Source of the DNA: a virus | Taxonomy: Duplodnaviria; Heunggongvirae; Uroviricota; Caudoviricetes | Virus record (IMG/VR): IMGVR_UViG_2519899835_000003 | Reading direction: 5' to 3' (one strand) | Length of the DNA: 64,000 nt | Shown: positions 1 to 64,000 of the stretch, one piece after another | How positions within the stretch are numbered: the first letter of the stretch is position 1 | Layout of the letters: the number at the start of each line of letters is the position of its first letter | Notes under the pieces: generated by a model | Seen by the model: only the letters and a program-made list of their open reading frames with translations | Database searches by the model: none | What the model was told of the DNA's origin: nothing | Position numbers and translations under genes: made by a program

Positions 1-8048: not shown

Positions 8049-11000
8049 TTAATCCACTCCCACTTTTTTGTTGTACTCGCGGTTAAACCGATCCACGGCA
8101 ACCTTCATATCCCGCTCTACCGATTTCACCATCGCCGCCTGCTGCGCCAGACTGAGAGAACTGTCGGCATAAATGGCATCGCGCTGTTTGCGCAAATCCT
8201 TCAGTCTCTTCCGGGTATCCTGCATAAGCCCGTTCATCAACAATTTTCCGTTGTTCTCGTCAATGAACGCCGTTCTTTCTGCACCGGTCAGACTCTTCAG
8301 CTCTGCGTGATACTGCGCAACCTCTGTCATCCGGTCGTACATCTTCTGCTGGTCTGCATACGGCATCACCTCACCCGAAATTTTCCCCAGGAAGGGCACC
8401 TGCTGTTCCGGTATATCAATACCATTCAGCGATTTCACCGCCGCATCCGTGGTTTTGGAAATGAAGCGCCCTGTCCCTCCGGAGATATAGTCAATCCAGA
8501 ATTTCAGCGATTCCGGTGTGATATCCACCGCGCCGGGACGATACTGGCTGCCACCTGAGAACGCATTCAGCCAGAATGCAAACGCCTTGTACGCTTCTGG
8601 CGTTGAACGTCTTCCCAGCTGGCTGTCAGGTTTTGGTGTACCAAACGGCATGTTCTCCTGGTAAATCTGCGCCCCCATGAAGTTTTCGTTCATGGAAAGA
8701 TTCGCAAACGGACGCAGAATTGTCGGTGCTGCATTTTTCAGCAATGCCCCCGACAACGTTTCCGACGTCTCGCTGCCGATCGGGCTGAATGCCCCCAGGA
8801 TACCGCCGACAACATTACCGGCAGCACGTGAAGCAGTCAGGTCGCCCGCTGCCACACCTTCAGCTGTATGACCAAGCAGGAAGAACACGTTGTACCCGTA
8901 AGGCAGAGGAATACTCCAGTACTCACCGGCCTTGCCCCCGAACATCGATTTCATGATGACGAGGTTACGCTCTTTCACATGAGACGGTACTTTGTCGTAC
9001 CAGTTAACCCCGTCATCATCCTCACCCGCCACACTGCGGTTAAGCGAGCCAAGCAGATAACCCGCTCCCACAGCTGCAAGCACGATTTTCTGCGGTACAT
9101 TGAGATTCTTCCAGCGAAGGCGCTCCAGTAACGGCCCGTCGCCATTAAGATGTCCGAGCGTTCTCACCAGGTTTGCGGTCCCCTGAATGCTGGCGTTGGC
9201 AAACATGTACAGCGAGTTCATCAGCATCCCCTGCTCACCACGACGGTTAAAGTTCACCGTCATGTTTTTGGCAAGAGACGCCGCCTGCTGGCGTGACAAA
9301 CCGGCATCACGGGCGTGTTTATAGGCAGAAAGACGCAGAGCGTTTTCAACCGCGCCGTTGGCATCCTCGACCAGGTTCAGGAACGAATGCCATGCACCGA
9401 TACTCTGGCCTTTCCATCCGCCCTTCGCCAGCGACACAAGGCGATCCATTTCCTTCTGCTGGCCCTCAAGGTCACCCATGTTAAACCAGCCGGTTTTACC
9501 TCCGTCCTCAACAAACTCTTTCCACACTTTCTGCCACTGTGCGCCTTTGCCCGTGAGGGTTTTACCCCGCAGACTTGCGTATACGGCTGACATGGCGGAA
9601 CGGCTGTCTTTCACCACAGCCAGCGCGGATAAGTTATCCAGCTCTTTCAGTTTACCGTCGCTCCTTCCCTGCTCAGCCTTCAGGTTCATCACCGCAGTCT
9701 GCACGTCACGGATGAAGTTACTGACCAGAAATTCCGGGTTATACGACGTGTTCACCGTTGCCAGGAAGCGGTTAACTTTCCCCAGCGTACGGATTACGGC
9801 GTTACTGGTTTCCGGCCCCATGTTCTTCATCGCACGCATCAGGCGCGGATCATGAAGTTTAATGTAGTAAGTTTTGCCGTCCTTTTTGGTGGTGAAGTAG
9901 CGATCCGCCATCATTGCCATCGGCACAGGGCGCTCGACAACTTCGCGAATGGTTTCACCAGTTTCCTGGTCCTTGCGCTCTGCAATCACACGCATTGTAT
10001 CCGGTCTGTCATCAGTGAATACCTGCCAGTAATCCTTGTCGGGATTATCCTGTACCAGTTTCAGGAAGGCGTTACCCACTTCATTTTTGCGATTGCGGAT
10101 CAGCGATTCACTCAAATCCTGTATCGCCTGAGTGGAAGGAGACTGTGCGCGGGATGCACGCCCCATGGCCTGCTTACTTTCACGCCCGCCGATGGTGAAT
10201 CCCTTGCCTGTACGTGGCTGTGACACCACACCGTCAACATCCTGCCCTTTCAGGGGGACGTAGTAACGGTAGGCTTTCTGCCAGGCATCCACCACGCCGC
10301 TCTCTTCCAGTCCTGCCTCACGGATAATCTCACGGCGACGGGCCAGCATATCGTCAATAATCCCTGCCAGACGGTCATACTGTGCCTGTTTGCCGCTGTT
10401 ACGCACACGCTGCATGATTTCCGTCGCTTCCGCGTTGGTCATCCCCGAACCGCCGTCCGGCATTTTCGGGTTGATTTTCGCAATATGCACGTTACGTTCC
10501 GGCGCGTGACGGGCGTAGAGGTACTCATCCAGATCGGCCTGCGCAATTTTGTAGTCCGCCAGCAATTTGGCCAGCGGCTGAACGTAGCGCTCCTTCATTA
10601 CGTTCAGGTCGTTTTCCGCCTTCCCGTGGAAGAGTTCTTCAGCCATATAGGCGTTATTGCTGTCATCTATTTTTCCGCCAGTTTTACGGATATTCTCCTG
10701 CACCGCCTTCAGCACCTGGAATTTATCCTGCATCTGGCGAACAAAACGGGATGCAATTGTCTCTTCCGGCGTCAGACTGCTGGTGCGGGAGTAATACGGC
10801 CCCTTGCGAATATCTTCAGGATAGAGTATTTTATCAACAGAGCCGCGATAAGAATGTTCCCCTTTGGGCAATTGGAGCCCTCTGTGCAGAAGGTTATCGC
10901 GGCTTAATTTTTCTCTCCGGTACAACGTTAAACCGGTCATTTCCATACTCTTCAGTTTTTTCCCGTTTTCCGTACCGTAAACAGATGCCACCTTGTTGAT

Positions 11001-14000
11001 TTCCAGGCGCGACCGGACAGCCTTCATGTGTACCGCTGACACCACCGGATCACCATTTTTATCCACGGCATCAAGCAGCATCACAACCGCGTTTCTTTCT
11101 GTCGCGGAACGGTAAATTGCATCCGGATCGTGCATCAGTTCCGGTAGTCTCTCGATAACATCCATCGGCACCACATGTTTCACACCATTGGTGGCCTTAC
11201 GCACAGTGTCGCGGGAGATAACCAGCGGCAAATCTGGTGCGCCAAGGTGACGCAATACCGGCGGCGTACGCCCGATGTTTACCGTTAAATCCGTTGAGCG
11301 CAGAGACTTCATCATTCTGGCAAGGTCATCACGATAACGCTCGCCCTCACCTTCCGGCACTTTGAACGGATCAGGCTTACCGCTACGGGAGTACTGAGAC
11401 GATGCGTCCGCGCCATCCTCACGCGGCGTGTAACCTTCCCGCACACGCTGGCCTAACGTGCGAATAGTTTCGCGAACAAGTCTGATATCGTTCAGTTCCG
11501 TCGGCTTCAGTAACCCCGTACGACGCAGTACCCCTTTGACCAGGGCAACAACACGCTCCCATGCCGCCACGAATTTAATCGGCTGCTTCTCTGCCATATG
11601 CGCCAGAAATTCACCCGCCTGCACTTCCGGTGATTCCTTACCATAAGACGCATCAACCTTACGCCAGGCTTCACGGATGGTGGCGTTATCACTGTCACGG
11701 GTTTTCAGCACGGTCTTAATAATCGTCTGATATTCCGCTGGCGTGACTACATGCTCCATTGCATGGTGAATAATCTCGTGACGTAACTTCTCGCGAACGG
11801 TCCGCCCGTCAGGGATGTTATCCGCCACCAGGACAATTTCACGTTTATCCGGACGATAGAACGCGTGCACCTTGCCGTAACCGTCGAATGATTCACCCGC
11901 CAGTGCTTCAGCCTCTTTCTGTGACTTCACCACGCGGACCTTCAGGTCACTGTCCTTAATGCCACTAATCACGCCACGGGCAACAGCTTCAACCTGCGGG
12001 ACCGGACTGCCTTTGGCTTCCGCACTACGGTTAACATCCGAAATCAGATTGCCTTCAGGTGTGCGGGTCACGCCCTTACGGGAATAAAACGCAACTCCCT
12101 TGTCCGTCTCACGGGTTTTCAGTGTTCGGAACAAGTGATCGAATGCCTCACGAATACCGCCATCCAGTTCTGCATTCGTCGGATAAGCGTAGGTGTCCGG
12201 CTGTCCATGGTCATCCGCCTTACGGATATTGACCAGATAATCATTCTCCACGCCAGCCATACGCGCTTTATCCTGAACATAACGCTCAAAGGCTCGCGCC
12301 GCCATTTCAACATCCGTTGACCAGTACGGTTTTGAACGAACGCCATCCAGGCGTTCAGAACGACGCAACATGTCACTGCTGTTAATGGCTTTCATCACGC
12401 CTTTAAACGCGTCGTAAACCTCCTGACGTACCGGATATTCCGCATCAACATACCTGCCGTCTTTAAATACGCGCACGGCACGCTGTGCTTCCGTCATATA
12501 GTCGCCACCTGACGTGATCTTCCCGTCAGTGGAAACATCATAACGACCAAAATAATTATCCAGTGAATGGAACCATTCGTGGGCCAGCGCCCCCGGTCCG
12601 TTACCTTTTGTCAGGTTGATTGCCACCTCACCCGGCTCATAGTGTGCCGCCGCCTTACCCTTACCACGGGCACCAAAAGCAAGCCCAAGACGACCGTTCA
12701 GAGAAAGCGCTTTTGTCGGCACGTTCAGCACGTCAGCCAGGTCATGCAGCGAGTCATAAGCCCGGTTCAAATCAGCCTGACGACGCGGACTTTCCACATA
12801 ATTACCAAACTGCACACCACGAAAACCAAACGCATCACTGAACTGCTCCGGCGAAACATCCCCCTTGCGGCGTTCTGGTCCGGTACGATCGCGGTTGGTG
12901 GCGTTACGCTGCTCCTCACGCGAGACTTCACGCAGCGCCTTCACCTGATTAACCAGCTCATCACGATGTGTGCGCACATAATCATGTGCATCACGGGCAG
13001 ACTCAAAACCGCCCTTCAGTTTCTGCCTGTTTTTGCCATAACCGATAAAAATGTCGCCACTGGCCTTATGCCGGTACACGTCAAAGGTTATTCTGTCATC
13101 AGCAGAGGTTGCTGGCGTTTCCCTTTCTCTGGAGCCTTGTTCATCGAAATATGCTTTCGCCTTTTTCAGTAACTCATCCCGGCTTTCCGAGAAAAAGAGG
13201 TCGCGCCCCTTGCTATCACGAAGCGAATACATCATTTGCGGCGGATCGTAACGTTTTCCCCCGACAAACGAATAAACACCGGACCTGACACGATAGCCGG
13301 ATGCTTTATCAATCTGCAATGCAGAAAGCGTACGGAGCAGTTTCCAGGTATCCGACATGCTCCGTAACCCCGGCTTACTGTCCATCATATCAGCCAGTTT
13401 CGCTGCCGGAATTTTCCCCTCCAGCATACCGGCAGTAGCTTCGCGACCGCTTTTAACAATGCTGATCCATTTCTGCATGTTACGGCTTGTTCTGGTGGGA
13501 ATTTCACTGCGATACAACGCCATCATTGCCAGCGTGTCACTATCCACACCTTCTTTTTCCAGACGGGCATAATCCGGCTTTGGAAACAGTTTGCTCAGTG
13601 GTTGTGTCGCGTACTCCCCATCCTCCAGCGTTTTACCCATAGCTTCAGCAAGCTGCGCATAACGGTGTTTTGCCGCGCCCTTAATCTCCTCGCCAAAGTC
13701 TTCAATTTTCGCACCACGCACCTGCTGGTGAGTGCTCGGTTTATCTACCGGCACCGGCACCTCAGTATCCGGAACATCGGTTATGGTCTGGCGATTATCC
13801 CCGGTCTGTCTGCGTGCTTCTGCCTGCTGTGCCAGTTCCGGAAGGGAGTCACGAACCATACGAGGGAGTGATTCAGGCTGTGGCATATCAACCCCACGCT
13901 GACTTTCAGGTGCAGGAAGTCCTTCACGCACTGGTGCTGTGGCGTTCTGCTCATCCGGTGACGGCAGACCACGACGAACTGTTTCGCCCTCCAGTATTTC

Positions 14001-16400
14001 CCCCTGGCGACCAGCGGCATTTTCCGGTGCCTGCGCACGTCCTTTCTGGAAACTCTGGCCCTTCACCTCACCGGTTGTGGTAAAACGACCACCACGTCCG
14101 GCCTGATTTTCATCCGGCGTACGCGCCACTTCTCCTGGTAACGGATATCCCTGTCCGGGATGAATATCGCCGGGAGCGGGAAGGCGTGGACGCTCAGTTA
14201 ACTCCTGTGCTGTCGGACCGGCATCACCTTCAGCCATCTGGGAACGCACCAGTTCTTCCGCCGTCGGCGCGTTGCCACGGGCAAGACGGGCCTGCACTTC
14301 TGTATCATCCCCCGTAAAACCACGGAATCGCGGGTCACGCATGAACGCGGGCTGTTCCATCGGATCAGCATCAGTAATACGCTCTCCGTCAGCCAGAGTG
14401 TTAATGGTCTCCGTTGCCACATCTTCAGAGAACGCAGGATTATCCATTTCAACGGCATACTGATTCTCGCCTTTCTTCACTACGGACGGTTTCAGGCCGG
14501 TGGCGCTGGCATTGCGGAAAACGTCGCTCCCCAGAGCACTTTTTTCATCCGTGAAATAACGGTTGTCCGGACGCACCTTTTCAATGCGTTCTGCTGGTCT
14601 GGACGCACCACTCTCGTTAATTTCAATACGAACTTCATCCGGATCGCGGAACCGCACCGTCGGGTAAATACTCCCGTCGCCATCATCCGCATTTTCCGGC
14701 TGTGGCTGTGCCTCCGGTCTGGCCTCCCGCTGAGGGCGAAGCACATCACGTATTGCCTGTAACTGCTGCTCTTCAGTATCAGTACGCCCTTCCTTCTGGC
14801 TGAGTTTTCGGTATTCCTCAAGCAGTTCAGGGCGCGGCTTCGCCTTCAGCTCATCCATCACCGCCTGTCGCTTCGCCTGTTCATCCAGTTCATTCAACAG
14901 CTGGCTGGCGGCTTCCCGGCGATGAACGGCAGACGTGTCTCCCTCATGTGCCATATCCGCATCAGCATACTGTTCCAGAAGCTGCTCGCGATTCATCCCC
15001 TGCATAGATTCACGATGCTGTGCCACCGGATCAACCGGTTCGGGTTGCGGAGCCGATTCGTCCTGAGGAACGCTTTCAGCCTCACGCATGGCTGCTTCAT
15101 CTGCCGCCTGACGTTTTCCACGATATCCGGCAGCCGCACCGAATGGTGCCCCCATTGCAGCACCAAGGGCTGCACCTTCGATCGTTGCGTCAGCCACGCC
15201 CTCCCACGGTGACACATCCATTCCGGCGGTCTCACGCAATGCCGTGTTTTCCTGATAGCGTGAATAGCCACCCTGCGCCGCATTAATCGTCCCCTGTTCC
15301 GTGGCATTTCTGACAATGCCGCTTTTAACGGTCTTCGCCGTGCCCCGCATCGCCAGATTAAGCAACTGAGCATCGCCCAGTTTTGCCGCCATGGCATTCA
15401 CAGCCAGCAATTCAGGATCGGTTGCCAGTTGCGCACGCACCTCATCGGCAACACGCTCTTTTGCCAGGTCCATTTTCTGGCGGTCAGTAAGCTGCGCGTG
15501 CTGCGGATCTGCATCAATTGACAAAAAGGTCTGCTGAAATTTCGGTGACTTCGCCAGCTCAGAATAATCCGCGTTAAGAACAGCATCTGCCGCTGCCATT
15601 GCACTCCGCCCTTGCGCACTGACAGTGGAATGGGTGATCAGGCCTGCCTGGAAAAAATCCGGCATTTTTTTATCGACAGCTTCGGCTGCCAGTGCTGTGG
15701 CTCTTTCCGGCTGCATCCCTACCGCGATGTATTTTTTCTCCAGCCCGGCGGTCAGCACTTTTCGCAGAGTGACATCACCCAGCTTTTTAGTCACACCGCC
15801 TGCAACCATATCCGGTACAAGCGCACCAATCAGGTTAACCCCTTTCGCTACCCAGACCGCTGAATCATCATATCCTTCAGTCATCGGTGTATTCAGCGCC
15901 CGCTGCGCCCCCGGCGACATCTTGCCAGTCAGCCATTCATCCGAGGCTTTAGCGCCGCCACTGACTGCCTTGCCTGTGACCTTCAGACCTTTACCGACAG
16001 TATCAGTAACCGCATTTTTTCCATCAGGCAGAGTGTCGATGACCTCATCCGCCCCCTTGCTGCCACCGACAAAAATATCCTGAACAGTTGCTACTCCCGG
16101 CAGCCCCATACGGCTGAACTCATTTAAAATACGTGCCCCTGTTTTTACCGGGCTCTGAATCATCGCATCACCGAGTCCACGGGCCATTTCCCCTGTCCCC
16201 CGGACGGACTGGGCGACACCTTTCCCCATAGTTGGCAATACATCGCCCAGGCTGAACGACGTGCTGTTGTCCTTCCAGCGATTGGGATCGGAGAAAAACA
16301 CATCATAGCTGTCAGTCTCTCCCGGCTGCTGAATGTTCAGGCTGTTGCGGCTCTGGTTGCCAAATTGCGCTTCAGGGCGCTGTTCATCGGAATAAGCCAT
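8049..16400 (-). CDS. Giant 2783-aa virion-associated multidomain protein with two HExxH zincin-like motifs
   Basis: Single uninterrupted ORF; HEWFH at 12567-12581 and HEIIH at 11766-11780 confirmed in DNA; sits at the distal end of the virion gene block. Confidence 0.8.
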   Translation of the reverse strand: MAYSDEQRPEAQFGNQSRNSLNIQQPGETDSYDVFFSDPNRWKDNSTSFSLGDVLPTMGKGVAQSVRGTGEMARGLGDAMIQSPVKTGARILNEFSRMGLPGVATVQDIFVGGSKGADEVIDTLPDGKNAVTDTVGKGLKVTGKAVSGGAKASDEWLTGKMSPGAQRALNTPMTEGYDDSAVWVAKGVNLIGALVPDMVAGGVTKKLGDVTLRKVLTAGLEKKYIAVGMQPERATALAAEAVDKKMPDFFQAGLITHSTVSAQGRSAMAAADAVLNADYSELAKSPKFQQTFLSIDADPQHAQLTDRQKMDLAKERVADEVRAQLATDPELLAVNAMAAKLGDAQLLNLAMRGTAKTVKSGIVRNATEQGTINAAQGGYSRYQENTALRETAGMDVSPWEGVADATIEGAALGAAMGAPFGAAAGYRGKRQAADEAAMREAESVPQDESAPQPEPVDPVAQHRESMQGMNREQLLEQYADADMAHEGDTSAVHRREAASQLLNELDEQAKRQAVMDELKAKPRPELLEEYRKLSQKEGRTDTEEQQLQAIRDVLRPQREARPEAQPQPENADDGDGSIYPTVRFRDPDEVRIEINESGASRPAERIEKVRPDNRYFTDEKSALGSDVFRNASATGLKPSVVKKGENQYAVEMDNPAFSEDVATETINTLADGERITDADPMEQPAFMRDPRFRGFTGDDTEVQARLARGNAPTAEELVRSQMAEGDAGPTAQELTERPRLPAPGDIHPGQGYPLPGEVARTPDENQAGRGGRFTTTGEVKGQSFQKGRAQAPENAAGRQGEILEGETVRRGLPSPDEQNATAPVREGLPAPESQRGVDMPQPESLPRMVRDSLPELAQQAEARRQTGDNRQTITDVPDTEVPVPVDKPSTHQQVRGAKIEDFGEEIKGAAKHRYAQLAEAMGKTLEDGEYATQPLSKLFPKPDYARLEKEGVDSDTLAMMALYRSEIPTRTSRNMQKWISIVKSGREATAGMLEGKIPAAKLADMMDSKPGLRSMSDTWKLLRTLSALQIDKASGYRVRSGVYSFVGGKRYDPPQMMYSLRDSKGRDLFFSESRDELLKKAKAYFDEQGSRERETPATSADDRITFDVYRHKASGDIFIGYGKNRQKLKGGFESARDAHDYVRTHRDELVNQVKALREVSREEQRNATNRDRTGPERRKGDVSPEQFSDAFGFRGVQFGNYVESPRRQADLNRAYDSLHDLADVLNVPTKALSLNGRLGLAFGARGKGKAAAHYEPGEVAINLTKGNGPGALAHEWFHSLDNYFGRYDVSTDGKITSGGDYMTEAQRAVRVFKDGRYVDAEYPVRQEVYDAFKGVMKAINSSDMLRRSERLDGVRSKPYWSTDVEMAARAFERYVQDKARMAGVENDYLVNIRKADDHGQPDTYAYPTNAELDGGIREAFDHLFRTLKTRETDKGVAFYSRKGVTRTPEGNLISDVNRSAEAKGSPVPQVEAVARGVISGIKDSDLKVRVVKSQKEAEALAGESFDGYGKVHAFYRPDKREIVLVADNIPDGRTVREKLRHEIIHHAMEHVVTPAEYQTIIKTVLKTRDSDNATIREAWRKVDASYGKESPEVQAGEFLAHMAEKQPIKFVAAWERVVALVKGVLRRTGLLKPTELNDIRLVRETIRTLGQRVREGYTPREDGADASSQYSRSGKPDPFKVPEGEGERYRDDLARMMKSLRSTDLTVNIGRTPPVLRHLGAPDLPLVISRDTVRKATNGVKHVVPMDVIERLPELMHDPDAIYRSATERNAVVMLLDAVDKNGDPVVSAVHMKAVRSRLEINKVASVYGTENGKKLKSMEMTGLTLYRREKLSRDNLLHRGLQLPKGEHSYRGSVDKILYPEDIRKGPYYSRTSSLTPEETIASRFVRQMQDKFQVLKAVQENIRKTGGKIDDSNNAYMAEELFHGKAENDLNVMKERYVQPLAKLLADYKIAQADLDEYLYARHAPERNVHIAKINPKMPDGGSGMTNAEATEIMQRVRNSGKQAQYDRLAGIIDDMLARRREIIREAGLEESGVVDAWQKAYRYYVPLKGQDVDGVVSQPRTGKGFTIGGRESKQAMGRASRAQSPSTQAIQDLSESLIRNRKNEVGNAFLKLVQDNPDKDYWQVFTDDRPDTMRVIAERKDQETGETIREVVERPVPMAMMADRYFTTKKDGKTYYIKLHDPRLMRAMKNMGPETSNAVIRTLGKVNRFLATVNTSYNPEFLVSNFIRDVQTAVMNLKAEQGRSDGKLKELDNLSALAVVKDSRSAMSAVYASLRGKTLTGKGAQWQKVWKEFVEDGGKTGWFNMGDLEGQQKEMDRLVSLAKGGWKGQSIGAWHSFLNLVEDANGAVENALRLSAYKHARDAGLSRQQAASLAKNMTVNFNRRGEQGMLMNSLYMFANASIQGTANLVRTLGHLNGDGPLLERLRWKNLNVPQKIVLAAVGAGYLLGSLNRSVAGEDDDGVNWYDKVPSHVKERNLVIMKSMFGGKAGEYWSIPLPYGYNVFFLLGHTAEGVAAGDLTASRAAGNVVGGILGAFSPIGSETSETLSGALLKNAAPTILRPFANLSMNENFMGAQIYQENMPFGTPKPDSQLGRRSTPEAYKAFAFWLNAFSGGSQYRPGAVDITPESLKFWIDYISGGTGRFISKTTDAAVKSLNGIDIPEQQVPFLGKISGEVMPYADQQKMYDRMTEVAQYHAELKSLTGAERTAFIDENNGKLLMNGLMQDTRKRLKDLRKQRDAIYADSSLSLAQQAAMVKSVERDMKVAVDRFNREYNKKVGVD

Positions 16401-16411
16401 ACAGACTCCAT

Positions 16412-16437
16412 AAAAAAACCCGGCACAATGACCGGGT
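16412..16437 (-). terminator. Hairpin plus T-run immediately upstream of the giant gene start
   Basis: cccgg-cacaatga-ccggg followed by T7 on the minus strand, between the 421-aa gene stop and the giant gene RBS. Confidence 0.45.
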
Positions 16438-16468
16438 ATCAGGAAATAGTATTAACGGGAATGGTGAA

Positions 16469-17734
16469 TTACTGCGCGTAATTCTGTTTCAGACCACGGA
16501 TAAACTCAGATGCAGAGGCCGCGCTATCATCCCTGGCCTGTTCCCCCCTGGCCTTTTGAATACGGAGAAAATTCGCATACCCGTGTTCCAGCAATTTCTG
16601 ATTCTGAGGCTCCAGCATTTCTGGCTGACGGGAGGCCACTTCTCTGGCAAATGCCTGCTTATCCGGATCATCACCCGCCCAACTGGTAATCCCTTGTTGA
16701 ATTTTTTGCTGCTGAATTTGCTGCTGATACTGCGGCAGTCCCATCGAAGCATAATATTGCGTCACTGCTCCCTGCGCATCACCGCCGTCCTGTGCAACCT
16801 TTATCGCTACCTGGCTGGCTCCTTTCTGAAGTTGATCCGCAGAAAGTCCCTGCTGCTTCGGCGTGAAATAGCCGAAATTTTTCGAAATTTCCGCGAATTT
16901 ACTGCGATCCCTGACAAGCTCAACAGCCTTATCAACAGGCACCGCCAGCACGGTTTGATCATCAGGATGTGCACTGCCGTATTCCGTAACGGGTTTATGT
17001 GCTGTAGAGCCATCACTGTATGTGAGATCAAGGCCGATAAGTATGTACCCTTCCTGCTGTGCCGGTACTATACTGCCAATCCTGGCCTCTTTTATCGTCT
17101 TTTTCCCGGTTGAATCGGGCATGCCAATACGCTGTTGCAGTTCCGGGCCAAACACCCCGGAAAGGACATCAAGATTCTCCGGCGTATTAAGTGAAGCGAT
17201 AGCCCTGTCTGGCTTGTCATCAAAGATTTTTTGCAGGTTGTTCACGGCCTGACCCGCTTTCGCTACATAGCCATCATTCGCCATCAGCCTCAGCGGATTA
17301 CCCTCTGACAACTGGCCGTAAAGACGCATTGCTGCATCCCGATCGCCAGCATCCACAGCCTTTCCAAGCGCCGCCATCACAGGCTGATCGCGCGCCAGCA
17401 TATCGTTATACTCAAGCCGTCGCTGGTTGTATTTCTGCATCCGGAGTCGCTGCTGCTCCATACCCAGCGACGCATTCCGGTAATTCTGGTTGGCGTTAAA
17501 CTCCCTTTCCTGCAGTGCATAATTACGGTCGTCGACTTTGGCTCTGTAATCAAAGTTCCGCTGATCAACGTCTTTATTATGTTCAAACTGCGACTGTGCA
17601 AATTCAAAATCGCGCTCGTTATTTTTCTGTTGTTGAGCAAGCTGTGCTTCTCGCAAACCAAGTTCCTTACGACGGGTCATTGCCTGGTCAACCGTGCTGA
17701 ATCCGGCAAGTAAACCCTGTGCAAATCCGCTCAT
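16469..17734 (-). CDS. Putative internal virion protein, Q-rich
   Basis: 421-aa ORF in the late operon directly upstream of the giant gene. Confidence 0.55.
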   Translation of the reverse strand: MSGFAQGLLAGFSTVDQAMTRRKELGLREAQLAQQQKNNERDFEFAQSQFEHNKDVDQRNFDYRAKVDDRNYALQEREFNANQNYRNASLGMEQQRLRMQKYNQRRLEYNDMLARDQPVMAALGKAVDAGDRDAAMRLYGQLSEGNPLRLMANDGYVAKAGQAVNNLQKIFDDKPDRAIASLNTPENLDVLSGVFGPELQQRIGMPDSTGKKTIKEARIGSIVPAQQEGYILIGLDLTYSDGSTAHKPVTEYGSAHPDDQTVLAVPVDKAVELVRDRSKFAEISKNFGYFTPKQQGLSADQLQKGASQVAIKVAQDGGDAQGAVTQYYASMGLPQYQQQIQQQKIQQGITSWAGDDPDKQAFAREVASRQPEMLEPQNQKLLEHGYANFLRIQKARGEQARDDSAASASEFIRGLKQNYAQ

Positions 17735-17744
17735 TCACCACTCC

Positions 17745-17996
17745 TTAAAACAAAGAACCAGCAATACCACCTATGACAGCACCAATAGCCGCACCGGGGA
17801 GACCACCAACAGCAGCGCCCATAGCTGCACCCGTACCAATTCCCGTGCCGATATTCTGTTTGTTCTGCGCTTTCTGTTGCGCCGCCATCTGTTTGTTCGC
17901 GGCCTCAATTTCTTCACGTCGTCTGTCGGCATCACTTATTCCCTGTAATGCCTCACGCCGCGACTGATTCACAATATCCAGTAAACCGTATCCCAT
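17745..17996 (-). CDS. Small glycine-zipper membrane protein
   Basis: C-terminus GAAMGAAVGGLPGAAIGAVIGGIAGSLF. Confidence 0.5.
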   Translation of the reverse strand: MGYGLLDIVNQSRREALQGISDADRRREEIEAANKQMAAQQKAQNKQNIGTGIGTGAAMGAAVGGLPGAAIGAVIGGIAGSLF

Positions 17997-18005
17997 ATTG
18001 CCCCC

Positions 18006-18458
18006 TTACGCTGACACCAGTTTTCCGCCAACACTCAGTTGTTGTCTTGCAGGTGCAGAAGCCCCCGTCAGTATGTTCATCTGGCGATCCTGCTCTGCTT
18101 CACGGATACCATTTTTCGCGCCAGCAATTGCCAGAGCATTACGCAAACCCAGTGTGTTACTGTTGGGATTATCCGGGCGGCTTACCCCGTATCTCGCCAT
18201 CTGGTTATCCTGCGCCATCTGCGCTGTACGGAGACTGGAAGTGGCAAGGCCGCCCACCCGGGCAAGCTGTGCATTCATCAGGCTGTTGTTCTCGCCAAGG
18301 TCAGCCAGCCTTGCCACGCGGGGCAAATATCTGGTTCGCCAATCGTCGTATTGTTGGCGTGTCAGCGCTGCTGACGTCTGCCAGTCACCCTGTGGACGGG
18401 CAGCTCCGGTATAACCGTATCTCGCAAGTGTTTCGTATTTACCGTACTCCATAATCAC
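18006..18458 (-). CDS. Hypothetical virion protein
   Basis: 150-aa ORF, start overlaps upstream stop. Confidence 0.5.
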   Translation of the reverse strand: MIMEYGKYETLARYGYTGAARPQGDWQTSAALTRQQYDDWRTRYLPRVARLADLGENNSLMNAQLARVGGLATSSLRTAQMAQDNQMARYGVSRPDNPNSNTLGLRNALAIAGAKNGIREAEQDRQMNILTGASAPARQQLSVGGKLVSA

Positions 18459-19030
18459 AGTCTCCAGTTCTGAGCCTGATGCTGAATGGCATTAGCGCCG
18501 GTGCCAGGTGTTTTAGCACCGCCACTTCCTCCGCTACCGCCAGCCTTATACATCGCATATGCACCTACCGCACCCAAACCAGCGCCAACAAGAGAGGCTC
18601 GCCCCTGCTGTTTCGTAAACGCAGCCTGTGCGTCCGATTTAGCTTTTGCCAGACTGCTGTCTGCCAGCGAGTTAAAACTCTGTAACGCATCCGCCTTTTG
18701 ACCAGAACCGAGAGCAGCAACATCCTGTAGCCCGGCAACATACTTATCTGCCTGCGATACCTGCCCCCGTGTGGTTGTGTCAATCTGCCCGGTTACCTGA
18801 TCACTCTGGTTCGCATTCATTACCGCGTTAAAGCGACCACTGGACGGGTCAACACCGGACTGAGCAAGATTATCCGCCAGCTCCCTTCCGTGCTTCGCCA
18901 AACTGTTTCTGATACCCAAGATTTGTGGTGCCAGCGATATTGTCGTACTGCTGCTCACTGTTAAGGTCATCGACCTTTTCCATGAAGTTATCTTCAGCCG
19001 GGCGGAGGATATTTTTGATAATCCTGCCAC
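18455..19030 (-). CDS. Hypothetical virion protein; start uncertain
   Basis: 191-aa ORF; a 39-aa ORF (18994-19113, MGGKKGGG...) with AGGGG RBS lies upstream in another frame. Confidence 0.4.
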   Translation of the reverse strand: MAGLSKISSARLKITSWKRSMTLTVSSSTTISLAPQILGIRNSLAKHGRELADNLAQSGVDPSSGRFNAVMNANQSDQVTGQIDTTTRGQVSQADKYVAGLQDVAALGSGQKADALQSFNSLADSSLAKAKSDAQAAFTKQQGRASLVGAGLGAVGAYAMYKAGGSGGSGGAKTPGTGANAIQHQAQNWRL

Positions 19031-29170: not shown

Positions 29171-29733
29171 CAGTAAAACCTTTGTCTGCGGACAGGATTG
29201 CGGTATGAGGAGTACGGACTTGTCGCCAGTGTGTCGCGATATGCCCGACGGATACCCTCAGAAAACAGCACAGAGAAATACTGTGCGCGCGACGGGTCTG
29301 ACCATGAAACCCCGGTCTGCATGAACAACCGTTCAAGCGCCCCTGCTGCCACTTCTTCAGACCATGCCCGCAGTTCATCCTGCACCTGACGGCTCCCTGC
29401 TTTCGGAGCAACGGCATAAAGCACACTCACCTCTCCGGGCGAACAGGCAAAATGCATTACCCGCCCCGGGCGGATTTCTACATCATGACCGGCAAAAAGC
29501 TCACGCCCGTCAGCGAGGATACGAATAATATGTACGCACTCTTCATTCTCCGCGTCATATGGCAGCACACAGTCCTCTCCAGCTGACGGTGACAGCGTGG
29601 CTTCACGGCGGCACAACAGGGACTGACGGCAGAATGCCACTGCCGACATGGATAACGCATCCGTCATCATAATGTTCAGCGGACCACTGATATGGCGACG
29701 GACATACGGTAAAAAATCAGTCAGTTCCGCCAT
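29170..29733 (-). CDS. Hypothetical virion protein
   Basis: Probable start MAELTDFL at 29733. Confidence 0.5.
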   Translation of the reverse strand: MAELTDFLPYVRRHISGPLNIMMTDALSMSAVAFCRQSLLCRREATLSPSAGEDCVLPYDAENEECVHIIRILADGRELFAGHDVEIRPGRVMHFACSPGEVSVLYAVAPKAGSRQVQDELRAWSEEVAAGALERLFMQTGVSWSDPSRAQYFSVLFSEGIRRAYRDTLATSPYSSYRNPVRRQRFY

Positions 29734-30178
29734 GCTGTTCAGTCTCCGCAACACGACGGCGAAATGCCTCACGCACACGGATACGGAATGCATCAGCCGT
29801 TTCTTTCGGGTCTTTGTGAATATTCAGCTCTTCTGCCTCACACAACGTTGCCAGCCGTGCGGACGTGAGTTTGCTCAAATCCACATCCTGACCACCAACG
29901 CTAACCACAAAACTGTTCTCCGCTTCTGCAAGAGCAACCTGTTCTCTTTCCTGCGCCTGCTGTGCCTGCCGCAACTGCTCATCCTGTTGTTGCTTTTTCA
30001 GTACGCCATCAAGCTCTTCATGACGAACCCAGACGTCAGAAAAGGCCAGCAACTGCCAAGCAAACGCATTGTCAACATGCACCGGCTCAAGACGCGGGAA
30101 CAGTGTACGACTCCCGGTAAGGGTATCCTTTTTCACGGGTTTGGGGCCGATATAGACAACGGCAATTTTTTCGCTCAT
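29717..30178 (-). CDS. Hypothetical virion protein
   Basis: 153-aa ORF downstream of the capsid gene. Confidence 0.5.
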   Translation of the reverse strand: MSEKIAVVYIGPKPVKKDTLTGSRTLFPRLEPVHVDNAFAWQLLAFSDVWVRHEELDGVLKKQQQDEQLRQAQQAQEREQVALAEAENSFVVSVGGQDVDLSKLTSARLATLCEAEELNIHKDPKETADAFRIRVREAFRRRVAETEQHGGTD

Positions 30179-30228
30179 ATAATTCCCCGGGTAAAAAAGC
30201 CCGCATGACGCGGGCCAGAAGGTTTATA

Positions 30229-30618
30229 TCAGTAACCCACCACGGTATAACGCAGCAGAACATTCAGGGTGCCGGTTGCAGCGGCAGTCTTAATGGTGAC
30301 AGTAACCAGCTCCCCGTCACGCAGTGTGGTGTACGGCTCCACGGGCACATATCTGGCAAATTTTGCAGAAACAGCTTCGCTGTTATCGATGAGAACATGC
30401 TCACCGGACTTAATGCTGACGGTTGCAGTACCCAGACCGCCCGTTGAAACCAGTTGCAGTGAGTTGATACGGATACCAACTGGCAGTGAAAGAAGATGAA
30501 TAACACTGTCCGCTTCCGCAGCGTTCACTGTAAACACACCTTCTGCCACCGACTCATTACCGTGCGTACCTGAATAAATCCGCTCACTCAGTGATGGAGC
30601 AAGGATAGTCTTTGCCAT
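30229..30618 (-). CDS. Hypothetical head protein (possible decoration protein)
   Basis: 129-aa beta-rich ORF directly after the capsid gene. Confidence 0.45.
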   Translation of the reverse strand: MAKTILAPSLSERIYSGTHGNESVAEGVFTVNAAEADSVIHLLSLPVGIRINSLQLVSTGGLGTATVSIKSGEHVLIDNSEAVSAKFARYVPVEPYTTLRDGELVTVTIKTAAATGTLNVLLRYTVVGY

Positions 30619-30672
30619 AATTAATGACTCCTGAAAAAGCCGGGCGATAACCCGGCATGGGGAAAGGAAAAA

Positions 30673-31887
30673 TCACAGCTTCACTGCGGTATCAATGGCA
30701 ATCACGCCGTGATCCTGCATCTTGCCGCTCTTCTCGGGGAAACGGATTTTTTTCAGACCGTTGATCCAGCTGATTGCTATCTCAGTACGGTTATCCATAT
30801 CCGTTTTCTTCTCAACCATGTTGAAGTGACCGCCGCCCTTCTGACCGTACGCATTCGCCAGCGCCTGAGCCCCCAGCAGCATGGCACGGTCGATGTTGGT
30901 TGCAGCAGCCTTTTCTGCCATCGTTGCCGTAAGGTCATTGTTCGACACCATAACCTTTGACCCCTGATAGAAACGGATCGGCATCCCCGCATACTTACGG
31001 ACCAGAATATTGCGCCACATCGCACATTCGCCTTTGAACAGCGGATGGTTAAAACCTTTTGAGCGGTTTACGGCACGCGTCATCATCTGGTTCCAGTCCT
31101 TGCCGGACGTGGAGGTGTACCAGTCATTCCACTGACGCGGCGTGACGTAGAGGACGTAATACGGATCTTCGCCATACAATTCATCACCGGACAGGCGTAC
31201 CGGTTGTAACGGATGAGCCATCTCGTCAATAAACAACGAGAGATTATCGACCAGCGCAAGGGTGAACAGGTCAGACTGGTCAATACTCTCAAAACTCGTC
31301 GCATCCCCACCGAAAAAATGACGATCATGCGTCGGCGGCAGTACGTCGTTGATCATGATTTTTTTGAATTCAGGGTGATCTGCCGTTGGCAGAATGGTGT
31401 CATCAGCAACAAAATCACCGCGGGCACCGGCAAGATGCACTATCGCACACTGGTCTTGCAGGTCGTTAAAGTACGTACCCAGCAGCGTTCTGGCAGAGGA
31501 TGCCAGGTTGAACTTCGTACGCTGCTGGCTCATACGTCCGCCCGCATCCACCAGGTGACGGCCCTGATTAATTTTCAGGGAAAAATCAGCATGGCTGAGG
31601 TCTTCACCACGGCCTTCAACGCGCTCATCCCCCATCGTCGGACGTTTAGAGAGTTTGTGCATGATGCTGAACGTCACTTCATCACCGGCCTGTTTGTTGA
31701 GGTCCGTGATTCGCACAACCGGTGCACCTGCACTGGTCTGCTTCGTGCTTTTCTTGTCAGGCGAAACTGCTTTTGGTGCATCCTGCTGTTCAGTGAGAAT
31801 ATTCACCATCGAGCGGTTTCGGTTGGCAGCCGTGAAAAGCGCCACCTGATACAGCTTATTCGCCTGGGCTGTTGTTACTGTGGTCAT
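30673..31887 (-). CDS. Major capsid protein
   Basis: 404-aa ORF after the scaffold gene in portal-scaffold-capsid order. Confidence 0.7.
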   Translation of the reverse strand: MTTVTTAQANKLYQVALFTAANRNRSMVNILTEQQDAPKAVSPDKKSTKQTSAGAPVVRITDLNKQAGDEVTFSIMHKLSKRPTMGDERVEGRGEDLSHADFSLKINQGRHLVDAGGRMSQQRTKFNLASSARTLLGTYFNDLQDQCAIVHLAGARGDFVADDTILPTADHPEFKKIMINDVLPPTHDRHFFGGDATSFESIDQSDLFTLALVDNLSLFIDEMAHPLQPVRLSGDELYGEDPYYVLYVTPRQWNDWYTSTSGKDWNQMMTRAVNRSKGFNHPLFKGECAMWRNILVRKYAGMPIRFYQGSKVMVSNNDLTATMAEKAAATNIDRAMLLGAQALANAYGQKGGGHFNMVEKKTDMDNRTEIAISWINGLKKIRFPEKSGKMQDHGVIAIDTAVKL

Positions 31888-31909
31888 TACGTCAGTACTC
31901 CTTCAGTGG

Positions 31910-32917
31910 TTACCCGAGTTTTTCCAGAATCGCGTCAATTTCAGCGTCCGTCATGCCTCGCATGGCTGCTTCAATTTCGGTATGGGAAGCACCAAGTAAC
32001 CGTTCAAAATTATCACCGGTTCCGACGGAAGCCGTGTTGCCAAGCTCTGACGGGGAAGCAGGCACTGCCATCTCCCGTTCAGCGGCTTTCACTTTTTCTT
32101 CTGCCGTTTTCCGGATATCCGTGTTGTCTGCCTTGTCATCAGAAGGCGGCTCACTGGCTTCACCGAAAGCGAGCTGCGTACGGCGGGCCACTTCGGCGAA
32201 ACGTTCAGTGAGCGGTTTGTCTTTCCATACGGGGTCATTCTGGAGCTTCCCGTCGATGGATACGGCAACCGAGAAGCGATCCGGATCGGAGTTCTGCCAC
32301 GTTTTCAGCACCGGCACGTCATTCATTGCATCAAGAACCGGTGATAAATCCTCACCACCATGACCTTCTGCCTGCTGTGCTGATTGCTGAACACGGGACT
32401 GGAGATAGTTATTTTTACGGATAAGCGAAGCCACCGCGTCACCAATTTCCGGATACATCTCCCTGATACGGGCAATCTTCTCATCAGAGATTTTTTCGTT
32501 TTCCGGTAACGGTGCGGGTTTCATACCGGCCTGGTGAATCTGAGACGTCAGCAGTTCAACCAGGCGTTTTTCTTCGGCTATCTGTCCCCGAAGAAGTGCG
32601 GCTTCCTGTTCGGCCCGCTGCTTACCGGAACGTTCAGCCTCAAGGACTTCATAGGGAATGACGTGTTTACCATCGCGGGTGAGCACACCCTTCGCCTCCG
32701 GCTCCTTCACGTCCTGCGTCTGCTCAGCACTGGCATCCGGCGTCGGTGCCGCAGTGTTATCGCCCGTCTGTGTCTGTGCTGCCTCATCCGCATGATTTTC
32801 TGTGGCGGCCTCTGTCACGCCGTCCTGTTCGTGACCGTCAATATCCACATCCCCAAGTCCTTCCAGCATTTTTTCCAGTTGTTCCGGGGTTTCTTCACCC
32901 GTAAATTCAAAATCCAT
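31910..32917 (-). CDS. Scaffolding protein
   Basis: 335-aa acidic, helical ORF between portal and capsid genes. Confidence 0.6.
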   Translation of the reverse strand: MDFEFTGEETPEQLEKMLEGLGDVDIDGHEQDGVTEAATENHADEAAQTQTGDNTAAPTPDASAEQTQDVKEPEAKGVLTRDGKHVIPYEVLEAERSGKQRAEQEAALLRGQIAEEKRLVELLTSQIHQAGMKPAPLPENEKISDEKIARIREMYPEIGDAVASLIRKNNYLQSRVQQSAQQAEGHGGEDLSPVLDAMNDVPVLKTWQNSDPDRFSVAVSIDGKLQNDPVWKDKPLTERFAEVARRTQLAFGEASEPPSDDKADNTDIRKTAEEKVKAAEREMAVPASPSELGNTASVGTGDNFERLLGASHTEIEAAMRGMTDAEIDAILEKLG

Positions 32918-33074
32918 AAATAACTCCGCATGGTCTGTTTATCGGACAGATCCGAATGGTTGAGTAAATAAGGCTTATCGCTGCCCCCGCGAATAAGCGC
33001 ACCGCTCCCGGAACGCTTACCTCCGGAAACAAAAAACCCCGTACGATGACGGGGTTCCGTTAAGTTCAGGATAT

Positions 33075-35219
33075 TCATAGCGGCAATTCATGCATCCGCT
33101 GTTGTAGTGTATGTAGCATCTGTTGCTGAAGAGCTTCCTGCTCCTGTTCCATATTCTGTATGCCGGTAATGATTTCTGCCGTATGCGCCTGGTTGAGCGC
33201 ATCCACATAACGCTGTCCCTGTGCCGCGGCGACATCCCGTTGTGCGCCAGCATTATCCCGTTGCGCAGCTGCCTGTGCCCTGGCAGCTTCTGCTTCCAGT
33301 TTAGCCACCCGGCCTGCCATTTCGCGCATCTGCAGTTCTTCCTGTTGTTGCTGCTGGGCCTGTTGCTGCTGAGCGGCCTGCTGCTCTTCCGGGGTCATCT
33401 CATCCGGTGATTTTGGTGTCCCCAGCGCCGCACGAATACGTTCGACAAATTCCTGTTTCTGCGGCACATCCAGAAGGTTAACCCACAGGTCGAGCACGAC
33501 GGCCTGCACCTGAGGTGGCAGCCCCTGAATAACCTCTGACATTCGCTGTGCAAGCTGTGCCTTAAACGCCGGTGTCTGCTGAACAGGAGCCAGCGCAATA
33601 TGTGTATTTAACCTTGAAATATCATTGGTCAGTTCACCATTATCACCTTCAGCATTGAGAACAATGGTCTGGCGACGCTGGCGATCATCACGATTAATCA
33701 CCACCGCATGATTACGCCGCTTTTTCAGGCCATCGAGAAGATAAGCGAGCAACAGCCTTCCCACCTGCTGGCAGGCAAACTGGTAGTTATCGTTGATTTC
33801 GGCAAGGGTTGTGGCTCCCTGCTCCACCAGGTTGCTGATCGCCACGCCGGACGATGCATTTGAATCCTGCCCGAGAAATGCGGAATAAACCCCCATCGTG
33901 TCCTGGATAAGTTTTTCCGACTCCTGCATGACCTGAAACTGCTGGCTGGCAACCTGAAAATCCTGTTCAACCCGGAAAACATCAGCAACGCTTTTCTGAT
34001 TTTTTCGGGCCGGATTCAGTTTAATAATGCCATCCGGACGCTCGATCTGCTCCATCAGCTCGTTGTCTGACAACTGGGTGGCATCCTCGTCCATAATCAC
34101 GCGTTTGGCCTGAAGCAACCACGTCAGTTTTATACGACGAAAATTCACCTCATCCTGTGCCGGAATGGCCCGGGAAATCAGCCCGTAAGGCTCCCCGGTT
34201 TTATCCTTCCGGTATCCCCAGAAGGGAACCAGCGGGAACATCCCCTGCGGCGCACTGCAGGGGCGATCCACAATAAAGTGCGGTCCCACAAACCAGGCTT
34301 CACGAATACGACTTACCCGCCCGACTCTCACCTGCACCCGCCCGGATGCCACAGCCACCGCATGCATCAGATTATTTTTATCAAAGGCCACCACCCGTCC
34401 ATTACTGAGTTCAATCACCGGAAGACGCTCGAATGTACGGTAATAAACCACCTGAAGCAGCACACGACGGCGTTCACGCTGAAGCCATTCGTTCTCCTTA
34501 CGATCCCATGACTGATACTCTTCCCATGCACTCATCAACGGACTGGGCTGGCCTTCAGTAACCGTGGTATCGACAAAACCACGCCAGTCATCAATGGCAT
34601 AATCGATAACCTGAGCCATTCCCGGGAATGTGGCTTTTGCCTCATCGGTATCCATCCAGCGGCGGCGCATCAGCCAGCGGCAGTCACTTAAATCAGCTTC
34701 CCGGCTGAGCCAGTCCCAGAACACTTCATTCCGGCTGACAGTAGACACCTTAAACTCAGGCCCGAACGGATCGCTGTTCCGTCTGACCTCCACCCAGCTG
34801 AGCCCCGCCTTGATTTGTTCCGCATAGGCATCAGAGCGGGCTTTATTCATATTGCCAAGGCGGCATGCATCGGCAAATTCAGCATTAATAGCTTCAGCCA
34901 GTTTTTCAGTTTCATCATCTGGCTCGTCTGACATCACCACCAGATCAGTCCGTGTTTTGGCCTCCATTCCCAGAACACCATCAACGGTAGGCGCGATGAG
35001 GTTATGGATAGTCATCGGCTGACCGCGATCTTTCAGTACCTGAAGAACTTCTGGTGGCAACTGGTCACCATCGTAATACGCACAGGCCTTGTTTGCGGCA
35101 TCGCGCCATTTAGGCTGACTGTCAATATCAGAACAAAGCGCCTGTAACTGGCGCTGAGAAAAACGCGGCGTGGCTCCGTTGTCGTTTTTCGTCGCCATGG
35201 TATTAGTTTCATTTTTCAT
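33075..35219 (-). CDS. Portal protein
   Basis: 714-aa ORF directly after the large terminase gene; Q-rich helical C-terminus. Confidence 0.8.
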   Translation of the reverse strand: MKNETNTMATKNDNGATPRFSQRQLQALCSDIDSQPKWRDAANKACAYYDGDQLPPEVLQVLKDRGQPMTIHNLIAPTVDGVLGMEAKTRTDLVVMSDEPDDETEKLAEAINAEFADACRLGNMNKARSDAYAEQIKAGLSWVEVRRNSDPFGPEFKVSTVSRNEVFWDWLSREADLSDCRWLMRRRWMDTDEAKATFPGMAQVIDYAIDDWRGFVDTTVTEGQPSPLMSAWEEYQSWDRKENEWLQRERRRVLLQVVYYRTFERLPVIELSNGRVVAFDKNNLMHAVAVASGRVQVRVGRVSRIREAWFVGPHFIVDRPCSAPQGMFPLVPFWGYRKDKTGEPYGLISRAIPAQDEVNFRRIKLTWLLQAKRVIMDEDATQLSDNELMEQIERPDGIIKLNPARKNQKSVADVFRVEQDFQVASQQFQVMQESEKLIQDTMGVYSAFLGQDSNASSGVAISNLVEQGATTLAEINDNYQFACQQVGRLLLAYLLDGLKKRRNHAVVINRDDRQRRQTIVLNAEGDNGELTNDISRLNTHIALAPVQQTPAFKAQLAQRMSEVIQGLPPQVQAVVLDLWVNLLDVPQKQEFVERIRAALGTPKSPDEMTPEEQQAAQQQQAQQQQQEELQMREMAGRVAKLEAEAARAQAAAQRDNAGAQRDVAAAQGQRYVDALNQAHTAEIITGIQNMEQEQEALQQQMLHTLQQRMHELPL

Positions 35220-36925
35220 CAGTGAGCCATCCAGTGTGTGGTTCTGCGTTTATCCGTTTTCTGTCTTACCCTCACCGGCATTCTGGCGCGCATCTCCTGG
35301 GCAATCATGTAGCTCATAAGCTGATCATCAAAACAGCCTTCCTGTGCATTCATGGAGCCTTTCGCGTCATAAACGTAGGTGTTCATTTCTGATAATGTGC
35401 CCGTCCAGCGGATCCCCGACAGGCCGTTATTCAGCAGCGTTTTCATTCCCTCAGTCAGGACCGGTTTACTCTGGCGGGTTGTCAGCCAGCCAAGACGGGG
35501 CGTATCGTCGTCATATGCCTGGTCAAGGTGCTGTTCGTTGTAGATATAACGCGTCGGATAGAGTTCCCGGAGTTTCAGGATAACGGCATGTCCGTGATTG
35601 TTACGCTCCGGCCCCACAAACGCGTTGTTGTACATACGGCAGACCTGCGCAATGAGATGAGCGAAAAGCTCCGCATCGAGATGACCAAACCAGTGGGCTA
35701 CCTGCTCACCATTACTACATCTGATGATATCCAGCGATGAGCGGTCTCCGTGCTCCAGCCCCTCAGCGGTATCCGCTCCGCATACATACTCTTCATCCGG
35801 ATCCGGTAGCTCCCAGACCAGCAGATAATTCATCAGCGTCCGGTGCTGTTCGGCTTTATTCCCGTCACGCAGAGACTGCGCTTTGGTCTTCGTTCCTGTA
35901 ACCGGTTCAATGTCATAAACAATCAGCGGTGGCGAACAGAATGACTCTGCCTGCAGCGTGCTTTCCGCACTGAACACCCGTCGTCCGGACGTCAGAAACG
36001 CCTCCTGTGGTGTTGAGGGAAACTCCTGCTTCATTTCCTCACGCTGTTCAGTTTCCTTGCAGATGTACCAGTGTTTCTGCTCATCGGTAAGCGTGATGTT
36101 CATTGCTTTTTCAACCGCAGAAAAATACGCTGTTTTTTCCCGTGACAGCTTAAGTCCGCTTTCCGGCACTCTGGCGCTGTATTTGAGATCCTGCCACCAG
36201 GCGTAAAAATGGAATTTATAATCCTGTGGCGTCAGCGCCAGCCCTGATGCAGTGATTTCCTGTGCCCGGTTACTCATCTCGTAAAAATCGCCACCCACAC
36301 CTTCAGCAGTGGATTCATCAAAAATAATGCACTCATCAGAGACGGCATTAAGTGTACCGGTTCGCAGCTCTTTCGCCTTAGCCGGATATTTTGCGCAAAT
36401 TTTGCCGTGCTCTGAGATATGCAGGCGCTGCACCGTACCTGAACGGAATGAGGTTGCCACCTGGATACTCGAGCCGTGCCCAAACAGGATATAGCCACCG
36501 CTGGCTCCGCTACGACGTTCAACGATGGTGAATGAGGCTCTCAGCCAGTCAGGAAGATGATCAAACGGTACAGCAATTTTGGTGCGGAAAATTTCACTGG
36601 CAGCCTGTTTATCCTGAGCGACAATCCCGCATTTGAGATGCGGTATGAATAATGCCTGGTCGAGAAGATAAATATCAATGGCCGTGGAAAACCCCAGCTG
36701 GCGTGCTTTCAGGATAATATTTTTATTGTGCATGCTCCGGAACAACTGGCGCTGCGCCGGTCGCATTCTGAAGGTGACCAGCTCACCTTTTTCGTTCTGT
36801 ATCTTGTAGAGATGATTGAGCCGCCACCAGGGATTGCTCAGTTTAGTCATGATGAACAGACGTTGTTCGGCCTCTGTCATTTCTGACGGTTCATCACATC
36901 GCGGTTCATTCTTCCGGAATGTCAT
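35219..36925 (-). CDS. Terminase large subunit
   Basis: 568-aa ORF following the small terminase subunit gene; overall impression of a terminase ATPase-nuclease. Confidence 0.85.
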   Translation of the reverse strand: MTFRKNEPRCDEPSEMTEAEQRLFIMTKLSNPWWRLNHLYKIQNEKGELVTFRMRPAQRQLFRSMHNKNIILKARQLGFSTAIDIYLLDQALFIPHLKCGIVAQDKQAASEIFRTKIAVPFDHLPDWLRASFTIVERRSGASGGYILFGHGSSIQVATSFRSGTVQRLHISEHGKICAKYPAKAKELRTGTLNAVSDECIIFDESTAEGVGGDFYEMSNRAQEITASGLALTPQDYKFHFYAWWQDLKYSARVPESGLKLSREKTAYFSAVEKAMNITLTDEQKHWYICKETEQREEMKQEFPSTPQEAFLTSGRRVFSAESTLQAESFCSPPLIVYDIEPVTGTKTKAQSLRDGNKAEQHRTLMNYLLVWELPDPDEEYVCGADTAEGLEHGDRSSLDIIRCSNGEQVAHWFGHLDAELFAHLIAQVCRMYNNAFVGPERNNHGHAVILKLRELYPTRYIYNEQHLDQAYDDDTPRLGWLTTRQSKPVLTEGMKTLLNNGLSGIRWTGTLSEMNTYVYDAKGSMNAQEGCFDDQLMSYMIAQEMRARMPVRVRQKTDKRRTTHWMAH

Positions 36926-37721
36926 CCAGTCTCCCCGAATTACTCATTTCATGCAGCGATGACACGATGTCACTGACAGGCGTAACAACGCCCCGACGCT
37001 GGCTGGTCAGAATATCGGTTTCCGCTCTGAGTTTATCTCTGGCAGCGTTGGTTCTTTCCCGGTCAGCACGAAGTTTTGGTGCTGTTTCAGCCAGAACGTC
37101 CAGCGTCAGCAATGAGCGTTCAATTGACTCGATACGGGCAATATTCCGGTCAAGAGCCTGTTCAGCTTTGAGTATTTTGTCGTACAGAGCAACGCGGGTT
37201 TCCACGTCAGCCGCCTCTTTCAGGTCGGCGAACATTTTTTTCAGTGTTCCTGTTACTGAAAGTGCGCGGGCCCGGGTAAACACCAGTTCATCGGCAAGTT
37301 CCATTCCGACTGCATCATCTATGAGGTTATCTGCCTCGAGATACTTCGCGTATCCACGGTGTCTGACGGCGTGGGTGTTACGCTGAGAAAAAGCATTTGA
37401 AGGTGGCAAAAGTCTGGAACCACGAGTCCGTTTCGTTTCTGCCAAATTTGCGCATTTTTCATCACAACCATCATCGCCTGAAGGCTCGTCATGACTGGAG
37501 TTGCCGTCAGATTTCTGCGCACTTTTTTGATCATCAATTTGCGCATTTTTCTGCGCACTTTTCTCTGTATTTCTGGGGGAGTGTTTGCGCAGTTTAATGT
37601 ACCGCCGAGCCGTGTCATAACTGATATTGTTCTGACGGCACCAGTCCTGAAGCTTTATGCCGGTTTTGACATGTTCGCGTCGAAATGCCTGCTCCAGCTT
37701 TTTCCAGTCCAGCTTTGCCAT
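36906..37721 (-). CDS. Terminase small subunit
   Basis: 271 aa, N-terminal HTH-like region (NNISYDTARRYIKL); first gene of the late structural block. Confidence 0.7.
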   Translation of the reverse strand: MAKLDWKKLEQAFRREHVKTGIKLQDWCRQNNISYDTARRYIKLRKHSPRNTEKSAQKNAQIDDQKSAQKSDGNSSHDEPSGDDGCDEKCANLAETKRTRGSRLLPPSNAFSQRNTHAVRHRGYAKYLEADNLIDDAVGMELADELVFTRARALSVTGTLKKMFADLKEAADVETRVALYDKILKAEQALDRNIARIESIERSLLTLDVLAETAPKLRADRERTNAARDKLRAETDILTSQRRGVVTPVSDIVSSLHEMSNSGRLDDIPEE

Positions 37722-38323
37722 GTCACCTTCTGACGTTCTCTGTTAAAAACTGATGCACAATGACTGCTGTAAATTTTCAGATTTCACACAGCAGAGCCAT
37801 GTCTGATTAATGTTTAACCTTATTTAGGTTATATCCGCTTCATTCCACTACAGCACCAGATAGGCTGCCTCGCGGATAAATGCCAAAGTCTCCTGATATA
37901 GAAACCCGTCGCCACATCGAGCGCTGATCAACATTTGTATATTCACTGCGACAGAAAGAATTTATTTTATTGAATAGTTAGAAATACAGAATTGCATGCT
38001 TTATAAGCATTGACGCACACTTCATTTTTAGCAATATATTCTGTTCTCATAGACGATCAGCCCTGCATGCACTGCCGGACACCGTCGGCAATTTTACAGA
38101 CCTAAGAGGCAATACCAAAAAGCTAACGCGCTTTATCAAGACTTGAGCAACCAACCAATAAAAAAAGCACCAGTACCGCTACCAATGCCCATTTCGTCGT
38201 TGTTCACAGCATTCTGTGTACCCACTGTATTTCGCGTCATATCACCACGTCAGACAATCCTTAAGGATTACATAAGATTTACGCATAATAATGCCCATTT
38301 TCAACACAGACAAGGGAATTTAT

Positions 38324-38905
38324 ATGTTAAATCAAACGCTAACAAAATCTCTTCTTATATTTTTACTTGTCATAATCGTTTCTGTATCCATCATATACAT
38401 TGTAAGAACTCCAGTCAGACTTGATGTGAACGATGTCACTGAGATTAACCAGAAACATCCCATTATTTTTCTCATCCGGCATGGGGAAAGATGCGATCGC
38501 TCCCAAAGAATATGTCTTTCAGCACATGAGGGAATCACAGTAAACGGAGCTAACAAAGCTCAACAATATGGAGATAAATTCAGAAGAATGTTTCCATACT
38601 ACAGTCTCTATTCTACAGACACACTCCGAACAATGCAGACAGCCACTTTTTTTTCGGGAGGTAAGACAGCAACTATTCCGGACATATCGACATGTGATGA
38701 TAACGCAGTAAATAATATCCTTAAAATATCAAAATCAGATCATGTTACTGTGATTTTCACACATAATCACTGTCTGTCCAGAATTGCAAAAAAAATGAAT
38801 GGATGGAGATTTAAACCTGATTATATGGGCACACTGGTTCTGCATCGGGAAAATCACAATCTGATTCTCGACGGACATTTAAAACCAAACGAGCTTACCC
38901 AGTGA
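38324..38905 (+). CDS. Histidine phosphatase similar to Ais/PmrG (LPS core heptose(II)-phosphate phosphatase)
   Basis: Signal-anchor then LIRHGERCDRSQRICLS...VIFTHNHCL...FKPDY, matching recalled Ais; AT-rich; opposite strand to late genes. Confidence 0.8.
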   Translation: MLNQTLTKSLLIFLLVIIVSVSIIYIVRTPVRLDVNDVTEINQKHPIIFLIRHGERCDRSQRICLSAHEGITVNGANKAQQYGDKFRRMFPYYSLYSTDTLRTMQTATFFSGGKTATIPDISTCDDNAVNNILKISKSDHVTVIFTHNHCLSRIAKKMNGWRFKPDYMGTLVLHRENHNLILDGHLKPNELTQ

Positions 38906-38985
38906 TCCATTTGTTGATAATGCACTGGCATTGATTCAGGTTATATCTCTCCTCATAAAAAAGGCCAGCGATTGAGCTGGCTCTG

Positions 38986-39444
38986 TTAATCGAGGCATTG
39001 CATCCTGATGTACTCCTGCAGGTAGTTAACCTGCGCGGTTATCTTGTCGATTCCACTTCGGAGACGGTAATAATTGAGTTCAGCATCTGCTGTAAGTCCT
39101 GAGCTTTCTCCATCGCCCATGCCGCTGGCTCCGGTCGTTGACTTTGCACAGGTGGCGGCGACTTGCAGGCGCTTACGCCCAGCAGAAACATCAGCACGGA
39201 GACTTTCAATAGTCGCGTTAGCATCAGCAAGCTCCCTGGTGTATCTGGCATCGAGTGCAGCAACATCACGCTGGCGCTGCTGTATGTCAGCAATGGTGGC
39301 GTTCGCCTGGCTGAGTTTTGTCTTCGCATCATCTCGCTGCTCTTTGTAGGTGATGGCGTTATCACGGTAATGGTCTGTTGCCAGCCACAGCGATCCACAA
39401 CCAAGCAGCAGGACAATAAGCACGCCATACAGCACACGATTCAT
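38986..39444 (-). CDS. Rz: Spanin inner membrane subunit Rz
   Basis: MNRVLYGVL...NHYRDNAITYK...RQRDVAALDA matches lambda Rz. Confidence 0.9.
   Translation of the reverse strand: MNRVLYGVLIVLLLGCGSLWLATDHYRDNAITYKEQRDDAKTKLSQANATIADIQQRQRDVAALDARYTRELADANATIESLRADVSAGRKRLQVAATCAKSTTGASGMGDGESSGLTADAELNYYRLRSGIDKITAQVNYLQEYIRMQCLD
39039..39224 (-). CDS. Rz1: Spanin outer membrane lipoprotein Rz1, embedded in Rz in the +1 frame
   Basis: 61-aa ORF MLTRLLKVSVLMFLLGVSACKSPPPV... with lipobox and proline-rich region. Confidence 0.75.
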   Translation of the reverse strand: MLTRLLKVSVLMFLLGVSACKSPPPVQSQRPEPAAWAMEKAQDLQQMLNSIITVSEVESTR

Positions 39445-39445
39445 A

Positions 39446-39559
39446 TCACCACCAACGGATTGCCCAGACCAGAACAGCAATTGCCACAATACGAATGGCA
39501 AAAGCTGCCGCTCTTGTTAAATCCAGACTTGCTGGCGTCTCCACCTCAATGCCTTTCAT
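39446..39559 (-). CDS. Unannotated 37-aa single-TM peptide between endolysin and Rz
   Basis: MKGIEVETPASLDLTRAAAFAIRIVAIAVLVWAIRWW; stop overlaps the Rz start. Confidence 0.3.
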   Translation of the reverse strand: MKGIEVETPASLDLTRAAAFAIRIVAIAVLVWAIRWW

Positions 39560-39656
39560 AATGGACAACCTCAGAAAGAATCTTTTATACTTCCTCACAG
39601 GGAAAGAACCTCCCTACCCATAATTTCTCCCTTGCCTTATTCAAGGTCAGAAACAC

Positions 39657-39690
39657 AAAACCCCGCTTGCTGCCAACAAACGGGGTTTTT
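39657..39690. terminator. Hairpin with flanking A/T runs between the endolysin and Rz genes
   Basis: ccccg-cttgctgccaacaaa-cgggg flanked by A-run and T-run. Confidence 0.35.
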
Positions 39691-39779
39691 ACTTTTACTC
39701 ACTTAAATTTTGCCAGTTCGCAGGATTTCGTGTTATCCGTTCGCGTTGGTCAACGGCATTTTTCAGCAGAATATTCTGC

Positions 39780-40313
39780 TTATCTGTCGATACTCCAGCA
39801 CGCCAGCGCGCTCTCCTGGTCACGCCGCGATACCTGCCCGTAACAGTTATTTGAGCGGTTCCGACAGTCCCTGCCGCCGTCATATATCCATCGGCGGATT
39901 TCAGCACATGCACCTTTCCGGTCTCCTGCGTTCAGTTTCCGGTAAAACGTTGAGGTGAAGCATTTCGAAGGCCCGATGTTGTACGGGCAGAATGACGCGA
40001 TGCCCGCTTTCTGCGGTTCGGTCAGTGGCACTCTGATGTTTTTCTCCACCCATGCCAGCGCCTTATCACGCTCAATGGCGTTAACCCGGTCGCATTTTTC
40101 CTTCGACAACTTCATGCCCGGAACGACAGGTTTGCCATCCACCAGGATGGCACCGCGGCAGATAGTCCAGATACCCGCACCATCACGGTATGCCGTGGTG
40201 TGGTTACCTTCTTTTTCGTCAAGAAACTGGTCGAGGATTTCAGGCGCAGAAGCGCCCGCAGCAATCAGCGCCAGAACGACCGCTGATAAACCATAGCGGA
40301 ATTTCCTGCTCAT
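39780..40313 (-). CDS. R: SAR endolysin (T4-lysozyme-like, phage 21 R type)
   Basis: N-terminal hydrophobic SAR segment LSAVVLALIAAGASA then EGNHTTAYRDGAGIWT catalytic region. Confidence 0.9.
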   Translation of the reverse strand: MSRKFRYGLSAVVLALIAAGASAPEILDQFLDEKEGNHTTAYRDGAGIWTICRGAILVDGKPVVPGMKLSKEKCDRVNAIERDKALAWVEKNIRVPLTEPQKAGIASFCPYNIGPSKCFTSTFYRKLNAGDRKGACAEIRRWIYDGGRDCRNRSNNCYGQVSRRDQESALACWSIDR

Positions 40314-40317
40314 CAGC

Positions 40318-40533
40318 TTACTCTCCCCGCGCCGCCTTACGCCGGTCCTCTTTGATTTTGAAATACAGGTTAGTCAGGTACGTCAGCAGCCCAAACAGCA
40401 GACTCCCCAGCACGCCTATTGCCGCCCACTGAGACGGGGAAACCCTGTCCAGCAACTGCAGGAACCAGTAGCCCGTTCCCACCGCTGACGTGGTGTATGA
40501 CACACCTGTTGTGATTTTTTCCATCTGGTACAT
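40318..40533 (-). CDS. S: Class II pinholin (phage 21 S type) with dual-start motif
   Basis: [10 protein letters not shown]... resembles the S21 holin/antiholin dual start; two TM segments; C-terminus [13 protein letters not shown]. Confidence 0.85.
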
Positions 40534-40609
40534 ACCCCGTCTCCCGCAATCCGGAAGCTCACAACAATATAAAGACCACCGGCACACACCGATGGTCCCT
40601 TGCGCATGC

Positions 40610-40855
40610 TTACATCATCATGTCGCTGTCAGGTGTAGGTTCACCGCCATCTGAAGCACTCCCGTCACCCGCGATACCTTCCGGCTCAGGAACCGCTGCT
40701 ACGCCCAGCAGCTCATCCAGAATGGCATCCACTTCTGCATCAAGACGCGACTCAAGATTCTGGCGAAGTTTCTGTTTCAGTGCGCTCCGGACTTCTTCAG
40801 AGCGCAGGACTTCCTTCACTGCCTCTGCAGTGACCAGGGATGTGATTTCTGACAT
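40610..40855 (-). CDS. Hypothetical acidic protein
   Basis: Probable start MSEITSLV within the 135-aa ORF. Confidence 0.4.
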
Positions 40856-40880
40856 GGGATTTTCTCGCTGAAAGGGGTTG

Positions 40881-41063
40881 TTAAGGAGTAACGGGTTCTT
40901 CGGGTTTGCTTCCGGCTGACTGACTGGCGCTGATTTTCTCAGCGGCCCTTTTATCAATCTGCCTGCACCAGAAATCGCGCACAGCCCTGTACCCACCCGA
41001 AAGAAGATACAGCACACAGACCGCCGTACAGAAGTACAGCATCACCTGATGAATAAATGTCAT
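40881..41063 (-). CDS. Hypothetical small membrane protein
   Basis: 60-aa ORF with hydrophobic segment. Confidence 0.3.
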   Translation of the reverse strand: MTFIHQVMLYFCTAVCVLYLLSGGYRAVRDFWCRQIDKRAAEKISASQSAGSKPEEPVTP

Positions 41064-41202
41064 AATTTCTTACCGTTATGGTTGACAATGAGAATTGTTT
41101 TCATTTAAAAAACCAATGTACGAAAGCATCTTTTCTTTACATTCTCCATTGGGATTACCTCCGCCAGCTTCCATTCCTGCCGCTGGCGGCTTTTTTTAGC
41201 AA

Positions 41203-43113
41203 TTATGCGGCTGCTCCAGCTTTGTTTGCTTTAACTTCCACCGTATCAATAAGTACAGGGTAGGTTTCTGCACTACCTGTAATATCCGTAATGACAAACC
41301 TGTTGAGTCCATTAGCAGTATTGGCCCATTTCACCAGGTCAAACGCCTGTCCATCCACACCATCGAGCACCGGAGTAACATTAATGCTGTTACTGCCCTT
41401 AAATTTAAATGCAAGCGTATGCCAGTCATGGTCGAATGCGCCAAACGTGCCAAGTTCTTTTTGTTGATTAACTGTATGATGGTATGCAACATTAATACTG
41501 GCTTTATCTGTCTGGACAAAGAAAGAACTCAGATGGCCTTCACCACCCTCACCCGGCCATTCCGCTATTCGCCAGTACAAACCAAAGGCATACTTGTTTC
41601 TGGTTGTCTCAAGATTGACGTTTTCGGGGATTTTAAACCGGACAGCAATTTCCCCGCCTTTTTCCAGTAAAAGTTTTGCCTTGTCTGCAGCAATATCACA
41701 GTACATTGACCAGGATTTCGCGCTGTTATTTTTCTCAATTCGCAGAGCTTTATTGCCGCTGTCATCAACCAGTGTGCGTCTGCCATACATACCGTCCCAG
41801 CCATAAGGTTTCAGCTGATTGTCTGTAGCTTTTTTGGCATCGTAAAAAATTACAGACTCTGAGGTGGTAACCGGCCTGTCTGGAACAACCACCCCGGCAG
41901 TACCATTAACAAACGCAGAAGACTTACCCGCGCAGCTCAGAATCGCCGTTGCCAGACGGTCGGAAATAATCCCACGGCGAGCCCATGAACTGAAATGGCT
42001 CGCCCTGTCCTGTGACGTCCAGGTGGCTGAGCTGTCACGCCATTTCGAACCGTAATATCCGATACCCGGAATGTCCGGGTCTTCTTCCGGTTTGTTCGTC
42101 GGCACATTCACCCCGTTCTCATCCGTCATGAACGGTACGAAATGGATATTCTTTTCCGTTTTATTTTTATAGCTGCCGTACACCGTCTGGTACGTGGATT
42201 CGTTCTTCTGCTTCCAGAAATACGTCGTGTCCCCGCATATCCAGGGAACACCGCCAGCAGAGCCACCGACGCACTGGCCTGCCATATCCGCCAGGTCTGC
42301 ACGGAATTTATCAACCAGCGCACCAAACTGTGCGGCATGATTTGCCGGCGTACCGCCAAAATCAAATTCCCCCTGCATCCACACCACGGCAAACAGCACA
42401 TTTTTCGGGTTCTTCTCCAGTGCCGCTTTTGTTCGACCGATAAGGTCCTTATACAGCGGCTTGTCCACACCCCAGCGGGTTGAATTCTCCGAGGCACCAC
42501 TCGCGTCACTGTATGTGCCATCAGCTCCGGTGGTGAACGCTGAACCACCACGACAGCACGGAACCAGCAGAATGCCCGCATTCGCCGGTATAAACGGCAG
42601 CAGTTTTTTGGCGATATGCAGCCCCTGCCCCACGGTTCCGTACTGCCCCTTTGACAGGTCCGCTTTCGGATGGTTAAGACGGCTCATGTCCTGCACATCA
42701 TGCAGACAATGGTCCGCCGGAATGATGTCGTTATATTTGCATGCTGCACCGCCCGGTGTCACCGTACTGCGACGCGCTAACTGTTTAATACGTGGATCAG
42801 GGCTGTCGAATGTATCCGGTAATGGCAGTCCCTCACCGTATGACATACCATTGGACTGACCAGCAAGCGCGATCACATAGTAATATTCTGGCGCAACAGA
42901 AGGCGCTGAGGTCGTCGGACGGTTGCCTGGCTCCTCTGGTGATGAGATGCTCCCCTCACTCACAACTGGCTGGATGAACTCCGCACCATAACCAGCTGTC
43001 GAAATCAGCGCACTACCATAAGGCTGCCACCCTTCCTTCAGTTTTTGAGTTATTCGTTTCGCAAGGTCTGACGGCGACGCCGCCCTGACAACATCATAGT
43101 GTTTAAATGCCAT
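41203..43113 (-). CDS. Prophage NanS-like sialate O-acetylesterase (SGNH/DUF303)
   Basis: 636 aa with ALAGQSNGMSYGEG esterase motif; positioned between Q and the holin gene. Confidence 0.75.
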   Translation of the reverse strand: MAFKHYDVVRAASPSDLAKRITQKLKEGWQPYGSALISTAGYGAEFIQPVVSEGSISSPEEPGNRPTTSAPSVAPEYYYVIALAGQSNGMSYGEGLPLPDTFDSPDPRIKQLARRSTVTPGGAACKYNDIIPADHCLHDVQDMSRLNHPKADLSKGQYGTVGQGLHIAKKLLPFIPANAGILLVPCCRGGSAFTTGADGTYSDASGASENSTRWGVDKPLYKDLIGRTKAALEKNPKNVLFAVVWMQGEFDFGGTPANHAAQFGALVDKFRADLADMAGQCVGGSAGGVPWICGDTTYFWKQKNESTYQTVYGSYKNKTEKNIHFVPFMTDENGVNVPTNKPEEDPDIPGIGYYGSKWRDSSATWTSQDRASHFSSWARRGIISDRLATAILSCAGKSSAFVNGTAGVVVPDRPVTTSESVIFYDAKKATDNQLKPYGWDGMYGRRTLVDDSGNKALRIEKNNSAKSWSMYCDIAADKAKLLLEKGGEIAVRFKIPENVNLETTRNKYAFGLYWRIAEWPGEGGEGHLSSFFVQTDKASINVAYHHTVNQQKELGTFGAFDHDWHTLAFKFKGSNSINVTPVLDGVDGQAFDLVKWANTANGLNRFVITDITGSAETYPVLIDTVEVKANKAGAAA

Positions 43114-43597
43114 GAATCCTCCCGGCCGGGATAATATTGTGAGTAAAATAAGGAGCGGGCTGAAGTCCGGAAGTTACAGGACAATGGCAGAAGGGAGACT
43201 ACAGCCCGCAATTCGAAAAAGGTCGCGCAGTTGCGCAGAGTGATTACTATGGGGTATTATTCGCCAGCTGAAATATTACTTCACGTTTCATTGTTCATTC
43301 CTTGCCGCCCGCGTCTCCCAGCGCGGGCTTTTTTGTCCATAAGAAAGCCCCTCCGGAGAGGGGCTGGAGAGTGGCGCTATGTGCCATTGCATGGTGCCGG
43401 GTGCCTCCCGGTGAGTTCAGCCCGGTGCCACTAAACCCGCGTCATTCTCGTTTTGATAATCAGAGATTATACCGTCACCAGTCGCCCCTCCGCTCAGGGG
43501 GATTCACCATGCAGTTTTTTCTAACAAATTCTCATCCGGGCAGACAACATTCAACTGACTTAATTGTGAGGTATGTAACATTCCCGTTGAACGGATA

Positions 43598-43628
43598 CAA
43601 AAAAAGCCAGCCACCAGGGGAGGCTGGC
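43598..43628 (-). terminator. Rho-independent terminator in the Q-to-esterase leader
   Basis: gccagcc...ggctggc hairpin followed by T-run on the minus strand. Confidence 0.45.
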
Positions 43629-43807
43629 AAACTCGTAGAGCAAAATGCTGTTACGCAAACTTCGTTACAGGGTTATCCTGCAATACTTAAAATATACAAT
43701 ATTTAGAAAACTAATAGTGCCATATGAGATTTTTAAGATTTTGTTATTAATTGCGGTCGTACCTTCCTTTCTGTGTACTTTCCGTATAGCTCACAGGATT
43801 CTGGGTA

Positions 43808-43833
43808 CAAAAAAACCCGCGCATCGGCGGGTT
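43808..43833 (-). terminator. Rho-independent terminator about 50 nt downstream of Q
   Basis: acccgc-cgatgc-gcgggt hairpin followed by T7 on the minus strand. Confidence 0.5.
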
Positions 43834-43878
43834 CGGCTGCGTGGCAATGTAACCACTCTTATCATGATATGCAGATTT

Positions 43879-44313
43879 TTACGATCGTAAACTATTTTTT
43901 CGCTGATAAAATACAGAGGTTCTCCCTCCCGGCAATTCACGCTCAACATACCGATCCATCTCAAGCCTCACTCCCAGCATCATCAGCATGCCTTCAACAA
44001 TCCCCTCCGCTTTGTGAAGGCGTTTACCTATACAGGTGTCAGAGCACCCATGTTTCCGTGCCAGCGCCATGAACGTCTCCCCCAACACGTAGTAATCAAC
44101 CAGCAAGTCATGCAGATCGCGATTGTTCCGGTAAAGGCGGGCTATGCACCCGCATATCACCATCGCATCATCGTCACAGCACTGTGGACGTGATTTTACT
44201 TTTTCGGGGATCAGTCCCTTAAATCCGGCAGCAATGGGCGACCATGTAACATCCTCATAGTTATTTACCGCCCATGCCCCCCAGCGCTCAAGAACCTGCC
44301 GGATATCACGCAT
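43879..44313 (-). CDS. Q: Late antiterminator Q
   Basis: [25 protein letters not shown]...[17 protein letters not shown] matches the Q of Stx phages as I recall it. Confidence 0.8.
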
Positions 44314-44503
44314 CAGTATCTTTACCCCATCCGCGATGAACCATAAGGACGCCATTGACGACGGCGTGCTTTTTCGCATCTTTATCATCAATGTATTTTC
44401 TGACTGTAGCACGATTGCAGTTCAGTATTCTGGCGACTTCTGTCTGATTTCCCCTGGTGCAGATCAGTAATTCAGGTATCGTTTGAATTTTAGCATTCAT
44501 CAA
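44306..44503 (-). CDS. ninH: NinH-like DNA-binding protein
   Basis: 65 aa; [19 protein letters not shown]...[17 protein letters not shown]. Confidence 0.7.
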
Positions 44504-44862
44504 ATGTTCTCCAGTTCGGTGATTTTTATCCCCACTCTACCGCCAGGCACTTTCACGCCGCGAATTACGCGAATGTCATCGAATTGCTCGTCGTCGTCCG
44601 CAAATCCGGCGTGGATAAGAGAGTCGAGTAAACCTTTCAGGATGTTATCGAGGTCGCGACGGCGGGAATCTGGTGGTTCAGCAATAATTGTGATGCGAAG
44701 TCGTGATTTAGTGAAAATGTCTAATCTGAGTTGCCGGATGATTTGCTGTACGTCTTTTCGGTATTTCTGGCCTTTATCGCTGATGTAGTACTGGCTTCCC
44801 CGTCTTCGCCAGTAGGTATTCACCGTCGGCGGCCAGGGAAGCACAAACTCATATTCATTCAT
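44500..44862 (-). CDS. rusA: Holliday junction resolvase RusA
   Basis: 120 aa; VLPWPPTVNTYW...DLDNILKGLLDSL matches RusA. Confidence 0.9.
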   Translation of the reverse strand: MNEYEFVLPWPPTVNTYWRRRGSQYYISDKGQKYRKDVQQIIRQLRLDIFTKSRLRITIIAEPPDSRRRDLDNILKGLLDSLIHAGFADDDEQFDDIRVIRGVKVPGGRVGIKITELENI

Positions 44863-45149
44863 GACTTAATCTTCCCCTCCTTCAGCAATATCGCCTGCGT
44901 CCTGATCACGCCTTCCAGGTGGTAAAGTCTGGCGTCGTTGTTGTCGAGAATTCGGGTGCGTCGGTCGATCTCCGCGTGGCAGTCACTACAAGCCCATGCA
45001 CCGATCAGGTCGTCAGGCTTCATTCCCGTTCCGCAAATTCCAGCCATCCGGTAATGTGCCAGAACTGTCGTTTCAGGATTGCCATTGCATACGCCGTAAA
45101 TCCGTACCTGGCATTCTCTGCCGCGCGCTTCTTTGCGTAGGTTAGCCAT
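44859..45149 (-). CDS. YbcO-like (DUF1364) nin-region protein
   Basis: 96 aa; RECQVRIYGVCNGNPETTVLAHYR...CSDCH cysteine cluster. Confidence 0.75.
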   Translation of the reverse strand: MANLRKEARGRECQVRIYGVCNGNPETTVLAHYRMAGICGTGMKPDDLIGAWACSDCHAEIDRRTRILDNNDARLYHLEGVIRTQAILLKEGKIKS

Positions 45150-45877
45150 TAAGCAGCCTCCCCTGTTACTTTCAGCATTCCGTTATCGAGCGGCTTTCTG
45201 GTCAGCCACTGTTGACCACGCCCGGTGATTTTTGTGGTGAACGAGATCTGTATTCCGTGATTTGTATTGACCGCTGTTTCTTTCACTGTGAAATAGCCGC
45301 GATCCATATATTCCTGCATTGGCACATTGCGCCGGGAACCTGAAGCAATAAGGATTTTGTGATCGCGCATCCACGCAAACAGTTTGTTTGGACCAATACC
45401 AACAACCTTTGCAAAGTTTCCAATCAAAATTCCGCTGGCCTCGCCAACTCGATCGGCAAACTCAACTTTAGGTGCTGCGAGAGCAAGCTGTTTCTCCAGT
45501 TCAGCCTTCTGGTCTTCAAGGTCGGCCGCAAGGCGCAATGCCTCAGAAAAGGTTTGTGGTATTTTCGCGGTTGCCCCTTCAAGCTCTCGCCAACGGTCAA
45601 CAAGACGAGCGGTGAATTCCGGCGACAATTGGGCGACGACAATAATGCTGTCTCGCTTACCTTGTTCGCCTTCGAAGACGTAAGCCTCGACACTACGGCG
45701 CAGTCCTAAGTTATTGATTTTTTCGAAAACCTGCAATGCAGGAAGTTGAATAACTCCAGATTCAGCCAGGCGCTCTATTGATATTTTTACGTTATCTGGA
45801 CGACTCCCCACCAACTCAGCGATTTCAATGCTGGTCATTTTGATGATGCTGCTATTTATCAGCTCATTCATTGTCAT
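45149..45877 (-). CDS. Rha-family regulator with KilA-C antirepressor domain
   Basis: N-terminus MTSIEIAELVGSRPDNVKISIERL; start may be 45838. Confidence 0.65.
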   Translation of the reverse strand: MTMNELINSSIIKMTSIEIAELVGSRPDNVKISIERLAESGVIQLPALQVFEKINNLGLRRSVEAYVFEGEQGKRDSIIVVAQLSPEFTARLVDRWRELEGATAKIPQTFSEALRLAADLEDQKAELEKQLALAAPKVEFADRVGEASGILIGNFAKVVGIGPNKLFAWMRDHKILIASGSRRNVPMQEYMDRGYFTVKETAVNTNHGIQISFTTKITGRGQQWLTRKPLDNGMLKVTGEAA

Positions 45878-45945
45878 GTCCTCTCATATTGAAAATTCAG
45901 CAATAAAAAACCCAGCCGAAGCTGGGTTTGTTAAGTTGTCAATTG

Positions 45946-46629
45946 TCAGTAGCGATGCAGTGAAGGCGGCAACTCTTTGTTCTTAAGCCTTTCCCATGCC
46001 AGAAGGTTCGTCGGCCCGTCAGGCTCATAAATATCTATATCCCGCGTGTGATTAATTAAAACGCCCCTCGCCCTCCCGATGATATACGAGAACTCATAGC
46101 CGTAGTCGTGGCATATGCCGGAATAGCCAGACTGAATCAGTTTTAATGCGGGATACAACTCACGGAACAATGCCTGTGAGCGGTTGGCATAATCCCACAG
46201 CCATACAAGGCTGTCTGTTTCTTTTGCGGAAAGCCCGTTGGGCTTCTTCTCTTGTTTGCCAGTATTTTTCTCGCACTGGCTGAAATAGCAGTCTTCCAGT
46301 TTTTCGAACACATCCCACGCCTGATCGGTTTCTAGCATTTTGGCGTGACGGGCTGCGCCTCGTTCTGTCCAGAGGATGAGGGAGCGAACGTTACGGGCAA
46401 TTTTCACAGAGTAGTTAAAAGCTACTCTGTGCTTGAACTCACGTAAAGTTTCACCTTCAAGTTTGAAGAAGTGTTTTTCCTCAATGAAACGACCTTTGTT
46501 TTCGTGGTGATTCTGGCGAATACGAATAGCTTCTGTGCCGTAAAGGTGCGCCAAAAGTTCGGTAGTGATAACGGGGATCTGCTTGTAAGTAATCGTGGAG
46601 AGTGTTTCAACAGAGATTTGAGTTGTCAT
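45946..46629 (-). CDS. ORF6N (Bro-N-like) domain antirepressor
   Basis: N-terminal ~110 aa shared with the 47548-48213 paralog ([20 protein letters not shown]...[20 protein letters not shown]). Confidence 0.7.
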
Positions 46630-46890
46630 AATGACGCCCTCGAGTGGTTTCTTAATAACTCACCACCGACGACGCCAATCGTCTGGTGGTGAACTGTGCA
46701 GGGTTGGCGTAACCGGGAAACCGACCGGCGCGGATCTCTCCGCCCCCACACAGCCCACCATAATTCAGATGTGCGCGTGCATACGACAATAAAAAACACG
46801 CTCGCGGCGTGTATCTGTCGCGGTCTCTATCCAGGACGCCAATCCCGACGCCAGATTTTGCTGGCGCGTGAGGAATATAGCCCCGAATAA
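46630..46890 (-). repeat. Copy 1 of a ~260-bp structured leader upstream of an ORF6N gene
   Basis: Aligns with 48214-48475; shared hairpins with compensatory base changes; hairpin plus T-run at 46789-46812. Confidence 0.6.
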
Positions 46891-47082
46891 ATCATCACGT
46901 CAATCACCTTGTTTTCCTCGCACGATGTCTTAGCCACCGGATATCCCACAGGTGAGCCGTGTAATTGAAGGCTTTAACGTCAGATTCTTTTGGGATTGGC
47001 CTGGGTTTATTTCTGGAACGTTTCGTTGGAAGGTAATTGCAGTTTTCACAGACTATATCGGTAATGCTTCGTCGCTGTCGTC

Positions 47083-47493
47083 TCATTCATACCTCCTGTC
47101 GGTAAATCTGACACCCTGCTCCACAGCCCAGGAAGTTGTGTACTCAATCAGGCTTGCCATACGCTTCACGCTCATCTGCGCACTGCTTTCGCGGATATTG
47201 ACGTATTCACCTTCAAGACCAGGCAAAACATCAGCTTCCTGTTTTGTCGCCACGGCATGACCGCTGATTAACAAAACTTTCCACTGTTCTGGTTTTAGCC
47301 ATCTGCCGCACCACTGAACCTGTCGGGAGATATCAGCGACCATCGCGTGAAATTTGGCATTTTGATCGAGATTCCGCTTGTAATCGGTGATGCGGATCGT
47401 AACGGGTTTGTCTTTATCGAGAGTTGTTGCAAGGATGGCGTTAATGGCGAATTGTTGCTGCTGCTTACTTCGGAGGAAGATAGTCTGGTTCAT
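47083..47493 (-). CDS. ninB: Recombination protein NinB
   Basis: 136 aa; [24 protein letters not shown] resembles lambda NinB. Confidence 0.85.
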
Positions 47494-47547
47494 TATTCCC
47501 TCTCACTGGATTTTCCCAACAAAAAAGGAGCCGAAGCTCCTTTAGTT

Positions 47548-48213
47548 TCAGAATTCAAATTGTCTTGCCCGCAGGCTTTTCAGCATTGGCATGGCCCGCT
47601 GGATAACGGAACTTGACATGTCGAGACGTGTTACCTCCCTCAGTAGCGCGTCTCTGTTCTTCGTCACCATGTAGATGGTCTCAAACGCAATGTCATACAG
47701 CTTGTTCGTGTATGAGGAGTTCAGCTCTTTCATAATGGGATACAGGTGTTTGCTGATGTCCTGGGCTTTTTCCATCCAGAGCTGCATGTAGCAAAGGAGG
47801 ATGATTTCTTCGGCTGTGAATTGTGGCTGAATCTGCGGCTGCTGTTCGGTTGGTGCTGTTTTTCCCTGGCTGAAATAGCAGTCTTCCAGTTTTTCGAATA
47901 CCTCCCACGCCCGATCGGTTTCGAGCATTTTTGCGTGACGGGCTGCGCCGCGTTCTGTCCAGAGGATGAGGGAGCGGGCATTTTTACCAACTAACCCGAT
48001 TGTTTCGGGTCTGTTCTTAAACTCGCGTAATTCGTTTTTTTCAATTTTAAAGTAATGCTTTCCGGGCATGAATCGCGTCGTGTTGTTCAGAAAGTTATCA
48101 GAAATGTTTTTGATTTTTGTTCCGTAAAGGTGAGCCAACAGTTCAGTAGTAATTACGGGGATCTGGTTATAGGTAACAGGGGAAAGGTTTTCGACAGAAA
48201 TTTGAACAGCCAT
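47548..48213 (-). CDS. ORF6N domain antirepressor paralog with the shared C-terminal domain
   Basis: N-terminus like 45946-46629; C-terminus like the 2929-3558 protein. Confidence 0.75.
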   Translation of the reverse strand: MAVQISVENLSPVTYNQIPVITTELLAHLYGTKIKNISDNFLNNTTRFMPGKHYFKIEKNELREFKNRPETIGLVGKNARSLILWTERGAARHAKMLETDRAWEVFEKLEDCYFSQGKTAPTEQQPQIQPQFTAEEIILLCYMQLWMEKAQDISKHLYPIMKELNSSYTNKLYDIAFETIYMVTKNRDALLREVTRLDMSSSVIQRAMPMLKSLRARQFEF

Positions 48214-48475
48214 AATGACCTCGCGTTTCGATAATTTTTACCTCGCCACCGTCAGGTGCTAATCATCGTGGTGGCGAACTGTGCGGGGTTAGCACTACCG
48301 GTCGAAACATCCGGCGAGCCTTTCGGCTCCCCCACACAGCCCGCCATAAATCGCGAATGTGACTGTGCTTAGCGCATAAAAAAACCGCCAGCGCGGTTAT
48401 GCACCGTTTCGATATCCGGGGTGCTAATCCCGACGCCAGGTTTTGCTGGCGCGTGAGGAATATAGCCCCGAACAC
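48214..48475 (-). repeat. Copy 2 of the structured leader upstream of an ORF6N gene
   Basis: Homologous to 46630-46890; hairpin plus T-run at 48378-48398. Confidence 0.6.
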
Positions 48476-48555
48476 GCGACGTTGTCAAACTGATGGCATT
48501 GCAGATCCCTACGCAATGTAACACTATGTGTTATACATTAATAACGGAACAAAAA

Positions 48556-48926
48556 ATGCGCATTTTTAAAAACGCCTGGTTTGAGCGATTTGCACGCAAA
48601 ACAAAATATCCGACCAATCACTGCGCGAAATTGTTAAACAGGCTGATAACGGGCTTATCTCAGCAAACCTGGGTAACGGCGTTATCAAGCAACGTCTGCC
48701 ACGAGTCGGTGGCGGCAAATCTGGCGGTTATCGCACAATCATTTTCTATCGCGTCGGCACAAGGGCCTTTTTCGTATATGCATACGCAAAAAATGAACGT
48801 GAAAATATAACCGCTACTGCGGAAAGTGCATTTCGGAAGGCGGCTCCTCACGTACTCAATCTAACAGATGAACAACTGGCACAACTGATTCTACAGGGTC
48901 AGTTTACGGAGGTACCCAATGAGTAA
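48556..48926 (+). pseudogene. HigB/Gp49-like RelE-superfamily toxin gene disrupted by a frameshift
   Basis: N-terminus MRIFKNAWFERFARK in one frame; toxin-like C-terminus GGGKSGGYRTIIFYRVGTRAFFVYAYAKNERENIT in another frame with no start codon; shift in an A-tract near 48600. Confidence 0.55.
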
Positions 48927-49236
48927 AAATTACCGCAGTGATGCGCTTGCATCCGTACATGAAATGATGGAATCGCTTCATGATATCGGCGCAGTAACGA
49001 AACAGACTATGCGAGAATTCGATGAAACTTGTCTCCAGCCAGCGCCGGTAATGTCTCCGGAAAGGATCCGTGCACTGCGCGAACGAGAGCATCTGTCTCA
49101 ACCTGTTTTTGCCAGATACCTCAACGTCAGTAAAAACCTGATATCAGACTGGGAACGTGGTGTAAAACGGCCGGGAGGTGCCGCTCTTCGCCTTCTTTCA
49201 GTCGTAGAGAAAAACGGAATCCAGGTAATATCATGA
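48919..49236 (+). CDS. HigA-like XRE-family HTH antitoxin
   Basis: 105 aa; LSQPVFARYLNVSKNLISDWERGVKRPGGAALRLL; start overlaps the toxin stop. Confidence 0.7.
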   Translation: MSKNYRSDALASVHEMMESLHDIGAVTKQTMREFDETCLQPAPVMSPERIRALREREHLSQPVFARYLNVSKNLISDWERGVKRPGGAALRLLSVVEKNGIQVIS

Positions 49237-49286
49237 TACTCCAATACAACAAAACCCGCCGAAGCGGGTTTTCATTAGAAGCACCT

Positions 49287-49781
49287 TTAGTTTTGCTGTT
49301 CTATTTTAAGCTTGATAGTTTCATACAAAACAATAGTTGCGCCTGTTTTACATAATTCCCGGCTGTCATACGCACGAGACCAATAACACAACCAGTTCTC
49401 GAGATCTTCTCGAGTATAGGTTTTGCAGGCCAGTCCCTCTGCCATTTCCACGATTTCATCGCCTGGTGCTGTTAACTCATAGCCATTCAACAACAAGAAG
49501 ACATAACCAGCCATCATAGCTGTTCGTTTGTTTGCATTAGCAAATGGATGATTCTGAATCAGACTTTCAATCAATACTGATGCCAGTACAAACATGTCAT
49601 TAGTCTGTTCATACCATCGAACCATGCTGGGACGAGACTGAGAAGAACTTAAATTATCAACACTCAGCACACTAACAGGTTCATCTGGTGTTTGAAGCTC
49701 AATTAAAAGGCGATTAATTTCGGTAAGATCATCAAACGAAAGGTAGTGCACTCCTTCAACAATCTCAGCCATAGAGCACAA
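49287..49781 (-). CDS. Fic/Doc-family toxin
   Basis: HPFANANKRTA motif; TTG at 49781, ATG at 49772. Confidence 0.8.
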   Translation of the reverse strand: MCSMAEIVEGVHYLSFDDLTEINRLLIELQTPDEPVSVLSVDNLSSSQSRPSMVRWYEQTNDMFVLASVLIESLIQNHPFANANKRTAMMAGYVFLLLNGYELTAPGDEIVEMAEGLACKTYTREDLENWLCYWSRAYDSRELCKTGATIVLYETIKLKIEQQN

Positions 49782-49790
49782 TACCCATCA

Positions 49791-49970
49791 TTACACTTTT
49801 GAAAGTTCTTCCATTGCCTTCTCGTAACGAGAAAAACCGAAATCGAAAGCATTTTTCACCTGCTCACGATGAGTGCAATTTTCATCGATAGCCGGGCGCG
49901 GAGCTGCCACAACGCTTTTATCGCGAGGGGGAATAGTCAATCGCGGGTGTTTTTTTAGTGCGTAGCTCAT
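49791..49970 (-). CDS. Putative cognate antitoxin of the Fic/Doc protein
   Basis: 59-aa ORF ending 6 bp before the toxin start. Confidence 0.45.
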   Translation of the reverse strand: MSYALKKHPRLTIPPRDKSVVAAPRPAIDENCTHREQVKNAFDFGFSRYEKAMEELSKV

Positions 49971-50179
49971 TGGGTGTACCCTTACTTCTCCGTCCTGTTC
50001 TTTAACAAAAATCAAGTCAATACAAAATTAGTCAGGCTAATGTTGTTAGCATAGCCTAATACCAATCGTATTCACAACCACAGTAAGTGAAAAAACCCGC
50101 CGAAGCGGGTTAAGTGCGGGTGCGTTGAGGATGCCTGACACATCAGAGGTGGCGAGGGATTTCTCCCTCGCCGGGTCTC

Positions 50180-50335
50180 TTACTCCTCAGGTTCGTAAGC
50201 TGTGAAGACAGCAACCTCCGTCTGACCGGTTCGGATTCGTACCTCGCATAGGTCTTTCCTCGTTACCAGTGCCGTCACTACGACGGTAATACAGATGACG
50301 ATCAGGGCGACTAACATCGCCTTTTGCTGCTTCAT
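50180..50335 (-). CDS. hok: Hok/Gef-family type I toxin
   Basis: MKQQKAMLVALIVICITVVVTALVTRKDLCEVRIRTGQTEVAVFTAYEPEE, near-identical to HokC/Gef as recalled. Confidence 0.9.
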   Translation of the reverse strand: MKQQKAMLVALIVICITVVVTALVTRKDLCEVRIRTGQTEVAVFTAYEPEE

Positions 50336-50580
50336 AGCCTGCTTCTCCTTGCCTTTCGGCGCGTAAGAGGCTAACCTACATGTGTCTAGCATGAAATTGG
50401 CCTCAGATTAATGTTAGGCGTCTTGCAGGACGCGTAATGTTAACTGGGGTTTTTCTCTGTCTGCCTTACGGTGGCATGCCCGAGGCAGACAGCCTCAAGC
50501 ACCCGCAGCAATTCTACTTAACTCTCGCTTTACCGCAAACCGTTTTTACCCGATATGGGAATTCCCATATCGTAATGAAT

Positions 50581-50685
50581 TCAGTTCCCTAGTCGATCCA
50601 TCAAAAACACAACCAGGCAGTAAACGCCCACAACAGCAATAACAGCCAGCGCACCTTCCATTGCCAGTGATATATCATCCGACAT
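50581..50685 (-). CDS. Unannotated 34-aa hydrophobic peptide
   Basis: ATG with AGGAGGG upstream; MSDDISLAMEGALAVIAVVGVYCLVVFLMDRLGN. Confidence 0.3.
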   Translation of the reverse strand: MSDDISLAMEGALAVIAVVGVYCLVVFLMDRLGN

Positions 50686-50720
50686 ATTCCCTCCTTTGGT
50701 GTTAATCCCGGCGAACGTTT

Positions 50721-50804
50721 TTACCCCCACCGACAAATAACATATACTAAAAAAGTGATAGCCATAGCAACGCCTGTAATTGCAAATGCTTCAGGCCAGT
50801 TCAT
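50721..50804 (-). CDS. Unannotated 27-aa hydrophobic peptide coupled to the DUF551 gene
   Basis: MNWPEAFAITGVAMAITFLVYVICRWG; ATGA overlap with the DUF551 stop; degenerate copy at 7644. Confidence 0.3.
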   Translation of the reverse strand: MNWPEAFAITGVAMAITFLVYVICRWG

Positions 50805-51385
50805 TGGCGCACCTCCTGCGGCGGTTCTGGTAGCGGCATCCAGTCGGTTACATTGCGGCTCTGTGTTTCGAAAAATTCATCACCATCACGGACTACATCA
50901 AAAAACTCACCGTCTCGATATTGCGCATAAAGAACGAATGCGCCATCACATAAAATAATTACGTGCTGACCGTCATCCGGCATTCGCTCACTACAGCTTA
51001 TCCAACCATCCAGAGTTACCGGATGGTTGGTTGACGTTTCCGAGATTTCCCGAAAATTATTGGTTGACGAACCCTTCTTTTCCCGAAAGTTTCCAGCCTG
51101 AAGCATGGCGGCGCTGTCTGGCGGGGCAGCATATAGCGGCACGTATATTTCCGGTTCCTTATCAGCACCGGGTTGCTCTTCCAGTGAGAATGTCTTTCCG
51201 GTAAATCGATTCATATAAAGCACGGGCTCTGCTTCCAGCGAAGCCTGAGCAACAAGGGCCAGTGCTAAATCCAACTCAATTGCCTCGAGAGAATTTTTGA
51301 ATGCTGTCTGTTTTACTGCAAATTTCATCGCCTTTACATTTTCACTAACATGACTGATTAACTGCTCTTTTGTAAAAGTGGTCAT
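50801..51385 (-). CDS. DUF551 domain protein
   Basis: Start MTTFTKEQL preceded by the junction cassette; C-terminal WMPLPEPPQEVRQ. Confidence 0.6.
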   Translation of the reverse strand: MTTFTKEQLISHVSENVKAMKFAVKQTAFKNSLEAIELDLALALVAQASLEAEPVLYMNRFTGKTFSLEEQPGADKEPEIYVPLYAAPPDSAAMLQAGNFREKKGSSTNNFREISETSTNHPVTLDGWISCSERMPDDGQHVIILCDGAFVLYAQYRDGEFFDVVRDGDEFFETQSRNVTDWMPLPEPPQEVRQ

Positions 51386-51441
51386 CTCATTCTCCTTTGA
51401 TGCGAATGCCAGCGACAATTGAAGCCTGATAGCTAATTTAC

Positions 51442-51852
51442 TCACAGTACCGCCTCCTGAAAATTCCCCTGATAGAAAGCCAGCACGCGCTGCATAACTT
51501 CACTATTCCGGCACTCGCGACAGATTATGTTCAGGCGTCTATCGTAGCGGCGAATTTCTCCGTCTGGTAACTTTCGAATCAATGTCTGGTCAGTTGTTTT
51601 CTCCGGTGTCTTACGCCATACGCGATACACCTGTTCTGATGCAAAAACACCGTATTTACCGGACATGTATAAATCGCCACAAGCCAGTACATCCACAAGG
51701 CAACGTCTGACTGAATGCCAGCCTGCTCCCGTCGCTCTCTCCAGTTGCGATATCGTCATGCGTTCATTTTTGCGTACCAATCCGATAATTCGTGCCTTCA
51801 GTTCTTCCCGCTGTTCGTGTGTAAAAGGTTTCGCCATAAGCGCCTCCGGCAA
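51442..51852 (-). CDS. Hypothetical protein
   Basis: 136-aa ORF in the early-right operon. Confidence 0.5.
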   Translation of the reverse strand: MPEALMAKPFTHEQREELKARIIGLVRKNERMTISQLERATGAGWHSVRRCLVDVLACGDLYMSGKYGVFASEQVYRVWRKTPEKTTDQTLIRKLPDGEIRRYDRRLNIICRECRNSEVMQRVLAFYQGNFQEAVL

Positions 51853-52623
51853 TCACTTTTCCGACACAATACGACCGGATGAATCGACAATCTGTCGAAC
51901 AATATCCCGGTGCTTGTTCAGCTCCCGCAGCGCGGCGCAGACTCGCTCCCACTTCTGGACCTGTTTTTTGGCGCGACGAAGTTCTCGACTGGCAGCATGC
52001 AGCGATGGAAGCATCACCGAACTGGCAGATTTTTCGGTGAATGATGGAACTTCTCGGATAAACTCATCTGTACTGGCCTTTGCCGTGCTCTCTGATGCCA
52101 ACGGAAAACGATTCATTTCATCGCCTGCCGCGCTGTTTTCTGCGTCATGGTGTGATTGCTTATTCTGCGATGATAAGGCGCTCAAATCGCCGTTTTCGAC
52201 ATCAGGCATTTTGTAACGGAATTTTCCGTTGCTGATCTCGCGTACCAGGCGTCTCGTTGCTGTTACCACCGCCAACGTGGAAGCAACCTTACGAGTGCTG
52301 ACACCGAACTTCCCCGCCAGTTCCTCACAGGTTTTAGCCCCCTCCTGAGAGATAAACTCAATCATCATGTCAGCGCTAACTTTTGGAGCGACCTCTTCGG
52401 TCAGCATATCCTGTGTTTCAGATTTTACTGGCCGCTCTTCGGTTACCCCGGCTTCACCTTCGACAGCCAGAAACCAGGTGTGACCCGTTTTATCAACAAC
52501 GCCATTTTTTTTGAGCTCCCACAGTTCGTTGAGAACTTCTTCACGGCTGATATCAAGCCGCGCCGCCAGTTCAACAGAATTGGCTTTTCCCATCGCTTTC
52601 AGTGCATGCAATACGGTTTCCAT
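51853..52623 (-). CDS. Hypothetical protein with N-terminal winged-helix-like region
   Basis: 256-aa ORF downstream of the helicase loader gene. Confidence 0.5.
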   Translation of the reverse strand: METVLHALKAMGKANSVELAARLDISREEVLNELWELKKNGVVDKTGHTWFLAVEGEAGVTEERPVKSETQDMLTEEVAPKVSADMMIEFISQEGAKTCEELAGKFGVSTRKVASTLAVVTATRRLVREISNGKFRYKMPDVENGDLSALSSQNKQSHHDAENSAAGDEMNRFPLASESTAKASTDEFIREVPSFTEKSASSVMLPSLHAASRELRRAKKQVQKWERVCAALRELNKHRDIVRQIVDSSGRIVSEK

Positions 52624-52648
52624 CGAAAATTTACCTCGTCAAAAATTC

Positions 52649-53389
52649 TCACATACCCTGACGTCCAACGTTTGACCGCCAGCTCTCCCAGTTAAAATTC
52701 ACCCAACGACCACCGTTCATGGTCATCCGGTCCATAATCCTCTCACCAAGAAGCGTGCTCATTGCGGCATGATTCAGGTTTGTCAGCATCCCGACACTGC
52801 GCAGTGATGCCGTCCGGCGGTCAACAATCTGGTGCAGTACCACCTGCTCGTTTTTCGTCTCACGCTGGATGCCAATTTCGTCAAGAACCAGGAGGTCCAC
52901 TTCGCACAGTTCACGCAAAAATTTTTCCCCTGACAGTCCGTCGTCATAGCTGGCATGTAACGCGCTCATCACATCCGCCACGGTGACCACTATCACGGAT
53001 TTACCGGCCTTCAGCAGACGATTACCCACAGCCGCCGCCAGATGATTTTTTCCGGTTCCCGGATTCCCGCTGAACACGAAGTTTGTATAACTGGTCATCA
53101 ATTCATCGACAATGGATTTCGCCTGGCTCAGAGCATGGCGCTGACCGTCGTTCTGCACCCGGTAGTTCCCGAATGAGCACTTCCTGTGAAGCGGCTGGAT
53201 GCCCGCACGGTTCAGGATTTTTTCAACCCGCGCCTGATGATTCAGGCGGTTAATTTCCTCGCTGCGCTTACGGCCCTCAGCCAGTTGCCATTCCCGCCAT
53301 TCGTCGGTCGTCCGGAACGGTGCTGCCACGTGCGGTGGTGCCAGACGGCGCACCCGTTCAAGAATCCCTCCAGTCGAAATGTTTTTCAT
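52649..53389 (-). CDS. DnaC/IstB-like replicative helicase loader
   Basis: Walker A GNPGTGKNHLAAAVG and Walker B LLVLDEIG. Confidence 0.85.
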   Translation of the reverse strand: MKNISTGGILERVRRLAPPHVAAPFRTTDEWREWQLAEGRKRSEEINRLNHQARVEKILNRAGIQPLHRKCSFGNYRVQNDGQRHALSQAKSIVDELMTSYTNFVFSGNPGTGKNHLAAAVGNRLLKAGKSVIVVTVADVMSALHASYDDGLSGEKFLRELCEVDLLVLDEIGIQRETKNEQVVLHQIVDRRTASLRSVGMLTNLNHAAMSTLLGERIMDRMTMNGGRWVNFNWESWRSNVGRQGM

Positions 53390-53395
53390 GGCTGA

Positions 53396-54478
53396 TTACC
53401 CCCTGAAACCCGGCGGAATTTCGGTGTCCGGTTCAGAAATGTGATTCACGCAACGCAGGCTGACTGCGCCAGCCTTCGGCAGCGACCACGGATTTTCGAA
53501 ATTCCTGTTCGGGCCAAAAAACGTCGATGCCTGCTGAACAAATTCAGTTCCCGCTTTCCCGGTAGCCTCCAGGTATCTTGCGTAACGCCTCACGCCATCC
53601 AGCACGACATCCGGTGACACCCCTTCGCGTAATCTGGCCCTCCAGGCATTGAACGCGGATTTCTTCGGGTTTGACCCTGCCCGATGCGGATATTCACGCC
53701 AGACCCGTTCGAACACGTCAGGATAATCAACTCGTCCCGCAGACGGTCCCGGCATCGCCCGGGTTAACCCAATCGGCTTCCCGCTCATCGCGGAATCGGC
53801 TTCAGGCTGCTGCGGTTGGCGTTGTTGCTCCGGTTCGACGATCAGCACCTGCTGCACACAACGCCCGGAATCTGCTTCCGGTGTCGTGCCAGCTGGTCCT
53901 GGACGTTCAGTCAGAACAGGACAAAAATCCCCCTGTGGGTCCGTGGCGATTTTTTCGCCATGGACCAGAAGGGTTTTATCCCTTTCCTGTTCTTGTTCCT
54001 GTTCCTGTTCTTGGCTTGAAAGGGGCTCTGAAGGGGCTTCAATTTTCCGACATGATTCACGTCTGACATCCAGGTGGAAATCATCCTTATATCTATCATA
54101 AAAGGATGATAAAAAAGGATTTTCCAGCAACGCGGAATATTCATTTCTTACCCCAGCACAACGGTTATCGCCAGGTTTCAGCGATTCACCAACCTGCCAT
54201 GCTGCCATTTCATGCACCCATACAACCTCAGAATCATGGTCATAGCTGCAAAAACCAGCCTCGCAAGCCATTTGAAGCCCCTTAGAAGCCCCTTCAGGAT
54301 CAAGTCCGGTTTCGTGAGCAATGTACAAAACAGGCAGGTAATAAAGGCCCAGCATATTGGAATGAGGCGAGGTCATCATATACAACGCCACTACCATACT
54401 TTCCGGACCAGACTTCCTTAGTTTTCGCCCTGTATCGCCTAACCAGAACTGAGGTGAAATTGTTGCGTAATTACGCAT
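53396..54478 (-). CDS. Replication initiation protein
   Basis: 360-aa ORF upstream of the helicase loader; contains an iteron-like repeat (53761-53830). Confidence 0.55.
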   Translation of the reverse strand: MRNYATISPQFWLGDTGRKLRKSGPESMVVALYMMTSPHSNMLGLYYLPVLYIAHETGLDPEGASKGLQMACEAGFCSYDHDSEVVWVHEMAAWQVGESLKPGDNRCAGVRNEYSALLENPFLSSFYDRYKDDFHLDVRRESCRKIEAPSEPLSSQEQEQEQEQERDKTLLVHGEKIATDPQGDFCPVLTERPGPAGTTPEADSGRCVQQVLIVEPEQQRQPQQPEADSAMSGKPIGLTRAMPGPSAGRVDYPDVFERVWREYPHRAGSNPKKSAFNAWRARLREGVSPDVVLDGVRRYARYLEATGKAGTEFVQQASTFFGPNRNFENPWSLPKAGAVSLRCVNHISEPDTEIPPGFRG

Positions 54479-54511
54479 AGTCCCCTCGCATACAAGATTT
54501 ACTCCATACCG

Positions 54512-54660
54512 CAGACGGTCCCGGTATCTCCCGGGTTAACCCAATCGGCTTCAGGCTGCTGCGGTTGGTGTGACTGCACATTGGTGTGACTGCACATCTT
54601 CACAGACGGTCCCGGTATCTCCGGGTTAACCCAATCGGCTTCAGGCTGCTGCGGTTGGTG
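54512..54660. repeat. Two ~59-bp direct repeats (54512-54570, 54603-54660), iteron-like, with a third copy inside the replication gene
   Basis: cagacggtcccggtatctcc(c)gggttaacccaatcggcttcaggctgctgcggttggtg repeated with 91-bp period. Confidence 0.55.
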
Positions 54661-54731
54661 TTGTTGCTGGCGAAATTCTTCCAGATGTGGCAGAATTATT
54701 CCCGTGTATTGCTCCATGCCCTGCCTGAATA

Positions 54732-55028
54732 TCAGATGTTCATCAGGATTTGCTCAGAACGTCCGGCCCCAACCGGACGTTTTTTATTTGCATGAACGTT
54801 AATGGCATGCTGGAAAGCCCGGCTGATCGGACTGATATCAGATGCCATCTGGAACGCGCATAAAATCGCCGCGATGTATCGCCAGTCGGTACGACTGACC
54901 TTCGATTCATGGCAGCCAATCATCTTCGCCAGTCCCCTTTGCGTCAGAGCTGACAGGTTGATAAGTAAATCCGTTTCAGCGCGATCGATATCGCGCTGTG
55001 ACAGTTTGCTGTAACTTGTTTGTGACAT
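54732..55028 (-). CDS. cII: CII-like transcriptional activator
   Basis: 98 aa; ends ANKKRPVGAGRSEQILMNI, like lambda CII. Confidence 0.75.
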   Translation of the reverse strand: MSQTSYSKLSQRDIDRAETDLLINLSALTQRGLAKMIGCHESKVSRTDWRYIAAILCAFQMASDISPISRAFQHAINVHANKKRPVGAGRSEQILMNI

Positions 55029-55095
55029 TTGTTAATTTTCCTATATTGATATGGGGTTAAGCGGCAATCCCCAATGGGTTTGCCACTGATGTTTG

Positions 55096-55137
55096 CTCAC
55101 CCTGTTAGAGGTGAACGACCAGCAATGTTAAAGAGCG
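55096..55137 (-). promoter_or_regulatory. nutR-like site (boxA CGCTCTTTAACATTG plus boxB hairpin)
   Basis: Between cro and cII; boxA identical to the nutL copy. Confidence 0.5.
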
Positions 55138-55144
55138 GTGTTAC

Positions 55145-55369
55145 TTATTCAGCCTGGTTCGGATGAGGAAACAGGTGCGGTAAGTCCGGGCGAATTTCGT
55201 AAGCCTTAACCTGACCATTGGTGGCATTAACGATAGCGAAAACTTTTTCAGGAGAAACTTTTCCGCCTCGCAACCATTTATGAACAGCGGGCTGTGATAC
55301 GCCGCAATCAGCTGCAAGTCGTTTTTGACTGCCAACAATATTCAAGGCTCGCTGAATCACTAAATTCAT
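55145..55369 (-). CDS. cro: Cro-like repressor
   Basis: MNLVIQRALNIVGSQKRLAADCGVSQPAVHKWL HTH; divergent from cI. Confidence 0.7.
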   Translation of the reverse strand: MNLVIQRALNIVGSQKRLAADCGVSQPAVHKWLRGGKVSPEKVFAIVNATNGQVKAYEIRPDLPHLFPHPNQAE

Positions 55370-55405
55370 GAGCATACCTCTACAGCAAATAAAGCATAAC
55401 CAAAA

Positions 55406-55468
55406 ATAACATGAGTTATACACCAGGGCAATAACAATTGTTGTTTTACTTTTGATAACCGTGGTTAT
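55406..55468. promoter_or_regulatory. Right operator region: three ATAAC-N4-GTTAT sites (55406-55419, 55431-55444, 55455-55468)
   Basis: Palindromes at 24-25 bp spacing between the cro and cI starts. Confidence 0.55.
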
Positions 55469-55479
55469 AGATTACAGGT

Positions 55480-56187
55480 ATGAAAACATTCGCAGAAAGA
55501 CTAAATGCCGCCATGAGTTCAGCCGGGTTGTCACAAGCACAACTTGCAGACATGGTGGGGGTATCACAACCAGCCATACAAAAGATGTCATCTGGTAAAA
55601 CAACCGGATCACGTAAAATGGTCGAATTAGCCAACGCGTTAAGAGTTCGCCCTGAATGGCTAAGCTCTGGTATAGGGTCAATGAGACCACAGAGCGCAGA
55701 AGAGCCATCTAATGCTCGGGAATCATCTTTAAAAGCTATCGCCTGGGATGATCATCAAAATGATAATGAAGAATTTGTTGCGCTCCCCCTTCTAAATATT
55801 TCACTTTCAGCTGGCGGAGGAAGTTGTGCATTGGAGGAGTCCGCAGAATTCTCTCTAGTTTTTAGGCGCTATTACCTGAAAAAAATGGGAGTTCCAGAAA
55901 AAGCGGCAAAGTTGGTCAGGGTTGTTGGGCAAAGCATGGAGCCAACACTCCATGATGGTGATGTGGTGGGGGTAAACACGCAAGATACGAGCATCAGGGA
56001 TGGTAAAACATATGCAATTTGCCAAGCTGATTTGTTAAGGGTAAAAACGCTCATAGCCACGCCAACATCGGTAATTATCAGATCGATAAACCGCGAAGAG
56101 TATCCTGATGAAGTAATGAACAGAGAAGAATTCTACAAAAACGTAAGAATCATAGGGCGAGTGTTCTGGTCATCACATAGCTGGTAA
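55480..56187 (+). CDS. cI: CI-like repressor (HTH plus LexA-like S24 peptidase domain)
   Basis: N-terminal HTH QAQLADMVGVSQPAIQKMSSG; C-terminal VGQSMEPTLHDGDVVGV with Ser/Lys dyad. Confidence 0.9.
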   Translation: MKTFAERLNAAMSSAGLSQAQLADMVGVSQPAIQKMSSGKTTGSRKMVELANALRVRPEWLSSGIGSMRPQSAEEPSNARESSLKAIAWDDHQNDNEEFVALPLLNISLSAGGGSCALEESAEFSLVFRRYYLKKMGVPEKAAKLVRVVGQSMEPTLHDGDVVGVNTQDTSIRDGKTYAICQADLLRVKTLIATPTSVIIRSINREEYPDEVMNREEFYKNVRIIGRVFWSSHSW

Positions 56188-56312
56188 TCAGACTCCAACT
56201 GAACTTTTGCTATAAGAACACTCACGAAGAACGGCCTTTTATTGTGCTCAATACCACCGATGGTAAACCATTCGCCAAGTAGCCAATTCATAAAATGCCA
56301 TTTCTAAATCCC

Positions 56313-56338
56313 CCCGGCTCCAGTGCCGGGTTTTATTT
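56313..56338 (+). terminator. Putative terminator downstream of cI
   Basis: ccggc-tccagt-gccgg hairpin followed by ttttattt. Confidence 0.4.
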
Positions 56339-56340
56339 AC

Positions 56341-56562
56341 TTAATTACACAGTCGCATATCCTGAAGTAACACATCTATAGCTAACTTCACAGCGAGATC
56401 ATCCAATTCATCATGGTGAAGCACTCGGATCATTCCCGCAATAGCATCTGCTGAAATAGCTTCCCCAGTAGCAATAACCTCAAGCAACGACACCCCTAGA
56501 ATTTCGACTACCCGCTGGTGCAACACACCAAATTCCCCTTCGATTAACATGCAATCACCCAT
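56341..56562 (-). CDS. Hypothetical 73-aa protein in the rex position, antisense to cI
   Basis: Probable start MGDCMLIEGEF; convergent with cI. Confidence 0.35.
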   Translation of the reverse strand: MGDCMLIEGEFGVLHQRVVEILGVSLLEVIATGEAISADAIAGMIRVLHHDELDDLAVKLAIDVLLQDMRLCN

Positions 56563-56657
56563 AACAATCAGCCTTTCCCCCTTGAAAATATCACGCGGAT
56601 ACCACAAAAAATAAAATATTTTTGTTATCAGTCATTTATAACGTTTTTCATAAAATG

Positions 56658-56696
56658 ATAAATATAGTTATTGCACAACCAGATAACTTAGGTTAT
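56658..56696. promoter_or_regulatory. Left operator region: two ATAA(A/C)-N4-GTTAT sites (56658-56671, 56683-56696)
   Basis: Same half-sites and 25-bp spacing as the right operators; upstream of N. Confidence 0.5.
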
Positions 56697-56744
56697 CTTC
56701 AATTCAACAGCAGGACGCTGGAAGCCAAACGGAACAGATTGGCC

Positions 56745-56784
56745 GGCTCTTTAACATTGATGGACTCTCAACCTAACCGTTGAG
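56745..56784 (+). promoter_or_regulatory. nutL-like site (boxA GCTCTTTAACATTG plus boxB hairpin)
   Basis: About 110 nt upstream of N; boxA shared with nutR. Confidence 0.55.
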
Positions 56785-56895
56785 ACCAAAATCTAAGTGG
56801 TTTTGGGGATGACGCGAATTTCAGTTGCAAGGCCGCGATCGAGAAGAAAAACACCTCGACGCGTCATACACCAAAGCCACTTAAAGGAGACCATC

Positions 56896-57201
56896 ATGGT
56901 AACCATAATCTGGAAAGAATCCAAAGGTACGGCAAAAAGCCGCTATAAAGCTCGCAGGGAAGAACTTATTGCAGAGCGGCGCAGTAGTGAAAGACTGACA
57001 CGGAAGATTGCGCTAAAGATCTCTGGTTGCGTCGGAGCAGACAAAGCAGTATCACTCGGAAGCCTTCGCTGCAAGAAGGCAGAAGAAGTCGAGAGTAAAC
57101 AGAACCGTATTTACTACCGCAAACCACGCAGTGAAATGGGTGTGACTTGCTCAGGCCGCCAGAAACAACGCGGAAAATCAATTCCGGCTTATTACGATTG
57201 A
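56896..57201 (+). CDS. N: N-like antiterminator
   Basis: Arg-rich N-terminus; C-terminus YYRKPRSEMGVTCSGRQKQRGKSIP resembles lambda N WYSKPGERGITCSGRQKIKGKSIP. Confidence 0.8.
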   Translation: MVTIIWKESKGTAKSRYKARREELIAERRSSERLTRKIALKISGCVGADKAVSLGSLRCKKAEEVESKQNRIYYRKPRSEMGVTCSGRQKQRGKSIPAYYD

Positions 57202-57209
57202 GGTTAATG

Positions 57210-57491
57210 ATGAAGTTCAAATTGAACGATGAAGTTAAATGGTCAAGCTCATCAAACGGTGTAACGAAGGTAAAAATCGGGTTTATCGTCGAGGTGATTC
57301 CTCCTGGTGTCAACGTAAAAAAATTCGAACTAGGCCGTCTGCTAGATGCACCTGGCCTTCCGAGGAAAGAAGAGAGCTATATAGTTTGTGTAGGTTCAAG
57401 ACCCGGATCTCGTGCCAAGCCAAAATATTACTGGCCGCGAGTTAATAACCTGCGTCGATTACAACAAAAAACTTGCGCCCTTAAAACTTGA
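57210..57491 (+). CDS. Hypothetical protein
   Basis: 93-aa ORF directly after N. Confidence 0.45.
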   Translation: MKFKLNDEVKWSSSSNGVTKVKIGFIVEVIPPGVNVKKFELGRLLDAPGLPRKEESYIVCVGSRPGSRAKPKYYWPRVNNLRRLQQKTCALKT

Positions 57492-57628
57492 AATTCTTCA
57501 GGCCGCCGGAAAAATGCAGCTTAAACTGGACGAATTCATCGACTGTATGGATGAAATGAATAAAGCAGTTCAGAAGCTTAAAGAGCTGACCGCCTGATAT
57601 TAATAAATTGCAACTACCGGAGTTAACT

Positions 57629-57988
57629 ATGAATGAAACAGAACTGAAGCACATTATCGCCCTGCTTCTGGAAGATGCCAGACAGGTTTATCGACTTAGC
57701 CCAAATTCCGCAACGCAGGAACGCATCCGGATAGCGGAAACAGCACTGAAACAGGACAATGGAAACGGCATATCCAAATTTAGCGCCGCCAGTGAAAATG
57801 AAGTAATAGAAATAAACAGCAATATCAGCGACAGTTGCGTCGCTTACAGCCACCAAATAATTCGTGTAAGTGCAAGAATAATGGAAGTGATGGCAAGTGA
57901 GCTTGAAAAGAACAACATCAAGCCCACTGATTGTTGTTTAAGAACCGTAATGAACGTTATTTATTACTCGATGTTCCGAAGTCGCTAA
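57629..57988 (+). CDS. Hypothetical protein
   Basis: Start MNETELKHII with GGAG upstream; AT-rich. Confidence 0.45.
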   Translation: MNETELKHIIALLLEDARQVYRLSPNSATQERIRIAETALKQDNGNGISKFSAASENEVIEINSNISDSCVAYSHQIIRVSARIMEVMASELEKNNIKPTDCCLRTVMNVIYYSMFRSR

Positions 57989-58166
57989 CAGCGTCGAGTT
58001 TTTCATTAAAAAATGATTCAAATGCATCGTAAAATACGGCAATAGCACCGCCCTTATCTACCGCGGCAGGAACTGCCTTTTGAGGTATATCTTTCTCCGT
58101 AAATTGTGTGTTGTAAGTATCGACAGCCAGCCGCATCAGAAACATCACTTTTTCTTCTTGTGTCAT
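57957..58166 (-). CDS. Hypothetical protein, convergent
   Basis: 69-aa ORF on the opposite strand. Confidence 0.3.
   Translation of the reverse strand: MTQEEKVMFLMRLAVDTYNTQFTEKDIPQKAVPAAVDKGGAIAVFYDAFESFFNEKLDAVSDFGTSSNK

Positions 58167-64000: not shown

Follow-up and report, generated by a model that had tools for sequence, protein, structure and literature searches.

A giant polyvalent virion protein with two zincin-like domains, probably injected, in a 933W/phi24B-type prophage of Escherichia coli

The window (the whole 64,000-nucleotide stretch of DNA analyzed) raises the question of what a short-tailed phage does with one very long gene that closes its late block. A single ORF of ~8.35 kb encoding 2,783 aa had been proposed, and the minus-strand ORF at 8049..16400 starts with ATG and is open throughout, without an internal stop. 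Its product is identical over the full length to RefSeq WP_000331664.1 ("LPD38 domain-containing protein," E. coli NCCP15648), and it is the orthologue of VT2-Sakai orf71 and phi24B vb_24B_48. Our preferred explanation, which we consider reasonably probable, is that the ORF encodes the conserved giant polyvalent protein of 933W/phi24B-type (Sepvirinae) prophages and that this protein is packaged, ejected, and processed by its zincins to release cargo. In broader terms, the product is probably a head-packaged multi-enzyme protein with two zinc-protease-like domains that is injected into the host. For this gene, the idea of a polyvalent virion protein is supported and is already on record rather than new; gene, family, and virion location were known, and little is added as discovery. 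The interest lies in the biology: short-tailed Stx phages are vehicles for the spread of Shiga toxin genes in E. coli, and the giant gene takes up about 14% of their genome. If injected and processed as we propose, its product would be the first phage protein acting in a newly infected cell and could plausibly help to determine host range, the outcome of superinfection, and the efficiency of lysogenization.

The giant ORF and its place in the late block

Giant ORFs of Stx phages in 186 phage records share 91-96% DNA identity with the gene, and the VT2-Sakai orf71 and phi24B proteins share 90-91% amino acid identity with its product. Like phi24B gp47 (vb_24B_48), VT2-Sakai orf71, and the 933W-type giant ORFs, the gene closes the late block and carries both HExxH motifs. 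Unlike them, it belongs to a stx-negative prophage, integrated adjoining ynfF, and the segment of aa ~800-1200 (LPD5 and the region before it), the most divergent stretch among the Stx-phage orthologues, is just 59-76% identical. As deposited, the proteins of Sakai and phi24B are also 13 aa longer at the N-terminus, an extension that this locus cannot encode.

The minus-strand late block comprises terS, terL, and genes for the portal, major capsid protein, tail fibers, and an internal virion protein, with the giant ORF as its last gene. The gene had been described as following the small internal-protein genes of a short-tailed virion module; its terminal position in the late block was confirmed, but the two are not directly adjacent. 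The tail genes are separated from the giant ORF by a membrane-protein gene, lom, and four ORFs with no assigned function (19207-19608, 18455-19030, 18006-18458, and 16469-17734), and the RefSeq annotation adds hok and one further short ORF in the same interval. Placement beside virion genes, a feature of polyvalent proteins, is nonetheless evident, the giant ORF ending the terS-terL-portal-capsid-tail block on the same strand. The nearest upstream ORF (16469..17734, minus strand) encodes a cysteine-free protein of 421 aa assigned to phrog_601 and keeps its synteny with the giant gene across Stx phages as well as Vibrio phages, whose counterpart has 467 aa; Vibrio phage D56 carries its giant gene in the same synteny. 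A terminator-like hairpin (16408..16437, minus strand) with a 7-bp stem, including five G-C pairs, and a run of seven T residues ends ~12 nt 5' of the giant-ORF ATG, with a GGAG ribosome-binding site in the gap that separates the T run from this ATG.

Two zincin-like domains

The giant protein contains two HExxH motifs, against 0.04 expected by chance from its own His and Glu content. The first, at aa 1274-1278 (ALAHEWFHSLD), is encoded by nt 12567-12581, and the second, at aa 1541-1545 (LRHEIIHHAMEH), by nt 11766-11780; the positions given in the original prediction were exact and mark the codons of the pentapeptides. The zincin-like nature ascribed to both motifs was likewise borne out, since each lies inside a conserved zincin-like domain and its residues are kept in homologues (37 and 140 sequences, respectively).

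Zincin domain 1 (12111..12887, minus strand; aa 1172-1430) matches the NCBIfam family NF041907 (CLCA_X) with E = 6.5e-45 over profile positions 3-245 of 250, which leaves its homology to CLCA_X in no doubt. Its score of 153.5 bits falls short of the 260 bits curated as the whole-protein cut-off, and from the profile match it is classed as a CLCA_X-related domain within a larger protein rather than as a family equivalog. CLCA_X proteins are mostly phage- and plasmid-borne (Lenart et al. 2013, PMC3650047; NF041907); zincin 1 shares 243 of the 250 profile positions and the HExxH-plus-Asp signature with them, but it is one domain of 2,783 aa, whereas CLCA_X is a stand-alone protein of about 260 aa. 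The Pfam family LPD1 (aa 1351-1430, E = 7.9e-23) corresponds to the C-terminal part of this domain. The first motif, HEWFH (12567..12581, minus strand), is followed by S-L-D1281, and a conserved His precedes it: H1253, H1274, E1275, H1278, and D1281 are invariant in the 37 homologues and also in A3, with E1365 and E1372 near-invariant. This pattern agrees with the phage-type polyvalent metallopeptidase as described in PMC5512222, which has a His ending strand 2 and an Asp three residues past HExxH. The domain is assigned as a putative zincin from sequence profiles and the literature.

Zincin domain 2 (11361..12038, minus strand; aa ~1455-1680) belongs to an uncurated family of polyvalent-protein metallopeptidase-like domains, whose usual motif is HExxxH and not HExxH. 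A regular-expression search found HExxH in 21 of 179 homologues, most of the family having HExxxH; the motif here, HEIIHH (11763..11780, minus strand; aa 1541-1546), fits both. In the alignment, E1542 and H1545 are present in 140/140 sequences and H1541 in 138/140. A candidate third zinc ligand, E1597 (11610..11612, minus strand), lies 52 residues past the motif and is likewise conserved in 140/140, as well as being invariant in A1. The structural model (pLDDT 87.6) has the order helix-strand-helix-strand-strand-helix, with helices at model residues 8-20, 35-42, and 73-87 and strands at 28-32, 54-57, and 62-66; the last helix holds H82, E83, and H86. The HExxH helix therefore follows a small beta-sheet, with E1597 in addition, and structural similarity to solved zincins was found. 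Domain 2 is predicted to be a zincin-like metallopeptidase domain, with putative zinc binding and peptide-bond hydrolysis. No Pfam family covered the domain in any of 26 diverse members. The family became visible by exhaustive HMMER searches; word-indexed searches with zincin 2 and with the N-terminus gave only E. coli and Salmonella fragments.

Comparison of the zincin 1 profile with that of domain 2 by hhalign gave E = 0.0044 and a probability of 7.8%, with the strand and HExxH in register. PDB sequence searches returned nothing significant with the whole protein or with the profiles of zincin 2 and the C-terminal module, and nothing with the zincin 1 profile.

Cargo domains and terminal modules

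From the N-terminus, the protein comprises an N-terminal domain with a glycine zipper, a Pro/acidic linker, LPD5, the CLCA_X-type zincin, zincin-like domain 2, MuF-C/PBECR, and a 940-aa C-terminal module (C-module). The profile searches suggested with the original prediction were run and returned LPD5, LPD1, MuF_C, and LPD38 in Pfam and CLCA_X in NCBIfam. All four Pfam families are defined on "large polyvalent proteins" and match well above threshold, so that, together with the two metallopeptidase-like domains, they substantiate the proposed assignment to large polyvalent proteins. Several unrelated effector-type domains in one polypeptide are what the polyvalent-protein account (Iyer, Burroughs, Anand, de Souza, and Aravind 2017, PMC5512222) describes for the phage-type proteins, along with a metallopeptidase hub, MuF-C/PBECR and LPD domains, virion-gene neighbors, and predicted delivery with the DNA; on these points the protein shows no essential difference. 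That account presents no experimental data.

The conserved N-terminal domain (15081..15953, minus strand; aa ~150-440) was found by iterated local HMMER in 73 of 110 homologous giants, always near the N-terminus (median start, residue 118); the giant of Vibrio phage D56 aligns with it over aa 161-408 at 29% identity. At its end lies the glycine zipper G409-x3-G413-x3-G417-x3-G421-x3-G425 (15126..15176, minus strand), in which G413, G417, and G421 are kept in 14/14 N-domain homologues and G425 in 12/14; an equivalent zipper is found at residue 373 of the giant from Vibrio. Pfam scans of individual segments at E ≤ 10 added only weak Gly-zipper matches, at this zipper, and Peptidase_M76 at E = 0.16. 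The Pro/acidic low-complexity linker (13701..15080, minus strand; aa ~441-900, from composition in 100-aa windows) has no Pfam match and is found in close relatives only. The description of a Gly/Ala-rich N-terminal third followed by a proline/acidic linker holds approximately, G+A being 24-32% in aa 101-500 and Pro and D+E being 6-13% and 13-24%, respectively, in aa ~450-900.

LPD5 (12831..13262, minus strand; aa 1047-1190; PF18799, E = 4.5e-43) lies inside the divergent stretch noted above. The MuF_C domain (10914..11183, minus strand; aa 1740-1829; PF18819, E = 1.4e-17) corresponds to PBECR, a predicted RNase domain of the barnase/EndoU/colicin-like kind in PMC5512222, and the His and Ser of that family are retained (H1742 and S1806, each in 48/49 sequences); from the family description we infer their placement on the named secondary-structure elements of the PBECR fold. 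Only the MuF_C model matched: the N-terminal, portal-associated MuF domain (Phage_Mu_F) was absent at E ≤ 0.1 and in segment scans at E ≤ 10, and membership in the MuF/SPP1 gp7 head-morphogenesis proteins was rejected on this ground.

The C-module (8052..10880, minus strand; aa 1841-2783) is mostly alpha-helical with one beta domain and includes LPD38 (8388..9005, minus strand; aa 2466-2671; PF18857, E = 6.8e-47). It has 221 homologues, many spanning 94-100% of the query, and its AlphaFold model is of good quality (pLDDT 83.5, pTM 0.80); no relative was found among solved PDB structures by sequence or fold. It contains many invariant polar residues, which could point to an enzymatic rather than a conduit role. 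The module occurs in 53 of the 110 giants, always at the extreme C-terminus and conserved as a unit, and is present in giants of Vibrio, Ralstonia, and Burkholderia podophages. The middle domains vary, LPD5, zincin 1, and MuF-C each being limited to 22-28 of the 110, and in other lineages the C-module is fused to different domains (Pfam methyltransferase and polyvalent-protein families). A stand-alone C-module gene in an Amphritea genome lies inside a degraded prophage and offers no functional clue.

Close parallels outside the Stx phages are the giants of the Bcep22 gp75, BcepMigl gp16, JC1 gp69, and GP4-type Ralstonia group, annotated as DarB-like, which share the C-module (27% identity over 83-86% of its length) with LPD38, and whose genes likewise follow one for a virion protein of roughly 500 aa at the end of the morphogenesis block. 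Their N-terminal regions showed no BLAST similarity to this protein. The cargo differs: BcepMigl gp16 couples the same C-module to an SLT transglycosylase, an Eco57I-type methylase, a helicase, and PBECR1, and the giant described here has LPD5, two zincins, and MuF-C. These phages and 933W also have homologous portal, capsid, and head-closure proteins (PMC9144972).

These annotations raise the reading of a DarB-type antirestriction protein that would protect incoming DNA against type I restriction by modifying or shielding it. PHROG 10089, "DarB-like antirestriction," matches aa 2344-2671, and the Ralstonia and Burkholderia homologues bear the DarB-like label; the similarity, however, is limited to the C-terminal module, and no methyltransferase or helicase was detectable, whereas BcepMigl gp16 has both. 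We regard this reading as highly improbable. Membership with P1 DarB itself was rejected because its N6-adenine methyltransferase and helicase were absent in Pfam and NCBIfam searches.

A further family trait is the avoidance of cysteine. The giant protein has no Cys in 2,783 aa, compared with 0.82% Cys in neighboring late proteins (P = 1.2e-10), the 110 homologous giants together have 23 Cys in 301,289 aa, and the Bcep22/GP4-type giants are Cys-free. Tentatively, the Cys-free N-terminal glycine-zipper domain and the C-module might form a generic cargo-delivery chassis common to 933W, Bcep22, GP4, and Vibrio podophages, with interchangeable enzyme cargo that would be threaded through the tail and freed by a built-in zincin, a phage-borne effector translocation system unlike the ejection machineries of T7, P22, and N4. 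Neither this N-domain/C-module pairing nor cysteine avoidance is mentioned in the available portions of PMC5512222.

Virion location, delivery, and the targets of the zincins

Packaging in the head had been proposed for the giant protein, and the 90%-identical phi24B orthologue, gp47, agrees with it: a preprint (10.64898/2026.04.10.717836) reports its detection in purified virions by mass spectrometry and suggests a role as an ejection protein. Distant homologues with the same C-module are also virion-associated in Bcep22-like phages, JC1 gp69 having been seen by mass spectrometry (PMC9144972). The phi24B protein is not visible in the cryo-EM map (preprint 10.64898/2026.04.10.717836). Its abundance in virions combined with this invisibility, as well as the large helical modules and long disordered linker, would suit an essentially structural protein (an internal core, scaffold, or DNA-organizing head protein whose enzyme-like domains are inactive relics). 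We consider this very unlikely, as catalytic-type residues are strictly conserved in both zincins and PBECR across hundreds of divergent homologues and the middle domains are exchanged between lineages like cargo.

Under the preferred reading of a packaged, ejected, and self-processed polyvalent protein, the giant protein would be packed inside the capsid and, at infection, would exit via the tail as an extended chain; its almost complete freedom from cysteine suits a route through a narrow channel and the oxidizing periplasm. The terminal modules (the glycine zipper and the moderately hydrophobic LPD38 helices) may help to bridge or breach the envelope, but membrane insertion is speculative given that the hydrophobic segments peak weakly, at about 1.4 on the Kyte-Doolittle scale. 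The zincins would then cut the polyprotein and free cargo, LPD5 and the PBECR nuclease, that would be active in the first minutes of infection; alternatively, they might cleave host proteins directly. Guided by the domain map, mutagenesis in phi24B or 933W could be aimed at either zincin active site, the His/Ser pair of PBECR, the glycine zipper, the rapidly evolving LPD5 region, and the C-module.

Packaging in the head, expected exit through the tail, and action on the envelope or in the cytoplasm at the start of infection would be shared with T7 gp14/15/16, P22 gp7/16/20, and the N4 virion RNA polymerase (vRNAP), and the last also bears a polyvalent-type zincin according to PMC5512222. No sequence similarity to the T7 and P22 ejection proteins or N4 vRNAP was detected, nor structural similarity in the case of the C-module. 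Unlike the T7 and N4 systems, the giant protein has no transglycosylase and no polymerase. A T7 gp16-type ejection protein with a lytic transglycosylase was rejected, given that Pfam searches found no SLT or lysozyme domain and that the C-module had no PDB similarity to gp14/15/16.

The lack of SLT and lysozyme domains, in contrast to the N-terminal SLT of the Bcep22-type homologue, means that something else would need to open the wall, and podophages require a device to cross the envelope. Both points favor an ejection protein that uses its metallopeptidase domains to digest cross-links in peptidoglycan, allowing a trans-periplasmic conduit to reach the inner membrane. Known peptidoglycan peptidases, however, are members of the LAS/M23/M15 and NlpC families rather than HExxH+E zincins. 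The nearest characterized relative of CLCA_X, CLCA_N (HHalign E = 3e-5 in the literature), is a self-cleaving protease. The peptidoglycan proposal was made in the phi24B preprint (10.64898/2026.04.10.717836), where the peptidase is labeled a "MuF-C metallopeptidase"; we reject this label, since MuF-C is a predicted RNase-fold domain and not a peptidase. Overall, we judge wall digestion by the zincins to be unlikely.

We are similarly doubtful that the zincins are injected effectors that cleave host defense or housekeeping proteins rather than the polyprotein. Cleavage of host proteins is among the options listed in PMC5512222, and it would accord with the presence of two different zincin clades in one protein and with the rapid divergence of the cargo at aa 800-1200, beside zincin 1, among otherwise near-identical Stx phages, as in a host-interaction surface. 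Against it, no target is known, and PADLOC defense-system models gave no match, nor did other searches reveal a link to a defense system. Moreover, zincin 2 often lies exactly at the C-module junction, an arrangement that processing fits better. Among homologues picked via the C-module, zincin 2 was directly upstream of it in 10 of 26, making zincin 2 a frequent but not obligatory C-module partner; it looks constant only in homologues sampled through zincin 2 itself.

Domain organization of the giant protein

The giant gene (8049-16400, minus strand) is a single reading frame of 2783 codons with an ATG start, in agreement with the 8.35-kb ORF of the original prediction. The ATG has a GGAG ribosome-binding site 7 nt to its 5' side, and no in-frame start codon was found further 5'. 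The two HExxH motifs lie where they had been placed, at residues 1274-1278 (12567-12581) and 1541-1545 (11766-11780), against 0.04 expected from the protein's own composition. The Gly/Ala-rich N-terminal part and the proline/acidic linker are roughly as described, with 24-32% Gly plus Ala in residues 101-500, and 6-13% Pro and 13-24% Asp plus Glu in residues ~450-900.

A strong terminator-like hairpin, ACCCGGTCATTGTGCCGGGT, followed by T7 (16408-16437, minus strand), ends ~12 nt 5' of the ATG, and the GGAG site sits between the two. In the lysogen, the hairpin may protect the gene from transcripts entering from the lom region, yet let Q-modified late transcription through. The deposited VT2-Sakai and phi24B proteins carry a 13-aa N-terminal extension, MPGHCAGFFYGVC, that is encoded by this hairpin; it is not translatable in the window and probably reflects a mis-annotated start in those records.

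Pfam matches far above threshold were obtained for LPD5 (residues 1047-1190), LPD1 (1351-1430), MuF_C (1740-1829), and LPD38 (2466-2671). The NCBIfam CLCA_X model matched residues 1172-1427 over 243 of 250 profile positions (E=6.5e-45), with a score below the curated whole-protein cut-off. These matches place the first HExxH in a CLCA_X-type domain (zincin 1, residues 1172-1430), of which Pfam LPD1 is the C-terminal part. Across 37 homologues, H1253, H1274, E1275, H1278, and D1281 were invariant; E1365 and E1372 were near-invariant. These residues form the signature of the common phage-type polyvalent metallopeptidase, which Iyer et al. (PMC5512222) describe as a His that closes strand 2 and an Asp three residues past HExxH. 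Lenart et al. (PMC3650047) give a matching signature for CLCA_X, whose sister CLCA_N is a self-cleaving protease.

The second motif lies in a domain (zincin 2, residues ~1455-1680) for which Pfam and NCBIfam have no model. An exhaustive HMMER search recovered 407 clusters at E<=1e-3, nearly all within proteins of 1000-6000 aa. In an alignment of 140 sequences, E1542, H1545, and E1597 were each present in 140/140 and H1541 in 138/140. The usual motif of the family is HExxxH (95/140); in the giant protein and its closest relatives it has been shortened by one residue to HEIIHH, which fits both spacings. The motif suggests that zincin 2 belongs to the 'HEXXXH' clade mentioned by Iyer et al. (PMC5512222). 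In a confident AlphaFold model from 26 sequences (pLDDT 87.6), a helix, strand, helix, and two strands precede the motif helix, and further helices come after it, a zincin-like fold as modeled. Profile-profile comparison placed the strand and motif of the two zincins in register, weakly (E=0.0044, probability 7.8%). The proposed zincin-like domains are thus upheld, by the modeled fold of the second and strong sequence evidence for the first.

The family-defining paper (PMC5512222) classes MuF_C as a predicted RNase domain of the PBECR (barnase/EndoU/colicin-like) type, and the giant protein retains the family His and Ser as H1742 and S1806 (48/49 each). By that definition MuF_C is not a peptidase, contrary to the wording of the preprint on the phi24B virion (10.64898/2026.04.10.717836). 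Catalytic-type residues are conserved in three domains of a mosaic protein, which counts against the rival view that the giant protein is purely structural.

Fixed termini and variable middles

Searching through zincin 2 yielded 110 giants of >=1500 aa for an architecture survey, in which iterated searches showed the terminal modules to be fixed and the middles variable. The N-terminal domain (residues ~150-440) occurred in at least 73/110, always near the N-terminus (median start, residue 118), and the C-terminal module (residues 1841-2783) in at least 53/110, always at the extreme C-terminus (median, 4 residues remaining). LPD5, zincin 1, and MuF-C were each found in only 22-28/110; all these fractions are lower bounds, since contig ends have probably cut many of the sequences short. 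The N-terminal domain ends in a glycine zipper, G409-x3-G413-x3-G417-x3-G421-x3-G425, that is conserved in homologues; the Vibrio phage D56 giant shares the domain and has its own zipper directly past it.

The C-terminal 943 residues behave as a single unit, with 221 homologues, many covering 94-100% at 33-57% identity, from Amphritea, Halomonas, Photobacterium, Gracilimonas, Sphingopyxis, and many metagenomes. Their N-terminal partners differ by lineage and include Pfam methyltransferase families and further polyvalent-protein families. A confident AlphaFold model (pLDDT 83.5, pTM 0.80) is mostly helical with one beta domain; 40 aligned sequences share 45 invariant columns, many of them polar, and no relative of the module was found in the PDB. 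In the set selected through zincin 2, that domain abuts the C-terminal module or has just MuF-C between the two. In the set selected through the C-terminal module, zincin 2 is directly upstream in 10/26 and another HExxH in 4 more, so the association is frequent and not obligatory. In one Amphritea genome, the module is a stand-alone 981-aa gene (L002:10001-12946) beside integrase, excisionase, and YqaJ exonuclease genes, with no virion genes nearby, and is probably a decayed prophage remnant.

Among sequenced phages, the module was found in 339 records. Besides the Stx phages, these comprise 101 Vibrio phages (40% identity), GP4-like phages of Ralstonia, and Bcep22-like phages of Burkholderia. 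In the Ralstonia and Burkholderia phages it terminates a 'DarB-like antirestriction' giant (27% identity over 83-86%), a kinship that brings in DarB-type antirestriction as a rival function. In BcepMigl gp16 (4658 aa), the LPD38-containing module is preceded by SLT, an Eco57I-type methylase, a helicase domain, and PBECR1.

Virion location and proposed action

The giant gene matched 186 phage records at 91-96% DNA identity with >=93% of its length covered. Nearly all of these carry the name of an Stx-converting phage or of a close relative, among them VT2-Sakai, Stx2-86, EDL933-Stx, P13374-type, TL-2011c, and Shigella POCJ13. Protein identity was 91% to VT2-Sakai orf71 and 90% to phi24B vb_24B_48. 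The sole strongly divergent stretch, residues ~800-1200 (12801-14002), spans LPD5 and the preceding region and is 59-76% identical to VT2-Sakai and phi24B; elsewhere orthologues are 90-99% identical. This stretch is a local divergence or recombination hot spot inside the gene.

An orthologue and distant homologues are present in virions. In a preprint, the phi24B orthologue gp47 is among 15 virion proteins identified by mass spectrometry and is abundant, yet absent from the cryo-EM map, and the authors propose an encapsidated ejection protein (10.64898/2026.04.10.717836). JC1 gp69, of the Bcep22-like group, is virion-associated by mass spectrometry, and Bcep22-like phages have portal, capsid, and head-closure proteins in common with 933W (PMC9144972).

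The giant protein has no Cys in 2783 aa, versus 0.82% across 18 late proteins encoded nearby (P=1.2e-10). The 110 giants contain 23 Cys in 301,289 aa, and 98/110 have none; the Vibrio phage D56 giant (3066 aa, L003:7599-16799) and BcepMigl gp16 (L004:2781-16757) are Cys-free. Both Cys of the deposited Sakai and phi24B proteins fall in the 13-residue extension. The three ORFs directly upstream (16469-19030; 421, 150, and 191 aa) are also Cys-free and may encode co-ejected proteins. Avoidance of Cys fits unfolded passage through the tail channel and periplasm.

On balance, we favor the following picture as the somewhat more probable one. The protein would be packaged in the head and leave through the tail in an extended state; Cys avoidance is expected of a chain kept unfolded while crossing the oxidising periplasm. 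Its terminal modules would aid envelope crossing, and one or both zincins would cut the chain and free cargo. Such release is proposed for polyvalent proteins generally by Iyer et al. (PMC5512222), and CLCA_N self-cleavage is a precedent; two rival views are that the zincins digest peptidoglycan or are themselves trans-acting effectors. Under the favored cleavage model, freed LPD5 and PBECR nuclease would act on host or defence components, and the fast divergence of the LPD5 region among near-identical Stx phages is consistent with a host-interaction role.

The gene, the largest of Stx phages, is an orthologue of a known, annotated gene; its protein class was defined in 2017, its first zincin family was described in 2013, and virion location was reported in 2026. 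Small additions, unmentioned in the available text of the cited papers, may be that LPD1 forms the C-terminal half of CLCA_X, that the second motif is a one-residue-shortened HExxxH, the fixing of both modules at the termini, a C-terminal module without a PDB relative, and the near-Cys-free family.

Genomic setting

Positions 1-17000 are 100% identical to the E. coli NCCP15648 chromosome, in which the product is WP_000331664.1, annotated 'LPD38 domain-containing protein'. To its left are host ynfE, ynfF (1-2397), and a truncated 4Fe-4S protein gene. Beyond ynfF and the latter, 1-7974 holds plus-strand early-type phage genes, of this prophage or of a neighbouring remnant, in the annotation of the identical RefSeq region (Ant antirepressor, TraR/DksA, DUF4752, ead/Ea22-like, ClpX-type zinc finger protein, and dATP/dGTP pyrophosphohydrolase), so the giant gene converges on them and abuts no attachment site.

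Upstream on the minus strand are terS (36906-37721); terL, portal, major capsid, and structural protein genes; a collagen-like tail fibre of 881 aa (25878-28523); an internal virion protein (23044-24747); and a tail fibre (21779-23047). The gene for the 881-aa fibre contains a GC-rich (0.64), strongly AT-skewed stretch and matches collagen-like tail fibre families that have many repeated segments. Next on this strand come a membrane-protein gene, lom, and four functionally unassigned ORFs, the last of which encodes 421 aa; the RefSeq annotation adds hok and a further short ORF between the tail genes and the giant gene. By this order the giant gene closes the late block, as proposed; it does not come directly after the internal-protein genes, given the intervening membrane-protein gene, lom, and ORFs.

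Only 766 bp separate the Q antiterminator (43879-44412) from a nanS-p-like esterase gene (41203-43113), and this gap has no tRNA genes or stx-sized ORF; the prophage is therefore an stx-negative, 933W-type relative of Stx phages. Three Ant-like antirepressor genes are clustered at 45149-45877, 45946-46629, and 47548-48213 (minus strand), and with a fourth near 2929-3558 the total is unusually high for one prophage.

Follow-up and report, generated by a model that had tools for sequence, protein, structure and literature searches.

Five copies of the hexamer TGCGCA within 143 bp of the small terminase gene (terS) of a 933W-like (Sepvirinae) E. coli prophage probably form the part of a P1-type pac site that is recognised by the small terminase subunit (TerS). 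The prophage is the source of the 64-kb stretch of DNA analysed here (referred to as the window). A preliminary description of the window had proposed a pac site inside the small terminase gene, and sequence comparison argues for this reading: the repeat is under selection at the DNA level, an array is present in every relative examined, its word covaries with the putative recognition helix of TerS, the N-terminus of TerS weakly resembles PacA, and terminal redundancy and transduction have been reported for phage 933W (PMC3752737). The kind of element, repeated TerS-binding words in a small-terminase gene, is already known. For the present array and the specificity classes across its family, there seems to be no earlier description.

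The terS gene is located at 36906-37721 on the minus strand and encodes 271 aa (ORF list). Its product matched the PHROG 370 profile 'terminase small subunit' with an E-value of 1.2e-117. The gene lies directly upstream of the large terminase gene terL (35219-36925, minus strand, 568 aa), the start of which it overlaps by 20 nt. The terL product matched PHROG 2 'terminase large subunit' (E 3.6e-52) and also PHROG 24361, and is presumed to be the nuclease and motor that cuts near the array. The profile match and the overlap with terL confirm the small terminase gene call that had been made from the sequence alone; Pfam and NCBIfam searches returned no model for either product.

The closest record to the prophage is phage GER2, with 98.9% identity across terS. 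Between the lysis genes and terS sits a 204-aa ORF in the opposite orientation (38291-38905, plus strand), which is probably a moron (lysogenic-conversion gene), since the corresponding GER2 gene carries the annotation LPS core heptose(II)-phosphate phosphatase. The prophage seems to be a relative of the Stx phages that lacks stx. No stx-sized ORF is present between a 636-aa ORF (41203-43113, minus strand) and the candidate antiterminator Q gene (43879-44412, minus strand), the latter assigned from its position and length only. Related phage records matching the 41203-44412 region include features annotated as SASA family carbohydrate esterase. ARAGORN found no tRNA genes in the whole window.

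The whole array runs from 37446 to 37595 and consists, read along the gene strand, of five AAAnTGCGCARA sites with A/T-rich flanks; this flank consensus was built from 87 sites. All five are given here in the orientation of the gene, on the minus strand. Site 1 (37583-37595, core 37586-37591) covers gene nt 131-136 in codon phase 1 and reads AAA CTG CGC AAA CAC (KLRKH). Site 2 (37549-37561, core 37552-37557; gene nt 165-170) and site 4 (37513-37525, core 37516-37521; gene nt 201-206) are both in phase 2 and both read AAA AGT GCG CAG AAA (KSAQK). Site 3 (37537-37549, core 37540-37545; gene nt 177-182), also in phase 2, reads AAA AAT GCG CAA ATT (KNAQI), and site 5 (37446-37458, core 37449-37454; gene nt 268-273) is in phase 0 and reads AAA TGC GCA AAT TTG (KCANL). 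The motif and the coordinates in the preliminary description were thus correct; the array, which had been placed in the middle of the gene, lies in its first third (nt 131-273 of 816).

Site 5 is an isolated 'right arm' copy, which is kept in the E. coli/Citrobacter clade, including the 933W-type genes. The gap between sites 4 and 5 (37455-37515) measures 61 bp, or 67 bp from core start to core start. The latter spacing is also 67 bp in PhiR12_3 and is 91 bp in Citrobacter. By analogy with P1, we infer that this gap may be a candidate cleavage region.

In total, 34 copies of TGCGCA were counted in the window, five of which are those of the array. In first-order Markov simulations the top hexamer count per 150 bp was 3-4 in 39 of 40 runs and 5 in the remaining one, so the raw hexamer count is by itself only modestly unusual, and it is the extended motif and the comparative data that carry weight. 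The extended pattern TTNTGCGCANTTT, allowing at most 1 mismatch, had 10 matches in the window, against a shuffle mean of 2.68 (maximum 7) for the whole window; five of the 10 were the array sites, and the array was the sole cluster of this motif in the 64 kb. Two hexamer clusters in the window were richer than the array, both in apparently collagen-like repeats of the prophage's tail-fibre region. One is contained in a long imperfect tandem repeat block at 26311-27209 (periods 45, 54, 108 and 216 nt, CCN/GGN-rich), which looks like minus-strand coding sequence for collagen-type Gly-X-Y; the other consists of AGGTGA, at about 27531-27720.

Other kinds of element were considered for the region. 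An Rfam E-value search of 36800-38400 found nothing, and folding of the array RNA was not better than that of shuffles (z -0.63); a known RNA element was therefore rejected. A promoter or terminator in the array region was rejected as well, with only consensus-level matches at chance rate. The terminator-like hairpin on the plus strand at 37540-37557 is formed by two adjoining palindromic sites read antisense. Among 518 pairwise distances between sites there was no peak at 10-11 bp that would indicate helical phasing, only the codon period of 3.

The five copies occupy codon phases 1, 2, 2, 2 and 0 and encode four different peptides. A single DNA word present in all three frames with four peptides is not the pattern expected of an in-frame peptide repeat. 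The coding sequence was permuted within the gene among synonymous codons, keeping the protein and the codon usage of the gene itself, in 2000 shuffles. For terS the shuffles had a mean of 0.59 TGCGCA in the array stretch and a maximum of 4, and five copies were reached in 0 of 2000. An identical 15-mer occurs at sites 2 and 4, and sites 3 and 2 form a 12-bp tandem; recent in-frame duplication could contribute part of the synonymous-codon signal, given the 15 nt shared by sites 2 and 4. The distribution over three codon phases and the synonymous shuffle together show that the repeat is constrained or selected at the DNA level. Of the five copies, only sites 2 and 4 encode KSAQK, the peptide given as repeated in the preliminary description; what recurs is the DNA word, and the peptide merely follows from it.

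An AlphaFold2 model of TerS was built with an alignment of 44 sequences. Codons 1-45 (37587-37721, minus strand) encode a predicted N-terminal three-helix domain, in which helices at residues 6-20, 24-30 and 35-41 (pLDDT 86-88) form a helix-turn-helix-like (HTH) bundle. The putative recognition helix comprises residues 35-41 (YDTARRY) and runs on into IK; R39, R40 and Y41, which covary with the DNA word, fall in this third helix. Codons 46-112 (37386-37586, minus strand) encode a linker that is predicted to be disordered (pLDDT 31-41), cannot be aligned between lineages, and provides the coding space for the array. At gene nt 131-273, the array spans codons 44-91, from the beginning of the disordered linker through its main part, which places the proposed cis-acting sites at the least constrained protein sequence. 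A long helical hairpin follows at residues 130-241 (pLDDT >90), and in this model it would presumably serve oligomerisation. Besides the model, the HTH had sub-threshold Pfam matches, to HTH_29 (E 0.01) and, for the AIRK type, to Sigma70_r4 (E 0.001). Fold searches with TerS gave coiled-coil matches only, and a PDB sequence search with TerS returned no terminase entries, with SF6 G1P and Sf6 gp1 unmatched.

Relatives were collected by tblastn against phage records and by pattern scans of genome and viral contigs. The 115 terS loci found represented 89 unique genes, 86 of them full length, from which 38 representatives were taken that differ by >15% over the first 100 residues and span 27-100% identity. 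They derive from E. coli, Citrobacter, Yersinia, Morganella, Xenorhabdus, Photobacterium, Klebsiella and Rahnella, an Aeromonas phage and a Pasteurella phage. All 38 representatives contained 4-9 copies of one 6-7-mer, nearly all at gene nt ~110-320, just after the N-terminal helix-turn-helix. The copies usually occupied 2-3 codon phases, and both strands where the word was asymmetric. For 36 of the 38, the observed count was reached in at most 4 of 2000 synonymous shuffles. The layout of 4 + 1 sites seen in the window was also found in Citrobacter, PhiR12_3 has 5 + 2, and in other lineages the array is continuous.

The word of each gene was determined de novo as its top hexamer and compared with the sequence class of helix 3. 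The top hexamer followed the helix-3 class in 84 of the 86 unique genes. With helix 3 of the type ARR[YH]I, the hexamer was TGCGCA or a one-base shift of it (31 of 33 genes); with AKR[YH]I it was TGCGAA (13/13), with ARTRI, the 933W type, GATCAT (word GATCATG; 25/25), with AIRK[RK]A GTACGC (word GTACGCA; 13/13) and with AINKRA GGAAAC (word GTTTCCA; 2/2). TGCGCA persists across lineages as far apart as E. coli and Photobacterium, whose proteins are ~33% identical and whose linkers cannot be aligned. When a tree was built from the C-terminal domain, the word classes were interspersed in it, indicating that the word travels with the HTH and not with the rest of the protein. In agreement with this, window-type and 933W-type terS genes are 87-100% identical outside alignment columns ~60-270 and 33-73% identical inside them, and these divergent columns hold helices 2 and 3 and the left part of the array.

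The sister arrays have features of their own. In 933W-type terS (phage P13374, gene nt 142-183), four to five tandem 12-bp units with CGATCATG adjoin a different recognition helix (NTARTRIK). These genes keep two TGCGCA copies (in EKCAKNSEKNCANS) downstream of the GATCATG array, at nt ~275-310 of P13374 terS, which may be left over from a cassette swap or may work as a second arm. GTACGCA-class terS genes have 5' copies that point along the gene, and the copies nearest the 3' end (around nt 182-290) point the opposite way; two arms thus face each other across a gap of ~50 bp, which may mark the cleavage region.

Phage P1 has a weakly similar protein and a comparable array. TerS matched PHROG 1711, the PacA family, at E 4.9e-5 (P1 PacA itself matches this profile at E 4e-202), and in the reverse comparison P1 PacA matched PHROG 370 at E 1.9e-4. 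Using hhalign, residues 5-48 of the TerS family were aligned to residues 2-45 of PacA (E 5e-5, with a marginal probability of 67%), pairing DTARRYIK with NTARRYLR of PacA, and pairwise BLASTP of TerS and PacA gave a weak match (E 9e-5). According to the profile comparison the likeness is confined to the N-terminal ~45-100 residues, and the C-terminal parts are not detectably related. The P1 GenBank record places the pac cleavage sites at pacA nt 276-285 and an IHF site at nt 256-268. The hexamer TGATC(A/G) is found at pacA nt 194, 201, 213 and 228 and at nt 324, 336 and 347, and one more match lies at nt 375; the hexamers occupy two codon phases, and the clusters at nt 194-233 and 324-352 flank the cleavage sites. 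Classical P1 pac is described as seven hexanucleotide repeats (summarised in PMC11260489).

The arrays of P1 and of the window are both located within the small-subunit gene, follow closely on the codons of the HTH and use more than one codon phase. The P1 cleavage sites fall in the gap between two arms of 4 + 3 sites; the 4 + 1 sites of the window, on either side of the 61-bp gap, may be a layout of this kind. On the opposite strand, CGATCATG of the 933W-type sister cassette reads ATGATC(G/A) and is thus the P1 word; I-D-H is encoded there, just as in P1. The P1 hexamers each contain a Dam (GATC) site and the 933W-type CGATCATG also has GATC, whereas TGCGCA lacks it, so that no Dam control is possible at the window array. 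From the sequence of the sister cassette we predict that pac recognition in 933W itself would be Dam-sensitive and P1-like. Cleavage of P1 pac is carried out by PacA/PacB with IHF/HU and depends on Dam methylation. P1 pac has an IHF site, whereas the IHF consensus WATCAANNNNTTR, with at most 1 mismatch, had no match at 37200-37720 in a consensus scan, a type of scan that can miss weak sites. The proteins differ in size (271 aa for TerS, 397 aa for P1 PacA), and the large subunit of the window belongs to PHROG 2. P1 PacA has an ARRY-type helix yet uses TGATCR, which argues that helix 3 is not the sole determinant of specificity.

The pac region of SPP1 (pacL, pacC and pacR) consists of several short repeated boxes that are bound by the HTH domains of oligomeric G1P; it partly overlaps the terS gene, and the cut falls between two binding regions. 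In this Bacillus phage some of the boxes lie upstream of the gene, whereas the window array lies wholly inside terS, and the sequence and fold searches with TerS revealed no likeness to the SPP1 protein. In lambda, the repeats R1-R3 of cosB are bound, together with IHF, by the winged HTH of gpNu1. These repeats adjoin or overlap the start of the small-subunit gene and are read by the N-terminal HTH of its TerS, and precise cohesive ends are made at cosN. In contrast, the window array is fully intragenic, and it belongs to a phage group that is reported to be terminally redundant and generalized-transducing.

The pac site of P22 is a single asymmetric sequence of ~22 bp. For this site a 17-nt consensus common to host pac-like sites has been described, and P22, a headful-packaging, generalized-transducing temperate phage, carries pac inside its small terminase gene (PMC11260489). 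P22 had served as the model in the preliminary description. The in-gene location is as proposed here, and this part of the model is supported; the architecture in the window is a hexamer array and not one extended site, and for this P1 is the better model. Searches of PHROG, Pfam and PDB showed no similarity between TerS and P22 gp3.

Published packaging modes of the short-tailed Stx phages conflict, with descriptions as terminally redundant and transducing, as 'cos' and as 'Mu-like'. Phage 933W transduces chromosomal markers, and evidence for its terminal redundancy has been cited (Marinus and Poteete, PMC3752737); transduction and apparent terminal redundancy fit headful packaging from a pac site. 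Stx podophages have also been called 'cos' (PMC7566468). A 933W-like phage with a TerS of the same family as that of the window was classified by PhageTerm as 'Mu-like', with termini that carried host DNA (PMC7946995), a result that is also expected if packaging starts on a still-integrated prophage. The GenBank note of phi296, 'circularly permutated ... cohesive ends', was rejected as evidence, since it reflects only re-orientation of the record at terL and not mapping of ends. Our literature search, with most subscription journals outside its coverage, retrieved no mapped pac site for the TerS family of the window and, with the same coverage, no mention of TGCGCA with a window-type terminase.

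From the covariation it can be concluded that the HTH-bearing TerS probably binds here, but not to what effect, and the sites are located inside a transcribed gene. The array might be an operator through which TerS autoregulates terS and terL, by a roadblock or by translational coupling, with packaging starting elsewhere. We consider this unlikely. P1 is the only relative that has been studied by experiment, and there the corresponding array is itself pac, with cleavage inside it; the window has no second cluster of the motif that could act as pac. To our knowledge, there is no precedent for TerS autoregulation through intragenic arrays.

Somewhat less likely still, the repeat would be a functionless by-product of a low-complexity Lys/Gln/Ala-rich linker that has grown by in-frame slippage or duplication. 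The predicted disorder of the linker would agree with this, as would the 15-mer and the 12-bp tandem among sites 2, 3 and 4 and the 933W-type array, a pure in-frame 12-bp tandem with a copy number of 4-5 and the weakest synonymous-shuffle signal (29/2000). However, such growth does not explain the three codon phases with four peptides or a word kept across linkers that cannot be aligned, in proteins only ~33% identical. In addition, the word changes with the HTH helix and not with the rest of the protein, and the observed counts are almost never reached by synonymous shuffles.

Very improbable is binding by some other factor (a host protein, a restriction-modification system, or a recombinase making the mosaic joint): TGCGCA is palindromic and what we take to be an FspI-type restriction target, and the region forms a mosaic boundary between terS types, but five lineage-specific words, each tied to a TerS helix type in otherwise similar phages and hosts, are hard to reconcile with a host factor, and the asymmetric words GTACGCA and GTTTCCA are not restriction-type palindromes.

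Several observations weigh against a P1-type pac site: the likeness to PacA is marginal and N-terminal, P1 combines an ARRY-type helix with another word, neither helical phasing nor an IHF consensus was seen, 933W-type genes retain two TGCGCA copies next to a different HTH, and Stx podophages have been called 'cos' or 'Mu-like'. For a P1-type pac site read by TerS, the following mechanism may be envisaged. The predicted parts of TerS are an N-terminal helix-turn-helix, a disordered linker of ~65 residues and, last, a long hairpin of helices. On phage DNA, concatemeric or still integrated, a single TerS oligomer would engage the cluster with several of its HTH domains, and so gain avidity and specificity. 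This would place TerL for a cut close by, perhaps within the 61 bp separating site 4 from site 5, as the P1 analogy suggests. Headful packaging would then run, by the same analogy, probably in the terS-to-terL direction. The putative binding sites would be written into the linker codons of TerS itself, where protein constraint is lowest, and the comparison of terS types indicates that HTH and array form one cassette of ~220 bp that appears to be swapped as a unit by recombination.

It is possible, though slightly less likely than not, that HTH and array make up a portable 'packaging-specificity cassette', in which case one recombination of ~220 bp would switch the DNA that is packaged. At least five specificities would then circulate on otherwise near-identical terminases. 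Among 5426 complete E. coli genomes, the window-type array was present in 43 and the 933W-type array in 387. The O104:H4 genome C227-11 (NZ_CP011331.1) carries both cassettes, in two prophages (1861138-1861378 and 2593364-2593604), and the TGCGCA window-type and GATCATG 933W-type cassettes are also found on the same chromosome in NZ_CP023535.1. The presence of both cassettes in separate prophages of O104:H4 outbreak genomes suggests that they may define packaging-specificity groups. If this is true, co-resident cassettes could stop sister prophages from packaging each other's DNA, and the cassette type could decide which chromosomal flanks are laterally transduced.

The sequences also show an apparent match of one residue with one base, R39 occurring with TGCGCA and K39 with TGCGAA. 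If this correspondence is real, TerS would have a readable recognition code, and the substitution R39K is predicted to shift recognition from TGCGCA to TGCGAA.

For the short-tailed Stx phages and their relatives, a medically important group, descriptions of packaging are inconsistent. The analysis yields a precise pac candidate of 150 bp with five named sites and predicts a word for each TerS type. Should the candidate be confirmed, sequence alone could suffice to predict pac specificity, the direction in which lateral transduction leaves these prophages, and whether co-resident prophages package each other's DNA.

Follow-up and report, generated by a model that had tools for sequence, protein, structure and literature searches.

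What would a gene that runs against the late operon, between the lysis and packaging genes of a prophage, contribute to the bacterium that carries it? This question was raised by a gene in the window, as we call the whole stretch of 64,000 nucleotides of Caudoviricetes DNA analyzed here (IMG/VR record IMGVR_UViG_2519899835_000003). The reading that we consider probable is that its product is an Ais-family phosphatase that is made in the lysogen, is inducible through BasSR, faces the periplasm, and acts on the LPS core.

The gene and its place in the prophage

An intact open reading frame of 193 codons starts with the ATG at 38324 (Table 1; the stop codon is included in the coordinates). This start, which gives a protein of 193 aa, is also the choice of PGAP and of nearly all homologues. 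An alternative in-frame ATG at 38291 would yield 204 aa; it has no Shine-Dalgarno sequence, overlaps the predicted -10 hexamer, and would sit 5' of the predicted transcript. Since the neighboring genes are all encoded on the minus strand, the plus-strand gene is antisense to the late operon and lies between Rz and the terminase genes. The GC content was 0.37-0.39 over 38200-38950, compared with 0.50-0.56 in the late genes on either side. Coordinates, strands, and GC profile thus agree with the sequence-only reading, which had described an AT-rich plus-strand gene in this interval. The three motif strings that it had named were all present in the 193-aa translation, namely RHGERCDRS (residues 52-60, nt 38477-38503), FTHNHCL (residues 145-151), and FKPDY (residues 163-167).

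Table 1. Positions of the gene, its putative control elements, and the surrounding late genes in the window
Feature	Position	Strand	Basis or remark
Large terminase	35219-36925	-	neighboring late gene
Small terminase	36906-37721	-	phrog_370, 1.2e-117
Variable AT-rich island, small terminase to Rz	37897..38992	.	pairwise blastn vs TL-2011c, PhiR12_3, P13374; GC profile
PmrA/BasR-box-like direct repeat CTTAAG-gatta-CATAAG	38260..38276	+	overlaps the -35 position; starts 64 nt 5' of the ATG
-10-like hexamer AATAAT	38287..38292	+	exactly 10 nt past the box
Shine-Dalgarno-like AAGGGA	38312..38317	+	6 nt 5' of the ATG; sequence reading
CDS, Ais/PmrG-family histidine phosphatase	38324..38905	+	RHG at residues 52-54, second catalytic His at 147
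GC-rich hairpin GCCAGC-gattga-GCTGGC	38964..38981	.	between convergent stop codons
Rz	38986-39444	-	Pfam Phage_lysis, 7.8e-37
Endolysin	39780-40313	-	neighboring late gene
Q	43879-44412	-	neighboring late gene

Pairwise blastn showed that the homology to Oslovirus genomes breaks off at about 37875-37896 and restarts at 38993. The same slot between Rz and terS is empty in PhiR12_3, is filled by a Rha-like gene in P13374, and holds an antisense Bor-like gene in the related Oslovirus TL-2011c. The last comparison directly verified the earlier suggestion that the gene occupies the position that lambda uses for bor. In lambda, bor lies between Rz and the genes for packaging, is oriented against the late operon, and is expressed in the lysogen; its product is a small lipoprotein of the outer membrane that has been linked to serum resistance. 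The prophage gene shares the slot and the orientation with bor of lambda and TL-2011c and, by prediction, the logic of an envelope moron expressed in the lysogen, but there is no relationship in sequence or fold, and the prophage protein is an enzyme. The Pfam scan of the protein returned His_Phos_1 only, so that the likeness to Bor is purely positional.

Not all of the island belongs to the cassette. Positions 37888-38248 match, at about 79% identity, the DNA that separates the M15 endolysin gene from the terminase in other lambdoid prophages; a 60-aa lipoprotein gene survives there as a frameshifted remnant (38136-38240 (-) in the window). Consequently, the ais-like cassette itself accounts for about 38250-38985. 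At its 3' end, the GC-rich hairpin is followed by a T-run on the minus strand (after Rz) and preceded by an A-run on the plus strand. The same hairpin was present in three of the other prophage alleles compared below (L008, L030, and L031), and a different hairpin stood at the same point in other lineages. Its folding energy was unremarkable (z = -1.6), and it is a candidate bidirectional terminator.

The gene is located in the lysis-packaging slot, runs antisense, has a predicted promoter and terminator, deviates in GC content, and is missing from close relatives. It therefore qualifies as a moron (a passenger gene complete in itself), carried in the Rz-terminase slot by a 933W/Oslovirus-like lambdoid prophage that lacks stx. 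Morons that occupy the bor slot are a classical concept, of which this gene is a further example.

The 1.3-kb region was 100% identical to chromosomes of E. coli O104:H4, e.g., C227-11, 2009EL-2050, and 2009EL-2071, and DNA with 99-100% identity was found in 43 complete genomes. A relative was detectable at the DNA level in about 83 of 5,426 complete E. coli genomes. The annotated locus of C227-11 is a lambdoid prophage of the 933W/Oslovirus type, in which a SASA-family esterase comes after Q. Since no stx separates these two genes, the window represents a second prophage and not the Stx2 phage of the strain. The Stx2 phage P13374 was likewise rejected as a source because of the different gene in its Rz-terS slot. 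Among 50,697 deposited phage genomes searched by tblastn, the only carrier of a homologue was GER2 (Stx1, O117:H7, Oslovirus). The comparative context was therefore drawn from prophage contigs, which were taken from IMG/VR and assembly collections. In the O104:H4 genomes, RefSeq already lists the product as "LPS core heptose(II)-phosphate phosphatase"; thus, the identification of the gene product is not new.

Three minus-strand open reading frames that overlap the gene (38332-38556, 38363-38506, and 38735-38878) were rejected as spurious. One of them is annotated as a hypothetical protein in the GER2 record and lies wholly within the conserved CDS.

A phosphatase of the Ais/PmrG family

The protein was confirmed as a histidine phosphatase of the Ais/PmrG family at the subfamily level, as the sequence-only reading had proposed. 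BLASTP against K-12 Ais gave 43% identity over 158 aa (E 7e-44), which covers the whole mature domain, and the subfamily model of LPS core heptose(II)-phosphate phosphatases (NCBIfam NF011945 / PRK15416) matched residues 10-187 with 202 bits at a cut-off of 142. Pfam His_Phos_1 (PF00300) scored 28.9 bits against a gathering threshold of 21.7, with only the N-terminal third (residues 48-114) aligned. No PHROGs family matched the 193-aa protein. The motifs RHxERCDRS, THNHC, and KPDY are shared with Ais/PmrG. In a 43-sequence alignment, R52, H53, G54, E55, R56, C57, D58, R59, S60, C64, H147, and C150 were invariant, while R102 and H149 were conserved in at least 90% of the 43 homologues. Since the catalytic residues R52, H53, R56, and H147 are among the invariant positions, the active site is intact. 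The invariant cysteines, which are also common to Ais/PmrG, fit a protein that is exported to the periplasm.

Because a sequence search of the PDB gave no match at E <= 1, the fold was established using an AF2 model (pLDDT 91.3, pTM 0.85) and Foldseek. The top 50 Foldseek matches in the PDB were all histidine phosphatases (E about 2e-7, probability 1.0), including phosphoserine phosphatase 5zr2, RosC 9emu, SixA 1ujb, and the C-terminal domain of MutT1.

The protein had also been described as signal-anchored. Residues 9-27 form a 19-residue hydrophobic stretch (mean Kyte-Doolittle 3.06), residues 2-27 are a single helix in the AF2 model, and no small-x-small signal-peptidase site follows the stretch, with R-T-P directly next to it. 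In contrast, K-12 Ais has a signal-peptidase site (THA|AW). On the strength of these features a signal anchor is plausible, the N-terminus resembling an uncleaved anchor instead of the cleavable signal peptide of Ais/PmrG. The segment would either hold the protein in the inner membrane or export it across, which would place the catalytic domain in the periplasm. Export would thus be a further feature in common with Ais/PmrG.

Alleles with 60-85% protein identity were found in the same slot, flanked by the last of the lysis genes and the small terminase and again antisense to both, in at least five lambdoid backbones. In addition to the window prophage (Oslovirus terS/terL with Rz), these are Nu1/GpA terminase with Rz (L008, L030, and L031), Terminase_2/Terminase_6N with ParB/TAGT and a GH108 endolysin (L010, L012, and L013), Nu1/GpA with GH108 (L011, L033, and L043-45), and DUF1441/GpA with an M15 endolysin (L038-40). 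An allele from Salmonella (L041) and one from a plasmid (L131) had IS elements on either side. Pairwise dN/dS among the prophage alleles was 0.17-0.26 at dS values of 0.3-1.2. A dN/dS of about 0.2 indicates purifying selection and thus a working protein.

The family also has more distant members (43-57% identity), which lie in DNA of pathogenic E. coli that is mobile or accessory. These AfrS-like paralogues and the copy beside espP on virulence plasmids differ from the prophage clade, outside which they fall, in that the paralogues lie downstream of fimbrial, EAL, or AraC genes. Another relative is traG of IncI plasmids, which occurs in about 1,400 plasmid records. TraG of IncI1/IncK is about 45% identical in the catalytic domain and is likewise an Ais-family gene on a mobile element, but it is internal to the traE-J transfer operon, next to rci and the shufflon, without a PmrA box and outside any prophage. 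A Tn-seq study that lists traG under the same product name did not identify it as required for pESBL transfer (PMC4288162).

What the enzyme acts on is a separate matter. PmrG was reported to dephosphorylate heptose II in Salmonella, as cited in PMC8129183 from Nishino 2006, and by homology the prophage enzyme would take phosphate off the LPS inner core, most likely at heptose II. However, the PmrG equivalog model (NCBIfam NF052369) failed, since the score of 113.4 bits missed the cut-off of 170, and with the identity to Ais at about 43%, the substrate may differ from heptose II phosphate. Another envelope substrate could be the phosphate or PPEtN of heptose I, the lipid A 1-diphosphate, or a phosphorylated surface polysaccharide; alternatively, the enzyme could alter a receptor and thereby serve superinfection exclusion or the protection of progeny rather than tolerance to metals or peptides. 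We regard this as possible, if on the unlikely side, and it is compatible with the explanation preferred here. In its favor, the prophage alleles clustered apart from both Ais and TraG in a neighbor-joining tree, and since the host owns a chromosomal ais, a plain duplicate seems of little use. A role in receptor alteration would also suit the genomic company of the relatives, with the IncI traG adjoining the shufflon that sets the LPS specificity of the mating pilus, and others following fimbrial operons. On the other hand, all catalytic and most near-invariant positions are common to Ais/PmrG, and none of the PADLOC defence models matched at E <= 0.01.

The predicted PmrA/BasR-box promoter

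Orthologues of Ais/PmrG stand beside the arn operon (pmrHFIJKLM), and ais of K-12 adjoins arnB on the chromosome, whereas the prophage gene lies away from arn, between Rz and terS. Its upstream region resembles that of arnB. In the 17-nt direct repeat (Table 1), half-site 1 is free of mismatches, and half-site 2 has a single one, at its second position. The K-12 arnB (pmrH/pbgP) promoter consists of CTTAAG-gttaa-GTTAAT, 10 nt, and TAAAAT; the spacing from box to -10 is identical, and neither promoter has a -35 element. The two differ in the second half-site, which is GTTAAT in arnB and CATAAG in the predicted box of the prophage gene. Experimentally verified PmrA boxes follow CTTAAG-N5-xTTAAT, and the box of pbgP in K. 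pneumoniae is CTTAAT-N5-CCTAAG (PMC3973317). In the latter, half-site 2 departs from the consensus at its second position, as it does in the prophage box.

By itself, the 17-nt box pattern was not significant in the window, with 5 matches observed and 3.4 expected. It becomes informative only once the spacing, the -10 hexamer, and the conservation across lineages are added. The full architecture of box, N10, and -10 occurred a single time in the 64-kb window, both strands taken together, compared with an expectation of 0.064 (2e-4 per 200 nt of island-like sequence), although the N10 spacing rule behind these values was derived in part from the same allele alignments, prior to the comparison with arnB.

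The diverged prophage alleles showed the architecture as well, at -64 to -70. The box was perfect in L033, L043, and L044, and carried one mismatch in L030-32, L038-40, and L131, and two mismatches in L010-13. Its first half-site had decayed in L008/L009, and in L041 the box was lost, the upstream region having been replaced by an IS element. In an alignment of seven lineages, the box block was the best-conserved part of the upstream region, and the DNA farther 5' was unrelated between lineages. No PmrA box was found upstream of the fimbrial and plasmid paralogues.

In our preferred reading, the PmrA/BasR box would stand in for the -35 element, 10 nt 5' of the -10 hexamer as in arnB, and the gene would be transcribed from this promoter of its own, against the phage late operon. 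Its expression would thus fall in the lysogenic state, and antisense transcription of the late genes would counteract it when the phage turns lytic. BasS/BasR (PmrB/PmrA) responds to Fe3+, Al3+, and mild acid. Since the architecture of the box is that of arnB, BasS/BasR would be expected to activate the gene alongside the chromosomal LPS-remodelling genes, and we infer from the promoter sequence that the cassette is activated by the BasR (PmrA) of the host. A generic sigma-70 scan detected no convincing promoter upstream of the gene. Because such a scan needs a -35 match, which activator-dependent promoters lack, this outcome is the expected one, yet it gives no support.

It is also conceivable, although unlikely in our judgment, that the same enzyme is carried by the same moron without any control by BasR, the repeat being an inherited or chance feature of AT-rich DNA. 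Expression would then be constitutive and low, or governed by another regulator, e.g., through H-NS silencing of AT-rich DNA. The lack of enrichment of the box pattern taken alone agrees with this alternative, as do the replaced upstream region of L041 and the state of L008. This closest other allele (83% identical) has an intact gene despite its decayed first half-site, so the box is not indispensable. Against this stands the constancy of the arrangement, since box, spacer (10 nt), and -10 hexamer hold their position in seven lineages despite a dS of about 1, and the box was kept where the DNA farther upstream is unrelated. Moreover, the architecture equals that of arnB and was hardly expected by chance in a window of this size.

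Inheritance of the promoter from chromosomal ais was considered and rejected, since the orthologues of Escherichia, Citrobacter, and Salmonella lack the proximal architecture. What stood upstream of these genes was no more than the arnB box read in the inverse direction, at a distance of 210-330 nt and without a -10 hexamer at 10 nt. The proximal PmrA box in place of the -35 element therefore distinguishes the prophage gene from the chromosomal ais genes examined, while control by PmrA/BasR as such is, by prediction, shared with them.

Consequences for the lysogen

If the enzyme acts on the LPS core as proposed, the loss of phosphate would lower the negative charge of the cell surface and its capacity to bind metals. 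The sequence-only reading had suggested that the gene could affect serum or polymyxin resistance, or the adsorption of LPS-dependent phages. In PmrA-constitutive E. coli, deletion of the chromosomal ais/pmrG left polymyxin B resistance unchanged (PMC8129183), so the chromosomal gene lends no support to the polymyxin idea. The gene could influence survival in iron-rich or acidic gut niches and the binding of metals and cationic peptides, or the recognition of the cell by LPS-dependent phages or conjugative pili. The carrier belongs to the E. coli O104:H4 outbreak lineage, and related alleles are present in some STEC and ETEC strains.

We would give an even chance to a wider proposition, according to which a clade of prophage morons, each made up of the box, the -10 hexamer, and an anchored phosphatase, extends the PmrA/BasR regulon and, through repeated capture, has come to occupy the bor slot in no fewer than five unrelated lambdoid backbones. 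The wiring to BasR would have been kept despite saturated synonymous sites, and the outcome would be a remodelling of the LPS core triggered by Fe3+, Al3+, or acid, with a specificity unlike that of chromosomal Ais. If this wiring is true, a passenger gene of a temperate phage is plugged into the host two-component regulon that governs surface charge. Among lysogen-expressed phage genes, gtrABC and oac remodel the O-antigen by glucosylation and acetylation, respectively, and serve mainly serotype conversion or superinfection exclusion. The prophage phosphatase differs from these morons in that its target, by homology, would be the core, and in that it appears to be tied to a host stress regulon. 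Our literature search for prophage-borne ais/pmrG or for BasR control of such genes found nothing relevant; the prophage clade, its repeated capture in one slot, and the conserved PmrA-box promoter are not described in the searchable literature.

Two further explanations deny the gene an enzymatic role in the envelope. The first, an AfrS-like regulator of adhesin expression and no LPS enzyme, is very improbable. It draws on a homologue (P0066; 60% identity over 45% of the query) that its source names "transcriptional activator AfrS", and on paralogues that come after AraC-type regulators or fimbrial operons. The name is a label given by that source, and a literature search on AfrS yielded no more than a gene list. 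The Pfam scan revealed no DNA-binding domain in a protein that has the histidine-phosphatase fold, an intact active site, invariant cysteines, and a predicted export signal. The second, a decaying and non-functional remnant of illegitimate recombination, is the least credible of all, for although the neighboring lipoprotein gene is frameshifted and the deposited annotation of GER2 calls merely a 273-nt fragment of the gene, the open reading frame is intact in the window and complete in GER2 (residues 1-193 in one piece, 99.5% identity by tblastn), the catalytic residues are invariant, dN/dS is about 0.2, and the DNA is all but unchanged in the 43 complete genomes.

The chromosomal ais of E. 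coli is still annotated as "putative". From the distribution observed here, with members in prophages, IncI plasmids, fimbrial islands, and virulence plasmids, the Ais-family phosphatases are mostly a family of mobile elements.

Sequence flanking the ais-like gene

The 150-175 nt immediately 5' of the small terminase gene (window 37722-37896) was kept across phages with differing neighbour genes, and homologous DNA was present in five comparison loci (L003-L007). An example of the conserved sequence reads ...CTATTCAATAAAATAAATTCTTTCTGTCGC...GGCGACGGG...ATATCAGGAGAC, and the segment may represent a packaging (pac/cos) or regulatory site.

Also beside the ais-like gene is what is left of a lipoprotein gene (60 aa, lipobox LLVGC), whose reading frame was disrupted in the window by a 1-nt insertion. 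In SE11-type lambdoid prophages the intact counterpart comes after the M15 endolysin and possibly encodes a lysis lipoprotein resembling spanins. A further-deleted copy adjoins the ais-like gene in the prophage alleles L030-32. The terminator-like minus-strand call at 38190..38165 falls inside the remnant.

In the deposited annotation of phage GER2 (MG710528), the intact 193-codon gene was broken up into a 'phosphatase' fragment and a spurious antisense ORF, and this split call looks like an annotation error rather than a real truncation.

Ais-family genes outside the prophage

Distant Ais paralogues were found on the espP-type plasmids and at L048 and L046. Among them, a paralogue preceded by an EAL-domain gene is a recurring pair, sitting after chaperone-usher fimbrial operons or adjoining a SPATE autotransporter. 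Others come after two AraC-type regulators, and one distant homologue carried the source label 'transcriptional activator AfrS'.

The Ais-family gene traG was found in about 1,400 records of IncI-type conjugative plasmids, where it lies within traE-J, adjoining rci and the shufflon. The shufflon determines which recipient LPS is bound by the thin pilus of these plasmids. In a Tn-seq study, traG was not found to be needed for transfer (PMC4288162).

Kinship and other genes of the prophage

No stx genes were present in this 933W/Oslovirus-like prophage, in which the Q-esterase interval spans window 43113-43879, and it is therefore an stx-less relative of the Stx phages. It shares the O104:H4 genome with an Stx2 phage, and its close relative GER2 has stx1. 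No tRNA genes were found by ARAGORN anywhere in the window. Past the tail genes, the prophage contains a very large ORF, and further passenger genes, including several toxin genes, were positioned using the C227-11 annotation in L002 with an offset of 17,699.

Coordinates of the features discussed
Feature	Locus	Position	Strand
Distant Ais paralogue loci	L014-L017 (espP-type plasmids)	3464-5582	
	L048	3014-4585	
	L046	1281-3941	
traG, Ais-family histidine phosphatase	L130 (IncI-gamma/K1 plasmid pN441)	2450-2962	
Lipoprotein gene remnant, frameshifted	window	37880-38260 (ORFs 38136-38240 + 38123-38185)	-
Spurious antisense 39-aa ORF and 'phosphatase' fragment, 273 nt (deposited annotation)	GER2 (L001)	6664-6783 and 6934-7206	
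Q	window	43879-44412	
SASA-family esterase	window	41203-43113	
Very large ORF, 2,783 aa	window	8049-16400	-
Passenger genes: toxins Hok/Gef and HokD; Ail/Lom (frameshifted); cor; RelE/ParE toxin with HTH partner; Doc-family toxin	window	about 20400-21500 / 46800-48700

Follow-up and report, generated by a model that had tools for sequence, protein, structure and literature searches.

What occupies the toxin slot of a phage that resembles Stx phages and has no toxin genes? The question is raised by a viral DNA of 64,000 nucleotides (IMG/VR record IMGVR_UViG_2519899835_000003), the whole of which is called the window here. A preliminary description had regarded its slot, between the antiterminator gene Q and an esterase gene, as empty. 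Three sRNA genes already known in EHEC, together with the late promoter, take up most of it, at roughly 43065/43142-43335, 43335-43540 and 43600-43891. On sequence grounds, the interval is very probably the control region of the late operon, which lacks the tRNA-stx cargo and keeps the non-coding RNA genes that bracket this cargo in Stx phages.

Prophage kinship and gene layout

An E. coli O104:H4 prophage matches the window at 99.9% identity. Judged by its sequence, the host element is a lambdoid, 933W-like short-tailed prophage, near-identical to the prophage found in O104:H4 genomes and without toxin and tRNA genes. The late direction of the phage corresponds to the minus strand. The genes that frame and follow the interval are:

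43879..44313, minus strand: Q antiterminator gene of the 933W (Q933) type (Pfam PF06530 Phage_antitermQ, E=2e-50; the same 435-nt CDS in RefSeq for O104:H4)
41203..43113, minus strand: nanS-p-type sialate O-acetylesterase gene, the first late protein gene past the slot (Pfam DUF1737, SASA and DUF6645)
38986-39501: Rz with embedded Rz1 (read from ORFs only)

Because Q ends at 43879 and the esterase gene begins at 43113, the interval is exactly 43114-43878, or 765 bp. RefSeq names the esterase gene 'SASA family carbohydrate esterase' and annotates zero CDS across the Q-esterase interval of the O104:H4 prophage. Two small ORFs downstream of the esterase gene align with the RefSeq DUF1378 and DUF826 genes of that prophage. 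They are followed by genes for a P21-type holin and a lysozyme (Pfam), and then by Rz with its embedded Rz1 lipoprotein frame. Pfam matches and ORFs bear out the gene order given earlier, namely Q, a gap of ~760 bp, NanS-like esterase, holin, endolysin and Rz/Rz1, from which the DUF1378 and DUF826 ORFs had been omitted.

The earlier placement of the phage as a stx-negative relative of Stx phages also stands. At the nucleotide level, Q is 99.3% identical to Q of 933W and Sakai Sp5, the pR'-tR' stretch is 96.9% identical, and the first 300 nt of nanS-p are 99.7% identical to 933W/Sp5. Exactly the 933W segment with ileZ-argN-argO and stxA2B2 is missing. In the late region 18500-43113 (24.6 kb searched), Stx1 and Stx2 phages cover 77-85% at ~94% identity. 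The lambdoid backbone is Stx-phage-like (Sepvirinae-type): a Q933-type antiterminator occurs with pR', qut and tR', and nanS-p, a P21-type holin, lysozyme and Rz/Rz1 occur with a 933W-like structural module. The annotation of the O104:H4 copy includes an N4-gp56-type capsid.

The interval contains no stx homology, and no stxA and stxB genes lie between tR' and the esterase gene, where a Stx-converting phage has them. ARAGORN detects no tRNA or tmRNA over the whole window. Rfam detects zero tRNAs in the interval, against three each in 933W, phi296 and EC3283 in the same scan, and finds an STnc100 gene there. The ileZ-argN-argO cassette downstream of tR', which is typical of Stx2 phages and not universal, is absent from the window. 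The two findings named in advance as contrary, toxin or tRNA genes in the interval and unrelatedness to Stx phages, were not encountered.

Plus-strand ORFs of 134, 99, 81 or 67 aa are called in the interval in some phage annotations, and it is extremely improbable that they encode small proteins. Several are listed as hypothetical proteins in the phi296 annotation, and PHROGs match interval ORFs at E ~1e-50 to 1e-69. All these PHROGs are of unknown function, however, and the matches reflect near-identical ORF calls in close relatives rather than coding evidence. The interval ORFs are all antisense to the late direction, the plus-strand ones overlap the RNA genes, none has a Pfam match, and RefSeq PGAP calls none of them. 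The counterparts of the 134-aa ORF in homologues measure 55-110 aa, so that its length is not kept, and Stx phages cannot have this ORF, as it runs across the cargo junction. The small ORFs were rejected as coding genes because they have no Pfam domain, match only unknown-function PHROGs and vary in length among homologues. The earlier statement that the interval has no convincing ORF is thus right as to proteins; it passes over the RNA genes.

Late promoter, tR' and the StxS homologue

The Q-proximal part of the interval is composed of the following elements.

43864..43891, minus strand: late promoter pR' (TTTACG-16-TATCAT), overlapping the 3' end of Q (promoter scan; coincides with 933W pR', L004 1167-1194)
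43843-43850, minus strand: qut site (coordinate transfer from 933W)
43806..43834, minus strand: early hairpin with T7, at ~+24 to +52 of the pR' transcript (RNAfold -12.6 kcal/mol)
43857->43600, minus strand: StxS homologue, the 258-nt pR'-to-tR' transcript (StxS_L), called by homology
43686-43682, minus strand: RNase E motif GU/AUU (GUAUU), present in the sequence
~43600-43684, minus strand: predicted processed 3' form StxS_S, from the GU/AUU site to tR'
43599..43628, minus strand: tR' intrinsic terminator at the StxS 3' end, with a 7-bp GC-rich stem and T7 (RNAfold -16.8 kcal/mol; 933W annotation L004 1430-1458); anchor sequence GGCTGGCTTTTTT

The pR' region aligns with 933W over 851 bp at 96% identity. 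Since this alignment has no gaps, features annotated in 933W can be carried over position by position. Transcription from pR' is predicted to start at ~43857. The 258-nt pR'-tR' stretch is 96.9% identical to Sp5/933W and 94.6% identical to Sp15. The 3' end of StxS has been located 258 nt downstream of PR' (Sy, Lan & Tree 2020; PMC7547250). In the window, this position falls on the T-run of tR', an intrinsic terminator.

The early hairpin is labelled 'possible rho-independent terminator' in the 933W annotation (L004 1227-1249). By Term-seq, the 3' end of StxS lies beyond this hairpin (PMC7547250). The hairpin looks strong, and if it were an efficient terminator, it would lower the output of full-length StxS.

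The GU/AUU site is present, and the counterpart of the functional 3' fragment is intact. StxS_S is identical to Sp5/933W at 83 of 85 positions, and both mismatches lie in the terminator loop. By count, StxS_S is 85-86 nt long here, compared with 74 nt published from a Northern blot (PMC7547250). Rfam matches to Qrr and VqmR at 43596-43734(-) are weak, both below the gathering scores, and were rejected. Since both coincide with the 3' fragment and terminator of StxS, a general likeness is more probable than membership in either family.

tR' also forms the left edge of the cargo slot. Homology to 933W, phi296, Nil3, EC3283 and Sp15 ends at 43600 in each case.

The STnc100/EcOnc27 gene

A second RNA gene lies between tR' and the esterase gene.

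43335..43540, minus strand: STnc100-family sRNA gene (Rfam RF02076)
43346-43365, minus strand: STnc100 terminator hairpin (RNAfold -17.3 kcal/mol)

The segment 43335-43540(-) matches RF02076 over model positions 1-206 of 206, scoring 165.1 bits (gathering score 47; E=7.5e-39). Its equivalents are EcOnc27 in Sp5 and EcOnc05 in Sp4, and it has been reported as sRNA103 in EDL933. The Northern probes for EcOnc27 and EcOnc05 map inside the homologous segment of 933W/Sp5 and of Sp4. In 933W, the same RF02076 match occurs 75 nt past stxB. The relative position, on the late strand and upstream of the esterase gene, is alike in the window, 933W, phi296 and EC3283. STnc100 and EcOnc27 downstream of stx2B have already been linked in the literature (PMC12711010; PMC12370729).

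The STnc100 copy is a mosaic, with 79% identity to the copy of 933W, 91.5% to that of Sp15 and 97% to that of phi296. Its 5' end is unlike that of 933W; its targets, if any, could therefore differ.

The terminator hairpin includes an inverted repeat that had been described as a perfect palindrome at about 43348-43365. The repeat, gcccctccggagaggggc, exists one base away, at 43347-43364, and is imperfect: its 7-bp arms (8 counting the flanking A/T) enclose a 4-nt loop.

The convergent plus-strand RNA

On the opposite strand, a third RNA gene faces STnc100.

43142..43335, plus strand: homologue of EcOnc08/EcOnc21 (Sp4) and EcOnc42 (Sp15), called by homology
43307-43328, plus strand: terminator hairpin of this RNA, with T6 (RNAfold -16.9 kcal/mol)
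43224..43237, no strand assigned: short inverted repeat GCGCAGTTGCGC, with a weak minus-strand hairpin and T-run (-7.0 kcal/mol)

Over 193 nt, the plus-strand RNA is 92.7% identical to Sp4 and 91.2% identical to Sp15; it is 99% identical to phi296 and to the Stx2a phage EC3283. Like EcOnc08/21/42, it is antisense, and its terminator faces the STnc100-type RNA. The Hfq-CRAC peaks of EcOnc08 and EcOnc21 map by coordinates to 43261-43332 and 43170-43255 on the plus strand, and the EcOnc42 peak, transferred by hand with a coordinate shift, to ~43169-43251. For this mapping, the Sakai coordinates of Tree et al. were version-corrected via the probes and tR' positions, by ~+140 in Sp5, ~+135 in Sp15 and 0 in Sp4. 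The zero shift at Sp4 was verified with the EcOnc05 probe.

The 5' end of the plus-strand RNA is uncertain. It may lie at ~43142, with a promoter match ATGCCA-17-GATAAT found by the scan, or at ~43065 if the RNA is ~271 nt long as in Sakai. With a start at ~43065, it would cover the nanS-p start codon in antisense. For the promoters of STnc100 and of the ~271-nt plus-strand RNA, the scan yields one 9/12 sigma-70 match and otherwise no convincing conserved match.

The corresponding position in Sp5, Sp9, Sp10 and Sp17 is occupied by anti-sRNAs of the AsxR/AgvB type. The plus-strand element is very unlikely to be such a 51-60-nt sponge for a core sRNA, even though its position directly 3' of STnc100 and its convergent orientation are those of the anti-sRNAs, its terminator is strong, and an upstream block, with CGCGCAGTTGCGCAG in it, recurs at the 933W AsxR locus. 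The Rfam AsxR model (RF02703) scores 88 bits on 933W and has no match in the window, phi296 or EC3283. In the window, AsxR and AgvB (RF02702) are absent even at E<=1. The conserved 3' ~42 nt of AsxR/AgvB are missing, the aligned body and terminator differ, and the plus-strand sequence matches the ~271-nt EcOnc08/21/42 RNAs instead. Membership was rejected for lack of a covariance-model match and because of the other body and terminator. AsxR was positioned by Rfam on 933W; its published sequence is not an exact match to NC_002695.2. The repeat GCGCAGTTGCGC falls in a block that is invariant across the four aligned loci (window, AsxR-type 933W, phi296 and EC3283).

Occupancy and proposed working of the interval

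At least three hairpins with T-runs in both orientations had been noticed in the interval, and five such sites, on both strands, are present. The region 42900-44500 has eight, compared with 1.1 +/- 1.1 in shuffled sequences, so the excess is real. The hairpins are not anonymous structure: they are the terminators of StxS, STnc100 and the plus-strand RNA homologue.

This bears on whether the interval could be essentially an empty, structure-rich spacer, an unoccupied cargo bay without genes of its own. Protein, tRNA and toxin genes are absent and RefSeq annotates nothing, as such a spacer would have it. It is nonetheless a highly improbable description, since the interval contains a full-length STnc100 covariance-model match of 165 bits, 97% identity to the experimentally defined StxS and 91-93% identity to the Hfq-bound EcOnc08/21/42. 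Every hairpin stands at the 3' end of one of the three RNAs, and only 30 nt are left unaccounted for.

For the late-operon control region with its RNA genes, we infer transcription, processing, Hfq binding and targets in the window prophage by homology to EHEC Sakai. The pR' promoter would be constitutively active in the lysogen. Without Q, polymerase would halt at tR' (43600) and release the 258-nt StxS-type RNA, which RNase E would cut at GU/AUU to give a stable Hfq-binding 3' fragment. In EHEC, the 3' fragment of StxS activates rpoS translation (PMC7547250). About 60 nt downstream of tR', the STnc100/EcOnc27-type sRNA would be made from a gene with its own terminator. The EcOnc08/21/42-type RNA of the opposite strand would be antisense to the nanS-p leader and end at the back-to-back terminator. 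Upon induction, the Q933-type antiterminator would load at qut, and the modified polymerase would no longer stop at tR' or at the STnc100 terminator and would go on to transcribe nanS-p and the lysis and structural genes. The toxin of Stx phages is Q-dependent because the stx cassette, like that of the tRNAs, lies between tR' and the STnc100 module.

The three sRNA genes have already been described in Stx phages, so the arrangement is an ordinary, known one and nothing in it is conceptually new. The same applies to the 'ready cargo site under late control' of the preliminary description, which is the moron-site concept, established before (Tree et al. 2014, PMC4104026). The main value of the analysis is corrective: an apparent 'empty toxin slot' is a compact prophage sRNA gene cluster (StxS, STnc100/EcOnc27 and EcOnc08/42-type). 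The EHEC counterparts are Hfq-bound, and those that have been tested influence host regulation, of rpoS and reportedly of fimZ and espA. By homology, the non-coding regulators that accompany stx are probably still provided by a relative of Stx phages that has no toxin, which matters where stx-negative prophages of O104:H4, O103 or O145 strains are dismissed as inert.

The junction in place of the cargo

The alignment to 933W that had been suggested as a check shows matching flanks and the cargo replaced by ~30 bp.

43570..43599, minus strand: 30-nt junction TGTATCCGTTCAACGGGAATGTTACATACC in place of the cargo (BLAST break points and alignment)

Window 44450-43600 corresponds to L004 608-1458 (96%), and window 43569-43000 to L004 3249-3803 (80%). 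By these break points, 30 nt stand in for 1,790 bp of 933W (1459-3248), a segment with a methylase remnant, pT, ileZ-argN-argO and stxA2B2. Relative to phi296 (473 bp, tRNAs only), the unmatched stretch is 17 nt (43583-43599). The junction fixes the exact coordinates of the cargo site. Its left edge lies exactly at the StxS 3' end, in the tR' T-run. Its right edge is a conserved TCACAATT box at ~43569, about where the 5' end of a ~235/247-nt EcOnc27/STnc100 transcript would fall. Both edges are common to differing cargo: none, tRNAs, tRNAs with stx2, stx1, and an AraC regulator with tRNAs.

Of 5,426 complete E. coli genomes, 88 have the junction unchanged or with 1 SNP (G or A variants), O103 and O145 STEC among them; so do 26 IMG/VR contigs. 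The junction is also found on backbones with a strongly diverged Q region (~81%) and downstream modules (25-75%), some of which have two tandem STnc100 copies. The exact junction is absent from phage GenBank records and from bacterial contigs sampled at one genome per species, and a tR'-to-TCACAATT box spacing of 36-66 nt does not occur in IMG/VR.

The toxin-free allele could derive from a former Stx2 phage whose tRNA-stx cassette was recently lost by a single deletion in this lineage, or it could be long-standing. Recent loss is unlikely. It would agree with flanks very near 933W/Sp5 (Q 99.3%, nanS-p 5' end 99.7%), with break points that both lie within a few nucleotides of those for other cargo sets, and with a nearly invariant junction sequence. 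The filler, however, has no significant similarity to the missing methylase/tRNA/stx segment in local and global alignments, the observed scores being reached by 43/300, 68/300 and 456/1,000 shuffles. Moreover, the presence of the junction in many genomes and on diverged backbones, some with tandem STnc100 copies, implies that the allele has spread by recombination and is not private to the lineage. An older deletion may have been followed by such spread. A bolder proposal, which we regard as rather improbable, is that the toxin-free junction is the Stx moron site in its acceptor state, with no cargo in place, and that cassettes are exchanged between two sRNA transcription units. If so, the StxS-STnc100 gap of ~60 nt would be close enough for read-through of tR', giving a fused StxS-STnc100 RNA with regulatory behaviour of its own. 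Through the flanks of ~850 bp and 570 bp (93-96% identical), a co-resident Stx2a phage could plausibly pass on its tRNA-stx cassette to the site by homologous exchange.

Comparison with related phages

The window shares with 933W and Sakai Sp5 the same Q allele (99.3%), pR', qut and tR' with StxS (96.9%), the order STnc100/EcOnc27, convergent antisense RNA, nanS-p, holin, lysozyme and Rz/Rz1, and a related short-tailed structural module. It differs from them by the lack of the 1,790 bp (methylase remnant, pT, ileZ-argN-argO and stxA2B2), by an STnc100 copy that is just 79% identical, and by an antisense RNA of the EcOnc08/42 type, whereas that of 933W is AsxR.

The phages phi296, phi315, phi367, TL-2011a and PPwrbA_EH2201 are ~96% identical to the window over the whole interval and also lack stx. 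They possess the same variants of STnc100 (97%) and of the plus-strand RNA (99%). However, they retain 473 bp between tR' and the STnc100 module, with a methylase remnant and three tRNA genes, neither of which is present in the window.

In the Stx1 phage Sakai Sp15 and the non-Stx prophage Sp4, convergent Hfq-bound sRNAs likewise fill the slot that immediately precedes the esterase gene (Tree et al. 2014, PMC4104026). EcOnc05 is the counterpart of the STnc100-type RNA, and EcOnc08/21/42 are those of the plus-strand RNA, at 91-93% identity. Sp15 contains StxS1 and differs from the window in having stx1AB, without tRNAs; Sp4 differs in having an AraC-family regulator with tRNAs and another Q region.

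Lambda 6S RNA and the short pR'-tR' transcripts of phages 21, phi80, 82 and P22 follow the same logic as StxS: the late promoter is constitutive, termination is Q-sensitive, and a small RNA arises as a by-product in lysogens (PMC7547250). Compared with these, the StxS-type RNA is longer and undergoes RNase E processing.

Gene content of the interval between Q and the esterase gene

The late direction of the phage is the minus strand in the window. The ends of Q and of the next protein gene, an esterase, bound an intergenic interval that is therefore exactly 43114-43878 (765 bp), the extent given in the preliminary description.

Main features of the interval and its borders
43879-44313, minus strand: Q, Pfam Phage_antitermQ (E=2e-50)
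43540->43335, minus strand: STnc100 (Rfam RF02076), full model, 165 bits against a gathering score of 47
41203-43113, minus strand: 636-residue esterase of nanS-p type, DUF1737-SASA-DUF6645 (Pfam)

The esterase gene is followed by two small ORFs, a P21-type holin, a lysozyme, and Rz with an embedded Rz1 frame. The two small ORFs align to O104:H4 prophage genes named DUF1378 and DUF826 by RefSeq. All ORFs of at least 60 residues in the interval are antisense to the late operon; none contains a Pfam domain, and their PHROG matches are to families of unknown function only. The longest, of 134 residues, crosses the cargo junction and has homologues of 55-110 residues. In the O104:H4 prophage, the RefSeq annotation leaves the stretch from Q to the 'SASA family carbohydrate esterase' without genes. 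No tRNA was found across the whole window by ARAGORN or within the interval by Rfam. The interval had been described as an empty toxin slot. This is wrong in substance, as most of it is filled by three predicted RNA genes known from EHEC, of the StxS, STnc100 and EcOnc08/42 types.

The predicted StxS RNA

A promoter-scan match at 43891->43864 coincides with the position of the late promoter pR' annotated in 933W. Transcription from pR' is constitutive in Stx1 and Stx2a lysogens and stops 258 nt on, at the Q-sensitive terminator tR'; RNase E cleavage at a GU|AUU motif then yields StxS, a stable Hfq-binding sRNA that activates rpoS and represses stx1 (Sy et al. 2020, PMC7547250). The GUAUU motif is present in the StxS homologue of the window. 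Counted from a start at ~43857, 258 nt reach 43600, the final T-run base after a hairpin of -16.8 kcal/mol and also the final base of homology to every comparator. The StxS 3' fragment has two mismatches to Sp5/933W, which both lie in the terminator loop. Weak Rfam matches to Qrr and VqmR are located on this RNA.

A strong-looking hairpin followed by T7 (43806-43834, minus strand, -12.6 kcal/mol) lies ~24-52 nt past the inferred pR' start, just beyond the Q-loading site qut. The published StxS transcript continues to 258 nt, beyond this position. The hairpin may act as a pause, cause partial termination, or form part of the Q-loading region.

Predicted STnc100-type RNA and convergent plus-strand RNA

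A match to the same STnc100 family lies 75 nt past stxB2 in 933W. The Sakai counterpart, EcOnc27, binds Hfq and measures ~235/247 nt (Tree et al. 2014, PMC4104026), and EcOnc27, sRNA103 and the STnc100 downstream of stx2B have already been equated in print (PMC12711010, PMC12370729). Northern probes of EcOnc27 and EcOnc05 map within homologous segments.

On the plus strand, a hairpin at 43307-43328 followed by T6 occupies the position of AsxR in 933W. Assignment of the plus-strand RNA as AsxR or AgvB was rejected, because neither model matches and the sequence differs. The segment is 91-93% identical to Sakai Sp4 and Sp15. Hfq-CRAC peaks from Sp4 map onto the plus strand, EcOnc08 at 43261-43332 and EcOnc21 at 43170-43255; EcOnc42 of Sp15 ('3' of the toxin') was transferred by hand, after a coordinate shift, to ~43169-43251. 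In Sakai these are parts of a ~271-nt RNA (Tree et al. 2014, PMC4104026). With such a length the RNA would begin near 43065 and be antisense to the nanS-p start; alternatively, a 9/12 promoter match would place its start near 43142.

Terminator-like sites number 8 in 42900-44500, against 1.1 ± 1.1 in shuffled sequences. Five of them fall inside the interval and both strands are represented, bearing out the hairpin-plus-T-run elements noted earlier in both orientations. A perfect palindrome had also been reported; the hairpin exists at 43347-43364, one base from its reported place, with 7-bp arms around a 4-nt loop, and is thus not a true palindrome. It is the terminator of the STnc100-type RNA (-17.3 kcal/mol).

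An inverted repeat, GCGCAGTTGCGC, at 43224-43237 lies in a block invariant across four aligned loci (window, 933W, phi296 and EC3283), although these differ in their antisense RNA (AsxR type or EcOnc08 type).

Relation to Stx phages and origin of the junction

The prophage is, by sequence, a stx-negative relative of Stx phages, as the preliminary description held. That call is correct because Q is 99.3%, the pR'-tR' segment 96.9% and the first 300 nt of nanS-p 99.7% identical to 933W/Sp5, and because Stx1a/Stx2a phages, including Stx1_2409, POCJ13 and ArgO145, cover 77-85% of the late region (18500-43113, 24.6 kb searched) at ~94% identity. Both flanks align to 933W. Window 44450-43600, spanning ninH, Q, pR', qut and both annotated terminators, aligns gap-free at 96%; window 43569-43000 aligns at 80%, the 933W side beginning 46 nt past stxB2. 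Between them, 933W 1459-3248 holds a methylase remnant, a tRNA promoter, ileZ-argN-argO and stxA2B2, whereas the window has 30 nt (43570-43599). The nearest phage records, among them phi296 and TL-2011a (~96%), likewise lack stx but, unlike the window, retain 473 bp with three tRNA genes.

The cargo edges are common to comparators with different cargo: the tR' T-run on the left and a conserved TCACAATT(A/C)AG box at ~43569 on the right.

Cargo between the common edges
933W, EC3283: tRNAs and stx2
Sp15: stx1
phi296: tRNAs only
Nil3: tRNAs
Sp4: tRNAs and AraC regulator

The region is 99.9% identical to a prophage carried by the E. coli O104:H4 outbreak genomes and by some other strains. The host genome is one of the best-studied of E. 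coli. Of 5,426 complete E. coli genomes, 31 carry the exact junction, most of them from O104:H4 and its relatives; counting a one-SNP variant raises this to 88, with O103 and O145 STEC among them. The junction was not found in 50,697 GenBank phage records or in the species-representative genome set. In IMG/VR, 26 contigs contain it, all with the 30-nt spacing. In the diverged contigs, identity is 92-100% across pR', StxS, the filler and the first ~40 nt of STnc100, and 25-75% downstream; some carry a tandem pair of STnc100 copies.

A recent deletion private to this strain was rejected, since the junction is shared by the 88 genomes, the 26 contigs and diverged backbones. This spread argues instead that the junction circulates as a haplotype that has recombined onto several backbones. 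The haplotype may have begun as a deletion long ago; the filler does not resemble the missing DNA to a significant degree and so gives no direct evidence of a deletion scar.

Proposed working of the region

The following is inferred by homology. StxS would be produced in the lysogen from pR' and end at tR', and the STnc100-type and EcOnc08/42-type RNAs would be made from opposite strands with their terminators back-to-back. Upon induction, a Q933-type protein would modify RNA polymerase at qut, and the modified enzyme would pass tR' and the STnc100 terminator into nanS-p, the lysis genes and the structural genes. Stx phages carry their cargo between tR' and the STnc100 module, where the window has 30 nt; the toxin is Q-dependent because of this placement.

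Every component of the region has been described before, and the finding is already known. A ready cargo site under late control had been proposed; Tree et al. 2014 (PMC4104026) already place convergent sRNAs at a moron site that lies downstream of pR'. STnc100 and related RNAs are tied to prophage esterase genes in a 2026 preprint, and O104:H4 and EDL933 are known to carry nanS-p genes in non-Stx prophages. Only two points are mildly new: the ends of sRNA transcripts fall at, or close to, the slot edges, and ~1.6% of complete E. coli genomes carry a circulating allele that lacks both tRNA and toxin genes.

Variation among toxin-free loci and other prophage features

The 5' end of STnc100 in the toxin-free allele is unlike the 933W copy. 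The first ~20 nt differ between 43520-43540 and 3278-3300 of the 933W sequence (L004), reading CCCGGATGAGAATTTGTTAG and CAGACTGAGCATTTGTTAAA, respectively. One paper predicts pairing of this 5' stretch with stxB. Two IMG/VR contigs, L014 and L018, are otherwise 99.7-100% identical but have a ~38-bp deletion in the STnc100 gene (equivalent to window 43387-43424), flanked by short CCGG(G)TGCC repeats. The STnc100-type sRNA is dispensable or decaying in some lineages. Contig L020 contains two tandem STnc100-family genes ahead of the esterase gene (1987-2178 and 2454-2662; 145 and 130 bits), as do L027, L032 and L034, which share the toxin-free junction. L015 (4795-5454) and L016, IMG/VR contigs that also have the toxin-free junction, encode a 219-residue ORF, with no function assigned, in ~780 bp of extra DNA between Q and pR', an insertion point distinct from the classic slot beyond tR'.

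A 204-residue ORF (38291-38905, plus strand) lies immediately downstream of Rz/Rz1 but on the other strand, at about the place of bor in 933W. By coordinate transfer, it corresponds to the RefSeq lipopolysaccharide core heptose(II)-phosphate phosphatase of the O104:H4 copy, and the prophage therefore does carry a moron of lysogenic-conversion type, outside the Q slot. Tandem Rfam sets of C4 antisense RNA, isrK and c4-a1b1 targets are found at 46682-46880 and 48267-48465 (minus strand), with an ORF6N-type or antirepressor-like ORF downstream of each (45946-46629; 47548-48213). The arrangement resembles a duplication of P1/P7-style C4-controlled antirepressor modules in the early-right (nin) region. 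A sok antitoxin RNA match (110 bits) at 50330-50504 on the minus strand is the counterpart of the hokD/sok type I toxin-antitoxin, which is annotated in the O104:H4 prophage copy.

Follow-up and report, generated by a model that had tools for sequence, protein, structure and literature searches.

In the immI operon of phages P1 and P7 (c4 - icd - ant1/2), a C4-family RNA lies in the same-strand leader of the antirepressor genes, from which it is freed by RNase P processing to repress ant in trans. Two of its loop segments are the complement of sites lying next to the ribosome-binding site, further copies of these sites lie upstream, and related phages differ in specificity. In the Gifsy-1 isrK-orf45-anrP locus, an isrK-family short terminated RNA, a read-through leader and a processed downstream RNA are combined with an antirepressor-like gene; the short IsrK activates via coupling to orf45, and expression of AnrP, encoded behind IsrK, induces Gifsy-1 (PMC4825925). 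[quoted passage not shown] Ant-Roi tandems are known from Stx phages (Fogg 2011; Smith 2012), and deletion of ant from Phi24B reduces pR' activity after induction to 27-56% while leaving superinfection unaffected (PMC3064807). Finally, c4 and isrK elements have been found beside Bro genes in APSE and in PICIs (PMC7313666, PMC10111431), and domain shuffling is a long-known trait that defines these Pfam families, the "Bro network", according to the portion of PMC10111431 that cites Iyer et al. 2002.

The stretch of DNA analysed here (the window, 64,000 nucleotides) contains one 933W-like E. coli prophage without stx, inserted in ynfG, which is split into a stub at 2408-2491 and a remainder past intD. 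It holds all four open reading frames that an initial annotation had described as antirepressor-type genes, and they were found at the positions claimed; Pfam agrees with the assignment of one AntA-type and two ORF6N proteins. The four genes and the repressor of the prophage are as follows.

2929-3558, plus strand: AntA gene, 209 aa, AntA and P22_AR_C domains (Pfam), adjoining attR
45149-45877, minus strand: Roi homologue, 242 aa, KilAC/ANT C-domain and weak Rha-like N-domain
45946-46629, minus strand: ORF6N-a, 227 aa, ORF6N and P22_AR_C (P22-Ant subtype)
47548-48213, minus strand: ORF6N-b, 221 aa, ORF6N and P22_AR_C (RARQFEF subtype)
55480-56187, plus strand: CI repressor, HTH_3 and Peptidase_S24, self-cleaving type

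All four proteins match at least one Bro-network Pfam domain above the Pfam cut-offs. Three of them share one C-terminal family, P22_AR_C, in two subtypes, and their N-domains are ORF6N or AntA, never P22_AR_N. The fourth had been listed as a Rha/KilA-C protein: its ANT/KilAC match is strong (5.5e-32), but the Phage_pRha match, at 20.1 bits, stays below the threshold of 29.9. Its sequence is 83.5% identical over the full length to the HK542 roi-type gene and 98% identical to CP-1639 roi, it sits in the nin region between ant and DUF1364/rusA, as expected of the HK022 Roi type with no notable difference, and it has no RNA leader of its own. The studied relative, HK022 Roi, is a DNA-binding protein that affects lytic growth and is not a shown antirepressor (PMC3430580). 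In sum, three mosaic "antirepressor" genes, each with a predicted antisense-RNA lock of its own, are accompanied in this prophage by one Roi-type DNA-binding gene. Such a gene family and its regulation are already well known in phages, so that the finding is real, yet ordinary.

Upstream of every P22_AR_C gene lie, in this order, a predicted promoter, a short RNA with its terminator (isrK/a1b1) and an antisense RNA of the C4 type, and each cassette has promoter-like and terminator sites of its own. Rfam models for isrK, c4-a1b1 and C4 score above gathering 5' of both ORF6N genes. The elements of the ORF6N-a cassette (cassette A) are listed here.

46874-46903, minus strand: promoter-like site TTGACG-18-TATATT, directly 3' of ninE
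46791-46880, minus strand: c4-a1b1/isrK short RNA and terminator, above Rfam gathering
46842-46836 and 46827-46821, minus strand: b1 UUGGCGU and a1-like GAGACCG, inside the short RNA
46682-46765, minus strand: C4 antisense RNA, Rfam 66.7 bits (gathering 45)
46722-46717 and 46710-46704, minus strand: C4 segments a' GGUUUC and b' ACGCCAA
46637-46678, minus strand: downstream targets b2 UUGGCGU (46678-46672) and a2 GAAACC (46651-46646)
46641-46637, minus strand: Shine-Dalgarno (SD) sequence GAGGG, adjoining a2
45908-45929, minus strand: intrinsic terminator separating the ant gene from roi

The ORF6N-b cassette (cassette B) has the following elements.

48459-48488, minus strand: promoter-like site TTGACA-18-TATATT (11/12)
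48378-48465, minus strand: c4-a1b1/isrK short RNA and terminator, above Rfam gathering
48427-48421 and 48412-48406, minus strand: b1 UUAGCAC and a1 UCGAAAC, inside the short RNA
48267-48351, minus strand: C4 antisense RNA, Rfam 75.1 bits (gathering 45)
48308-48302 and 48295-48289, minus strand: C4 segments a' GUUUCGA and b' GUGCUAA
48219-48262, minus strand: downstream targets b2 UUAGCAC (48262-48256) and a2 UCGAAAC (48231-48225)
48222-48219, minus strand: SD GAGG, abutting a2
47524-47543, minus strand: intrinsic terminator immediately 3' of the stop codon

For the AntA gene (cassette C), the RNA resembles Rfam sRNA-Xcc1 with 49.5 bits (E 3e-8), slightly below the gathering score of 53 bits.

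2689-2718, plus strand: sigma-70-like promoter TTGACA-18-CATACT in the AntA leader, kept in the 933W L0142 leader
2732-2773, plus strand: short isrK-like RNA region, with the same layout in related loci
2732-2737, plus strand: upstream target copy CGUCAG, then a terminator hairpin and U-tract at about 2745-2773
2804-2888, plus strand: C4-like antisense RNA (Rfam sRNA-Xcc1), hairpin-2 loop CUGACG at 2857-2862
2912-2920, plus strand: target CGUCAG (2912-2917), overlapping SD AGGAG (2916-2920) of the AntA gene

In all three cassettes, loops of the antisense RNA are complementary to the ribosome-binding region of their own gene, at the exact coordinates given; in cassette C, the a-type site alone is clear and b-type pairing is weak. 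Since RNAduplex on whole RNAs ignores internal structure and was uninformative, loop-versus-target matching with permutation controls was used instead, on 81 C4 cassettes from viral contigs. These carry 17 a' and 10 b' variants, and the match to the own target spans 6-11 nt at a and 7 nt at b in 22 of 23 combinations, against a non-cognate mean of about 4.4 nt. None of 10000 permutations reached the observed pairing in any of the four site/target sets. Relatives of cassette C were collected by a 14-mer scan, which returned mostly chance matches, a structural filter leaving only 23 of 120 loci; 15 sRNA-Xcc1-like cassettes covary likewise (0/10000 permutations), and 933W L0142 agrees. Covariation over about 40 related cassettes supports the predicted pairing of loops with targets. 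Judged by their sequences, the three locks differ in specificity, and cross-regulation is not expected from their different loops, although a GAAAC common to the a sites of cassettes A and B would make some cross-talk possible.

Set against immI of P1 and P7, the likeness extends to the AntA gene, whose N-domain belongs to the family named for P7 AntA/AntB. In contrast, ORF6N replaces the AntA N-domain in two of the cassettes, cassette C has an sRNA-Xcc1-like RNA, and a lambdoid (933W-like) genome holds three cassettes where the plasmid prophage holds one. A conserved coupled peptide of the icd/orf45 type was sought by comparing cassettes A and B, and none was found: ORFs of 31-33 codons start from the AUG that C4 conserves, but the frame is not kept and the stop lies about 40 nt 5' of ant. 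Hence, the mechanisms of P1 and of Gifsy-1, where orf45 is present, are probably not transferable in detail. Compared with Phi24B and VT2-Sakai (Fogg 2011; Smith 2012), ORF6N-a occupies the same place in the nin region, with roi following it, and shows about 82% identity to VT2-Sakai ant; what sets the present prophage apart is a further ORF6N cassette on the upstream side of ninB. Among 5426 complete E. coli genomes, just 9 have this two-cassette arrangement in full. The AntA gene beside attR and 933W L0142 are positional homologues, with the same position, length (209 aa), TraR/DksA gene neighbour and leader architecture and 71% identity in the AntA N-domain; the two differ in RNA loop and target (CUUAUUUG/CAAAUAAG in 933W versus CUGACG/CGUCAG in cassette C).

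The initial annotation had also taken the domain sharing among these genes as a sign of recent swapping. Homology is far above chance by BLASTP (AntA versus ORF6N-b, E 3e-42; ORF6N-a versus ORF6N-b, E 1e-63; AntA versus ORF6N-a, E 1e-9). The C-domain ending in LRARQFEF, common to the AntA gene and ORF6N-b, is homologous but not near-identical: 57 of 93 residues agree (61%), nucleotide identity is 63%, falling to 42% at third codon positions, and identity of about 90% is confined to the first ~60 nt and the last ~20 nt. The two ORF6N proteins do share their N-domain and differ at the C-terminus (22% identical), yet both C-termini fall in P22_AR_C. Closer partners exist in other phages: the ORF6N-b C-domain is 89% identical to that of 933W L0142, which is only 68% identical to that of the resident AntA gene, and the C-terminal 104 residues of ORF6N-a are 83% identical to P22 Ant, whose N-domain is P22_AR_N. 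With synonymous sites of the C-domain near saturation and closer module relatives elsewhere, a recent exchange among the genes of this prophage is not indicated; they are, by this divergence, old paralogues. In the population, recent swaps do take place.

The domain combinations seen support a modular, shuffled make-up of these proteins. ORF6N occurs with at least four different C-termini, the RARQFEF C-domain with AntA or ORF6N, and Bro-N with P22_AR_C, while one leader type is shared by proteins with ORF6N, Bro-N or Rha N-domains and various C-domains. The ORF6N domain has a conserved block at its 3' end.

46279-46389, minus strand: conserved block of ~110 nt, about 93% nucleotide identity to 47869-47979

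The crossover point of natural chimeras lies within this block, at 46333-46322/47923-47912. Four loci (L011, L030, L073 and L103) join a cassette-B leader and N-domain (99%) to a cassette-A C-domain, and L011 and L030 change over from cassette-B to cassette-A sequence within the block (173/187 and 201/202 informative sites). Deletion between resident cassettes was considered as the origin of L011-type chimeras and rejected, as the ninB- and ninE-side flanks and the cassette-A position are kept, which makes these chimeras replacements by double crossover.

The reading that we consider probable is that the prophage carries three independent, RNA-gated antirepressor cassettes of the immI type, with a Roi gene beside one, and that N-domain exchange is ongoing in the population. 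Each cassette would run from a promoter through a short terminated RNA with target-site copies and a C4-type antisense RNA to 'Ant', a Bro-network protein with an AntA or ORF6N N-domain and a P22_AR_C C-domain, and end in a terminator. By analogy with P1/P7 c4-ant and Gifsy-1 IsrK-AnrP, C4 would be cut from the leader, pair with two sites beside the SD and block Ant translation in the lysogen, and the short upstream RNA, bearing the same sites, could titrate it. Once CI is cleaved and a surge of transcription from pR reaches the nin region, or on phage entry into a cell without a matching C4, Ant would be made. It may then bind repressor and, as measured for the nin-region Ant of Phi24B, hasten commitment to lysis; we infer repressor binding from the P22 and Phi24B relatives, and CI (55480-56187) is the presumed target in cis. 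As this CI has an S24 domain, Ant would be dispensable for starting SOS induction. Mosaic proteins would be products of homologous recombination within short conserved stretches on either side of the leader and N-domain, among members of the phage population and not between copies in this prophage.

That four antirepressors arose by recent swapping within the prophage and derepress several co-resident prophages in trans, as first proposed, seems quite unlikely. The domains are truly shared (Pfam, BLASTP), P22 Ant does hit non-cognate repressors (PMC3064807), Fels-1 FsoA, produced only once Fels-1 is derepressed, induces Gifsy-2 (PMC3121763), and a self-cleaving CI would leave the Ant proteins free for another purpose; nevertheless, the age of the resident paralogues, their closer partners in other phages and the identity of the fourth gene as Roi all speak against it. 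Nor is there an SOS link: two matches to the LexA box CTGT-N8-ACAG were found across the window, a count not above chance, and none is close to these genes, so that wiring of the Gifsy type is not indicated. The LexA-controlled Gifsy antirepressors GfoA and GfhA are, moreover, small, unlike the two-domain proteins of 209-242 aa found here. We find it similarly improbable that 'antirepressor' is a mere inherited label for DNA-binding or nuclease-related Bro-network regulators acting in lytic growth in the manner of Roi. Network N-domains are indeed seen as DNA-binding or nuclease-derived, with PLE CapR acting as a repressor (PMC10111431), HK022 Roi affects lytic growth (PMC3430580), and its homologue here shows 83-98% identity to roi genes annotated elsewhere; against this stand the resemblance of the ORF6N-a C-domain to the biochemically defined P22 Ant, the promotion of derepression by its Phi24B near-orthologue (PMC3064807), and C4-type gating, a hallmark of the P1/P7 antirepressor operon.

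A rather unlikely reading, though less so than these two, is that RNA immunity itself is the selected function: resident C4 RNAs would silence incoming ant genes, three cassettes would widen the excluded range, and the Ant proteins would matter chiefly at infection, not induction. Free reassortment of the 17 x 10 loop variants is what diversifying selection on specificity should produce, every cassette has a predicted promoter that does not depend on pR, and P4 CI and P1 c4 are precedents for immunity RNAs; however, these points are compatible with the RNA-gated cassettes preferred above, and deletion of ant from Phi24B left superinfection unchanged (PMC3064807). Going beyond those cassettes, we tentatively suggest, as somewhat short of probable, that the three locks (two C4-type, one sRNA-Xcc1-type) are mutually orthogonal, that their a/b loops form a hypervariable, reassorting code which follows the N-domain, and that sRNA-Xcc1 represents a second C4-like class of repressor for Bro-network genes. 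If so, the phage could evade immunity in several independent layers, or set up such layers itself, and polylysogens would hold an immunity network richer than CI alone implies.

Mosaic antirepressor-like genes are standard in lambdoid and Stx phages, and the finding as first written matters little. For annotation and for work on the induction of Stx-type prophages, its use lies in reading such genes as RNA-gated cassettes, whose RNA loops may predict which of them cross-regulate, and the conserved block closing the ORF6N domain would explain the origin of new N/C combinations. Searched against the sequences in the PDB, none of the four proteins gave a meaningful match, and a single-sequence AlphaFold2 model of ORF6N-b was unusable (mean pLDDT 34). 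RefSeq E. coli genomes carry identical genes, labelled 'phage antirepressor Ant', 'ORF6N domain-containing protein' and 'phage antirepressor KilAC domain-containing protein'; the RefSeq start of the Roi homologue lies 6 nt later, at 45871.

The four antirepressor-type genes proposed in the initial annotation are all present and identical to annotated RefSeq genes. In matching E. coli strains they are annotated as follows:

2929-3558, + strand: phage antirepressor Ant (the AntA-type gene)
45149-45871/45877, - strand: KilAC domain-containing antirepressor (the Roi homologue)
45946-46629, - strand: phage antirepressor Ant (ORF6N-a)
47548-48213, - strand: ORF6N domain-containing protein (ORF6N-b)

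Pfam assigns AntA and P22_AR_C domains to the 2929-3558 protein, ORF6N and P22_AR_C to both ORF6N-a and ORF6N-b, and ANT/KilAC to the 45149-45877 protein, whose Phage_pRha match falls under the curated cut-off. All four belong to 'anti-repressor' families in PHROGs.

The window is a piece of E. coli chromosome and shows no differences from NCCP15648 and FORC_069-type strains outside the tail-fibre/IS1 stretch at 20.5-26.9 kb. Inserted in ynfG is a 933W-like short-tailed lambdoid prophage with an N4-gp56-type capsid, an LPD38 giant protein, a nanS-like esterase, Q, nin genes, CI/Cro, Bet/Exo and an integrase. The 5′ part of ynfG remains as a stub at 2408-2491; the remainder comes after intD, beyond 64000, in the matching genome. 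Neither stx nor tRNA genes occur between Q and the nanS-like esterase; thus, this is a stx-less 933W-type prophage. The AntA-type gene adjoins attR, as does L0142 in 933W, with equal length and a TraR/DksA neighbour in both. Given this L0142-like position and the single ynfG-inserted element, all four genes belong to one phage genome.

Several further features of this locus were recorded. The sole departure from NCCP15648 is 20496-26925 (tail-fibre/Lom region), where NCCP15648 carries an IS1 insertion and the window is about 1.3 kb longer. As ynfG encodes the 4Fe-4S subunit of the YnfEFGH selenate reductase, its splitting by the prophage interrupts that operon. A 40-nt element (2564-2603, + strand), located between the stub of ynfG and the leader of the AntA gene and close to where attR is expected, holds two ATGCAAAGCTTTGT copies that could form a 17-bp stem. 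FORC_069 and relatives, with an otherwise near-identical prophage, carry an extra insertion of about 1.4 kb in the attR-proximal arm (the region matching window 2300-5200), which includes a 'BRO family protein' gene, a fifth member of the Bro network.

Rfam detects two elements on the coding strand directly 5′ of each ORF6N gene, isrK/c4-a1b1 and C4 antisense RNA, both above gathering. Each of these cassettes (A for ORF6N-a, B for ORF6N-b) is preceded by a strong promoter-like site, and an intrinsic terminator immediately follows its stop codon. The leaders share 79% identity, and they differ in both a′, the second-hairpin loop of the C4 fold, and b′, the single-stranded junction after that hairpin. 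Each cassette's a′ and b′ have their complements within that cassette's leader, at sites named a and b from P1 usage by analogy only:

Cassette A: a′ GGUUUC, a sites GAAACC; b′ ACGCCAA, b sites UUGGCGU
Cassette B: a′ GUUUCGA, a sites UCGAAAC; b′ GUGCUAA, b sites UUAGCAC

One b site lies in the upstream hairpin and one just after C4; one a site is directly 5′ of the Shine-Dalgarno (SD) sequence, and the second copy falls in the stretch separating the upstream hairpin from the isrK terminator. The Rfam c4-a1b1 model spans the b-type hairpin as well as the conserved first hairpin; the upstream a-type copy lies in the linker that precedes the isrK terminator. The conserved 5′ end of C4, UUAUGG, also opens a 31-33 codon ORF (46762-46660 and 48348-48252, - strand); these ORFs recall Gifsy-1 orf45, but their frame is not conserved between cassettes A and B. 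The Roi gene lies after the cassette-A terminator and has no RNA leader.

The AntA gene (cassette C) has a leader of the same layout:

2689-2718, + strand: promoter-like site
about 2745-2773, + strand: terminator ending a short RNA
2804-2888, + strand: RNA matching sRNA-Xcc1 (Rfam 49.5 bits, gathering 53, E 3e-8)

The last of these has the outer-stem/two-hairpin shape of C4. Two CGUCAG sites complement its hairpin-2 loop, CUGACG: one at 2912-2917, which overlaps the SD AGGAG, and one at 2732-2737.

A pattern search of viral contigs, built on the C4 scaffold, yielded 108 related cassettes with 82 distinct leaders and 23 (a′, b′) combinations (17 a′ and 10 b′ variants). A perfect 7-nt b′ complement is found both upstream and downstream in 22 of the 23 combinations, and a′ complements adjoining the SD measure 6-11 nt, versus a mean of about 4.4 nt for non-cognate pairings. 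When loops were shuffled among leaders, the observed mean was reached in none of 10000 trials for any of the four loop/target sets. The a and b variants reassort; a′ AUGUUUCGA, for example, is combined with three different b′. In the sRNA-Xcc1-like class (loci L126-L222 in viral contigs, and L243 at 60.5-61.3 kb of 933W), the loop complements an SD-proximal site and an upstream copy in 15/15 distinct loci (0/10000 permutations), as in 933W L0142, where loop and target read CUUAUUUG and CAAAUAAG. This complementarity to the next gene's SD-proximal region and its upstream copy suggests that the sRNA-Xcc1 family works like C4 antisense RNA. These are findings at the level of sequence; by analogy with P1/P7 c4 (summary in PMC7313666), P4 CI/seqA (PMC10111431) and Gifsy-1 IsrK/STnc1160/AnrP (PMC4825925), the C4-type RNAs are probably made and active in trans.

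The C-terminal domains shared by the AntA-type protein and ORF6N-b, previously described as near-identical, are indeed homologous in a domain-level alignment (BLASTP E 3e-42), with 93 residues aligned gaplessly and both ending LRARQFEF. However, identity is 61% in protein, 63% in DNA and 42% at third codon positions, reaching about 90% only over the first ~60 nt (FT.EEIILLCYMQLWMEKAQ) and last ~20 nt. These values point to old paralogy rather than a near-identical copy. The two ORF6N proteins (BLASTP E 1e-63) do have a common N-domain, 67% identical, and their C-termini differ as proposed, at 22% identity, although both are P22_AR_C and not different domains; AntA matches ORF6N-a over this domain at E 1e-9. 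A block of about 110 nt ending the ORF6N domain (46279-46389 versus 47869-47979) is about 93% identical, third positions included, while the N-domain outside it shows 45-75% identity.

Closer relatives are found in other phages. Over its whole length ORF6N-a shares about 82% identity with ant of VT2-Sakai and its Stx-phage relatives. Its C-terminal 104 residues have 83% identity with Ant of P22 and epsilon34, and its N-terminal 118 match, at 97.5%, a gene with a different ending that lies towards the left end of Stx2a phages. The ORF6N-b C-domain is 87-89% identical to AntA-type 933W L0142, versus 61% to the resident AntA-type protein. The AntA-type gene shares 83% identity with the attR-proximal gene of Shigella phage 75/02 Stx, and the KilAC protein 83.5-98% with roi-annotated genes of HK542, PA44 and CP-1639. 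Hence, the modules are drawn from a pool common to lambdoid and Stx phages, with no recent exchange between the resident copies.

Across phages, the N-domains behind the same leader type are ORF6N, Bro-N or Phage_pRha, linked to one of two P22_AR_C subtypes or to another C-terminus, and the two N-types and two C-types of the window are found in all four possible pairings. Four loci (L011, L030, L073 and L103) are clean chimeras, in which the flanks are those of the cassette-A position, the leader and N-domain are of B type (99% identity with the window), and an A C-domain and roi follow. Informative sites are B-type at 173/187 before the crossover and A-type at 201/202 after it, placing the crossover between 46333 and 46322 (B: 47923-47912), inside the conserved block. 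From this structure and position, the unit exchanged is the regulatory RNA plus the N-domain, bordered on one side by the conserved segment of promoter and first hairpin and on the other by the conserved ORF6N end. The recent swapping claimed for this prophage thus holds in the population but not between the resident copies, with their 61% C-domain identity and closer partners elsewhere; the chimeras are its best support, though the events lie outside this prophage.

Onto this observed anatomy of genes and RNAs, with its complementarity, covariation and recombination joints, a regulatory model may be placed. In the lysogen, each cassette's own promoter would yield C4, masking the ant ribosome-binding region, while the short upstream RNA with the same sites could soak up C4. 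Either a surge of leader transcript from pR upon CI cleavage or entry into a cell without matching C4 would allow Ant to be made, and Ant would remove the remaining repressor. Since CI carries HTH_3 and Peptidase_S24 domains, we infer that Ant is an accelerator or anti-immunity factor and not the trigger; no LexA box was found near the antirepressor genes. P22 Ant binds c2 and lambda CI, and the Phi24B nin-region Ant is read from pR before qut and raises late-promoter activity after induction (27-56% of wild type upon ant deletion, 64-82% upon complementation) (PMC3064807). AnrP induces Gifsy-1 (PMC4825925), and HK022 Roi is linked to lytic growth (PMC3430580).

That the Ants also derepress other prophages in trans is plausible by analogy with Fels-1 FsoA (PMC3121763). 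A purely DNA-binding role would suit Roi and some Bro-network members, but it fits less well with the P22-Ant-like C-domain and C4 gating, while an immunity function of the RNAs themselves is compatible with the regulatory model above.

Mosaic antirepressor genes are already known, given the identity to RefSeq genes and earlier descriptions of Ant then Roi in Stx phages (PMC3430580), and of C4 and isrK adjoining Bro genes and sRNA-Xcc1 adjoining an ORF6N gene in APSE phages and PICIs (PMC7313666, PMC10111431). Modestly new are the three differently keyed cassettes in a single prophage (9 of 5426 complete E. coli genomes have the two-ORF6N arrangement), the sequence evidence suggesting C4-like behaviour of sRNA-Xcc1-type RNAs, and the mapped crossover block.

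Elsewhere in the prophage, an Rfam STnc100 sRNA (165 bits; 43335-43540, - strand) lies just 3′ of the Q antiterminator gene, and addiction modules cluster at 48.6-50.6 kb, in the interval separating the replication genes from the nin region:

about 48657-49236, + strand: RelE/ParE-type toxin and HTH partner
49287-49781, - strand: Doc-type toxin
50330-50504, - strand: hok/sok (sok RNA)

Follow-up and report, generated by a model that had tools for sequence, protein, structure and literature searches.

In the window, i.e. the whole stretch of 64,000 nucleotides analysed, a lambdoid prophage of E. coli carries two similar cassettes, A and B, both located in the nin region, among ninB/ninE and 1.5-4 kb upstream of Q. 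The cassettes are composed of the same elements in the same order: a sigma-70 promoter, an IsrK-like RNA of about 77 nt containing the sites a1 and b1 and an intrinsic terminator, a C4 antisense RNA with the sites a' and b', the sites a2 and b2 near the Shine-Dalgarno sequence, a gene with ORF6N and P22_AR_C domains, and a closing terminator. On the basis of this domain content in both proteins, and of the RefSeq name in the case of A, the regulated genes are predicted to encode antirepressors. In the RefSeq record of the prophage neither RNA cassette is annotated. The identified elements are as follows.

Cassette A
46874..46903, minus strand, promoter (TTGACG, 18 nt spacer, TATATT; 10/12 consensus matches)
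46791..46867, minus strand, IsrK-like RNA (Rfam isrK, 75.5 bits; terminator scan)
46867-46848, minus strand, hairpin 1 of the IsrK-like RNA
46842-46836, minus strand, a1 (UUGGCGU), in the loop of hairpin 2
46827-46821, minus strand, b1 (GAGACCG)
46812-46791, minus strand, intrinsic terminator of the IsrK-like RNA with T-run
46828-46880, minus strand, c4-a1b1 match (50.5 bits)
46682..46765, minus strand, C4 antisense RNA (Rfam C4, 66.7 bits; covarying stems)
46761-46743 with 46703-46685, minus strand, C4 closing stem
46742-46731, minus strand, C4 hairpin I
46729-46712, minus strand, C4 hairpin II, with b' (CGGUUUC) at 46723-46717
46710-46704, minus strand, a' (ACGCCAA), single-stranded
46637..46678, minus strand, target region on the ant mRNA (RNAduplex pairing)
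46678-46672, minus strand, a2 (UUGGCGU)
46667-46660, minus strand, a2 hairpin, GGUGGUGA strand
46651-46646, minus strand, b2 (GAAACC)
46641-46637, minus strand, Shine-Dalgarno sequence GAGGG
45946..46629, minus strand, predicted antirepressor gene, 227 aa, ORF6N + P22_AR_C (Pfam ORF6N E=1.2e-19, P22_AR_C E=3.6e-24; RefSeq 'phage antirepressor Ant')
45908..45929, minus strand, terminator closing the cassette (9 bp stem, 5 G-C pairs, then T-run)

Cassette B
48459..48488, minus strand, promoter (TTGACA, 18 nt spacer, TATATT; 11/12 consensus matches)
48378..48452, minus strand, IsrK-like RNA (Rfam isrK, 74.3 bits)
48427-48421, minus strand, a1 (UUAGCAC)
48412-48406, minus strand, b1 (UCGAAAC)
48398-48378, minus strand, terminator of the IsrK-like RNA with T-run
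48413-48465, minus strand, c4-a1b1 match (47.4 bits)
48267..48351, minus strand, C4 antisense RNA (Rfam C4, 75.1 bits)
48328-48317, minus strand, C4 hairpin I
48308-48302, minus strand, b' (GUUUCGA), in the loop of hairpin II
48295-48289, minus strand, a' (GUGCUAA)
48219..48262, minus strand, target region (RNAduplex pairing)
48262-48256, minus strand, a2 (UUAGCAC)
48250-48243, minus strand, GGUGGCGA
48231-48225, minus strand, b2 (UCGAAAC)
48222-48219, minus strand, Shine-Dalgarno sequence GAGG
47548..48213, minus strand, predicted antirepressor-like gene, 221 aa, ORF6N + P22_AR_C (Pfam ORF6N E=2.4e-20, P22_AR_C E=3.4e-07; RefSeq 'ORF6N domain-containing protein')
47524..47543, minus strand, terminator closing the cassette (8 bp stem, then T-run)

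Both copies exceed the gathering scores of three Rfam families: isrK (RF01394; 50 bits), c4-a1b1 (RF03163; 46.7 bits) and C4 antisense RNA (RF01695; 45 bits), the c4-a1b1 scores of 50.5 (A) and 47.4 (B) only barely. The isrK and C4 matches are full-length in both cassettes, at model positions 1-77 and 1-87, respectively. The promoters are located 7 nt upstream of isrK model position 1, which in cassette A coincides with the predicted transcript start at about 46867, and terminators with T-runs are found at the end of the isrK model. The 70 related cassettes show conservation of the -35 TTGAC as well as of the -10 element. The “leader” found in duplicate is an already known phage device, a P1-type C4 antisense RNA combined with an IsrK-like upstream small RNA, and the prophage carries it twice, with two different recognition codes and its own antirepressor gene apiece. 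Family membership, anatomy, complementarities and their covariation have been observed directly for both cassettes.

The segments upstream of the two genes (46630-46890 and 48214-48475, read as minus-strand RNA) had been described as homologous in a first-pass annotation. A global alignment confirms this, with 203 identical positions of 261/262, compared to a mean of 153 and a maximum of 165 when copy B was shuffled 200 times. Within the prophage the copies are separated by 1585 bp, and in each the leader region begins at the -10 promoter element and reaches as far as the antirepressor start codon. The similarity runs on into the N-terminal halves of the ORFs (48% identity over 203 aa); at the other side it ends at the promoter, since the 200 nt beyond each promoter give background identity only (114/200).

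Three stems with compensatory changes between the copies had also been proposed, and all of them exist. The stem gcgga/tccgc versus gagcc/ggctc is hairpin I of the C4 RNA, with compensatory changes in 5/5 pairs and 100% of cells paired, while the IsrK-like RNA ends in an intrinsic terminator made up of acacgc/gcgtgt versus aaccgc/gcggtt and the T-run behind it. To the stem caccacc/ggtggtg versus cgccacc/ggtggcg, the closing stem of C4 contributes its 3' strand (46692-46685; 48277-48270), which pairs with a downstream segment (46667-46660; 48250-48243). This stem holds the target site a2 in its loop, is mutually exclusive with the base of the C4 closing stem, and forms when the full-length leader is folded to its minimum free energy. 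In 63 distinct relatives this stem is 99% paired, with one position covarying. The view that each antirepressor gene has its own terminator and leader holds as well, except for the placement of the terminator, which lies within the leader, after its first 55 nt, and does not belong to an upstream gene. Between A and B, the compensatory changes in the recognition sites a1/a'/a2 and b1/b'/b2 are more informative than those in the stems.

The C4 segments fold at -44.5 kcal/mol (z-score -4.2) in cassette A and -49.1 kcal/mol (z-score -5.95) in cassette B; none of 200 shuffles (0/200) folds as well, and the minimum-free-energy and centroid folds are identical. Among 63 distinct sequences, on which all pair counts are based, the 17 pairs of the C4 closing stem are 100% paired and 6 of them covary; for the closing stem and both hairpins together, all 27 pairs are 100% paired and 11 are changed on both sides. 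The pairing between a1 and a' is complete (100%), that between a' and a2 reaches 98.6%, and in each of them 5/7 positions covary. The whole structure is 93% paired; sliding the partners by 1-3 columns lowers this to 34-44%. The b-site and terminator columns, the latter of three terminator types, are out of register in the MAFFT alignment and show 64-74% pairing; because the b columns are poorly aligned, the evidence for the b sites has been taken from a register-free scan for the longest complement.

The a1/a'/a2 and b1/b'/b2 sites covary across 64-68 distinct related cassettes, in which 8 a-types and 15 b-types occur in 23 combinations. Specificity was examined in 68 distinct cassettes taken from viral contigs. 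An unbroken run of 7 or more Watson-Crick pairs at a1 as well as at a2 is reached by 97% of the cognate sets and by 0% of 2924 non-cognate pairings; for b2 with at least 6 pairs the values are 93% and 17%. The mean longest complement in these 68 cassettes amounts to 7.0 (a2) and 6.9 (b2) for cognate partners, whereas for non-cognate ones it is 3.5 and 4.7. In both window cassettes the complementarity extends over 7 nt (a) and 6-7 nt (b). RNAduplex places the cassette A pairs a'-a2 (-10.0 kcal/mol) and b'-b2 (-7.3 kcal/mol) in the expected register, and for cassette B the respective energies are -8.7 and -8.4 kcal/mol. Cognate a'/b' pair with the isrK and post-C4 regions in fixed registers at -7.3 to -10.0 kcal/mol, whereas non-cognate combinations are weaker or out of register. 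Since A and B differ at both sites, their C4 RNAs should not cross-regulate, and the two cassettes are not expected to cross-react, as in the heteroimmunity of P1 and P7, in which specificity resides in short a/b sites that differ between relatives (PMC12197685). A third a-type site was considered in cassette A, where GGCGUC stands between Shine-Dalgarno sequence and AUG; it was rejected, as cassettes with other a-types share this spacer and no covariation is seen.

The C4 RNA of phage P1 is cut from a precursor, at the 5' end by RNase P, and acts in trans. The immI region of P1 (annotation of NC_005856) contains the promoter, a1, b1, c4, a2, b2 and the regulated gene in the order and spacing of the window cassettes. 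Common features are: (i) a hairpin with a T-run after b1; (ii) b' in the loop of hairpin II; (iii) a single-stranded a'; (iv) a2 a few nucleotides past the 3' end of C4, followed by the antirepressor operon. In both systems the 3' strand of C4 is also able to pair downstream, around a2 (CCTGCCACC/GGTAGCAGG in P1). The C4 scores are 68.8 bits for P1 and 69 for Gifsy-1, compared to 66.7 (A) and 75.1 (B), and P1 and Gifsy-1 likewise give c4-a1b1 matches with scores similar to those of the window cassettes. From the alignment with P1, the mature C4 ends are predicted at about 46759 to 46685 in cassette A and about 48345 to 48270 in cassette B.

There are nevertheless clear differences from P1. In P1, b2 lies at the ribosome-binding site and overlaps the Shine-Dalgarno sequence, whereas in the window it abuts this sequence without overlap, at a gap of 4 nt (A) or 2 nt (B), which is within the 30S footprint; in many relatives, e.g. 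GAAAAAGGA, GUACGGAG and AUCACCGGAGGG, the two do overlap. The first gene of the P1 operon is icd, translationally coupled to ant and subject to Rho-dependent termination if icd is untranslated. No icd-like ORF is present in either window cassette, where the antirepressor AUG comes directly after the Shine-Dalgarno sequence and opens the first ORF past b2. The P1 route, in which translational repression of icd leads to Rho termination before ant, therefore cannot apply as such. Moreover, P1 Ant1/2 possess a KilAC/ANT domain in place of ORF6N and P22_AR_C, and P1 is a plasmid prophage, while the window cassettes stand in tandem in the nin region of a lambdoid prophage.

The closest relative of cassette A is the isrK-orf45-anrP locus of Gifsy-1, which has the same a site (UUGGCGU / ACGCCAA) and the same layout of promoter, IsrK, terminator and C4. 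The protein of cassette A is 67% identical to AnrP over residues 1-126, the ORF6N half (E=1e-55), and the cassette B protein has the same ORF6N half as that of cassette A. The isrK score of Gifsy-1 is 79.3 bits, compared to 75.5 (A) and 74.3 (B). The loci differ in the b sites (UCGGUGAU in Gifsy-1, UCGGUUUC in cassette A and AUGUUUCGA in cassette B), in the P22_AR_C domain, which AnrP lacks, and in position, the Gifsy-1 locus being directly downstream of the Q-like antQ and the window cassettes upstream of Q. Neither window cassette conserves the orf45 frame or the overlap of its stop with the antirepressor start: the corresponding ORF comprises 33 codons in A and 31 in B, and its stop ends 30 nt (A) or 38 nt (B) before the ant AUG. 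Among 70 cassettes the length of this ORF varies from 8 to 64 codons, with 45 codons in only 7, no AUG at this place in 3 and no in-frame stop within the examined stretch in 6. A conserved small protein encoded by the leader, equivalent to orf45, has been rejected on account of this variable length and of the missing overlap with ant in the window.

In Gifsy-1, read-through of the terminator is limited to part of the transcripts, and processing of the read-through RNA yields STnc1160, of about 80 nt; anrP translation increases 139-fold when IsrK is provided in trans (PMC4825925). The read-through mRNA is made but remains untranslated (280 units for the transcriptional versus 4 for the translational fusion; PMC4825925). 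When mapped by coordinate, the published mutations G28A and G31A fall in a1, and C159U and C162U in a'. The a' mutants are 56-80-fold derepressed even with a1 compensated (PMC4825925), and such persistent derepression is what a second partner of a', namely a2, predicts.

Taken together with these homologues, it is quite probable that both copies are self-sufficient cassettes of the P1/P7 immI type, in each of which C4 and the IsrK-like RNA keep the antirepressor gene translationally silent. By analogy with P1 and Gifsy-1, the processing of C4, the block to translation and the direction in which a1/b1 act may be pictured as follows. The sigma-70 promoter would initiate minus-strand RNA at about 46867 (A) and 48452 (B), and most transcripts would end at the intrinsic terminator, giving the IsrK-like RNA of about 77 nt that displays a1 and b1. 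Read-through RNA would cross the C4 domain, which, as in P1 and as Salmonella STnc1160, would be excised as a stable RNA of about 75 nt. This RNA is predicted to be tRNA-like, with the 17 bp closing stem and two hairpins, and to present b' within the hairpin II loop, with a' left unpaired. On the mRNA of the same operon, a' would pair with a2 just after C4 and b' with b2, which ends 2-4 nt ahead of the Shine-Dalgarno sequence, and this pairing would block ribosome entry on the antirepressor gene. The sites a1/b1, identical in sequence to a2/b2, may act as competitors for a'/b', in cis while still part of the uncut leader or in trans when carried by the short RNA, and the ratio of terminated to read-through RNA would set the switch. 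The different codes (A: a' ACGCCAA, b' CGGUUUC; B: a' GUGCUAA, b' GUUUCGA) would keep the two C4 RNAs from cross-regulating, as in P1/P7 heteroimmunity. The earlier suggestion of RNA-level control of the antirepressors is supported by Rfam membership, by covariation in 63 distinct relatives and by homology to P1 immI (NC_005856) and Gifsy-1 isrK-anrP (PMC4825925).

The same arrangement could be read in the way published for Gifsy-1, where the read-through RNA is inactive through cis pairing of a1b1 with a'b', IsrK acts in trans to open the orf45 ribosome-binding site, translation of orf45 and the antirepressor is coupled, and no free antisense RNA exists. That model is based on genetics, native gels and 30S footprinting in Gifsy-1 (PMC4825925), and it agrees with the perfect a1-a' covariation. 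The minimum-free-energy folds of both full-length window leaders also pair a1b1 in cis with a'b' and form the caccacc/ggtggtg stem instead of the C4 fold, which counts against the C4 model. Furthermore, cis a1 mutations in Gifsy-1 are derepressed, with basal translation raised 23-55-fold (PMC4825925); a pure a1/b1 decoy does not predict this rise, and the published cis-structure model fits it better. For the window cassettes such a structure switch is nevertheless unlikely, as the small ORF of Gifsy-1 (45 codons, with a stop overlapping the anrP AUG) is not conserved in A and B (33/31 codons), pairing is complete (100%) in the 17 bp closing stem and in hairpin I, with 11 pairs covarying, a feature for which a cis model has no need, and a2/b2, sites that it does not use, covary with a'/b'. 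In Gifsy-1 itself the a1/a' double mutants regain repression only 2-3-fold (PMC4825925).

A plain cis attenuator, implicit in the first-pass annotation, would have the terminator limit read-through and the other stems serve mRNA stability only, with no base-pairing regulator. The strong promoter followed by an intrinsic terminator in both copies, and the passage of only a subset of Gifsy-1 transcripts beyond it (PMC4825925), are compatible with such a device. However, it leaves unexplained why short unpaired sites separated by 130-190 nt show three-way covariation and why a family of trans-acting antisense RNAs is matched, and in Gifsy-1 the read-through mRNA is transcribed and not translated (280 vs 4 units; PMC4825925), so that this explanation is very improbable. 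The mechanism is probably that of an antisense RNA and not of a plain attenuator: beyond any cis attenuator, the leader, judged by its homologues, encodes a processed trans-acting C4 and a short terminated IsrK-like RNA with a copy of the C4 targets. It is hardly credible that the two copies represent a recent duplication without a selected RNA function, their similarity and compensatory changes being due to ancestry and chance. The distance of 1585 bp within one prophage and the homology of the adjoining ORF halves would suit it, but the homology ends at the promoter, 70 mosaic variants keep the pairing (93% vs 34-44% in the slid controls), and similar DNA is spread over 2398/5426 complete E. 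coli genomes and several genera. The duplication-only reading is already contradicted by the covariation counts.

Two further phage systems resemble the antisense cassettes of the window. The sar RNA of P22 immI exerts RNA-level control over an antirepressor of the P22 Ant type, with which the window proteins share the P22_AR_C domain. In contrast to the window regulator, which is encoded on the same strand and upstream of its target, sar is a genuine cis-antisense RNA that arises from the strand opposite the ant ribosome-binding site; a promoter consensus scan found no opposite-strand promoter in the leader. The CI RNA of satellite phage P4 (seqA/seqB/seqC) is likewise processed from the leader of its own operon and pairs with repeated sites up- and downstream, and unlike C4 it causes premature transcription termination of the replication genes. 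It has been named by the Gifsy-1 authors as a structural analogue of IsrK/STnc1160 (PMC4825925). The Rfam scan that detected isrK and C4 gave no match to the P4 family.

The C4/IsrK cassette family is already known and is not a new kind of system; modest interest is added by the tandem pair with different codes, by the lack of icd and of a coupled orf45, and by the IsrK-C4 link, which is absent from the searched literature. Rfam keeps IsrK and C4 as unlinked families, and the IsrK paper contains zero mentions of P1 or c4 (PMC4825925). Neither the link nor c4 in lambdoid phages was found in the searched literature, which is weak evidence as most subscription journals lie outside its scope. It is tentatively proposed that IsrK and C4 constitute one system, with the two short recognition sites acting as a combinatorial address code subject to recombination. 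If so, this code would let antirepressor switches run insulated or deliberately cross-wired within a prophage or genome, and short IsrK-type RNAs would be sponges for the cognate C4 of any co-resident prophage. The Gifsy-1 model would then have to be re-read, with 'helix b-I' as a1:a' and 'orf45' as the C4 RNA; mapping of the Gifsy-1 mutations onto the P1 a1/a' sites joins two lines of work kept apart in the searched literature. Antirepressors can trigger prophage induction, which in Stx phages means toxin production; with each antirepressor behind a C4/IsrK switch and a readable two-site address, it would become easier to predict which co-resident prophages silence or wake each other. The similar DNA in the 2398 E. 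coli genomes includes that of Stx phages, and up to 11 places matching the cassette query occur in one E. coli genome.

The two leaders are surrounded by minus-strand genes that make up the nin region of a lambdoid prophage of E. coli (ORF6N protein, NinB, NinE, "antirepressor Ant", KilAC antirepressor, DUF1364, RusA, NinH and Q), and strains FORC_069, ML35 and others are 100% identical to the window. The leaders lie directly 5' of the ORF6N genes 45946-46629 (cassette A) and 47548-48213 (cassette B). Aligned with each other they are identical at 203 of 261-262 positions, against 153 on average and at most 165 in shuffles, whereas the 200 nt past each promoter show background identity (114/200). 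The duplication reported by the first-pass annotation is therefore real, with sharp edges.

The whole window was scanned against Rfam 15 with gathering scores as the threshold. In both copies three families were found above gathering on the minus strand. The recognition sites were assigned by the P1 scheme, in which hairpin II carries b' in its loop and is followed on its 3' side by the single-stranded a'.

Features of cassettes A and B (all on the minus strand)
46903-46874 (A), 48488-48459 (B): promoters TTGACG-18-TATATT and TTGACA-18-TATATT, consensus scan
isrK (RF01394): 75.5 (A) and 74.3 (B) bits, gathering 50
c4-a1b1 (RF03163): 50.5 (A) and 47.4 (B) bits, gathering 46.7
C4 antisense RNA (RF01695): 66.7 (A) and 75.1 (B) bits, gathering 45
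46842-46836 (A), 48427-48421 (B): a1, UUGGCGU and UUAGCAC
46827-46821 (A), 48412-48406 (B): b1, GAGACCG and UCGAAAC
46723-46717 (A), 48308-48302 (B): b', CGGUUUC and GUUUCGA
46710-46704 (A), 48295-48289 (B): a', ACGCCAA and GUGCUAA
46678-46672 (A), 48262-48256 (B): a2, UUGGCGU and UUAGCAC
46651-46646 (A), 48231-48225 (B): b2, GAAACC and UCGAAAC
46641-46637 (A), 48222-48219 (B): Shine-Dalgarno, GAGGG and GAGG

In the same test, the scores were 68.8 bits for c4 of phage P1 and 69 bits for the Gifsy-1 copy. The predicted transcription start, about 7 nt past each promoter, is exactly position 1 of the isrK model, and by the consensus scan each isrK match ends in an intrinsic terminator and each ORF is followed by one. 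With these elements in place, each copy is therefore a closed cassette composed of promoter, short terminated RNA, C4, target sites, antirepressor gene and terminator. Both proteins carry ORF6N and P22_AR_C domains and are 48% identical to each other; the cassette A protein is 67% identical to the Gifsy-1 antirepressor AnrP across the ORF6N half.

By analogy with P1 and Gifsy-1, the strong promoter would yield mostly a short IsrK-like RNA, and read-through would give C4, presumably released by processing, together with the mRNA of the antirepressor gene (ant). The a' and b' segments of C4 would pair with a2 and b2 adjoining the Shine-Dalgarno sequence and block translation; a1 and b1, either in cis or carried by the short RNA, would compete for a' and b', relieve the block and so allow synthesis of the putative antirepressor. 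The P1 GenBank record (NC_005856) annotates a1, b1, c4, a2, b2 and then icd/ant. The window cassettes, located in a lambdoid nin region, would work like P1 immI in simplified form, with the antirepressor gene directly behind b2 and without the icd of P1 or the coupled orf45 of Gifsy-1. A terminator-like hairpin of P1 (ACCGCA...TGCGGT plus T-run, about 3283-3312) lies between b1 and c4, at the position of the IsrK terminator; the isrK model scores below gathering on P1.

All three stems proposed in the first-pass annotation exist: (i) gcgga/tccgc versus gagcc/ggctc is C4 hairpin I; (ii) acacgc/gcgtgt versus aaccgc/gcggtt, with its T-run, is the IsrK terminator; (iii) caccacc/ggtggtg versus cgccacc/ggtggcg joins the C4 closing-stem 3' strand to a downstream segment, with a2 in the loop. 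Stem (iii) and the base of the C4 stem are in competition. When the full-length leader is folded to its minimum free energy, stem (iii) forms and a1b1 is paired in cis with a'b'; this fold corresponds to "structure A" of Gifsy-1 (PMC4825925). P1 has an equivalent a2 stem of other sequence, CCTGCCACC/GGTAGCAGG. One C4 3'-strand position covaries with its closing-stem partner and also with its alternative a2-hairpin partner (alignment columns 117, 187 and 220; window 46758, 46689 and 46663), a hint of selection on both of these mutually exclusive helices.

The conserved hairpin-1 pattern, used in a single scan of viral contigs, matched 120 loci, which together with the window and earlier-fetched loci made 124 cassettes, 70 of them distinct. 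For the pair counts, 64 intact cassettes (63 distinct) were aligned; the search pattern fixed hairpin 1 as well as the hairpin 2 stem's 5' strand, which are uninformative for that reason, and the b columns and terminator are partly misaligned. The C4 closing stem (17 pairs) is 100% paired with 6 pairs changed on both sides, and hairpin I covaries at 5/5 pairs; a'-a2 is 98.6% and a1-a' 100% paired, each with 5/7 pairs covarying. The whole structure is 93% paired, against 34-44% with the 3' partners slid by 1-3 columns, and none of 500 shuffles reached the observed covariation score. In 12 genome loci of Escherichia, Shigella, Enterobacter, Lelliottia and Leminorella, a C4 match follows every occurrence of the hairpin pattern.

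Among 68 parsed cassettes, 8 a' types and 15 b' loop types occur in 23 combinations, and the a and b sites thus reassort. Cognate sites were compared with 2924 non-cognate pairings differing at both sites.

Mean longest Watson-Crick run, cognate and non-cognate
a'-a1: 7.1 and 3.1
a'-a2: 7.0 and 3.5
b'-b1: 5.9 and 3.6
b'-b2: 6.9 and 4.7

Seven pairs at both a1 and a2 were found in 97% of cognate sets and in none of the non-cognate pairings; the few cognate exceptions are cassettes with a replaced downstream part. Some cassettes resemble recombinants or remnants: at L122 1606-1863 the b' loop UUGGUUGAU no longer complements b2 (GAAACC), and at L010, L005 and L087 (M005, M026, M055) C4 is followed by unrelated DNA without an antirepressor gene.

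Cassettes A and B differ in both a and b sites and hence in specificity: cognate a' and b' duplexes reach -7.3 to -10.0 kcal/mol (RNAduplex), and non-cognate combinations are weaker or placed elsewhere. Contig L013 carries two cassettes (3959-4216 and 7221-7478) with the same a code (ACGCC) and different b codes, so co-resident cassettes do not always differ at both sites, and partial cross-talk between those sharing one code is conceivable.

The Gifsy-1 locus has been described as isrK-orf45-anrP, with a translationally silent read-through mRNA, a 139-fold increase of anrP translation with IsrK in trans, and an RNA of about 80 nt, STnc1160, processed out of the read-through transcript (PMC4825925). 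A full C4 match (69 bits) covers this "orf45"/STnc1160 stretch (34131-34214, minus strand, of the Gifsy-1 sequence). With +1 set at 34316, which fits the published A107 (A of the orf45 AUG) and the stated bases G28, G31 and C18, the derepressing mutations G28A and G31A map to a1 (U26-U32), and C159U and C162U to a' (A158-A164). Since the mutations fall in a1 and a', what was published as "helix b-I" is the a1:a' pairing of the P1 type. In the double mutants, expression still stood at 224-327 units versus 4 in wild type (PMC4825925), a residual derepression expected if a' has a second, uncompensated partner, a2. A pure decoy role of a1/b1 does not predict the increased expression reported for cis a1 mutations (PMC4825925).

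That paper makes no mention of P1 or c4, and in a review from 2025 (PMC12197685) IsrK and c4 have an entry each. The Rfam isrK model, which belongs to no clan, shares about 40 nt with c4-a1b1 (clan CL00128) in all instances seen (regions 46791-46880 and 48378-48465 of the window, 34240-34329 of Gifsy-1); the two describe one element, unlinked in Rfam 15, where isrK stands outside the C4 clan. The conserved feature is the RNA and not the small ORF, which has 33 codons in A and 31 in B, without stop/start overlap with ant, and is 8 to 64 codons long in the family as a whole.

The window cassettes agree with the C4, c4-a1b1 and isrK families in every sequence-level test. Similar DNA occurs in 480 phage records, among them those of Stx phages (for example VT2-Sakai). 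Of 5426 complete E. coli genomes, 2398 carry it, with a median of 2 and up to 11 places per genome. The finding is thus a rediscovery, and a correct one, of a riboregulator that is already known and widespread. Three points reach a little further than the accessible literature: two cassettes with different codes lie in tandem, the a and b sites show combinatorial diversity, and the IsrK locus is explicitly equated with the P1 c4 system.

Directly after the cassette A terminator lies a third antirepressor-type gene (45149-45877, minus strand; KilAC/ANT domain, P1 Ant family) without a C4/IsrK leader of its own. Three toxin-antitoxin-type modules crowd beside cassette B (48560-50504).

Modules beside cassette B
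to 49236, plus strand: RelE/ParE and HTH protein
49287-49781, minus strand: Doc-family toxin, with a small upstream ORF at 49791-50015, minus strand
50180-50392, minus strand: hokD, with an Rfam sok match at 50330-50504 (110 bits)

Shortly after the Q antiterminator gene (43879-44412, minus strand), and before a SASA/NanS-p-like esterase gene (41203-43113, minus strand), lies a full-length Rfam STnc100 match (165 bits; 43335-43540, minus strand); it looks like the late-promoter leader RNA, short and terminated, at the position where Stx phages make StxS.

Follow-up and report, generated by a model that had tools for sequence, protein, structure and literature searches.

A frameshifted HigBA2-type toxin gene beside an intact antitoxin gene in a lambdoid Escherichia coli prophage

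Toxins of family PF06296 (formerly DUF1044) are ribosome-dependent mRNases named HigB2 or RelE, and their modules have the T/A gene order (Gerdes 2025, PMC11980606). The closest solved relative of the toxin considered here belongs to the HigB2-HigA2 module of Vibrio cholerae (PDB 5JAA, 5JA8, and 8A0X; Hadzi et al. 2017, PMC5416850; 2024, PMC11006873), in which R51, R64, Y82, and K84 are the active-site residues of the toxin (PMC5416850) and the footprinted operator of the antitoxin is an inverted repeat over the -10 element (PMC11006873). Antitoxins also occur without a toxin. Such orphans are abundant in E. coli, where a role in anti-addiction is a routine speculation (PMC10790755), and they have been reported to be abundant in Klebsiella pneumoniae (PMC7192599).

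The locus described here lies in a window of 64,000 nucleotides, by which we mean the whole stretch of DNA analyzed. It resembles the V. cholerae module in its toxin-first order, in a predicted RelE-like toxin fold whose best structural match is HigB2, in the four active-site residues, all of which have identical counterparts in the repaired toxin, in an antitoxin of about 105 amino acids (aa) whose C-terminal part carries the helix-turn-helix (HTH), and in a candidate inverted repeat over the -10 region. It differs in that the toxin similarity is weak (E 0.005 by phmmer, about 20% identity, TM about 0.51 to 0.61), the N-terminal region of the antitoxin has no detectable similarity to HigA2, and the arms and spacing of the candidate operator are 6+3+6, versus 7+5+7 in V. 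cholerae. The V. cholerae module is chromosomal, whereas this one sits in a lambdoid prophage with a frameshifted toxin gene.

The HigB-HigA system of plasmid Rts1 (PF05015 and PF09907) shares the inverted, toxin-first order and the RelE/ParE superfamily, but neither of its families was matched by the toxin in a Pfam search at E ≤ 0.01. The original prediction had called the toxin HigB-like, which is therefore correct solely in the HigB2 sense, as supported by PF06296 and the HigB2 structures, and not in the Rts1 sense; its label of HigA-like for the antitoxin was apt, the best solved relative of that protein being V. cholerae HigA2. No NCBIfam model matched the toxin, and the antitoxin obtained sub-threshold matches to MqsA, NadS, and DicA-type HTH models, so that a finer family name is unavailable. 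We consider it very likely that the locus is a HigBA2-type operon in which the toxin gene has become a pseudogene by contraction of an A5 run to A4 and the intact antitoxin has been kept. Gene decay of this sort is commonplace and already well described, and it calls for no new mechanism.

A toxin gene divided between two reading frames

The start of the toxin and the rest of it had been predicted to lie in different frames, with the shift in an A-tract near position 48600, and translation of the frames and alignment of the DNA bore out both points (Table 1). From the ATG at 48556, frame 1 reads MRIFKNAWFERFARK and then continues out of frame as TKYPTNHC... to a TAA at 48808 to 48810. Frame 0 reads (A)ICTQNKISDQSLREIV...GKSGGYRTIIFY...QFTEVPNE, beginning NKISDQ and finishing EVPNE before a TAA at 48924 to 48926; this second toxin frame is also readable as NKISDQSLREIV...GKSGGYRTIIFY...QFTEVPNE. 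The downstream frame does lack a start codon, as had been proposed: after a TGA at 48582 to 48584, ATG, GTG, and TTG are all absent from frame 0, which is why it is missing from the list of open reading frames (ORFs). When the window was aligned at the DNA level with 12 loci, it read CGC-AAAA-C (48595 to 48602), versus CGC-AAAAA-C in HCP4S3_I4 (99.1% identical) and in 2013C-3033. The lesion is therefore a 1-nucleotide (nt) deletion, and restoration of the frame would take a -1 shift. The assignment of the frameshift site draws on DNA alignment and on translations of 18 loci.

Table 1. Coordinates of features of the toxin-antitoxin locus in the window
Feature	Coordinates	Strand	Description
Toxin 5' fragment	48556..48600	+	Native frame, codons 1-15, MRIFKNAWFERFARK
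Frameshift site	48598..48601	+	A4 run (A5 in intact alleles); 1-nt deletion at codon 16
Out-of-frame tail	48601..48810	+	TKYPTNHC...NVKI, ending at TAA 48808-10; read by ribosomes starting at 48556
Toxin 3' part	48600..48926	+	Ancestral codons 16-123, frame 0, without a canonical start
Second lesion	48819..48821	+	Codon 89 GCG (Ala); GAG (Glu) in intact alleles
Intact antitoxin, 105 aa	48919..49236	+	Xre-type HTH at residues 45-99
GGAGG Shine-Dalgarno of antitoxin	48908..48912	+	6 nt ahead of the antitoxin ATG
Putative operator/promoter	48519..48537	+	Inverted repeat and extended -10-like element, read by eye
G+C-rich hairpin	49251..49272	.	AAAACCCGC-CGAA-GCGGGTTTT; 15 nt past the antitoxin stop; minus-strand score

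With the missing A added back, the toxin is a protein of 123 aa that matches PF06296 (Pfam "RelE", HigB2 type) over positions 1 to 120 of 120 with 154 bits and E 2e-45, against a cut-off of 27 bits, a score that applies to the conceptual repair alone. Because this repaired protein fits the family from end to end, as a high-scoring, full-length member, the reading of the locus as a frameshifted toxin gene is not a matter of chance. Homologs of the repaired toxin numbered 1922 at E ≤ 1e-5; those listed are typically 123 to 124 aa long, and in nearly all of the 120 members listed the match spans 98 to 100% of the repaired toxin, N-terminus included. R51, R64, Y82, and K84 of V. cholerae HigB2 pair with R47, R60, Y77, and K79 in the phmmer alignment. 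An AlphaFold2 model was built for a 98%-identical intact homolog (P0001) from a 39-sequence alignment, with one of the five models confident (pLDDT 86, pTM 0.79), and its top Foldseek matches were the HigB2 chains 5ja8_C and 8a0x_C (probability 1.0, TM 0.51 to 0.61). The model thus has a RelE/BECR fold similar to that of HigB2.

No uninterrupted ORF of the native sequence holds both the KNAWFERFxRK motif and the catalytic body. The 1-nt deletion breaks the ORF and so makes the locus a pseudogene of a PF06296 member; the repaired protein belongs to the family, but the coding capacity of the window is split over two frames, and no single product qualifies. The segment cut off by the frameshift is exactly K5 to K15, the KNAWFERFxRK stretch that is invariant in 39 aligned family members. 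The window allele also carries E89A, at a residue at least 90% conserved across the family. Loss of one A from the A5 run at codon 16 has thus cut the invariant motif at the N-terminus off from the catalytic body, initiation at 48556 would give an 84-aa nonsense peptide stopping at 48810 and no intact toxin, and the window allele has also acquired E89A at this highly conserved position. We infer that the toxin is inactive. A tblastn search for toxin and antitoxin paralogs over the whole 64 kb returned this locus alone.

The A-tract might instead recode or vary in phase, so that some ribosomes or cells would produce a working toxin, either through a -1 slip by tRNA-Lys at A_AAA (48603 to 48606) or through A4-to-A5 and A5-to-A4 slippage in replication. 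The idea is not absurd, because a -1 slip at that tetramer would give a full-length toxin of 123 aa in which N16T, at a variable position, is the sole change; the equivalents of the catalytic residues are all intact downstream, and the combinations of indels among close alleles described below are compatible with recurrent insertions and deletions in the A run. Restoration of the toxin by slippage, which the original prediction had allowed for, is in this formal sense possible, but the evidence runs against it, and we judge it improbable. Four or five A residues make too short a run for high-rate phase variation. An X_XXY_YYZ heptamer is absent, the sequence CGC_AAA_ACA_AAA_TAT offering the tetramer A_AAA alone, and a downstream stimulatory structure is likewise absent from the folds of 48607 to 48666, 48607 to 48706, and 48590 to 48690, none of which exceeds shuffled sequences in stability (z = +1.34, +0.64, and -0.01, respectively). 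On reading the sequence, no Shine-Dalgarno-like element was seen just upstream, and the downstream frame is not kept among carriers, as witnessed by a second frameshift in O104:H4, cM8a, and AST198 and by E89A in the window type. Tetramers of the form Z_ZZN shift at about 0.15%, essentially a background rate, when they have no stimulator, and the weakest of the six pseudoknot-responsive motifs is A_AAA (PMC4066793). With neither heptamer nor downstream structure, and with the tetramer rate at background, a programmed frameshift was rejected.

An N-terminally truncated but active toxin could also be produced from a noncanonical start, and RefSeq (PGAP) annotates exactly such a coding sequence (CDS), a RelE/ParE family toxin of 112 aa with an ATT start (48588 to 48926, WP_226867305.1), unflagged as a pseudogene. 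This we find more improbable still. ATT is a very rare initiator, it has no Shine-Dalgarno sequence ahead of it (AAAAACGCCTGGTTTGAGCG), the product would lose strand 1 together with the KNAWFERFxRK motif, which is invariant, and the match to the repaired toxin takes in the N-terminus in nearly every one of the 120 members listed. The loss of the invariant motif and the missing Shine-Dalgarno sequence led us to reject the ATT-start protein as a functional toxin, and the PGAP entry is best read as an annotation artifact.

Recurrent toxin decay among E. coli prophages

A megablast search of 5,426 complete E. coli genomes with positions 48480 to 49260 (781 bp) found the locus in 217 of them, in a chromosomal position every time; among the matches listed, locus length served as a proxy for indel status and was verified on sequenced representatives. 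The A4 run was read in FORC_069, ML35, TOE17, PS2C, LZHX12, cM8a, and AST198, and also in an assembly of the O104:H4 outbreak clone and in phage PhiR12_3, which was induced from ECOR13 and sequenced independently. PhiR12_3 was the sole match in a search of a phage collection; it carries the same lesion, and its 255-bp frame-1 ORF is annotated as hypothetical. FORC_069 matches the window at 100% identity over the query, and among the matches listed at least 5 more assemblies do so across the 781 bp and at least 16 more O104:H4-type records score the same as the sequenced one. Single-base homopolymer errors are common on some platforms, but a sequencing or assembly error in a gene that is really intact is hardly credible here and was rejected, since A4 was sequence-checked in ten independent loci, nine of them in E. 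coli assemblies and one in the induced phage, many more assemblies agree in length and identity, and the second lesions that accompany it are lineage specific.

Within the group of alleles at 99% identity or more, the locus is 1 or 2 bases short in 31 of the 32 genomes listed, HCP4S3_I4 being the only intact one. Intact toxin genes of 372 bp were found in L012, L003, L018, L004, and L007, which include near-identical and more distant alleles. Elsewhere the damage has gone further: O104:H4, cM8a, and AST198 combine A4 with a second 1-nt deletion, delC367, the O104:H4 and AST198 alleles also have F12L at an invariant residue, and 23CRST047 has kept A5, yet has both delA349 and delC367. In a separate group of alleles at 84% identity, typical of O157, O145, O26, and O103 prophages, an independent G4-to-G5 insertion shifts the frame in about one-third of an evenly spaced sample. 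The original prediction of a decayed module with an intact antitoxin finds support in these comparative data, in which the toxin is lost progressively and repeatedly and the antitoxin is left untouched.

Recombination between alleles is evident and confounds comparisons of rates, so the following substitution ratios are indicative only: the group of at least 99% identity has 5 nonsynonymous changes, 2 synonymous changes, and 3 indels in the toxin versus 0 nonsynonymous changes, 3 synonymous changes, and no indel in the antitoxin (Fisher one-sided p of about 0.08 on the substitutions, or about 0.035 once indels are counted as damaging, with small counts), and the window and the 84% allele differ at 16 nonsynonymous and 50 synonymous codons in the toxin and at 1 nonsynonymous and 23 synonymous codons in the antitoxin, where 104 of 105 aa are identical.

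All four combinations of the A4/A5 state (48598 to 48601, alignment position 123) and delC367 (at about 48841, alignment position 367) are present in closely related alleles, pointing either to recombination between prophage alleles or to recurrent indels in the A run. L003 and L018 follow the window at about 99% identity across the toxin and the N-terminal third of the antitoxin and then diverge sharply from about window position 49027, through the HTH half of the antitoxin and beyond, a pattern that points to a recombination breakpoint within the antitoxin gene. This breakpoint falls close to where the putative toxin-binding part of the protein gives way to the putative DNA-binding part.

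The antitoxin, its control, and the genomic neighborhood

The overlapping antitoxin gene was rightly predicted to be intact, an ORF of 105 aa that has an 8-nt overlap with the toxin stop. It is intact in every allele sequenced, and the identical protein (WP_000042397.1) is found in genomes with dead toxins and in genomes with intact ones. Its HTH matches PF01381 with 32 bits over residues 50 to 94, and similarity to V. cholerae HigA2 (E 8e-8) extends over residues 45 to 99; for residues 1 to 44, neither Pfam nor the HigA2 search gave a recognized domain or any similarity. The operon would thus be a type II toxin-antitoxin (TA) operon in which a PF06296 toxin gene comes first and an overlapping antitoxin gene with a C-terminal Xre-type HTH comes second. 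The antitoxin is most probably still made; it would be translated from its own GGAGG site, and because that site is strong there would be no further need of translational coupling to the toxin.

Upstream of the toxin, a perfect inverted repeat, TAACAC-TAT-GTGTTA (48519 to 48533), overlaps an extended -10-like element, TGTTATACA (48529 to 48537), and this candidate operator block persists in the 84%-identity alleles despite flanks that cannot be aligned. A sigma-70 scan called no promoter ahead of the toxin on the plus strand, and operator and promoter accordingly stand as candidates. By analogy with V. cholerae HigA2, it is most probable that the antitoxin continues to repress the operon by way of this repeat over the -10 region. 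Downstream of the antitoxin, the hairpin at 49251 to 49272 has A and T runs on its flanks and is likely a bidirectional terminator.

The operon is encoded on the other strand from its nin-region neighbors in a lambdoid prophage, with genes for an ORF6N antirepressor, NinB, and NinE on one side and for a Doc-family toxin, hokD/sok, and replication proteins on the other. It resembles an autonomous cassette, a self-contained opposite-strand insert into the nin region of an E. coli prophage. The cassette neighbors vary between prophages: L015 and L018 (92 to 93% alleles) carry, directly after the antitoxin, an extra gene for a "HigA family addiction module antitoxin" (1071 to 1346), which takes the place of the Doc toxin of the window.

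Two further TA-type modules accompany the operon, so that three lie within 2 kb. An intact Doc/Fic-family toxin gene occupies 49287 to 49781 on the minus strand (TIGR01550, E 1e-35) and is preceded by a small ORF within 49791 to 50015 (-), annotated in RefSeq as a 59-aa hypothetical protein and without a Pfam or NCBIfam match, which is a candidate for an unrecognized Phd-like antitoxin. The hokD type I toxin ORF lies at 50180 to 50504 (-), with a full-length match to the sok antisense RNA (RF01794, 110 bits).

On the other side, a module consisting of C4 antisense RNA, isrK, and an a1b1 target is present in two copies, at 48267 to 48465 (-) and 46682 to 46880 (-), both matching Rfam RF01695, RF01394, and RF03163 above the gathering score. 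Each copy lies upstream of an antirepressor-type gene, the first preceding the ORF6N gene at 47548 to 48213, and together they look like a duplicated, P1 immI-like control unit for antirepressors. A near-consensus minus-strand sigma-70 promoter, TTGACA-18-TATATT (48488 to 48459), is divergent from the promoter region of the TA operon.

Persistence of the antitoxin and annotation of the locus

The locus agrees with described orphan antitoxins and anti-addiction modules in that the antitoxin has been kept after loss of the toxin and is conserved at the protein level. A familiar example of an anti-addiction module is the chromosomal ccd locus, which acts against the ccd system of the F plasmid. 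Unlike that class, no cognate plasmid toxin was found here: PLSDB holds no plasmid toxin more than 60% identical to the repaired one, all plasmid homologs falling below that level, and the plasmid matches are mostly non-enterobacterial. An anti-addiction role for the antitoxin, as the original prediction had raised, therefore stays speculative, and the only plausible targets of the antitoxin are the intact alleles of other lambdoid prophages.

Such prophages do carry intact alleles, at 80 to 99% DNA identity. Related intact alleles are widespread in Shiga toxin-producing E. coli (STEC), with an antitoxin identical at 104 of 105 aa and an intact toxin such as WP_086257797.1 (84% allele), and among the matches listed some genomes hold two copies of the locus; FORC_069 has a single place for it by megablast. 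Selection might thus have maintained the antitoxin after the death of its toxin, either because it neutralizes the intact toxins of related lambdoid prophages or because it regulates other genes, a proposal that we regard as unlikely. If it were true, repeated toxin loss with retention of the antitoxin would be prophage-against-prophage anti-addiction and not neutral decay.

The reading that we prefer, a decayed HigBA2-type module, concerns a locus that is already annotated, if mis-flagged. In O104:H4 (L002, 6178 to 6384), the broken toxin is annotated as a 68-aa protein, WP_228355587.1, which, like WP_226867305.1, is unmarked as a pseudogene in RefSeq; in GE3, the broken toxin is annotated as two separate "toxin" CDSs. 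Because RefSeq presents such fragments as "RelE/ParE family toxin" without a flag, censuses of TA systems count these loci as complete modules.

The significance of the finding is thus little besides annotation hygiene. Recurrent homopolymer frameshifts in the toxin beside an untouched antitoxin, in several prophage lineages, nonetheless make the locus a neat natural example of the "toxin dies first" path to orphan antitoxins, and it could be a test case for the question of whether orphan antitoxins are under selection.
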